Program-made: the position numbers and the translations under genes
In this document: positions 1 to 64,000 of the stretch, in pieces
How the letters are laid out: each line of letters begins with the position of its first letter
Position numbering within the stretch: position 1 is the first letter of the stretch
The notes under the pieces: model-generated
Told to the model about the DNA's origin: nothing
Database searches by the model: none
What the model saw: the letters and a program-made list of their open reading frames with translations, nothing else
NCBI GenBank assembly: GCA_964057225.1
Contig: OZ059895.1
Coordinates: 6,696,001 to 6,760,000, forward strand
Reading direction: 5' to 3'
Length of the DNA: 64,000 nucleotides
Origin: Auanema rhodensis
Taxonomy: Eukaryota > Animalia > Nematoda

Positions 1-880
1 AGGATGATGTATGTTTAATAAGCAATTATCTGAATTATTTGCTTCTATAGATTACTTTAAAAGTCGGAGATCTCTCTGAAGATGCTACTGTAAAAGGAAT
101 TATTGAACACGCTATGAACACTTTTGGCCGAATTGATATTTTGGTACAAAATATAGGAATAGATTAAATATTATATTGCTATTTAGATTAATTCTGCTGG
201 TATTCTATGTAACGGCTCTGTACTTGACACCGATATTGACGTTTATGATAAACAAATGGAAGCTAACGTCAGAAAGTATGTTTCTTCTATAATAGTTCGG
301 GATATAAAAAATATTGTTCTAGCGTTGTTAGACTCACACGAGCAGCTCTTCCCGAAATTATTAAGAATAAAGGAAGTATTGTTAATGTATCTAGCATTAC
401 AGGACCATGTCCAGTAATATTATTTTTCAATTTTTTCTAGTTTCAATCATAAATTTTAGTTCCCAGGTGTAACATATTACTGTATGTCTAAAGCAGCTCT
501 TGACCAATTCACTAAGTGTTTGGCACTCGAGATGGCGCCTCATGGAGTCAGAGTAAATTCTGTTAAGTGCGAAATAATTTTTATGTAAAAATCCATCTTC
601 TCGTGTTTTAGTCCTGGAGTAATTGTAACTAATGTACATTTGCGCTCTGGAATGTCTGAGGAAGCATATCAGGCTGTATGTCTGCGATCGCCATATTCAC
701 ATTATTCTTAATTTTCAGTTTATCCAGAAGGGAAAAGAAACACACGCGTTGGGCCGTGTAGGAGAAGTTCATGAAGTTGCAGAAGCTATTCTCTTCTTAG
801 CTGATTCAAATCGTAGCTCATTTATAACCGGTGATCTTTTGCGTGTAGATGGTGGTCGAGGAATCATGCACCCTCGCTAA
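1..880 (+). CDS. Short-chain dehydrogenase/reductase (FabG-like classical SDR), 3' part; 5' end lies outside the window
   Basis: Spliced translation over ~42-47 nt GT-AG introns (e.g. 9-50, 143-185) gives ...FGRIDIL|INSAG...GSIVNVSS...YYCMSKAAL (YxxxK)...GVRVNSVNPG...SFITGDLLRVDGG. Stop TAA at 878-880; AATAAA at 937-942. Confidence 0.92.
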
Positions 881-1254
881 TTTTTTCATCTTGTCAAGTT
901 GTTAGTTCGATTTTTCGTTGATTTTAAATAGGAAAAAATAAAATGTTCGGTAATTGATTTTTTATTTCAATATATAAAATGCCATAGTATTTCATCATTC
1001 AAGTAAAACATGCTCCATTGCGAATTTAAAAACCCGTTGCTAATATAAATTTTTGTACCGTAAGATAACGACTTAACATATCATATGAAGCCATATAGTA
1101 CCTGGATTTACATTACTTAATCTATTTCAGAATTGCATTTGACTTTGAACTTATGAAAAAAAGTTTCAAAATATTTTCTACCTTTTTTTTAATTCGAATA
1201 TGTGCGATTTGAGACGAACTAGTCGTTTTTTTAAGATTATTTATCTAGATTTTA

Positions 1255-4200
1255 ATGGAATTTGATGAGGTTTATGGGCCGAACGGGGGTGAAACGCTCA
1301 CCTTTGTTGAAACTGGAGAGGATGATGATGGAATTATGAATGGAGCCACTCAAGACTCAACTTTTGACTTTGAACACCGTTTTTCAATACCAACACAGAG
1401 TAGTCAGGTACTACAGTATAATGATAGTTTTTGAGCGTTCTTTTAGATTTCTATGACATCAGGTCTTGAAAGCAATGTAGAGTTAACTTTTCATGATGTA
1501 GACGAAGAAGAGGAATTACATAATCAAAAATTACCAGAGCACGCCTGCAGGTATGCGTTGTATTTCTGCGTTAAGGATTCACTGATTTTGTATTAGATAT
1601 TGTGGAATTCATGAACCTAGCTGTATTGCGCTTTGTACAGTATGTAAAAAATGGTTTTGTAACGGAAAAGGAAGAACAACAGGCTCTCATATTATTACGC
1701 ATATGGTTAGAAGTGGCCACAAAGAAGTAAGAGCTTTTATACAGGAAAAATAATATAGTTGACGCAAGGTTTGCCTACACAAAGAATCACCTCTTGGAGA
1801 TACACAACTTGAATGCTATCAGTGCGCTGCGAGAAATGTGTTTTTACTCGGATTTATACCAGCAAAAGCTGATTCCATTGTGGTATTGTAAAGATTGATT
1901 AGTTCAAATGTATTATATATTCTCTAGGTTATATTGTGTCGACAACCATGCGCTCAGGTTGCTTCACAGAAAGATGCAAACTGGCAAGGCGATGAGTGGG
2001 AGCCATTAATAAGAGAGAGACAGGTGTTGTGATACATATCTTACCATTAATATTTTTTAGTTTTAGATTCTACCTTGGATTATTAATGTACCGACAGAAG
2101 ATATGCAAGTACGAGCTCGGCACATTACGTAAAAAAATAGGGTGTTTTGATACTTAACTGTTATTTTGTCAGGGCTGGTATGGCAAGTCGGCTTGAAGAT
2201 TTATGGAAAGAAATGCCAAATGCTACAATTGAAGATTTAGATAAACCTGGAATTGATACAGAACCTGATCCTGTATTACTCAGGTATACATAAAATCTAT
2301 ATATTCACGAAGCTGGTTAAATTTCAGATATGAGGATGCTTTTCATTACCGCAAGATATTTGCTCCTCTTGTATCATTAGAAGCTGAGTATGACAGGAAA
2401 ACTAAGGAATCACAAACGCAGAATGTTGGACATGTTCGATGGGATCAAGGATTGAATAGAAAACATTTAGCTTATTTTCATCTACCCAAGTTTATTGAAG
2501 GAAGTAAGTATCGGTTGTTTTCATATTCTTATGGATTTTTACAGGTATGAAACTTATGATTGGTGATGAGCTGAATCTAAAGCATATGCAAACCGTTGAG
2601 GGTGAATGGTCATGCCGTGGACAAGTGTTTAAAATTCCTGACAGTATGACTATCAAACTCTGGATTTTAATGACGAATATTGTTTTTAGATCACAGTGAT
2701 GAAATTGGTATTGAAATGCAGTGTAGTCCTTTAGAAAAAATGCCTACTGATCCCCGTATCATATTCATATGTGAAGCTGTTTGGAATTCAGTTTCTTTTG
2801 ATCGTATGCAATCTGCTCTTCAAAAGCTCGTGAATGACGAGCATAGTGTGTCCAGTTACATCTACCGGAAGCTGATGGGGCATGATGTCGATGAGATTCT
2901 TTTCAAGGTAGTTACAGTGTTTATAGAAAAAAATGAATTGAAACATTGATTTATAGGTGCAACAACCAAGGAGGTTATCAGCACCGGGATTACCAGAACT
3001 GAATCACAGTCAAATGAATGCTGTTAAAACAGTGTTAACACGACCTCTTAGTTTAATTCAAGGACCTCCCGGTACAGGAAAGGTGAAAATATTTTGCGGT
3101 TTGTTTTCAGAACAATTAGACTTCAGACTGTTACTTCCGCTACTATTGTTTATCATTTGGTTCAACAAACTCAAGGACAAGTTTTGGTGTGCTCACCTTC
3201 CAACATTGCTGTTGATCAATTAGCTGAAAAGATTCATATGACCGGCTTGAAGGTGTACTTATCTTATTGAAATGATTTTAACTTGAAAAATCTTAGGTTA
3301 TTCGTTTATATGCAAAATCCCGTGAAAGTTTGGATTCTAAAGTAAACTATTTGACTCTTCCTGCACAGTTGAAAGCTCTAAAAGAAGCTGCTGAACTTCA
3401 AAAGCTGCATCAACTTAAAGTTTGGTAAAGCATATTTCTGAGGCTATTTTTGATTTTCAGGAAGAAATTGGAGAATTATCTGCTACCGATCAAGAACGTT
3501 ACATTAAATTAAAGAAAATCGGAGAATTTCATTTATTGTCAGCTGCTGATGTAATATGTTGTACTTGTTCATCTGCTGCCGATCCTCGTTTAGCTCGTAT
3601 TAGGATTAAGTAATAGTTCATAACGTCTGCTGTTGTTAACCATATTATTGTTAATAGAACTGTACTTATTGATGAATCCACACAAGCTACTGAACCGGAA
3701 GTATTGGTCAGTATTGTAAGAGGAGTTAGGCAAGTTATCTTGGTTGGAGATCATTGTCAACTAGGGCCTGTAATTATGTGCAAAAAGGTAATTTTAAATG
3801 TTAGCCGAGCGTTCCTATTACTAAGCTTTTGTGTTTACAGGCTGCAAAGGCAGGATTATCTCAATCTTTGTTCGAAAGATTAATTCTTTTGGGTAATCGA
3901 CCAGTTCGTTTACAGGTATAATTACTGAAAGGAAATAGTTTACTTATTTTTTTAGGTCCAATATCGTATGCATCCAGTTCTTTCTTCATTCCCTAGTAAT
4001 GTTTTTTATGAGGGAAGCTTACAAAATGGAGTAACTGAGAGTGAGTCCTATTCTAAACTCTTATTTTTGAATGACTGCTTTTTCAGCGGAAAGAACATTA
4101 CGTAATGTTGATTGGAGCTGGCCTGTCCCTGACAAACCAATGATTTTCTGGTCTTGTTACGGACAAGAAGAAATGAGTGCGTCTGGTACTTCTTTCCTGA

Positions 4201-5432
4201 ATCGCACGGAAGCTGCTAATGTTGAGAAGTTGGCTAGTAAACTGATCAGGTATGATCAACATATCTTATTAAAAGACTTACGTGAGTACATTTTGTTTTA
4301 CAGGGGTGGAATGCGACCGGAGCAAATTGGTATTATTACTCCATATGAAGGACAACGTTCATTCATTGTTCAATATATGCATACTCAAGGCACTTTAAAT
4401 AGCAAATTATATGAGCACATGGAAATAGCAAATGTCGATGCTTTCCAGGTAAATTCCTTTTTTTCATCATCTGAATCGATTAATATAATTTTCAAATCAA
4501 AATCAATTACGAGACTTTTTTTCAGGGACGGGAAAAAGACTTTATTATTGTTACATGTGTACGTTCAAACGAACAATCGGGTATTGGATTCCTTAATGAT
4601 CCTCGTCGTCTCAATGTTGCGTTGACTCGTGCAAAGTATGGACTGGTAATTATTGGTAACGCTAAGGTATGTTACCCTCGGTATATTGGTATTCATAGGC
4701 TTATGTCTAGGTACTCGGACGTCAGCCTTTATGGAACGATTTGTTGACAACATTTAAACACAAGAACCTCATTGTGGAAGGACCTATTAACAGCTTGAAA
4801 CCCAGCCAAATTACTCTTCCGAAACCTAAACCTCAACCTCGGAATCCCGCTTATCCAGTGAGTTTTCATTTTTTTTACCCAATTAGGTATACGGACCTAG
4901 ACTGGAAAATATGGAACACAGCGACCAGCATACACTTTAAATGAATACAGAGGAAGAGAAACTTCTCGTTCAGTTCCAATGGATCCTCAGCAAGCTATCA
5001 CTTCACATTCTCTTCGTCACCAAGTACATCTTCCAATGCCTTTGCATATGTTGCATTTAATGCCACATTCAACTGGAAATCAAAATTCTTCAAGCGAGTT
5101 TTTTGTATATCTTGCTGTTTATGAATATAACATTTTCAGAGCCCACCCGCAGAGGTGGACATTCCACATCTTCGTGGCCTGCTCCTCGTGGAAGTACTCG
5201 TAGTGGATCTACTCGAGATAATAATGGGGGGTATGCTTCTCAGGCATCACAAGATAATGATATTCTTGGCGATGGACCTTTATCTGAGGCTACTGGACTT
5301 ACTGGCTGGTCACAATCTCAACAAGGACGCAACCAAACTCAGGCAATTTCACAAGATGAGTTCCGTCATATGACATTTGGAGAAGATATCGAAAACGATA
5401 TGGCAAATCTATTGTTGTCTCAAGGACCTTAG
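1255..5432 (+). CDS. smg-2: UPF1/SMG-2 nonsense-mediated decay SF1 RNA helicase (~23 exons)
   Basis: ATG at 1255 after a TCTAG acceptor. Spliced protein has the CH zinc domain ([12 protein letters not shown]...CKKWFCNG...LECYQC), Walker [10 protein letters not shown]|[33 protein letters not shown]|[16 protein letters not shown] and an SQ-rich C-terminus ending LLSQGP*. 22 short introns counted, one of them GC-AG (5094-5139). Confidence 0.97.
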
Positions 5433-5896
5433 AGAGTATCATGGATGATATCCTGGTTAGGATATCAGTACGTTTTCCATCACAACAATCAGAAGATTGC
5501 TGCAGAATTGAGTGACTTTTTGGGGCTCTGGAACTATCGTCATCTCAGCAGGAAGCGCATTTTGCGATTCCAACACAATCCATTCCTCAAAGGGATTTGT
5601 TGAGACTTTCTGTTATTTGAGTAGTTATTATGTCTTGTCGTTACTAAACTGCTATCCTCTTTCCCATATAACCTAACTTATTATCTTTCTCCGTCGGTCT
5701 TTAGATCTAACTAGTTCGTCCATATTTTCTAAATTAGCAAAACACCTTTCACCTTTCTATATGAGAATGTCGGAGATCTTCTTTATTGTAGCTTTTTTTA
5801 ATAATTCTTGCCTTACTTAAAAATAAGAAGAGGCACAAATGATGTCTAATATTTTAATTGATCCTGATTTGTCTATTCGATTCAGGTGACACTATA

Positions 5897-6005
5897 AATA
5901 AAATTGTTAATTAAAATTTAATTTCTTCTAGAAACTGTTTTTTTTCTCAGGAATTCTACTTATTTTAATTTCTTTTTTATTATCTGTAGTTTTAGTTTCA
6001 TTTAG
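5897..6005 (+). promoter_or_regulatory. Operon-like intercistronic region: smg-2 poly(A) signal followed by the nsun-2 trans-splice acceptor
   Basis: AATAAA at 5897-5902, then a U-rich stretch, then TTTAG|A ATG (AG at 6004-6005). Spacing is about 100 nt, the typical nematode operon geometry. Confidence 0.65.
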
Positions 6006-6006
6006 A

Positions 6007-8689
<2,683 letters not shown>

Positions 8690-9057
8690 CTATCCAAAAT
8701 TGTTTTCTAATTGCTTTCAGAGTACTGACGACATTTCAAATAAGAAGTTAATACCGAAAAGAGGTTGCATACTAATCTAATGGGATATATCGTTGTTCTT
8801 CGTTGGCTTTGTTGAATCCATTTTGTTTTTGGTTGTTTTGTTAATTGTTGAAAAAATAATGTTATTCAAAAAATATTTTCTAAAATCATGTGTTGATATC
8901 ACAATATCGTCAGTTAAAGATAAGGATGTCTCGCATTTTTTAAATAATCGTTGTGTGGCTTTTATAGATTTTTTCTTGTTTCTATCTAAATGATGCGATT
9001 TGAAAAAATGTGTTATTTGTGCTCAATTTGTCCTTATATAACATCATGCTTAAGCAT

Positions 9058-12000
9058 ATGAGACGAGAGCTGTTAGCATGCGGATTAGCAGGAGACGGCC
9101 AGCTTGGAATCCGCAAAACTGATTCGGATTGTGTCACTGTACCCGAACATATTAGTGAGTTATCGATATATTTTTGATATACACTAGAGATATAAGCTGA
9201 GTAAAAATATAATACAATGATCAATCATAGTTGGTGGTCCCAATGGTGAACACGGAAGCACTGTTGTTGCCATTGCATGTGGGGAAAAGCATACCTTATT
9301 CCTAGCAGATAATGGACAAGTTTGGTTGAAGTTTTATCTTTAGCAAAAATTGTATATTCAAGGTATGGAGCGTTGGTTGCAACGAACATGGTCAGCTGGG
9401 TAGAGGTAGTCAAAATAGTGGCAGCTTTACAATTTATCCCGTCAGCATCACAAAGGGCATAAAAGCTGTTCAGGTTATTAAAAAATGTTTTGTTGTAAAG
9501 AAGGTTTTAAACAGGTTGCTGCAGGAAGATATCATTCATTAGCTGTATTTGAAGATGGACGTCTTTTTTCTTGGGGCTCGAACGAGCATGGACAATTAGG
9601 AATTGGAAGTGTTCCTGCTATTGCAGCTTCTCCCAAGTTGACATATTCTTGAAAATATTTTAAAATTTTGAAATTTAGAAAAATAACATTGATTAATGAG
9701 GTTGTGCAGATTGCTGCCGGTCAGGACAATTGTATAGCTTTAACAGAAAGTAAGCAAAACACGATATGTAGTCGAATTTCTTTGAAATCTCAGATGGGAG
9801 AGTTTGGATTTGGGGAGAACAAGCTAATGGCTATATTCATCACGTTCCTGTAGAGGTTGATGTTCTTCAGGCAGTACCAATCGTTAGAAGTAGACAAATA
9901 ATTATATGTACATGTATCTAAATTGATGCTTTAGTTTGTGCTGGGGGTGGGCATTACATGGCTTTAACCTCTAGTGGTAGTGTATTTGCTTGGGGAGCAA
10001 ATGATTATGGACAGTTGGGATTGGGTGATCTTCTACGTATGTTGTTTTGTTTTCAATACAGACAGGTTACCTCCTTTTAGCCCGTGATAAACCACGACAA
10101 ATAGAAAGTATCATGAACATGAAAATATGTGAAATGGCTGCAGGATATTCTCATTCTCTGCTATTGACAACTGATGGCAAAGTGTTCGCTTTCGGTTCGA
10201 ATTCATTAGGTCAGCTTGGCTCTGAACATCGGTTTGTTGATAGCACAGATTTATGCTATTTCAAAATTTAGTGTTGAGAGGCAAAGCACTCCTATCGGAG
10301 TTTCGGAGTTAATGGGTAGTACGGTTACAAGGGTCGCTTGTGGAAGGTCTTTTTTTGATTGTTTGGTTTGACTTATTTCGAAATTTATTTACAGATGCCA
10401 TTCTGCGGTAGTTATTGCTGGACGCTTCTATCCATTTGGTTTGAATACTTCGGGGCAATTAGGTACAGGTACTACAAGGAACCAGCTAACTCCTCGTCGT
10501 AACGATGCTCTCAGTGACGTTCGCAGTATCTTTGCCGGATGGGATCAAATGTTTATCATTCGGATCGGAGGAGTGCCAGTGAGATTTGAATCTTATCGCA
10601 ATTATAAGAAGGATTGTTAACTTAGGAACTCCGGCCTGGTTCTAATGCTATATTGAAAGAACCACGTTTTCTTACCAAGGAATCTATCATGAATTTGTTA
10701 CAAAAAGGAGAGAAACTCGACCTTATTGGGTTTTATTTTTATTTAAATAATATTTATTAATTATTTTATTTTTTAGCGAGCTTGAATCTGTTTTTAGCTC
10801 GTTCAGCTCTATAAATGGTTCCTTCTTGTACTCGGACGAAAGAAGATATCTTTCTAGCAATGGCTTCCGAACAAGCGGGGTAGATTTAGACGCAGTAATG
10901 GAAGCTTTTAATGCTATCGCAGAATCGAACGATGCTGAATCCTATATCACATTGGTTCGATATTTTTTTTCAATTACAACTTGTAATGATTTATACATTT
11001 TCCAGTTAGAACAATGGGCAAGTGAAGCCGTTTCCTACGAAAATGGTGCTAGAAATCCTTTTCATAGTGCTGAATCTCTAAGAATTTTTCTGATTTTGCC
11101 TTGGCTGAACTTCTTCACGACAAACGTTACACCTGCAATAGTAAAAACAATAACAATTCCTTTTGCTGAGCGCATTCTTGCATTAGATCACGCTCAGGAC
11201 GAAATTTTGGGTAAGTAATTCATTAAACTTTAATACCATAACGAATTATTCACTATTTTAGAAAAATGGTGGACTTATCTACCAGGGCGTCATTTCAATC
11301 GAATTGTTTCCGTAATGATTAGTGGGATTAAGACTCTTATCAAACATAAAAAAGAAGCTGATGAAAGTGAGCCATTACTATTGGTTCTAAAGAAGTTAAA
11401 TGGAATAAATCGAGTAAGTTGATTGTTGGGAAGGCTGAAACATCTTATTATTTTCAGAAGACAAATGCGATTCCTTTCGAATGCTTTTATATCGATGAGC
11501 TAGGAGAACTGTTTGATTTGAAAGAAGACTATTGTAATTGGGTTCAGCATGAGGTGAATTAGCATTCTTGTATCTGAAACGTCTCATTTATCATTTAGAA
11601 ATTCAACATACCTATGAAACGTTGCTTCTGGGTTGAATTCCCATTTTTATTAAATGGAATTGCAAAATCTGATCTGCTTCACGTTGAATCAGCATTACAG
11701 CAGCAGGTAGTATTTTTTTCAATGTCTTCGTAGGGATTTTTTTCAGGAAATTGTTAATCAAAGCACTAGAATTTTTTTTGGCCCTTTACCTCTATTTTCA
11801 TTACAACCTTTCTTGAATATCACCGTTCGAAGAGACAATATTGTTAATGATACGATGGCTTGGATGAGCCAGTCGTGCCATCGTGACTTTTTAAGACCGT
11901 TGAAGGTAATTAATTTTGAGCATTTGTTTACCTAACTTCATTAAGATTCAATTTGTTGGTGAGGAAGGAGAAGATGCTGGAGGTGTAAAAAAGGAATTTT

Positions 12001-15000
12001 TCATTCTGCTCTTTCAACAAATTCTTCAGGCAGAGTATAACATTTATAAATTATAGAGGTTTATCTCGTACACGATTTCAGTTATGGAATGTTCGTTGAA
12101 GATTCGGATTCACACTTTGTATGGTTCAGTGGGTTTGATGTTTTGGAAAATATAAATTACGAATTGCTTGGGATATTATTCGGAATGGCAATTTATAATC
12201 ACGTTCTTGTTCCTTTTCCTTTCCCTCTCGCTTTATACAAAGTTTTCTCCCTAAAACTTTTTTTATTCATTTTTATTTTGTAGTTGTTACTGGATCAATC
12301 TCCTACAATTGAAGATTTATTAGAATTGAGTCCAGTGGAAGGAAGAAGTCTTCAACAACTCCTTGATTATGATGCTGACGATTTTGAAGTAAGCTAGTTT
12401 CCCTCATTAGATGCTTTGATTTGCGTGATTTGCTATTTAGCTTGTTTTGCACAAAATGTTAATTCATTTTATTTGATATAACTGTTTGACCGGCTGTGCC
12501 ATGTTTTTAGTTTTATATGAATTACAAATTTGTTTCAGGATGTTTTCAATTTGACATTTGAAATTACTGTGAACAATTTTGGAGCCGCTGTTGCTTGCCC
12601 ACTCAAGCCTAAAGGAGAAGATATATCTGTAACTCAATCCAATAAGCAAGAATACGTTAAGGTAATTAAGATATATTTTTCAAAACAACTATTTCATTTT
12701 TCAGCTTTATATTCGTCATCGCTTAGAATTGGGGTTGAATGATAAGATTGCTCAACAACTTGAAGCATTCAGAGATGGATTCAGGAGACTTATTAGAACC
12801 CGTCTTTTATTTTTCTTCCAACCCCGCGAATTAATGGAAATGGTTGTTGGAAATGAAAACTATGACTGGTCAGAATTCCGACAAGTAAGTTTGTTTTGTC
12901 ATTTTCGAAAATTCTCTAAAAAAACATTACTTAGCACTATTAGTACTTTGATTTTAGCATTATCAAATTCGTTTGAATTAATTAGGAGATATTGTAAAGG
13001 TGATTACTTGGTGAACTAAATAGTCTTTCTTCGATTCCCAGTAATACTTAAAACAATTTGGGGAAACCCTTTGCTCGACAATTAATGCATTTTCACTACT
13101 TACGCGATTAATTCAAAGTGAAGCTAATTTTTAGGTTATATTTCGCGGTCATTCTTTTCTTCACGTCCTACTTAAATATTGTAGTTCACTCTATAAAGAA
13201 AAGAATTGAAATGGTAGCTTTAAGAGCACTACTGTCACTATGGTATCAAGAATTTTGTAATTAGGTTTTCAATATACGTATGCACCAATTAAAATGCACA
13301 TTTTGTTCCTTCCTAAGCTAATGTGTATACGGTAGATGAACAAGTGGAACGGTGAATATTATATGATTTCTATCGAGAAAATGAGGAAGGAATAGTATTC
13401 AGCTGTTTCACTTCTCATAGCTATTTACATTTTATGATGTTGTTGTCGTTCATCTTTAGAATGGCTTGTTGAACAAAACTGTTAGTTGGTACGGCTTCAC
13501 TTCTCGTTTTTCAATATTCCATGATTGTCAGCCATGTAGTAGCGTTGACGCTGTAACCTTTTGCATAGCTTCAGCTGAAAATCGAATGGGATAATTTCTT
13601 TAGTTGATAGTATTCGTAAAAGATAAAGGCTATATGTCTGACAATTTGCTTTCAAAGCTGGGGTAATCCGGCGAATACGTGCTTAATTGGCGTTTATCTT
13701 CTTTTCTGCACATATCTCTGATTCTCTGGTGATTTCTATATATTTCTCAAATTACAATCGCACAACAGTGTGGGTTTACCCCATTTTCTGGACAAATAGT
13801 CTTCGCGAACATCCATTTGACGCTTGTTCTAAATTCATTCCGGAAGTTACTTTTTTTGTTTTTGATGCTTGATAGAATACAGTTTTTCGACTTTTATATA
13901 TCGAGAGATTACGAAATTCGATTACTTTGAAATGGACACATTTGGTTGAATAGGTGAAAAATCGTATTTTTTGAAACTGTCCACAACTGCTTTTAGCTCA
14001 CTGTTTGTGTCTCATCTATACTCCACTTTGCCTCTTCAACAAGTAAATAGAAAGACGGAGAATGAAACGAATAGAAATTATCACATAAATAGGGAGATTT
14101 AGAATGAGAACGTATTTTAGAGAAAGGAAGGGAGAGAGCTCGAGGTAAAAGTGTAGGTGCTGAGATTGGGTTATTCGACGAAATAGTGAGAGAACACGAC
14201 TGTTTCACTAATGGTCGGTTCTGTACACAAAAATGCTAAAAGAGTGCTTGTTGGATACATAAACAATATTGAAATTGAAAAAGAGAGGAGTGTGAATCAG
14301 CTATATCAACACAAAAGTTATAGTGAGCTATTTGTGTCTTACTCTGAGGAGAAAATTAACTCTCTGGTATGGTAGCGCGCCATTCTTGACTTGACTTGTG
14401 TTTCTTAAAAATATGAAATAAACGGTTGAAAGGCTATTGGTATGCTTTGTCCTCTATTTCTTCTAGTTATTCATAGTTTAAACTTTTACTGATTTTAACT
14501 TTCCTGGTTCTCTGTTGATAGGAAGAAACTAGTTGATTTGTTATAGGCTAGTCGTTCTCCATATGATCGCATCCAGTTATCAAGAGCTGGTGAGTTGCGT
14601 GAACTAGCCTATGACCTTTAAATAAATAATATGGACTGCGTAATCGAAGCGCTTGGTGTTGAACCAGTTCATTTCGAGCTAACCGGTCCGGTGGTCACTC
14701 TAGGTCGTGCCGGTGAAGTTCGAAAAGATTGTAAAATTCTTGTTCATCATACCAGTTATGTGAACCCGCATGGGAATACTTCGGGATTCCGAAGGACAAC
14801 TTCTTTCTGACTTACGGGCAGGTTAAGGCTGGTTTAAATTCGCTGCCGAATAGCCTGGTGGTCAACTGGCTTCCTTATCGGAGAACAGGTATGATGCAAC
14901 CGATGTAAGACGAGAGGTGTTATACGAATGGAGGATGTGTATTAACTGACCTTGCTACAGGTGAGAAAGCAAATCTTGAACCAGAAAACTCCTTCTCTGA

Positions 15001-16453
15001 GCTTCAATCTGTTTTCTTTCACAACTATTTCCCGCGCAAAGAAGCTAATGTTTCAAATGTACTGAGAGATAGTATAAGTTTTTATTCATCCATGTTGCCG
15101 TACTTATACTTTTACAACTAAAAAACTTCGATAGTATACTGGCAATAGTTCTGTGCGACACTGTTCGATTCACATTTTTGGTCCCCAAAATTGAGTACAA
15201 CGTTGCGAATTCAGTTATTATTCATTTTTCGCAATTGTCATCATCTTCTCTGAGCTGGCTAATGACATGTTCTGCATATATTTAATTTACGTTGCTTTCG
15301 GATAATGGCTGTCGCTGTGTCGTCGGAATGTATACGGATTTGGGTCAACTGTGAAATGGCAATTGGAGCGCTTACAACATGTCACATGCACAGCGATCCG
15401 ACATCAGTAAAAAGAAGGTAAATGTAGATGATATACGACATATTGGTAGTTTTCTAGTTTAATGGTGATAGTATTGGGAAGATAGCTGAGGTGGCACTGA
15501 AATTGTATATAACATGACATGATGTGAAGTCCCTAATGTCTCAAATGATTTCAAAAGCAATGCTTTCAATAAATAACCATCATGTGGAATGTGCTGGTTA
15601 GCCGTTGACTGCATAAAAGCTCCTTTCTTTTTAGCCAGAGAAAGATGATGATCTTCATATCGCAATCTTTTGACTAAGCCTCGTTGAACAGAAATCGACA
15701 AGCATCATTGCCTCTCTCTAAAACCAGCTTGCCTGTGGGCGTGTAATGAAATTAAATAGTAGGACTATATATATCAAAATAGAGAGGATTAAAGAATGAA
15801 TACTGTGGTGTTGATTGAAATGTTTATGTTATCAGAAGATATTGAAGCATAATATGAACTATCTTTCATTCATCGTATTAGATAGAAGAAAAGATAAGAT
15901 TCAAAAAAACTGTTTAACTGTATGATTACAATTTGATGGTGGTAGAATAATGTTGGGAGTACACAAATGTGTCATCATTCTCGAGAAATATACATATGTC
16001 AATTATAAAAATATTTATTAAAGATTGTGTAATGAAAAATACGTTATTGTTATTTTCAGTGCGTGGAGTACAAAGGAGAATATAATAAATCACATCCGGC
16101 TATTTTAGCTTTTTGGGAATGCTTCTTTAAACTAACCTTAGATGAACGAAAGGTGTGTGACTTTGAAAACAGAATGCGTCATATCTAGGTTTGCAGATGT
16201 TCATGAAGTTTCTCATGGGTTCAACACGTTTACCGGTGCGAGGCTTACAAGGAATTCGGATCTATATTCAGCCTTGCGCTGATCATGTGGGTTTTGTACA
16301 GATTTTTAAAATTTATTTTCCAAGTTATAGCTGTTACCTGTTGCACACACTTGCGCAAATCTTCTAGAATTACCTAATATAACCGATGTTGACGAAATGT
16401 ATCGTCGCCTGTTGGTCAGTATTCAACACACAGAAGGATTTACTCTTGTCTAA
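9058..16453 (+). CDS. herc-1: Small HERC (HERC3/4-like) E3 ubiquitin ligase: RCC1-like repeats plus HECT domain
   Basis: N-terminal RCC1 repeats ([58 protein letters not shown]). HECT domain: [49 protein letters not shown] (catalytic Cys), ending EGFTLV*. A 3175-nt intron spans 12885-16059. An alternative in-frame ATG lies at 9046. Confidence 0.93.
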
Positions 16454-17751
16454 TTTGCTGAAGATTATAAAAACGGGCTTTTTATTGAAATTTATTTGAA
16501 GTGTAAAATGTATTATAGCTGAATTTGAATTAGTTTTACCGATGTGATCATAATATTAGAATCTATGTCATTGAGGTCTCTACGGTTTCTAATGCGTGGT
16601 CTTACGATTTATTCATATTATTACAATATATCCGCGATTCTGTACTTAAAATACTGATTTTAAAATGAAAAATGCTTTTAAAGATAAAGTTTTAAAATGT
16701 ATGCTTTTTAATTCAGATGTTCAATTAAAATTACGGTAAGATTCCGTATATACTACATCATTTTGAATCTATACAGCGCATTTCATTGTCAGGAGCGGAC
16801 GGTCCCTTCTCAAAGCATTTAGGGCGTTTTTATTAGTTGTTAGTTCAAGAACCAATTCCCAAGACCTCGATTTTGATTTTCTTAGAAAAAAGTAGCGCAT
16901 ATAGGTCCCTTTCAGTAGTTGGCGAACGATTGTGTTGATTGAATTTCGCCCAATATTTGAGTTCTATTTGCAACTTTAGTATGCATCATCGAACAGTAGT
17001 GAGTGTGAGAGAGAAAACTGTTTCAAATAAGAGAATATTAATCGTCTGATCGGCACTTATACTCTCTGATATACTGAGGAACTTTCATTCATTCCAAGAT
17101 GATTTGTTGAAATTGACTAATGACAGCAAATGTTACCCATTAAAGCGTTGTATTTAAAGTTCAAGAAATTCGTGGAAAGAAAAGTGAATGTAATAATAGC
17201 TAACTGAAAGTTACATTTACAAAATGGGGTCGTCTGACAATCCGTTGTACTGATCTGCTGTGCTATAGCTTTCCTTATTAATCTATTTCGAACATTAAAA
17301 AAACTATTAAAAATGGTAGTTCGAAGTGTATTAGACATCTTCATGATCATGATCTTTGTTCGTATTAGGAAATAAAACAGTGTTGATTGATCGGCCCTAA
17401 ATAGGAAAGCAAGAAATACTTTTTTTAAAATTTTTACAACCAAAAACTACTTTAATTCCACTATTATGTTGTTTTTGGCAGCCTATTCTCAACATTGAAC
17501 ACAGATCAACAAACAGTAAAAATGTGTGGTGTAAGCTTAACAGGATTAACATAGTTATCAAAAACTCACGTGCTCATTTTATTTTATTATGTATGAAGAA
17601 TCGCTTGTGGCTAATTTTCTAGAAAGCATGCGCTAGTCATACATAATATTTGAAACTTTTCATAAAACTTGATTGTATTTACTAAGTTTCTGACCAATGT
17701 TTTATATTTTAAGACGACTGGGAATTATTCGAGGAAAAAAGTACAGCTAAG

Positions 17752-20595
17752 ATGAATTCATTATCGAATTGGACACTTATGTTGCTCAAACCGGACATCG
17801 TTTCTCATCCTTTACTTCTAAAGGTGCGATTTTTTGTATTTCTTATTGAAAACTGGTATACGGGAAGTTTGTGTTTTATTTGTAAGAAAAGGCGTAAAAG
17901 TTTATTCATATTGAGTCATTTTGTCAGTCCCTAGTTCTTAATTTATGACTACTTAATTGTCAGGAGTTCTCATTGCTATTGACACTCCTCCCCCTCTCAT
18001 CTCTCGGTCTTATTCCTTGTATCTCTCCAGTATTTTGGTCTTCCATTTCGTTTCCATTACATCGCGGGGATAGGGTATTCATAATAATACAAGGTATTGC
18101 ACCTTTAATCCGTAACTGATACGTGCGAGAAAACGAAGAGACAACAACGTGAAAGAGGCAAATTTAGGGAAATTTATGATTAAAATATACGAATAGTAGA
18201 ATAAAATTGGTTCATACACTGTATTGATATATTTGTGTTCATCTTTTAGCTTTAAATACAGAAGATAGATATAAATGCCCTTACTCAGAAGTGATACTTC
18301 CATTTTTTTTCAATGTGTGTTTTGTTCGGCGAAAAAGTATCCTTCATCCACATACTTGCTGCATAGTTTTAGTTGCTTGCTTATACTCACACCATATAGA
18401 GATGCTCGAGGGTCGTGTGAATACACTTGTTAAAATGAAGTAACGTATCTACCTTTTGTATGAAGTGAATTTTATTGTTGACCAGAAATCTACAAATAAT
18501 TCTTTCTCCGGAATTCAAGAAAATTTTAAATTGTCGAAAGTTCCCTAATCCTATTAAATCCCATATCCCTATTTAGTATGAAGTCTGTCAACTTCATGGT
18601 CGTCGCGCTGTGATGCTCATCAATTGCGATTATCTGGGTCAGACCGACTTTCCATGGATAGATTGAAAAGATGACGAACGAGAGAGACACTATGCTGAAG
18701 GCTAACAAATGAGAGAGTAGAGATTTAAAGGGAATGAGACGAAGAGAAGACATAAAGTATGATGAAAAATATTTTGTCTCTTTTTCTCTCATTCCCTCTG
18801 TCTCTTTCGAATATTCCGTTTTCGGCATTGAACTGTATGTATGTATGTATACGTACGTATATGTATGACCCGGGGCTCTCAGCAACTTCGTTTCATCTTG
18901 GTCATTGTTATTATTGGTAAAATAGAAGGATCGATAGATGAACGACTGTAGAATTTGATGGACGGTCCCTAACGTTGTCATGCGAATGAAATTGCGATTC
19001 GTTCTCTCGTGTGTCCGTTTTGCCGATCTCCTTTTTTCCACAGTCTCTGTTTCTTTCTATTCTTTAATGACGAAGCACCCCTGGATGAGGATGATTGGAT
19101 TCGGGTCGCTCATCATCTGGGTCAGCAATTTGTCTGGTCTTCTCTTACCTTTCGTTTTGAAAAGTCGCTCAGTATCTAAGGGCACTCTTTTTGCTTGTTA
19201 TCGGCTAGCGAAGCGATTAATAGCTCGTTGCAGTTGGTTGATTCGAGTGTTCGTGACCTTGCGTTGTCCGGGAATTTCTTCCGTTTTTGCATATGCATAC
19301 CCAGGTTTAAACACTTTCAATTAGTTGAACAATGTAGTAAGTCAAGCAGGTATACGGTTTGGTTTGATTGGAAAACGAAGTTTAAGGAAATGGTAGACGA
19401 AGAATTGAAGAGTATATGATAAGTTATTCTGGAGTTAGAAAATAGAGGCATTATCATAAAAGATTGGCCCAGCTTTCTATCAACCGTTCAAGAATGGGAA
19501 AAACCTGTTTCTTGATCATTAAAGAACTAAACTCTTTGCTTACCCTTCAAAGCAAAAAACGAACGTTCTAGCCTCAAAATAGAATTACTTATTTTCTTTT
19601 ATATTAGCTGTTGTTCTGTTTTTGTTGTATTTACCTTGATTTTGCTCTCTTCTCTATTTTCCAATAGTGGAAGCTGTTTACTGTGTGACCGTTGTATTCA
19701 GTTAAAGAATTCCCGAAATGTTGTTATATGAATGAATGACAATAATGAAAGAAACGTAGAAATCAGCTGTGGGTTGGTGGACTATATTGAAGATGAAGCA
19801 GCAAAACCATCAACAGGCGATAATAGGTGGAGTGGAGAGGTTGTTTCTTGACGTTGTAGCCATCAAGGAACAGGTCTTCAACAGACTTCTTTGGATAGTT
19901 TCTGGGTCTCTTGCATTGACCGTCGTTTTTTCCTTTTCTGCGCTACATCCTTTCACTTAATAGCTGAAGCATAAACTTCTGTGCTTGCTGAAGTTGGTCT
20001 CGATTCGAAAACAAGGAACTTCTGATCACGCATGAAAGCATAAGGGATATTCTTCTAGTTAAGCTTGGCATCTTGCCTTCCAAAAAACTGATTTTGACAG
20101 ATCTTGTATAGATGTTATGATAATTCATGTGATCATCAGTATGATTCTTATCAATAGGACGAGTACATCGAGATCATCGGTTTCTGTTTATGATGAATCA
20201 TGTGTACACAGTAAGAACAATCACAATAACTTCTGTTTTTCTCTCGTTACATGTTTTCTCTGTTGAACAGTTTCTCTTTACGTCTGGTACTCTTTGTTTT
20301 CTTTCATTCGTATCCAAACATTTTGAATTCTCTAGGCAGAAGAGCATTTTATAATTGGTATACTGTAGACATTTATTTTCTATCGTTTATTGTATTCAAG
20401 AAATACTACGAATAACGGTATAACAAGGACGACAATCAGAGGGAAAAAAACAGTTATTGCCGTTTTGTTCTGCTATTTGAATTGCAATGAAGTGGGCTGT
20501 TCACCTGACGTTTGAGAGAGAGAGGGAGGGAGAGAGAGAGGGAAGGAGGGAGGGAGGGTGAGGGGGGTAGAGAAAGAGAGAGGGAGAAAGAGAGA

Positions 20596-20666
<71 letters not shown>

Positions 20667-20705
20667 AGAGAGAGAAGGAGAGAGAGAGAAGGAGAGAGAG
20701 AGAAG

Positions 20706-20737
<32 letters not shown>

Positions 20738-20771
20738 GAGAGAGTGGGAGAGAGAGAAGGAGAGAGAGAGA

Positions 20772-20837
<66 letters not shown>

Positions 20838-22089
20838 AGAGAGAGAAGGAGAGAGAGAGAAGGAGAGAGAGAGGGAGAAAGAGAAAGGTAGAGAAAAAAG
20901 GTTAAAGTTGAGCTTGTCTGGTTGGTTCAAATGCAAAGTTTTAATTTGAAGTTTTCGCAAGTTTGAATGTTAATCGTATTTGCTTTATAATTGGTATTGT
21001 GTGAAAGATAAAGTCAAATGGAGGTATTGGTTTTTCATGATTGCCCCCTGTCTTCTATTTTCGATTGAAAGTCCTTTTCAAAATAGCACCAAAAGTTACA
21101 AAAGCATCACGTGTTTGCACTTGGTTGAGGGCTGAAGCGAGACTCAAATAGACAGCCAAATTTGAGAGAATATAGAAGACAAGAGAACGAAACTGTGTCT
21201 CTCTTTCTCTTTCTCTTCTGCTTTTCATTTCTTTCCTTGTTCAGTTTTCATTTTTAATTGTGCTGCTCAAGCAACGGAGAGGCGATTGCGAAGGTCAGAA
21301 CTGCTTATTCTTCGTGACTGTTTGCTTAGTTCTTGCTGTTGTTGTAGTAGTTATTTTCTCTTTTGTCATCCTTACATCACGCCTAGAGACATGAACATGG
21401 AATGAAATTTTCATTAATTTTAAATAAGAACAGAAGCCATTGTACCTGAAATACTCGTGTAGAATAAGAAAACGATAAAATTAGACACACAACCCTTGTC
21501 GAAAAAAATATATTTATGTTGCTGCAATCTTTTACAGGCTCTTTTATCCGATATATTGGCAACTGGTATTGAAGTTGGTGGAGCTAATTTACTTCGTATG
21601 ACTCCTGAGATTGCAAAAAAGCTTTATGGCGCACATGAAGGTGTGTAAGATAGTTGATTTGGAATTGTATTGAATCTGGCAATCTAACTGTTGTACTATA
21701 TTTGATCATTTCAGGAAAATTCTTTTACCCTCGCCTTGTACGACATGTTTGTAGGTTTGTGCTTTCTTTAATATCATAATTATGTAGAAATAAATCATCC
21801 TGTACTTATAATGAATTACAGCGGACCTGTAATTGCAATGCGGGTCCGTGGTGACGTACGCTCAGTTTTGGGAAGTAGCCGATTATGGCCATTGCCAGTA
21901 GAAACGAATGATTCATCTCAACCATCGGCGCAGCCCACAATTCGTCAACGGTTCAGTCTATCTGACGTGCGCAATGTTGCTCATACATCGGATTCTGAAG
22001 TAGCTGAACGAGAACTATCCATATTCGAGCCATTTGTTGCTGCCGAACCATTGCTTGAAAAGATAATGTCTGAAGTTGTTCTTGTATGA
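17752..22089 (+). CDS. NME6: Nucleoside diphosphate kinase, NME6-like (4 exons; first intron 17824-21537)
   Basis: Exons give WTLMLLKPD..., LYGAHE|GKFFYPRLVRHVC|SGPVIAMRV...TIRQRFSLSDVRNVAHTSDS (NDPK phospho-His motif). Stop at 22087-22089; AATAAA at 22255-22260. Confidence 0.88.
20513..20895. repeat. ~380-bp compound (GA)n polypurine tract in NME6 intron 1
   Basis: Nearly pure A/G on the + strand with (GA)n runs and recurring GAAGGAGAG interruptions. It explains the spurious RE-rich and SL-rich ORFs. Confidence 0.95.
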
Positions 22090-24586
22090 AACATCCTTAT
22101 CTTGTGTTAGATAGTGATTCTTTGTCCAATAACTGATATGCGCAGATTGTCATATTTATGTAGATATTATATTTACCCTAAAGGCTAAGATTTTTTTTTT
22201 GCAAAGATTTTTTAAGCAAAATTAATTTATTATAATATTCAAATTATATAAAGAAATAAATATATTAGTAGTCTGAAATGTTATTCATTATAATTTACAT
22301 TTGAAGTATCTTTGGTATTCTTACGTATAGATTCAGAATCTGCTTCACCGTTGCACATTAATTGTAAGCAATCGGTTGGGTCCCCAAATCTATAGATTCT
22401 GTTTCGTAGTTGGGTGTGTTTGTCTCTATCAGTATTATCTTCCTTCTCTTTTCTTCTCGCGATCCTTCTCGTTCTCTCTCTCTCTCTCTCTCTCTTGTTT
22501 AATGATTATTTTTCTTTGAGCCTAGTTACCTTTTGAATATATCTGTCATAGTTCGCAGAACATACATTTGAGGGTTTACGTTCTCAAGCATAACGTTTGT
22601 CTCAATTTCATCTTAGTGTTGTGTGTGTATGTAGTTGATAGGAGTTATGAGCAGCATGCTCACGAGTTGGGGCTGTGTTTGTCGTCGTGTGGCTCGTATA
22701 GTACCCAATCGGCTTATCAGCTCGTTATGAAATCCGAAAACCACCTTCTTTCAATGGGTTGAAATATTGTGAATTTGCGATATATTTACATATATTAGTA
22801 GAAGTGAAAGCTTATGCTATACTGATTGGATCATGTGAACTTGTAAATAAAGACAAAGAAAAATATTTGATATTATTTATTTTATGTAAGAAAGGCAATA
22901 TGGTTGGATATAGCATTATCTGAGTTGAAATAACAGAAAACCAGTAACAACAACAACGACGTTTTCGTCCTTAGCTATTCGGTCTTCTGAATTTTCGAGC
23001 AGATAATGCTACATGTAGTATCACATAGTATGACAGTATATGTATGTACACATTGAATAGACATGAGTTAAGGACACTTAGTGTATATAATAATATAATA
23101 GAGATTAATAAAAATATATTATGCAGATTATTTTGTAATATCTGAAGAGATAGTACACGAGAGACGTAAAAAAACGATAATATAGAGGGAGAGAGAGAGA
23201 GAGAGAGAGAAGGTAAAAAGGATAGAGACAGAAGAATTCGACAGACATACGTGGGACGAAGAAGAGAAAGATTGTTGCGGAATCATCACAGTTTGAAGAA
23301 TACGGGCTATAATATTAAATAATTAAGTTTCAAATATATATATATTTGATAATATTACAAAAAGTGCTATATGAGGATCACGAAGAGGGGAATATTGTTT
23401 TATAGTATTTTATAAGATAACTATGTGACAGTGATTCCATGTAAGAAAATTATTCTCCGAATTATTAATTATATATATATATATATTTGTATATGTATAT
23501 ATCTTCTATAATATAGACTGTCTGACGTAGTACGACTAAACAGATTGAGGATATGCTAGTTATTGAAAGGGTGCAACGGGGTAGGAGAGGGAAATAGTAA
23601 AAGTGTTAAGTTATCAATATTAGGAATTTCATATGAAATAAGGAATAAAATGATATTTTATATATATAGATATCTTAACTAATAATTAAAATTGGAAAAA
23701 TAAACAGATATTAATGGAAACTACACTCTGTGTGCTCTAAAGTCAAGGAGGTAGCAAATGGTTGATGGTGTAACGAGCCTAGTGGAAATATCTCAGAAAG
23801 AAAAGCTGGGTATGCGACTGGCTAGAAGAAGGCACAGGAAAGCTGTATGTACGGAAAATATCGTTGAACGGTGAATTGATGAAAAACAACTATGTTCAAA
23901 CACAATTTAATTTTCATAAGAAAAAAAGGCATGAGGAAGACAACGGGAAGGGGGGCTTTTCAGGGAAAGATGGGAAAAAACAAGACCACAACGGAAATTG
24001 GCGCCTAACTTAAGGCTGAAAGAACTGTATTGCCAGTAACTAGGGCTATCGGCCGAAGACAGGCGTCCAAGCCGGCTAGCAGGCAGTGGTGGATGAGGGC
24101 TAGACTGTGTATGAAAGCACATATACATATAAGGGTGATGGTTAAGTTTCAGTTTTGTTTGACCAGTAGGGACCGTTTAAGCTTCCAGAAAATTCTGCGA
24201 GTGGCATTTGTTCTGGTTGTGCATCGGAAAGACGATAATCCGACTCCTATTCGAAGATTTTTGTCTACGGTCAGAACAATATCAGCTTCTTGAATAGAAA
24301 GAACAGAATAGAGAGAATTAAATAATTGGATGAAAATGAAACATTTGGTTTAGAACAACTACAAACGGAGAGACTAAGCCGGACGCGGTGGTTTGACTCG
24401 TGACACATAGAAGGGCACGGCCGATGAGATCAGTGGCAGAATAAACGAGCTGACGGTCTATGACGACGACGTTTTAAGAACTGAATCACACGTCGTCAAC
24501 AACAATAAAGTTGAATATTAATGAGAGGCATATAAGAGGAAGCTGATGATGAAGAGATTTCGAGAAAATTAACTGCTTCATCGTTA

Positions 24587-39604
<15,018 letters not shown>

Positions 39605-40275
39605 ATAAAGACCCACGTGGGCTTCACGTGGGTATCAAACAACCAACCAGTAAGACGAAAAGCGCTGGCTGGCGTCAAAGCGTTTATGCAAGACGCGAAA
39701 TTCGTAAGATGAAGAAACAGTGAAGAGCTGCTAGAAGATTTGCGGTACGCCGATGTACGTGATACGATTATGAATCTGACACGTGATTAGTTAGACGGCT
39801 CTCGAGAAACGATGAGAAAAATCTCGTTTCGAGGCACGCACTGGTTTGATGGCGTTCCGCTGCTCTGAAATTGGCTCAGTTGACGATAAAATAGCAGAAA
39901 GAGAGAGAATAAACGACATATGAACAAGAAACATTATAAAAGAGAGAACAAAAAAAAAACAAAAAAGATCAGGTAAAATGATGAGAGCATGAGAGGTTAA
40001 GGCGAAGTTTTGAAAACATTTTGAGATTGAGACCCGAGGTACAAAGCCTGAATGAAAGCCAAACACCGTGTGGACAGACTACGACGGTTTTTCGTGCAAT
40101 TCGCCAAATATAGATGGATAAGAAGGCGAGAGCAACGAGAAGAACGACGAGAAGAACGACGAGAAACAAACAAAGAAATCGTATAATGAAGAAGTCAATC
40201 ACGTCGAGACTAAGTAAAATGGTGAGACAGAGATGAAATGAACGAAGAGGAGAGATAAAGGGATAGAGAGAAAGT

Positions 40276-40278
<3 letters not shown>

Positions 40279-40350
<72 letters not shown>
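40279..40350. repeat. (GA)n microsatellite upstream of grh-1
   Basis: Seen directly in the sequence. Confidence 0.9.
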
Positions 40351-40685
40351 AATAAAATTAGAGAGGGAGATAGAAAGGGGAGGGGGACAGTACTGAAGGA
40401 TTACGAAGAGACAAGAGAAATCGAGTCGATCGCATGAACTGAGATGAACATGTGATGACAAGGGACTGAAGAGATGCTGGGGGAAATGGAGAAGCTACCA
40501 AGAAGCTAAAAGATGGGCCAATCGAATTGACACGATAACGTTGTTACGATATACTCAGCAAGATAGTCATCATCACTGGAATGATTTTCTATGGACAATA
40601 TCTCATAATGACGTCATCTTACTTGGAGACTAAGATGAAGGGGGGGAATAAAAATAAGTGATCGAAGACGGTTATTGCCAGTTTG

Positions 40686-40732
<47 letters not shown>

Positions 40733-43700
40733 GGCCCTCCCCCTATTTCTCTACCTTTAGTCTCTAGTGAGAAGGACACGTGACTGAGATGGACGAAGAC
40801 GGGAGTCGAAAGAGGCATTAGATAAATAGAAGAAAGATATGAGAGAAAGAGAAATAGAATTATTGGGAGAAAGGTAATAGAAGGTGAAAGAGGAAACTGT
40901 ATGAGAGGCACACGACTATGGGACTAACGACGACGAAGACGATCATCGGACGGTTTGAACAGAAGCGAATCGTCGGATGACAATGAAATTGAGCATCATG
41001 CAGCAGCTCAGTGGTGTTGAAATAACTAAGAGTATGTGAGAGTGGACGGTCAAATGGACAACAATCGGAAGAAGGCAAAGGTTGAAATGGTTAGAAAAAT
41101 GAACAACCACGACGACGACAACAATGAGATAACGACAGGACGAAACCAGGCGAAAAGGAACGATATATATATTTAGACGTTTTGAGTTGAGGGAATAGAC
41201 TGAGAAAAAGGTTGTTGCGACTGATTCCGAGGACACGAACAAAAAATTTGGTTAAAGCAAGTAATTGGTGAAAGCTTAGATAATAGGCTCGAGAGTATGG
41301 TGAATATAGATAAAACTAATGAGAGGAGCTAGACAATGTAGCAAGGTATACAGATATAATTTGCAGAGAAAAATAAACAAAAAATGGGAAAAGTGACAAA
41401 GACTATTCGAAGGAATGGAATTGAAAATGTGAAAAAAAAAACAAAGTTGTTGTACGTTGTAGTTGAGTATTAGCAGTAAAAGAGTAGTAGGGAATAGTAG
41501 TACTAGGTCGATTGTATGAAATTTGGGAGGAGGAGAGGTGATGGAATGAAATGGAATAGGAGAGGAAGAGGAGATGTATGGATCAGCGAAAAAGAGAGCG
41601 GTGAAAAGAAGATAGAGGTAGAAAGAGAGAGGGAAAGAGAAAAGGGTTGAAGAGTCGTTGGAGTTCAGGCCGACGACGTACGCAACACGCACAGTCCACA
41701 CACGCCGATGGTGCTATAAGAGAACTTTAAATTGTCTATATACGGTCAGTCGATTGGAATTGGAAAAGACAGAGAGAGAGAGGAGGGAAAGAAACCGAGA
41801 GATTGAGAGAGAAAGAGAACGAAATGGAGGATAAAGAAAGGCCAATCGGGTGATGGTATGGTCGTCGTTGTCGTTCTGGTGGTGAAGGTGGTGGGGTTGG
41901 TTGAATGAACGAACATGAAAAGAGAAAAGAGGTGGTTGGGAGGTAGAAGAGATGAAATGCGTGCAAGAGACAATGAGAGAGCGAGGGGCAATACATGGTC
42001 GGTTCCAATGAATATCGGTCGGCGTCGTCGGTCAGTCGGTCGGCGGTTGATCGGAGGCCGGAGAAGACGAAATGGGGACACACGACGACGATGTTGGTAG
42101 TGATGATGATGACAACGACGTCGATGTTATTCAGGAGGAAATGAAAGAGGAGTATGAGTATAACATTTGCATTATAACATTTGATATCCAGAGTGAATAG
42201 AAGGTTATACAGGCTTTACAGCAGAATTAAACCTTCAGATAATAAAATAACTGAAATATAAATTTATAGAAACGAAACAAGAAGTAAATGCCATACTATT
42301 TAGATTTTGTTAGTTTCTACATTTGACCTCAAGATGTTTTTCATATGAACACCAACGTCTACGAGCTTCAACCTTATTGTCGTGTCGTTCAGAAAAACAA
42401 AATAAAAGCAAAACAGACGATGAAGATGTTCATCATCATTGCTTCAGACACAAAGAAATTATAAAACAGAAGAAGCTAAATGGATTGTAATGAGTCACAT
42501 GGCGTACGCATGACATTGTCTTCAGTGTGTGCTTCTGAAGTAAATATTGTTGATTGGTGGATTGCTTAGATGACTCAAACTGTTGTTTCGTTCTGAACTG
42601 TCTAGCACTATCTCCCATGAATTCTATATAACCTTTTAGTAGTTCTTCTCGATAAATCGGAAGAATATTAAATTGTATGCGAAAATAGACTGTGATGCTT
42701 CATCATATTATTTTAACAATCAGAGCATTGAATCTTGTATTTTTGACAAACAGTCACACGTGGTATTGGTTGAGCTATACCGGTGCCGTTAGACAGAGAC
42801 GTAGTCAAGCGGTTGTCGTCAGAATGCGAGATTAGAGGGTCAACTGATGGCATAGTCAGTCGAACGTCGAACTGTCCTTCTTGACTGTGTTGCTTATTTT
42901 CTCATATTTCTTTTTTAAATTGTTTATGTAAAAGAAAAATTGATTTTGAAGTAAGGACTACGTGGCCTCAACAGATTCTTTCTCTACATCGTGTTTGGTG
43001 CGTTTTGTGAAATTCAGAACATATCCCCAATTGATGAAGATAGAGACAAAAATCATTAGCATTTCTGTTCTGTCTTCTCATCATTAACACAATCTCCTTC
43101 TTCAAACTTCAGCTGATTTTCATCGTCGTCATTTCTGATGATCTTCGTCATATTCATCATCTTCGTCGTCGTTTTCAGCGTTGTTGTTGCCTGTTGCTAT
43201 ATTCGGCCCAACCACATAGCGTCAGCAATGATGACGACGTCGTCGACACAACCGTCAGCAGCAGTAGTAGCAGCATCAGCAGCAGCTACCGTAATCCGAC
43301 ATTGGGGGAAGTGACGAATGACAGCAGCAGCAGTAGTTAGTAGTAGTTAGTAGTAGTAGCAGCAACAACGATCATACGGTGTTGGAGCATTCTTTCTCAT
43401 TCATTCGTTTCTCAGCCAGTCAAGTCATTCATTCGAACAATCAAACAATTCCTTCAACACTACCGTTAAAGCTATTATAATCGAGAACAACATCTGAAAT
43501 AAAAATTATAAAGGTATTGTGTCGTTCTTTGGAAGATGGCTATGGGTCTGTATATGTATATTCATGTAAAATGTGTGCATGTGTATCAAGTTAGAAATAA
43601 ACAAGCTTTCAGATGTAGATGATGATGTGAATATGTGTTAACTCTTACACCAGCATTACTCTCTTAATCTTATTTTGGTGATTGCATAAATGCTGTTATA

Positions 43701-45712
43701 AAAATAAGTAATGTTCAATCATAACTTATCGTATTCGATATGTTGGCAGTCATCCAGCAAATATAACTCTTTAGTATTTCAGGGATTGATGGTTCACTTG
43801 ATAATTTAGACGAAAGCAAGGGCAAAAACGTCAGAATAATTGTCGACAATATGAAGATTACCGGAAAGAGGTGTACGTGCTTTTTCTTAGACTCATGAGG
43901 ATGAGCGCTAGGTTAAATTATGCACAGTTGAAAATAGTATTTGAAATCGGGTTAGGAAAGAAACAGGTAGCTAACTGGCTAGTCATATCAACTAATAATG
44001 CTAGTAGCCTTGACCGGCTCGTGATGATCATAATGATGGTTTGAAGCGTATGATGTCATAAGCTGAGCATTTAAAATTCGGCAGTTAAAGCATATAGTAA
44101 AGATAATTGAGATATAAAATAGTATTAAAAGATTGAAAGAATAAGATATATGTGAAAAAAGTAATGCAGCATATTCCAATTGTGCATAAAAATGGAAAGA
44201 AACATAAGATACGAATAATAATAACTATTTAAATGGATTAATTAACTATATGATTTTATAAAATTATATAGATTATTCAGTAGTATTAGAATGAGTTTTT
44301 TATTTGTCTCTAACAATAGAGCAAATTATGTTTGCTGGAATTGTTATGAAGATGGAAGTTTTAGGTAAAACACTAGGGAAGGTTCTGCAATTTTAACCAA
44401 AAATTCCAAATTTATGATAGGGTAGACCGAAGCGAATAGGACTGAGTGTAACCGGAAAGGGGTTACATAAAAATACGAGATAATGAAGTCTCGAGTGCTT
44501 TGGCCAAGTCTAGGGTCAGGAAGGATCAGCAATCAGGATCGGATCCAAAGAGTGTGATGAACTTTAATAGAGAGAGAGAGGAGAAGAAAAAAGAAAAAAT
44601 GAGAGAAAAACGAGAAAAAGAAAAAAGAATATAGTTAAGAAGAGGACTAGTACTGACCAACTGGGACTGGCTTTAGAGTCTGTTACAAGAGAAGTAAGGG
44701 AAATTGTTAGAGAAAAACAGTCATGATAGTGAAATAGATACAGTAGAGATATATACAAAAAAATTATCGAGATAGTGGAAGAGGCTGAGAGGGGGAGCGA
44801 AAAATATGGAAAGAAAGAGAAGAGGGAAAAAGAGATTGAGAGAGTGGATACAAAAGAGAAGAAGAGAAAGAAAGAGAGGCAAGATATATATATATATATA
44901 TATATATAACTGTAAGAAATAGAATTGAAATGAGAGAAACCAAAGATACAAATAAAAAGAGAGAGAGAGGGTCCGAGTGTAAGAAAAAGAGAGAGAGGGT
45001 TGTCATCAGTCGGGTAAGGGGCGAGGTCTACTGGCTGCAAACTCGAAAAACCAGACTGGCCGGGGGCCCAACACGACGCGAAGGGGTGCTATGTGTATGC
45101 ATCGGACCGAGTAGGCGGTCCTGTAGGCGTGGTCTTAGACACAGTCGGATGACGATAGTCGGACGAGACAGAAACACACGACGACGTCGCGGACGATTGT
45201 CGCAACGACTTCGGGGCGGTCCCGACACGAACATCGTAAAGATAGCGATTCAGAGTTAATCATGAAGAGAATCCAGAGAAAGAATAAGAAAGAAATAGAA
45301 AGAGATGAGAAAAATGCGGTGATACCTAATATATATACATTCATAAGAAGATATATTTTAGAAATTGAACAGATGCAGTTAAGAATAAGAACATAATTTT
45401 TGAAACGAATGCTAATATTTAAACTGTGGACATTCTAAAAACAATCAAACAAAAAAAACATTTTGAATGTTCTTCTGAAGAAGAATACGGTACACGTGCC
45501 ATTTGCCTTGGGGTATTCATCATCATCTTTGGTTTAATTACCCAAGTTTGAGGTATTTTGATGATTCAACAAGGGTTACACCTGATGTTGAACTAAATTT
45601 TGGAAAGCTCACTATATGTGAGCAACATAGATATTTCATCTTTCTGAAGATTCTGAAGCTCGTCTATCTCTTGAATGGAAACGTTTATTGTTCAGAAAAT
45701 CTCAGTCTAGAG

Positions 45713-45782
45713 TTTTGAATGTTCTTCTGAACAGGAATACGGTGCACGTGCCATTTGCCTTGAGGTATTCATCTTCATCTTT
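45713..45782 (+). promoter_or_regulatory. Candidate snRNA-type (PSE/SNAPc) promoter region of the SL1 unit (copy 2 shown)
   Basis: Nearly invariant GAATACGGTGCACGTGCCATTTGCC at about -48 to -24 in all units. The array's left edge retains exactly 70 nt upstream of the first SL1. Function is inferred from position only. Confidence 0.45.
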
Positions 45783-46034
45783 GGTTTAATTACCCAAGTT
45801 TGAGGTACTTTGATGATTCAACAAGGGTTACACCTGATGTTGAACTAAATTTTGGAAAGCTCACTATATGTTAGCAACATTGATATTTCATCTCTCTGAA
45901 GATTCGGAAGCTTGTCTATCTCTTTACCGGAAATGTTTATTATTCAGACAATCTCAGTCTAGAGTTTTGAATGTTCTTCTGAACAGGAATACGGTGCACG
46001 TGCCATTTGCCTTGAGGTATTCATCTTCATCTTT

Positions 46035-46129
46035 GGTTTAATTACCCAAGTTTGAGGTACTTTGATGATTCAACAAGGGTTACACCTGATGTTGAACTAA
46101 ATTTTGGAAAGCTCACTATATGTGAGCAA
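46035..46129 (+). ncRNA. sls-1: Representative intact SL1 RNA gene (copy 3)
   Basis: Leader 46035-46056, donor GT 46057-46058, Sm site ~46099-46108, terminal hairpin 46111-46127. The exact 3' end is approximate. Confidence 0.93.
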
Positions 46130-49100
46130 CATTGATATTCCATCTTTCTGAAGATTCTGAAGCTTGTCTATCTCTTGAATGGAAACGTTTATTGTTCAGA
46201 CAATCTCAGTCTAGAGTTTTGAATGTTTTTCTGAAGAAGAATACGGTGCACGTGCCATTTGCCCTGGAGTATTCATCTTCATCTTTGGTTTAATCACCCA
46301 AGTTTGAGGTACTTTGATAATTCAACAACGGTTACACCTGATGTTGAACTAAATTTTGGAAAGCTCACTATATGTGAGCAACATTGACATTTCATCTTTC
46401 TGAAGATTCTGAAGCTTGTCTATCTCTTGATCGGAAATGTTTATTGTTCAGACAATCTCAGTCTAGAGTTTTGAATGTTCTTCTGAACAGGAATACGGTG
46501 CACGTGCCATTTGCCTTGAGGTATTCATATTCATCTTTTGTTTAATTACCCAAGTTTGAGGTACTTTGATAATTCAACAACGGTTACACCTGATGTTGAA
46601 CTAAATTTTGGAAAGCTCACTATATGTGAGCAACATTGATATTCCATCTTTCTGAAGATTCTGAAGCTTGTCTATCTCTTGAATGGAAACGTTTATTGTT
46701 CAGACAATCTCAGTCTAGAGTTTTGAATGTTTTTCTGAAGAAGAATACGGTGCACGTGCCATTTGCCCTGGAGTATTCATCTTCATCTTTGGTTTAATCA
46801 CCCAAGTTTGAGGTACTTTGATAATTCAACAACGGTTACACCTGATGTTGAACTAAATTTTGGAAAGCTCACTATATGTGAGCAACATTGACATTTCATC
46901 TTTCTGAAGATTCTGAAGCTTGTCTATCTCTTGATCGGAAATGTTTATTGTTCAGACAATCTCAGTCTAGAGTTTTGAATGTTCTTCTGAACAGGAATAC
47001 GGTGCACGTGCCATTTGCCTTGAGGTATTCATATTCATCTTTTGTTTAATTACCCAAGTTTGAGGTACTTTGATAATTCAACAACGGTTACACCTGATGT
47101 TGAACTAAATTTTGGAAAGCTCACTATATGTGAGCAACATTGATATTCCATCTTTCTGAAGATTCTGAAGCTTGTCTATCTCTTGAATGGAAACGTTTAT
47201 TGTTCAGACAATCTCAGTCTAGAGTTTTGAATGTTTTTCTGAAGAAGAATACGGTGCACGTGCCATTTGCCCTGGAGTATTCATCTTCATCTTTGGTTTA
47301 ATCACCCAAGTTTGAGGTACTTTGATAATTCAACAACGGTTACACCTGATGTTGAACTAAATTTTGGAAAGCTCACTATATGTGAGCAACATTGATATTC
47401 CATCTTTCTGAAGATTCTGAAGCTTGTCTATCTCTTGATCGGAAATGTTTATTGTTCAGACAATCTCAGCCTAGAGTTTTGAATGTTTTTCTGAAGAAGA
47501 ATACGGTGCACGTGCCATTTGCCTTGAGGTATTCATATTCATCTTTGGTTTAATTACCCAAGTTTGAGGTACTTTGATAATTCAACAACGGTTACACCTG
47601 ATGTTGAACTAAATTTTGGAAAGCTCAGTATATGTGAGCAACATTGATATTCCATCTTTCTGAAGATTCTGAAGCTTGTCTATCTCTTGATCGGAAATGT
47701 TTATTGTTCAGACAATCTCAGCCTAGAGTTTTGAATGTTTTTCTGAAGAAGAATACGGTGCACGTGCCATTTGCCCTGGAGTATTCATCTTCATCTTTGG
47801 TTTAATTACCCAAGTTTGAGGTACTTTGATAATTCAACAAGGGTTACACCTGATGTTGAACTAAATTTTGGAAAGTTCACTATATGTGAGCAACATTGAT
47901 ATTTCATCTTTCTGCAGATTCTGAAGCTTGTCTATCTCTTGAATGGAAACGTTTATTGTTCAGAAAATCTCAGTCTAGAGTTTTGAATGTTTTTCTGAAG
48001 AAGAATACGGTGCACGTGCCATTTGCCCTGGAGTATTCATCTTCATCTTTGGTTTAATTACCCAAGTTTGAGGTACTTTGATAATTCAACAAGGGTTACA
48101 CCTGATGTTGAACTAAATTTTGGAATGTTCACTATATGTGAGCAACATTGATATTTCATCTTTCTGAAGATTCTGAAGCTTGTCTATCTCTTGAATGGAA
48201 ACGTTTATTGTTCAGAAAATCTCAGTCTAGAGTTTTGAATGTTTTTCTGAAGAAGAATACGGTGCACGTGCCATTTGCCCTGGAGTATTCATCTTCATCT
48301 TTGGTTTAATTACCCAAGTTTGAGGTACTTTGATAATTCAACAAGGGTTACACCTGATGTTGAACCAAATTTTGGAAAGCTCACTATATGTGAGCAACAT
48401 TGATATTCCATCTTTCTGAAGATTCTGAAGCTTGTCTATCTCTTTACCGGAAACTTTTATTGTTCAGAAAATCTCAGTCTAGAGTTTTGAATGTTTTTCT
48501 GAAGAAGAATACGGTGCACGTGCCATTTGCCCTGGAGTATTCATCTTCATCTTTGGTTTAATTACCCAAGTTTGAGATACTTTGATAATTCAACAAGGGT
48601 TACACCTGATGTTGAACCAAATTTTGGAAAGCTCACTATATGTGAGCAACATTGATATTCCATCTTTCTGAAGATTCTGAAGCTTGTCTATCTCTTTACC
48701 GGAAACTTTTATTGTTCAGAAAATCTCAGTCTAGAGTTTTGAATGTTTTTCTGAAGAAGAATACGGTGCACGTGCCATTTGCCTTGAGGTATTCATCTTC
48801 ATCTTTGGTTTAATTACCCAAGTTTGAGATACTTTGATAATTCAACAAGGGTTACACCTGATGTTGAACTAAATTTTGGAAAGCTCAGTATATGTGAGCA
48901 ACATTGATATTTCATCTTTCTGAAGATTCTGAAGCTTGTCTATCTCTTTACCGGAAACTTTTATTGTTCAGAAAATCTCAGTCTAGAGTTTTGAATGTTT
49001 TTCTGAAGAAGAATACGGTGCACGTGCCATTTGCCCTGGAGTATTCATCTTCATCTTTGGTTTAATTACCCAAGTTTGAGATACTTTGATAATTCAACAA

Positions 49101-52100
49101 GGGTTACACCTGATGTTGAACTAAATTTTGGAAAGTTCACTATATGTGAGCAACATTGATATTCCATCTTTCTGAAGATTCTGAAGCTTGTCTATCTCTT
49201 TACCGGAAACTTTTATTGTTCAGAAAATCTCAGTCTAGAGTTTTGAATGTTTTTCTGAAGAAGAATACGGTGCACGTGCCATTTGCCCTGGAGTATTCAT
49301 CTTCATCTTTGGTTTAATTACCCAAGTTTGAGATACTTTGATAATTCAACAAGGGTTACACCTGATGTTGAACTAAATTTTGGAAAGCTCAGTATATGTG
49401 AGCAACATTGATATTTCATCTTTCTGAAGATTCTGAAGCTTGTCTATCTCTTTACCGGAAACTTTTATTGTTCAGAAAATCTCAGTCTAGAGTTTTGAAT
49501 GTTTTTCTGAAGAAGAATACGGTGCACGTGCCATTTGCCCTGGAGTATTCATCTTCATCTTTGGTTTAATTACCCAAGTTTGAGATACTTTGATAATTCA
49601 ACAAGGGTTACACCTGATGTTGAACTAAATTTTGGAAAGTTCACTATATGTGAGCAACATTGATATTCCATCTTTCTGAAGATTCTGAAGCTTGTCTATC
49701 TCTTTACCGGAAACTTTTATTGTTCAGAAAATCTCAGTCTAGAGTTTTGAATGTTTTTCTGAAGAAGAATACGGTGCACGTGCCATTTGCCCTGGAGTAT
49801 TCATCTTCATCTTTGGTTTAATTACCCAAGTTTGAGATACTTTGATAATTCAACAAGGGTTACACCTGATGTTGAACTAAATTTTGGAAAGCTCAGTATA
49901 TGTGAGCAACATTGATATTTCATCTTTCTGAAGATTCTGAAGCTTGTCTATCTCTTGAATGGAAACGTTTATTGTTCAGAAAATCTCAGTCTAGAGTTTT
50001 GAATGTTTTTCTGAAGAAGAATACGGTGCACGTGCCATTTGCCCTGGAGTATTCATCTTCATCTTTGGTTTAATTACCCAAGTTTGAGGTACTTTGATAA
50101 TTCAACAAGGGTTACACCTGATGTTGAACTAAATTTTGGAAAGCTCAGTATATGTGAGCAACATTGATATTTCATCTCTCTGAAGAATCGGAAGCTTGTC
50201 TATCTCTTTACCGGAAACTTTTATTGTTCAGACAATATCAGCCTAGAGTTTTGAATGTTTTTCTGAAGAAGAATACGGTGCACGTGCCATTTGCCTTGAG
50301 GTATTCATCTTCATCTTTGGTTTAATTACCCAAGTTTGAGGTACTTTGATGATTCAACAAGGGTTACACCTGATGTTGAACTAAATTTTGGATAGCTCAC
50401 TATATGTGAGCAACATTGATATTCCATCTTTCTGAAGATTCTGAAGCTTGTCTATCTCTTTACCGGAAACTTTTATTGTTCAGACAATATCAGCCTAGAG
50501 TTTTGAATGTTTTTCTGAAGAAGAATACGGTGCACGTGCCATTTGCCTTGAGGTATTCATCTTCATCTTTGGTTTAATTACCCAAGTTTGAGGTACTTTG
50601 ATAATTCAACAACGGTTACACCGGATGTTGAACTAAATTTTGGAAAGCTCACTATATGTGAGCAACATTTATATTTCATCTTTCTGAAGATTCTGAAGCT
50701 TGTCTATCTCTTGAATGGAAACGTTTATTGTTCAGACAATCTCAGCCTAGAGTTTTGAATGTTTTTCTGAAGAAGAATACGGTGCACGTGCCATTTGCCT
50801 TGAGGTATTCATCTTCATCTTTGGTTTAATTACCCAAGTTTGAGGTACTTTGATAATTCAACAACGGTTACACCTGATGTTGAACTAAATTTTGGAAAGC
50901 TCACTATATGTGAGCAACATTGATATTTCATCTTTCTGAAGATTCTGAAACTTGTCTATCTCTTGACCGGAAATGTTTATTGTTCAGACAATCTCAGTCT
51001 AGAGTTTTGAATGTTTTTCTGAAGAAGAATACGGTGCACATGCCATTTGCCTTGAGGTATTCATCTTCATCTTTGGTTTAATTACCCAAGTTTGAGGTAC
51101 TTTGATAATTCAACAACGGTTACACCTGATGTTGAACTAAATTTTGGAAAGCTCACTATATGTGAGCAACATTGATATTCCATCTTTCTGAAGATTCTGA
51201 AGCTTGTCTATCTCTTGAATGGAAACGTTTATTGTTCAGACAATCTCAGCCTAGAGTTTTGAATGTTTTTCTGAAGAAGAATACGGTGCACGTGCCATTT
51301 GCCTTGAGGTATTCATCTTCATCTTTGGTTTAATTACCCAAGTTTGAGGTACTTTGATAATTCAACAACGGTTACACCTGATGTTGAACTAAATTTTGGA
51401 AAGCTCACTATATGTGAGCAACATTGATATTTCATCTTTCTGAAGATTCTGAAGCTTGTCTATCTCTTGACCGGAAATGTTTATTGTTCGGACAATCTCA
51501 GCCTAGAGTTTTGAATGTTTTTCTGAAGAAGAATACGGTGCACGTGCCATTTGCCTTGAGGTATTCATCTTCATCTTTGGTTTAATTACCCAAGTTTGAG
51601 GTACTTTGATAATTCAACAACGGTTACACCTGATGTTGAACTAAATTTTGGAAAGCTCACTATATGTGAGCAACATTGATATTTTATCTTTCTGAAGATT
51701 CTGAAGCTTGTCTATCTCTTGACCGGAAATGTTTATTGTTCGGACAATCTCAGCCTAGAGTTTTGAATGTTTTTCTGAAGAAGAATACGGTGCACGTGCC
51801 ATTTGCCTTGAGGTATTCATCTTCATCTTTGGTTTAATTACCCAAGTTTGAGGTACTTTGATAATTCAACAACGGTTACACCTGATGTTGAACTAAATTT
51901 TGGAAAGCTCACTATATGTGAGCAACATTGATATTCCATCTTTCTGAAGATTCTGAAGCTTGTCTATCTCTTGAATGGAAACGTTTATTGTTCAGACAAT
52001 CTCAGCCTAGAGTTTTGAATGTTTTTCTGAAGAAGAATACGGTGCACGTGCCATTTGCCTTGAGGTATTCATCTTCATCTTTGGTTTAATTACCCAAGTT

Positions 52101-55100
52101 TGAGATACTTTGATAATTCAACAAGGGTTACACCTGATGTTGAACTAAATTTTGGAAAGCTCAGTATATGTGAGCAACATTGATATTTCATCTTTCTGAA
52201 GATTCTGAAGCTTGTCTATCTCTTGAATGGAAACGTTTATTGTTCGGAAATCTCAGCCTAGAGTTTTGAATGTTTTTCTGAAGAAGAATACGGTGCACGT
52301 GCCATTTGCCTTGAGGTATTCATCTTCATCTTTGGTTTAATTACCCAAGTTTGAGGTACTTTGATGATTCAACAAGGGTTACACCTGATGTTGAACTAAA
52401 TTTTGGAAAGCTCACTATATGTGAGCAACATTGATATTTCATCTTTCTGAAGATTCTGAAGCTTGTCTATCTCTTGACCGGAAATGTTTATTGTTCAGAC
52501 AATCTCAGTCTAGAGTTTTGAATGTTTTTCTGAAGAAGAATACGGTGCACGTGCCATTTGCCTTGGGGTATTCAACTTCATTTTTGGTTTAATTACCCAA
52601 GTTTGAGGTACTTTGATAATTCAACAACAGTTACACCTGATGTTGAACTAAATTTTCGAAAGCTCACTATATGTGAGCAACATTGATATTTCATCTTTCT
52701 GAAGATTCTGAAGCTTGTCTATCTCTTGAATGGAAACGTTTATTGTTCAGACAATCTCAGCCTAGAGTTTTGAATGTTTTTCTGAAGAAGAATACGGTGC
52801 ACGTGCCATTTGCCTTGAGGTATTCATCTTCATTTTTGGTTTAATTACCCAAGTTTGAGGTACTTTGATGATTCAACAAGGGTTACACCTGATGTTGAAC
52901 TAAATTTTGGAAAGCTCACTATATGTGAGCAACATTTATATTTCATCTTTCTGAAGATTCTGAAGCTTGTCTATCTCTTGACCGGAAATGTTTATTGTTC
53001 AGACAATCTCAGTCTAGAGTTTTGAATGTTTTTCTGAAGAAGAATACGGTGCACGTGCCATTTGCCCTGGAGTATTCATCTTCATCTTTGGTTTAATTAC
53101 CCAAGTTTGAGGTACTTTGATAATTCAACAACGGTTACACCTGATGTTGAACTAAATTTTGGAAAGCTCACTATATGTGAGCAACATTGATATTTCATCT
53201 TTCTGAAGATTCTGAAGCTTGTCTATCTCTTGACCGGAAATGTTTATTGTTCAGACAATCTCAGTCTAGAGTTTTGAATGTTTTTCTGAAGAAGAATACG
53301 GTGCACGTGCCATTTGCCCTGGAGTATTCATCTTCATCTTTGGTTTAATTACCCAAGTTTGAGGTACTTTGATAATTCAACAACGGTTACACCTGATGTT
53401 GAACTAAATTTTGGAAAGCTCACTATATGTGAGCAACATTGATATTTCATCTTTCTGAAGATTCTGAAGCTTGTCTATCTCTTGAATGGAAACGTTTATT
53501 GTTCGGAAATCTCAGCCTAGAGTTTTGAATGTTTTTCTGAAGAAGAATACGGTGCACGTGCCATTTGCCCTGGAGTATTCATCTTCATCTTTGGTTTAAT
53601 TACCCAAGTTTGAGGTACTTTGATAATTCAACAACGGTTACACCTGATGTTGAACTAAATTTTGGAAAGCTCACTATATGTGAGCAACATTGATATATCA
53701 TCTTTCTGAAGATTCTGAAGCTTGTCTATCTCTTGAATGGAAACGTTTATTGTTCGGAAATCTCAGCCTAGAGTTTTGAATGTTTTTCTGAAGAAGAATA
53801 CGGTGCACGTGCCATTTGCCTTGAGGTATTCATCTTCATCTTTGGTTTAATTACCCAAGTTTGAGGTACTTTGATAATTCAACAACGGTTACACCTGATG
53901 TTGAACTAAATTTTCGAAAGCTCACTATATGTGAGCAACATTGATATTTCATCTTTCTGAAGATTCTGAAGCTTGTCTATCTCTTGAATGGAAACGTTTA
54001 TTGTTCGGAAATCTCAGCCTAGAGTTTTGAATGTTTTTCTGAAGAAGAATACGGTGCACGTGCCATTTGCCTTGAGGTATTCATCTTCATCTTTGGTTTA
54101 ATTACCCAAGTTTGAGGTACTTTGATAATTCAACAACGGTTACACCTGATGTTGAACTAAATTTTGGAAAGCTCACTATATGTGAGCAACATTGATATAT
54201 CATCTTTCTGAAGATTCTGAAGCTTGTCTATCTCTTGAATGGAAACGTTTATTGTTCGGAAATCTCAGCCTAGAGTTTTGAATGTTTTTCTGAAGAAGAA
54301 TACGGTGCACGTGCCATTTGCCCTGGAGTATTCATCTTCATCTTTGGTTTAATTACCCAAGTTTGAGGTACTTTGATAATTCAACAACGGTTACACCTGA
54401 TGTTGAACTAAATTTTGGAAAGCTCACTATATGTGAGCAACATTGATATTTCATCTTTCTGAAGATTCTGAAGCTTGTCTATCTCTTGACCGGAAATGTT
54501 TATTGTTCAGACAATCTCAGTCTAGAGTTTTGAATGTTTTTCTGAAGAAGAATACGGTGCACGTGCCATTTGCCCTGGAGTATTCATCTTCATCTTTGGT
54601 TTAATTACCCAAGTTTGAGGTACTTTGATAATTCAACAACAGTTACACCTGATGTTGAACTAAATTTTCGAAAGCTCACTATATGTGAGCAACATTGATA
54701 TTTCATCTTTCTGAAGATTCTGAAGCTTGTCTATCTCTTGAATGGAAACGTTTATTGTTCGGAAATCTCAGCCTAGAGTTTTGAATGTTTTTCTGAAGAA
54801 GAATACGGTGCACGTGCCATTTGCCCTGGAGTATTCATCTTCATCTTTGGTTTAATTACCCAAGTTTGAGGTACTTTGATAATTCAACAACGGTTACACC
54901 TGATGTTGAACTAAATTTTGGAAAGCTCACTATATGTGAGCAACATTGATATATCATCTTTCTGAAGATTCTGAAGCTTGTCTATCTCTTGAATGGAAAC
55001 GTTTATTGTTCGGAAATCTCAGCCTAGAGTTTTGAATGTTTTTCTGAAGAAGAATACGGTGCACGTGCCATTTGCCTTGAGGTATTCATCTTCATCTTTG

Positions 55101-58100
55101 GTTTAATTACCCAAGTTTGAGGTACTTTGATAATTCAACAACGGTTACACCTGATGTTGAACTAAATTTTCGAAAGCTCACTATATGTGAGCAACATTGA
55201 TATTTCATCTTTCTGAAGATTCTGAAGCTTGTCTATCTCTTGAATGGAAACGTTTATTGTTCGGAAATCTCAGCCTAGAGTTTTGAATGTTTTTCTGAAG
55301 AAGAATACGGTGCACGTGCCATTTGCCTTGAGGTATTCATCTTCATCTTTGGTTTAATTACCCAAGTTTGAGGTACTTTGATAATTCAACAACGGTTACA
55401 CCTGATGTTGAACTAAATTTTGGAAAGCTCACTATATGTGAGCAACATTGATATATCATCTTTCTGAAGATTCTGAAGCTTGTCTATCTCTTGAATGGAA
55501 ACGTTTATTGTTCGGAAATCTCAGCCTAGAGTTTTGAATGTTTTTCTGAAGAAGAATACGGTGCACGTGCCATTTGCCCTGGAGTATTCATCTTCATCTT
55601 TGGTTTAATTACCCAAGTTTGAGGTACTTTGATAATTCAACAACGGTTACACCTGATGTTGAACTAAATTTTGGAAAGCTCACTATATGTGAGCAACATT
55701 GATATTTCATCTTTCTGAAGACTCTGAAGCTTGTCTATCTCTTGAATGGAAACGTTTATTGTTCAGACAATCTCAGCCTAGAGTTTTGAATGTTTTTCTG
55801 AAGAAGAATACGGTGCACGTGCCATTTGCCTTGAGGTATTCATCTTCATCTTTGGTTTGATTACCCAAGTTTGAGGTACTTTGATGATTCAACAAGGGTT
55901 ACACCTGATGTTGAACTAAATTTTGGAAAGCTCACTATATGTGAGCAACATTGATATTTCATCTTTCTGAAGATTCTGAAGCTTGTCTATCTCTTGACCC
56001 AAAATGTTCATTGTTGAGACAATCTCAGTCTAGAGTTTTGAAATTTCTTCTGAACAGGAATACGGTGCACGTGCCATTTGCCCTGGAGTATTCATCTTCA
56101 TCTTTGGTTTAATTACCCAAGTTTGAGGTACTTTGATAATTCAACAACGGTTACACCTGATGTTGAACTAAATTTTGGAAAGCTCACTATATGTGAGCAA
56201 CATTGATATTTCATCTTTCTGAAGATTCTGAAGCTTGTCTATCTCTTGACCGGAAATGTTTATTGTTCAGACAATCTCAGTCTAGAGTTTTGAATGTTTT
56301 TCTGAAGAAGAATACGGTGCACGTGCCATTTGCCTTGGGGTATTCAACTTCTTTTTTGGTTTAATTACCCAAGTTTGAGGTACTTTGATGATTCAACAAG
56401 GGTTACACCTGATGTTGAACTAAATTTTGGAAAGCTCACTATATGTGAGCAACATTGATATTTCATCTCTCTGAAGATTCGGAAGCTTGTCTATCTCTTG
56501 ACCGGAAATGTTTATTGTTCAGACAATCTCAGTCAGGAGTTTTGAATGTTCTTCTGAACAGGAATACGGTGCACGTGCCATTTGCCTTGAGGTATTCATC
56601 TTCATCTTTGGTTTAATTACCCAAGTTTGAGGTACTTTGATAATTCAACAACGGTTACACCTGATGTTGAACTAAATTTTGGAAAGCTCACTATATGTGA
56701 GCAACATTGATATTTCATCTTTCTGAAGATTCTGAAGCTTGTCTATCTCTTGACCGGAAATGTTTATTGTTCAGACAATCTCAGCCTAGAGTTTTGAATG
56801 TTTTTCTGAAGAAGAATACGGTGCACGTGCCATTTGCCTTGAGGTATTCATCTTCATCTTTGGTTTAATTACCCAAGTTTGAGGTACTTTGATGATTCAA
56901 CAAGGGTTACACCTGATGTTGAACTAAATTTTGGAAAGCTCACTATATGTGAGCAACATTGATATTTCATCTTTCTGAAGATTCTGAAGCTTGTCTATCT
57001 CTTGACCGGAAATGTTTATTGTTCAGACAATCTCAGTCTAGAGTTTTGAATGTTTTTCTGAAGAAGAATACGGTGCACGTGCCATTTGCCTTGGGGTATT
57101 CAACTTCATTTTTGGTTTAATTACCCAAGTTTGAGGTACTTTGATGATTCAACAAGGGTTACACCTGATGTTGAACTAAATTTTGGAAAGCTCACTATAT
57201 GTGAGCAACATTTATATTTCATCTTTCTGAAGATTCTGAAGCTTGTCTATCTCTTGACCGGAAATGTTTATTGTTCAGACAATCTCAGCCTAGAGTTTTG
57301 AATGTTTTTCTGAAGAAGAATACGGTGCACGTGCCATTTGCCTTGAGGTATTCATCTTCATCTTTGGTTTAATTACCCAAGTTTGAGGTACTTTGATAAT
57401 TCAACAACGGTTACACCTGATGTTGAACTAAATTTTGGAAAGCTCACTATATGTGAGCAACATTGATATTTCATCTTTCTGAAGATTCTGAAGCTTGTCT
57501 ATCTCTTGACCGGAAATGTTTATTGTTCAGACAATCTCAGTCTAGAGTTTTGAATGTTTTTCTGAAGAAGAATACGGTGCACGTGCCATTTGCCCTGGAG
57601 TATTCATCTTCATCTTTGGTTTAATTACCCAAGTTTGAGGTACTTTGATAATTCAACAACGGTTACACCTGATGTTGAACTAAATTTTGGAAAGCTCACT
57701 ATATGTGAGCAACATTGATATTTCTTCTCTCTGAACATTCGGAAGCTTGTCTATCTCTTGACCGGAAATGGTTATTGTTCAGACAATCTCAGTCTAGAGT
57801 TTTGAATATTCTTATGAACAGGAATACGGTGCACGTGCCATTTGCCTTGGGGTATTCAACTTCATTTTTGGTTTAATTACCCAAGTTTGAGGTACTTTGA
57901 TGATTCAACAACGGTTACACCTGATGTTGAACTAAATTTTGGAAAGCTCACTATATGTGAGCAACATTGATATTCCATCTTTCTGAAGATTCTGAAGCTT
58001 GTCTATCTCTTGACCGGAAATGTTTATTGTTCAGACAATCTCAGTCTAGAGTTTTGAATGTTTTTCTGAAGAAGAATACGGTGCACGTGCCATTTGCCTT

Positions 58101-61100
58101 GGGGTATTCAACTTCATTTTTGGTTTAATTACCCAAGTTTGAGGTACTTTGATGATTCAACAACGGTTACACCTGATGTTGAACTAAATTTTGGAAAGCT
58201 CACTATATGTGAGCAACATTGATATTCCATCTTTCTGAAGATTCTGAAGCTTGTCTATCTCTTGAATGGAAACGTTTATTGTTCAGACAATCTCAGCCTA
58301 GAGTTTTGAATGTTTTTCTGAAGAAGAATACGGTGCACGTGCCATTTGCCTTGAGGTATTCATCTTCATCTTTGGTTTAATTACCCAAGTTTGAGGTACT
58401 TTGATGATTCAACAAGGGTTACACCTGATGTTGAACTAAATTTTGGAAAGCTCACTATATGTGAGCAACATTGATATTTCATCTTTCTGAAGATTCTGAA
58501 GCTTGTCTATCTCTTGACCGGAAATGTTTATTGTTCAGACAATCTCAGTCTAGAGTTTTGAATGTTTTTCTGAAGAAGAATACGGTGCACGTGCCATTTG
58601 CCTTGGGGTATTCAACTTCATTTTTGGTTTAATTACCCAAGTTTGAGGTACTTTGATGATTCAACAAGGGTTACACCTGATGTTGAACTAAATTTTGGAA
58701 AGCTCACTATATGTGAGCAACATTTATATTTCATCTTTCTGAAGATTCTGAAGCTTGTCTATCTCTTGACCGGAAATGTTTATTGTTCAGACAATCTCAG
58801 TCTAGAGTTTTGAATGTTTTTCTGAAGAAGAATACGGTGCACGTGCCATTTGCCCTGGAGTATTCATCTTCATCTTTGGTTTAATTACCCAAGTTTGAGG
58901 TACTTTGATAATTCAACAACAGTTACACCTGATGTTGAACTAAATTTTCGAAAGCTCACTATATGTGAGCAACATTGATATTTCATCTTTCTGAAGATTC
59001 TGAAGCTTGTCTATCTCTTGAATGGAAACGTTTATTGTTCGGAAATCTCAGCCTAGAGTTTTGAATGTTTTTCTGAAGAAGAATACGGTGCACGTGCCAT
59101 TTGCCCTGGAGTATTCATCTTCATCTTTGGTTTAATTACCCAAGTTTGAGGTACTTTGATAATTCAACAACGGTTACACCTGATGTTGAACTAAATTTTG
59201 GAAAGCTCACTATATGTGAGCAACATTGATATATCATCTTTCTGAAGATTCTGAAGCTTGTCTATCTCTTGAATGGAAACGTTTATTGTTCGGAAATCTC
59301 AGCCTAGAGTTTTGAATGTTTTTCTGAAGAAGAATACGGTGCACGTGCCATTTGCCTTGAGGTATTCATCTTCATCTTTGGTTTAATTACCCAAGTTTGA
59401 GGTACTTTGATAATTCAACAACGGTTACACCTGATGTTGAACTAAATTTTCGAAAGCTCACTATATGTGAGCAACATTGATATTTCATCTTTCTGAAGAT
59501 TCTGAAGCTTGTCTATCTCTTGAATGGAAACGTTTATTGTTCGGAAATCTCAGCCTAGAGTTTTGAATGTTTTTCTGAAGAAGAATACGGTGCACGTGCC
59601 ATTTGCCTTGAGGTATTCATCTTCATCTTTGGTTTAATTACCCAAGTTTGAGGTACTTTGATAATTCAACAACGGTTACACCTGATGTTGAACTAAATTT
59701 TGGAAAGCTCACTATATGTGAGCAACATTGATATATCATCTTTCTGAAGATTCTGAAGCTTGTCTATCTCTTGAATGGAAACGTTTATTGTTCGGAAATC
59801 TCAGCCTAGAGTTTTGAATGTTTTTCTGAAGAAGAATACGGTGCACGTGCCATTTGCCCTGGAGTATTCATCTTCATCTTTGGTTTAATTACCCAAGTTT
59901 GAGGTACTTTGATAATTCAACAACGGTTACACCTGATGTTGAACTAAATTTTGGAAAGCTCACTATATGTGAGCAACATTGATATTTCATCTTTCTGAAG
60001 ACTCTGAAGCTTGTCTATCTCTTGAATGGAAACGTTTATTGTTCAGACAATCTCAGCCTAGAGTTTTGAATGTTTTTCTGAAGAAGAATACGGTGCACGT
60101 GCCATTTGCCTTGAGGTATTCATCTTCATCTTTGGTTTGATTACCCAAGTTTGAGGTACTTTGATGATTCAACAAGGGTTACACCTGATGTTGAACTAAA
60201 TTTTGGAAAGCTCACTATATGTGAGCAACATTGATATTTCATCTTTCTGAAGATTCTGAAGCTTGTCTATCTCTTGACCGGAAATGTTTATTGTTCAGAC
60301 AATCTCAGTCTAGAGTTTTGAATGTTTTTCTGAAGAAGAATACGGTGCACGTGCCATTTGCCTTGGGGTATTCAACTTCTTTTTTGGTTTAATTACCCAA
60401 GTTTGAGGTACTTTGATGATTCAACAAGGGTTACACCTGATGTTGAACTAAATTTTGGAAAGCTCACTATATGTGAGCAACATTGATATTTCATCTCTCT
60501 GAAGATTCGGAAGCTTGTCTATCTCTTGACCGGAAATGTTTATTGTTCAGACAATCTCAGTCAGGAGTTTTGAATGTTCTTCTGAACAGGAATACGGTGC
60601 ACGTGCCATTTGCCTTGAGGTATTCATCTTCATCTTTGGTTTAATTACCCAAGTTTGAGGTACTTTGATAATTCAACAACGGTTACACCTGATGTTGAAC
60701 TAAATTTTGGAAAGCTCACTATATGTGAGCAACATTGATATTTCATCTTTCTGAAGATTCTGAAGCTTGTCTATCTCTTGACCGGAAATGTTTATTGTTC
60801 AGACAATCTCAGCCTAGAGTTTTGAATGTTTTTCTGAAGAAGAATACGGTGCACGTGCCATTTGCCTTGAGGTATTCATCTTCATCTTTGGTTTAATTAC
60901 CCAAGTTTGAGGTACTTTGATAATTCAACAACGGTTACACCTGATGTTGAACTAAATTTTGGAAAGCTCACTATATGTGAGCAACATTGATATTTCATCT
61001 TTCTGAAGATTCTGAAGCTTGTCTATCTCTTGACCGGAAATGTTTATTGTTCAGACAATCTCAGTCTAGAGTTTTGAATGTTTTTCTGAAGAAGAATACG

Positions 61101-64000
61101 GTGCACGTGCCATTTGCCTTGGGGTATTCAACTTCATTTTTGGTTTAATTACCCAAGTTTGAGGTACTTTGATGATTCAACAAGGGTTACACCTGATGTT
61201 GAACTAAATTTTGGAAAGCTCACTATATGTGAGCAACATTTATATTTCATCTTTCTGAAGATTCTGAAGCTTGTCTATCTCTTGACCGGAAATGTTTATT
61301 GTTCAGACAATCTCAGCCTAGAGTTTTGAATGTTTTTCTGAAGAAGAATACGGTGCACGTGCCATTTGCCTTGAGGTATTCATCTTCATCTTTGGTTTAA
61401 TTACCCAAGTTTGAGGTACTTTGATAATTCAACAACGGTTACACCTGATGTTGAACTAAATTTTGGAAAGCTCACTATATGTGAGCAACATTGATATTTC
61501 ATCTTTCTGAAGATTCTGAAGCTTGTCTATCTCTTGACCGGAAATGTTTATTGTTCAGACAATCTCAGTCTAGAGTTTTGAATGTTTTTCTGAAGAAGAA
61601 TACGGTGCACGTGCCATTTGCCCTGGAGTATTCATCTTCATCTTTGGTTTAATTACCCAAGTTTGAGGTACTTTGATAATTCAACAACGGTTACACCTGA
61701 TGTTGAACTAAATTTTGGAAAGCTCACTATATGTGAGCAACATTGATATTTCTTCTCTCTGAACATTCGGAAGCTTGTCTATCTCTTGACCGGAAATGGT
61801 TATTGTTCAGACAATCTCAGTCTAGAGTTTTGAATATTCTTCTGAACAGGAATACGGTGCACGTGCCATTTGCCTTGGGGTATTCAACTTCATTTTTGGT
61901 TTAATTACCCAAGTTTGAGGTACTTTGATGATTCAACAACGGTTACACCTGATGTTGAACTAAATTTTGGAAAGCTCACTATATGTGAGCAACATTGATA
62001 TTCCATCTTTCTGAAGATTCTGAAGCTTGTCTATCTCTTGACCGGAAATGTTTATTGTTCAGACAATCTCAGTCTAGAGTTTTGAATGTTTTTCTGAAGA
62101 AGAATACGGTGCACGTGCCATTTGCCTTGGGGTATTCAACTTCATTTTTGGTTTAATTACCCAAGTTTGAGGTACTTTGATGATTCAACAACGGTTACAC
62201 CTGATGTTGAACTAAATTTTGGAAAGCTCACTATATGTGAGCAACATTGATATTCCATCTTTCTGAAGATTCTGAAGCTTGTCTATCTCTTGAATGGAAA
62301 CGTTTATTGTTCAGACAATCTCAGCCTAGAGTTTTGAATGTTTTTCTGAAGAAGAATACGGTGCACGTGCCATTTGCCTTGAGGTATTCATCTTCATCTT
62401 TGGTTTAATTACCCAAGTTTGAGGTACTTTGATGATTCAACAAGGGTTACACCTGATGTTGAACTAAATTTTGGAAAGCTCACTATATGTGAGCAACATT
62501 GATATTTCATCTTTCTGAAGATTCTGAAGCTTGTCTATCTCTTGACCGGAAATGTTTATTGTTCAGACAATCTCAGTCTAGAGTTTTGAATGTTTTTCTG
62601 AAGAAGAATACGGTGCACGTGCCATTTGCCTTGGGGTATTCAACTTCATTTTTGGTTTAATTACCCAAGTTTGAGGTACTTTGATGATTCAACAAGGGTT
62701 ACACCTGATGTTGAACTAAATTTTGGAAAGCTCACTATATGTGAGCAACATTTATATTTCATCTTTCTGAAGATTCTGAAGCTTGTCTATCTCTTGAGCG
62801 GAAATGTTTATTGTTCAGACAATCTCAGTCTAGAGTTTTGAATGTTTTTCTGAAGAAGAATACGGTGCACGTGCCATTTGCCCTGGAGTATTCATCTTCA
62901 TCTTTGGTTTAATTACCCAAGTTTGAGGTACTTTGATAATTCAACAACAGTTACACCTGATGTTGAACTAAATTTTCGAAAGCTCACTATATGTGAGCAA
63001 CATTGATATTTCATCTTTCTGAAGATTCTGAAGCTTGTCTATCTCTTGACCGGAAATGTTTATTGTTCAGACAATCTCAGTCTAGAGTTTTGAATGTTTT
63101 TCTGAAGAAGAATACGGTGCACGTGCCATTTGCCCTGGAGTATTCATCTTCATCTTTGGTTTAATTACCCAAGTTTGAGGTACTTTGATAATTCAACAAC
63201 AGTTACACCTGATGTTGAACTAAATTTTCGAAAGCTCACTATATGTGAGCAACATTGATATTTCATCTTTCTGAAGATTCTGAAGCTTGTCTATCTCTTG
63301 AATGGAAACGTTTATTGTTCGGAAATCTCAACCTAGAGTTTTGAATGTTTTTCTGAAGAAGAATACGGTGCACGTGCCATTTGCCTTGGGGTATTCATCT
63401 TCATCTTTGGTTTAATTACCCAAGTTTGAGGTACTTTGATAATTCAACAACGGTTACACCTGATGTTGAACTAAATTTTGGAAAGCTCACTATATGTGAG
63501 CAACATTGATATTTCTTCTCTCTGAACATTCGGAAGCTTGTCTATCTCTTGAATGGAAACGTTTATTGTTCAGACAATCTCAGCCTAGAGTTTTGAATGT
63601 TTTTCTGAAGAAGAATACGGTGCACGTGCCATTTGCCTTGGGGTGTTCATCTTCATCTTTGGTTTAATTACCCAAGTTTGAGGTACTTTGATAATTCAAC
63701 AACGGTTACACCTGATGTTGAACTAAATTTTCGAAAGCTCACTATATGTGAGCAACATTGATATTTCATCTTTCTGAAGATTCTGAAGCTTGTCTATCTC
63801 TTGAATGGAAACGTTTATTGTTCGGAAATCTCAACCTAGAGTTTTGAATGTTTTTCTGAAGAAGAATACGGTGCACGTGCCATTTGCCTTGGGGTATTCA
63901 TCTTCATCTTTGGTTTAATTACCCAAGTTTGAGGTACTTTGATGATTCAACAAGGGTTACACCTGATGTTGAACTAAATTTTGGAAAGCTCACTATATGT

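What the first reader, a model, noticed from the sequence alone, without database searches (positions are those of the whole stretch)
45461..64000. The 'satellite' is an ultra-compact, 5S-free tandem array of SL1 spliced-leader RNA genes
Seen: at least 74 head-to-tail 252-bp units, each with the exact SL1 22-mer, GT donor, stem II, Sm site AAATTTTGGA and stem III. The ~157-nt spacer shows no 5S rRNA similarity on either strand. Established: in C. elegans and many other nematodes SL1 genes sit with 5S rRNA in a roughly 1-kb repeat. Inference: SL1 has been uncoupled from 5S, and promoter, gene and 3'-end signal are squeezed into 252 bp, little more than one nucleosome repeat. Repeat maskers would hide this as a satellite.
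Basis: partly seen in the sequence, partly recalled or inferred. Interest (0 to 1): 0.8.

Follow-up and report, generated by a model that had tools for sequence, protein, structure and literature searches.

The report
Tandem SL1 spliced-leader gene array
The apparent 252-base satellite is a very long head-to-tail array of intact-looking genes for the roundworm SL1 trans-splicing RNA with no 5S gene, in the worm Auanema rhodense. The layout is known from other nematodes, so this is a large new example, with an unusual half-promoter.

Summary
Window 45461-64000 holds 73.6 copies of a 252-bp unit. Each unit has a full-length SL1 RNA gene; 67 of 74 leaders are exact, and there is no 5S gene.

- **Extent.** The array runs about 358 kb (C3:6,741,461 to about 7,099,700), roughly 1,150-1,200 units, and is broken by Maverick-like insertions.
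- **Organism.** The genome is the Auanema rhodense germline assembly. The preprint describing it does not mention SL1.
- **Position.** The array sits inside a gene-rich block that is probably kept in body cells. The 5S arrays lie 5 Mb away in the gene-free central block.
- **Promoter.** The unit has only the 3' half of this genome's snRNA promoter element (PSE), at -47. Across 315 units, that half-element and the gene almost lack common variants, while the spacer varies freely. This suggests a working gene array (about 0.65).
- **Rival.** It could be a mostly silent SL1-derived satellite (about 0.25). Smaller SL1 clusters elsewhere carry a full PSE.
- **Novelty.** SL1 unlinked from 5S is published for Pristionchus and Oscheius, and an SL-gene satellite for Meloidogyne. 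This is a new member of a known kind.
- **Earlier scan reports.** The scan already reported this same array in a window 184 kb further on, and other SL1 arrays in this genome.

The parts
45461..64000 (+). Left end of the 252-bp SL1 gene array (73.6 units). The array continues past the window to about C3:7,099,700.
   Evidence: Continuation: (loci L038, L039, L041).
47799..47820 (+). 22-nt SL1 leader (exon) of an example unit
   Evidence: Exact match; sequence read
47821..47894 (+). Intron-like part of the example SL RNA: GT donor at 47821-47822, stem II about 47833-47860, Sm site AAATTTTGGA at 47863-47872, stem III about 47875-47891
   Evidence: Rfam alignment; folds
47895..48003 (+). Spacer with no detectable relative in the other SL1 unit types, no 5S similarity and no notable RNA structure. 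It is the most variable part of the unit.
48004..48020 (+). Half promoter element plus adjacent box, AATACGGTGCACGTGCC, 47 nt before the next SL1 start. ATACGGTG matches the 3' half of the PSE found upstream of the U1, U2 and SL2 genes.
   Evidence: Present in all 74 units, 72 of them exact. Position and match to the PSE. No common variants in 315 units.
46287..47546 (+). Array-edge higher-order repeat with one-base leader variants (GGTTTAATCACCC... and TGTTTAAT...) in alternating units
30820..38069 (-). Flank, not part of the array: CP2-domain exons of the genome's only grainyhead-type gene, about 7 kb from the array start

Best explanation
This is a working, 5S-free tandem array of about 1,150-1,200 canonical SL1 spliced-leader RNA genes in Auanema rhodense, and probably the main source of SL1 RNA.

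Each 252-bp unit has three parts:
- a 17-nt upstream box at -47 to -31, which is the 3' half of the snRNA promoter element plus a CACGTG box;
- a gene of about 96-100 nt: 22-nt leader, GT donor, stem II, free Sm site and stem III;
- about 105 nt of unconstrained spacer.

Inferred mechanism: SNAPc and RNA polymerase II start at G+1. The RNA is capped, bound by Sm proteins, and donates its leader to pre-mRNAs. High copy number may compensate for a weak half-promoter.

The array lies in gene-rich DNA that, by the published architecture of this genome, is kept in body cells. The 5S arrays lie in the central block, which is discarded.

Shown: the anatomy, copy number, absence of 5S, pattern of constraint and genomic position. 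Inferred: transcription, use in trans-splicing, and retention in the soma.
For: - Full-length SL1 model matches at 52-62 bits. All 51 best SL1 matches in the genome lie in this array.
- About 1,077 of the genome's 1,254 exact leader+GTA copies are here.
- The RNA folds into the canonical three stems with a free Sm site.
- Stems II and III are kept through changes on both sides between array types.
- In 315 units, rare variants are evenly spread (25/96 gene sites against 27/96 spacer sites). Common variants (>=5%) are depleted in the gene (4/96 against 21/96, Fisher p=0.0004) and absent from the -47..-31 box (0/17, p=0.04).
- The box is present in 74/74 window units, with ATACG at the same distance (-46) as in the U1, U2 and SL2 genes.
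- Similarity to the other SL1 unit types covers exactly -47..+97.
- Kinase and helicase genes flank the array at 6.57 and 7.21 Mb, and the only grainyhead gene is 7 kb away.
- No break-site-like motif lies beside the array.
Against: - The 5' half of the promoter element (CACCC...) is missing. A weight matrix built from 12 U1/U2/SL2 sites scores those sites 16-28 bits when each is left out in turn. It scores the small SL1 cluster 23 bits, the 291-bp type 18, the 340-bp type 11-12, and this unit below 3.
- That 5' half is the part conserved across nematodes (PMC6436959).
- No RNA data could be examined.
- This genome amplifies many small-RNA genes in tandem, so amplification alone does not show need (preprint 10.64898/2026.08.27.747507).
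- The array tolerates large transposon insertions.
- Depletion of common variants is an array-level signal from related copies, not independent events.
- The two central break sites on this chromosome were not located directly.
Confidence: 0.65

Rival explanations
1. SL1-derived satellite. An amplicon running from the middle of the promoter to about 200 nt past the gene start was copied about 1,200 times. Because it lost the 5' half of the promoter element it is mostly or wholly silent. Canonical SL1 RNA would come from the roughly 150 genes of the 340-bp arrays and the small cluster at C3:14.1-14.8 Mb, which keep a full element.
For: - The promoter matrix score is below 3 bits, against 11-23 bits for the other canonical SL1 loci.
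- Similarity to those loci stops at -47, inside the element.
- TTCTGAAGA-like repeats lie on both sides of the junction (sequence read).
- The genome is rich in tandem amplifications of small-RNA genes.
- Array edges carry decayed leaders.
- In Meloidogyne the satellite-borne SL1b is the less used variant (PMC9673304).
Against: - An inert satellite should vary evenly along the unit. Instead, common variants avoid the gene and the -47..-31 box, while rare variants are even.
- The array holds about 86% of all exact canonical leaders.
- Its gene scores are the best in the genome.
Confidence: 0.25
2. Germline-restricted repeat. The array belongs to the DNA that A. rhodense discards from body cells at the 12-cell stage, so it could act, if at all, only in the germline and the very early embryo.
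For: - 61% of this genome, mostly tandem repeats with units of 167-504 nt and including small-RNA gene arrays, is eliminated (10.64898/2026.08.27.747507).
Against: - Conserved genes flank the array closely on both sides. The gene-free central block lies at about 9.3-13.9 Mb.
- The preprint reports only four break sites per autosome, at transitions between gene-rich and repeat-rich DNA.
- No break-site-like motif occurs in the window or in the 15 kb to the right of the array.
- The right flank is non-repetitive.
Confidence: 0.07

Closest known systems
Meloidogyne MelSat01 (INC satellite), equal to the Mi-SL1b spliced-leader gene satellite (PMC9673304)
   Same: A short tandem unit that contains a whole SL RNA gene. 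There is no 5S in the description. Variability is lower in the leader and Sm region than in the rest of the unit. It was classed as a satellite until the SL gene was recognised.
   Different: A different nematode clade. This array carries the canonical SL1 leader rather than a variant. Promoter anatomy was not analysed in Meloidogyne. Transcription was shown there (moderate) and could not be tested here.
C. elegans and C. briggsae 5S-SL1 repeat of about 1 kb (about 110 copies)
   Same: A tandem array of SL1 RNA genes with the same 22-nt leader, Sm site and three-stem RNA.
   Different: No 5S gene in the unit. The unit is a quarter of the size. Copy number is about ten times higher. 5S lies in separate arrays 5 Mb away.
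Pristionchus pacificus and Oscheius tipulae SL1 genes unlinked from 5S (PMC4138322, PMC7986045, 10.1101/2020.09.04.283127)
   Same: Rhabditid nematodes in which SL1 and 5S are not clustered together. P. pacificus has hundreds of SL1 genes (at least 619).
   Different: Those papers report no single megascale short-unit array. Here about 1,200 genes sit in one 358-kb block.
[quoted passage not shown]
   Same: [quoted passage not shown]
   Different: That is a different gene class with a different half-motif sequence, and it depends on piRNA-specific factors. The resemblance is in the way it works only and was not tested.

Membership tests
Nematode SL1 RNA gene (Rfam RF00198) | 22-nt SL1 leader followed at once by a GT splice donor | tested here: met
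   67/74 exact in the window. In 315 units, 293 are exact and 307 have GT.
Nematode SL1 RNA gene (Rfam RF00198) | Three stem-loops with a single-stranded Sm site (AAUUUUGG) between stems II and III | tested here: met
   Folds. Sm site in 288/315 units. Compensatory pairs between array types.
Nematode SL1 RNA gene (Rfam RF00198) | Score at or above Rfam's curated gathering cut-off (75 bits) | tested here: not met
   52-62 bits, with a full-length alignment and E about 1e-8. Every SL1 locus in this genome fails the cut-off, including those with a full promoter. The cut-off is a curation threshold, not a biological feature.
Nematode SL1 RNA gene (Rfam RF00198) | snRNA-type promoter element (PSE) about 45-60 nt upstream | tested here: inconclusive
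   The 3' half is present at the right distance and is constrained. The 5' half is absent and that stretch is unconstrained.
Nematode SL1 RNA gene (Rfam RF00198) | Transcribed, trimethylguanosine-capped, and donates its leader in trans-splicing | not testable with these tools
   No RNA data can be searched by nucleotide sequence here.
5S-linked SL1 repeat (Caenorhabditis, Brugia and Ascaris type) | A 5S rRNA gene in the same repeat unit | tested here: not met
   No 5S match at E<=10 in the units. The 5S arrays lack SL1.
SL-gene satellite (Meloidogyne MelSat01 type) | A short tandem unit holding a whole SL gene, with the gene less variable than the rest of the unit | tested here: met
   Described in PMC9673304.
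Germline-restricted tandem repeats of A. rhodense (programmed DNA elimination) | Lies in a gene-poor repeat block bounded by break sites | tested here: not met
   Conserved genes lie within 7 kb on the left and 112 kb on the right. The gene-free block is at 9.3-13.9 Mb. No break-site-like motif at the array borders. Read depth was not available.

The most novel reading that the evidence does not exclude
The array is transcribed from a half promoter. [quoted passage not shown] This would parallel the way piRNA promoters arose. In addition, in a worm that discards 61% of its genome, the SL1 mega-array was kept in body cells while the 5S arrays, its partners in Caenorhabditis, went to germline-only DNA. 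Uncoupling would then have let the two gene families meet different fates.
Probability: 0.25. Interest if true: 0.6.

Novelty: new member of a known kind. Interest (0 to 1): 0.36.

Why it matters
- **Annotation.** A block that repeat maskers and a default Rfam scan treat as satellite holds most of this worm's canonical SL1 genes. The preprint that describes the genome does not mention SL1, so its annotation and counts of 'satellite' DNA would change.
- **Promoter.** The within-array variant pattern marks a 17-nt half-promoter and the gene as the only constrained parts of the unit. This gives a small, directly testable minimal SL1 promoter.
- **Elimination.** The contrast with the 5S arrays offers a natural case for asking which repeated RNA genes a DNA-eliminating nematode keeps in its body cells.
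- **What is not new.** 5S-free SL1 genes and SL-gene satellites are already published.

Tried and rejected
- **5S in the spacer:** none at E<=10.
- **A second small RNA or structure in the spacer:** fold z-scores were 0.07 and -1.6, and only weak snoRNA-like chance matches appeared.
- **A better SL1 gene elsewhere:** none scores higher.
- **SL1 relics in the 5S arrays:** none.
- **Break site next to the array:**
  - Palindrome scans and GGC..GCC or TAGGC..GCCTA scans of the window and flanks found nothing convincing.
  - One palindrome at window 32965 is unique in the genome, so I dropped it.
- A motif family recovered from the genome (25 hits against 0-1 in the control) has no member in the window or in the 15 kb to the right.
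- **Genome letters:** I could not fetch U4, U5 and U6 promoters, the second half of the array or the central break sites.
- **Flanking ORFs:** Pfam scans gave nothing useful.
- **Preprint supplements:** none are held as text.
- **Not done:** checking whether the canonical leader appears on this species' mRNAs. It would not tell this array apart from the other canonical loci.
Full report
**Observation**

- Tandem Repeats Finder reports a single array at 45461-64000: period 252, 73.6 copies, 96% matches.
- The SL1 22-mer occurs 67 times exactly, always on the + strand, against none expected. Seven further units carry a one-base variant. Most of these lie in a two-unit higher-order repeat at the left edge.
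- The Rfam SL1 model aligns over its whole length to the units at 52-53.5 bits (E about 2e-8). This is below the curated cut-off of 75, so a default scan of the window returns nothing.
- No 5S match appears in three units, even at E<=10 on either strand.

**Extent**

- The window is G000:C3:6,696,001-6,760,000.
- Units of the same type run on to C3:7,099,529. Non-repetitive DNA follows.
- The span is about 358 kb, but it is interrupted. At C3:6,840,956 the array gives way to an element encoding a type-B DNA polymerase and a phlebovirus-G2-like glycoprotein, which looks like a Maverick/Polinton.
- From genome-wide pattern counts, about 1,077 of the 1,254 exact 'leader+GTA' copies lie in this array (1,175 forward and 79 reverse; about 150 belong to other unit types).
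- 93% of sampled units are exact, which implies roughly 1,150-1,200 units.

**Organism**

- That paper's AT-1 probe occurs 138,553 times at 176-bp spacing, starting at the beginning of contig 1. I take the identification as settled.
- The preprint reports that 61% of the germline genome is discarded from body cells. This DNA is mostly tandem repeats at both ends and in the centre of each autosome, and it includes 5S, tRNA and U2 arrays.
- The preprint's text never mentions SL1 or spliced leaders.

**Other small-RNA genes in the genome**

- 5S genes (100-110 bits) lie at C3:12.09-13.47 Mb in 529/928-bp units. These units carry 5S only, with no SL1 leader even at three mismatches.
- SL1 genes occur in at least three further layouts:
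  - 340/341-bp units at C3:14.12 and 14.13 Mb;
  - a ten-gene cluster at C3:14.83 Mb;
  - 291-bp units with a variant leader (...AAGTTAGAG) on contig 8, with 2,077 exact copies.
- U1, U2, U4 and U5 genes are also in tandem arrays.
- All 51 best SL1 model matches in the genome fall in the 252-bp array (53.6-61.8 bits). The other types score 39-57 bits.

**Promoter**

- The U1, U2 and SL2 genes share an upstream element, CACCCrTAnnAnATACGrtG, with ATACG at -44 to -47.
- I built a weight matrix from 12 distinct sites. It scores those sites 16-28 bits when each is left out in turn. It scores the ten-gene SL1 cluster 23 bits, the 291-bp type 18, the 340-bp type 11-12, and the 252-bp unit below 3.
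- The reason for the low score is clear. The unit has ATACGGTGCA at exactly -46, but TTCTG where CACCC should be.
- Similarity between this unit and the 340-bp type covers only -47..-1 (70% identity, z 3.1) and the gene (76-100%). It is at chance level upstream of -48 and downstream of +97.
- The unit is therefore about 145 bp of SL1-gene-derived sequence, starting in the middle of the promoter element, plus about 105 bp of unrelated spacer.
- Beltran et al. [quoted passage not shown] They also report that piRNA promoters work with the 3' half alone.

**Constraint**

- I collected 315 distinct units from the window and from loci along the array.
- Rare variants (<1%) are evenly spread: 25 of 96 gene sites against 27 of 96 spacer sites. 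Mutation input therefore looks uniform.
- Common variants (>=5%) occupy 4 of 96 gene sites against 21 of 96 spacer sites (Fisher p=0.0004).
- The 17-nt box AATACGGTGCACGTGCC at -47..-31 has no common variant (0/17, p=0.04) and a mean minor frequency of 0.8%. It is present in all 74 window units.
- The stretch where the 5' half should lie (-60..-48) is as variable as the spacer (8.2%).
- Stems II and III are kept through changes on both sides between array types. The RNA folds into the canonical three stems with a free Sm site.
- These patterns fit array-level purifying selection on the gene and a half-promoter. The copies are related, so the counts are not independent events.

**Position relative to DNA elimination**

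- Kinase and helicase exon matches on C3 fall only in 6.12-9.29 Mb and 13.97-18.49 Mb. This matches the preprint's two gene-rich retained blocks per autosome.
- With the break sites near 5.0 and 19.05 Mb suggested by earlier notes, the retained blocks would run from about 5.0 to 9.4 Mb and from about 13.9 to 19.05 Mb. They total about 9.5 of 24.0 Mb, so about 60% would be eliminated, close to the reported 61%. One search recovered the 19.05-Mb site.
- The array (6.74-7.10 Mb) lies well inside the left block. The genome's only CP2/grainyhead gene is 7 kb to its left, and kinase genes lie at 6.57 and 7.21 Mb.
- A break-site-like motif family (25 hits against 0-1 in the control) has no member in the window or in the 15 kb to the right of the array.
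- I infer that the array is retained in body cells, while the 5S arrays at 12.09-13.47 Mb sit in the discarded central block.
- This rests on gene positions. I had no read depth, and I did not locate the two central break sites.

**Comparison with what is known**

- SL1 genes unlinked from 5S are published for P. pacificus (187 loci, later at least 619; PMC4138322, PMC7986045) and for O. tipulae.
- A short-unit satellite that is really an SL gene, with lower variability in the gene and moderate transcription, is published for Meloidogyne as MelSat01 (PMC9673304).
- The finding is therefore a new and very large member of a known kind.
- What seems unreported:
  - the recognition of SL1 arrays in A. 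rhodense;
  - the half-promoter with its constraint signature;
  - the likely opposite fates of the SL1 and 5S arrays under DNA elimination.

**Verdict**

- It is most likely (about 0.65) a functional SL1 gene array driven by a half-promoter.
- The main rival (about 0.25) is a largely silent SL1-derived satellite, with SL1 RNA supplied by the roughly 150 genes that keep a full promoter.
- A germline-only fate is unlikely (about 0.07).
- The scan had already reported this same array in a window 184 kb further on, and the other SL1 arrays of this genome.

Noticed in passing
L040:956-10000 (C3:6,840,956 onward): The array is interrupted by a Maverick/Polinton-like element. It has ORFs with a type-B DNA polymerase domain (PF03175) and a phlebovirus G2-like fusion glycoprotein domain (PF07245).
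   Followed up: partly
G000 C3:15.86-16.08 Mb (U1, 727-bp units); C1:10.96-11.28 Mb (U2, about 2.46-kb units); C4:15.50-15.56 Mb (U4, 490-bp units); C8:10.43-10.53 Mb (U5, 371-bp units): All the spliceosomal snRNA genes searched are also in long tandem arrays, so SL1 amplification is part of a genome-wide habit.
   Followed up: partly
G000 C8:12.92-13.19 Mb and beyond (locus L075): A 291-bp-unit array of SL1-type genes carries the leader variant ...AAGTTAGAG: 2,077 exact copies on both strands. They have a good promoter element (18 bits) but a weaker SL1 model score (39-40 bits).
   Followed up: partly
G000 C3:15,668,594-15,668,676; also C5:8,677,170-8,677,264 and C6:15,352,732-15,352,855: Short tandem clusters at 29-bp spacing of a telomere-seeded, partly palindromic motif (consensus TAGGCAGTGGATAAGCCTAAGCCTA). 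It is probably the published break-site signal or spare copies of it. The C3:15.67-Mb cluster lies inside a gene-rich block.
   Followed up: partly
Upstream of the U1, U2 and SL2 genes (loci L033-L037, L042-L044, L052-L059), about -60 to -40: This genome's snRNA promoter element is a near-palindrome: CACC(C)rTAT ... ATACGGTG. The reverse complement of the 3' half resembles the 5' half.
   Followed up: no
L079 (C3:14,116,001-14,122,000, minus strand) and L080 (C3:14,132,001-14,141,000, plus strand): Two 340/341-bp SL1 arrays face in opposite directions about 14 kb apart, like the arms of a large inverted duplication. I did not read the centre.
   Followed up: no
window 20514-20884, 25325-25445, 36531-36629, 40246-40350: Long GA/AG/TC dinucleotide microsatellites are scattered through the gene-bearing left part of the window.
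   Followed up: no
window 32951-32979: A 29-nt near-perfect palindrome, GAATATTTACCCTTCTAGGGTAAAAATTC, lies in an intron-like region of the grainyhead locus. It is unique in the genome, so it is not the break-site motif.
   Followed up: yes
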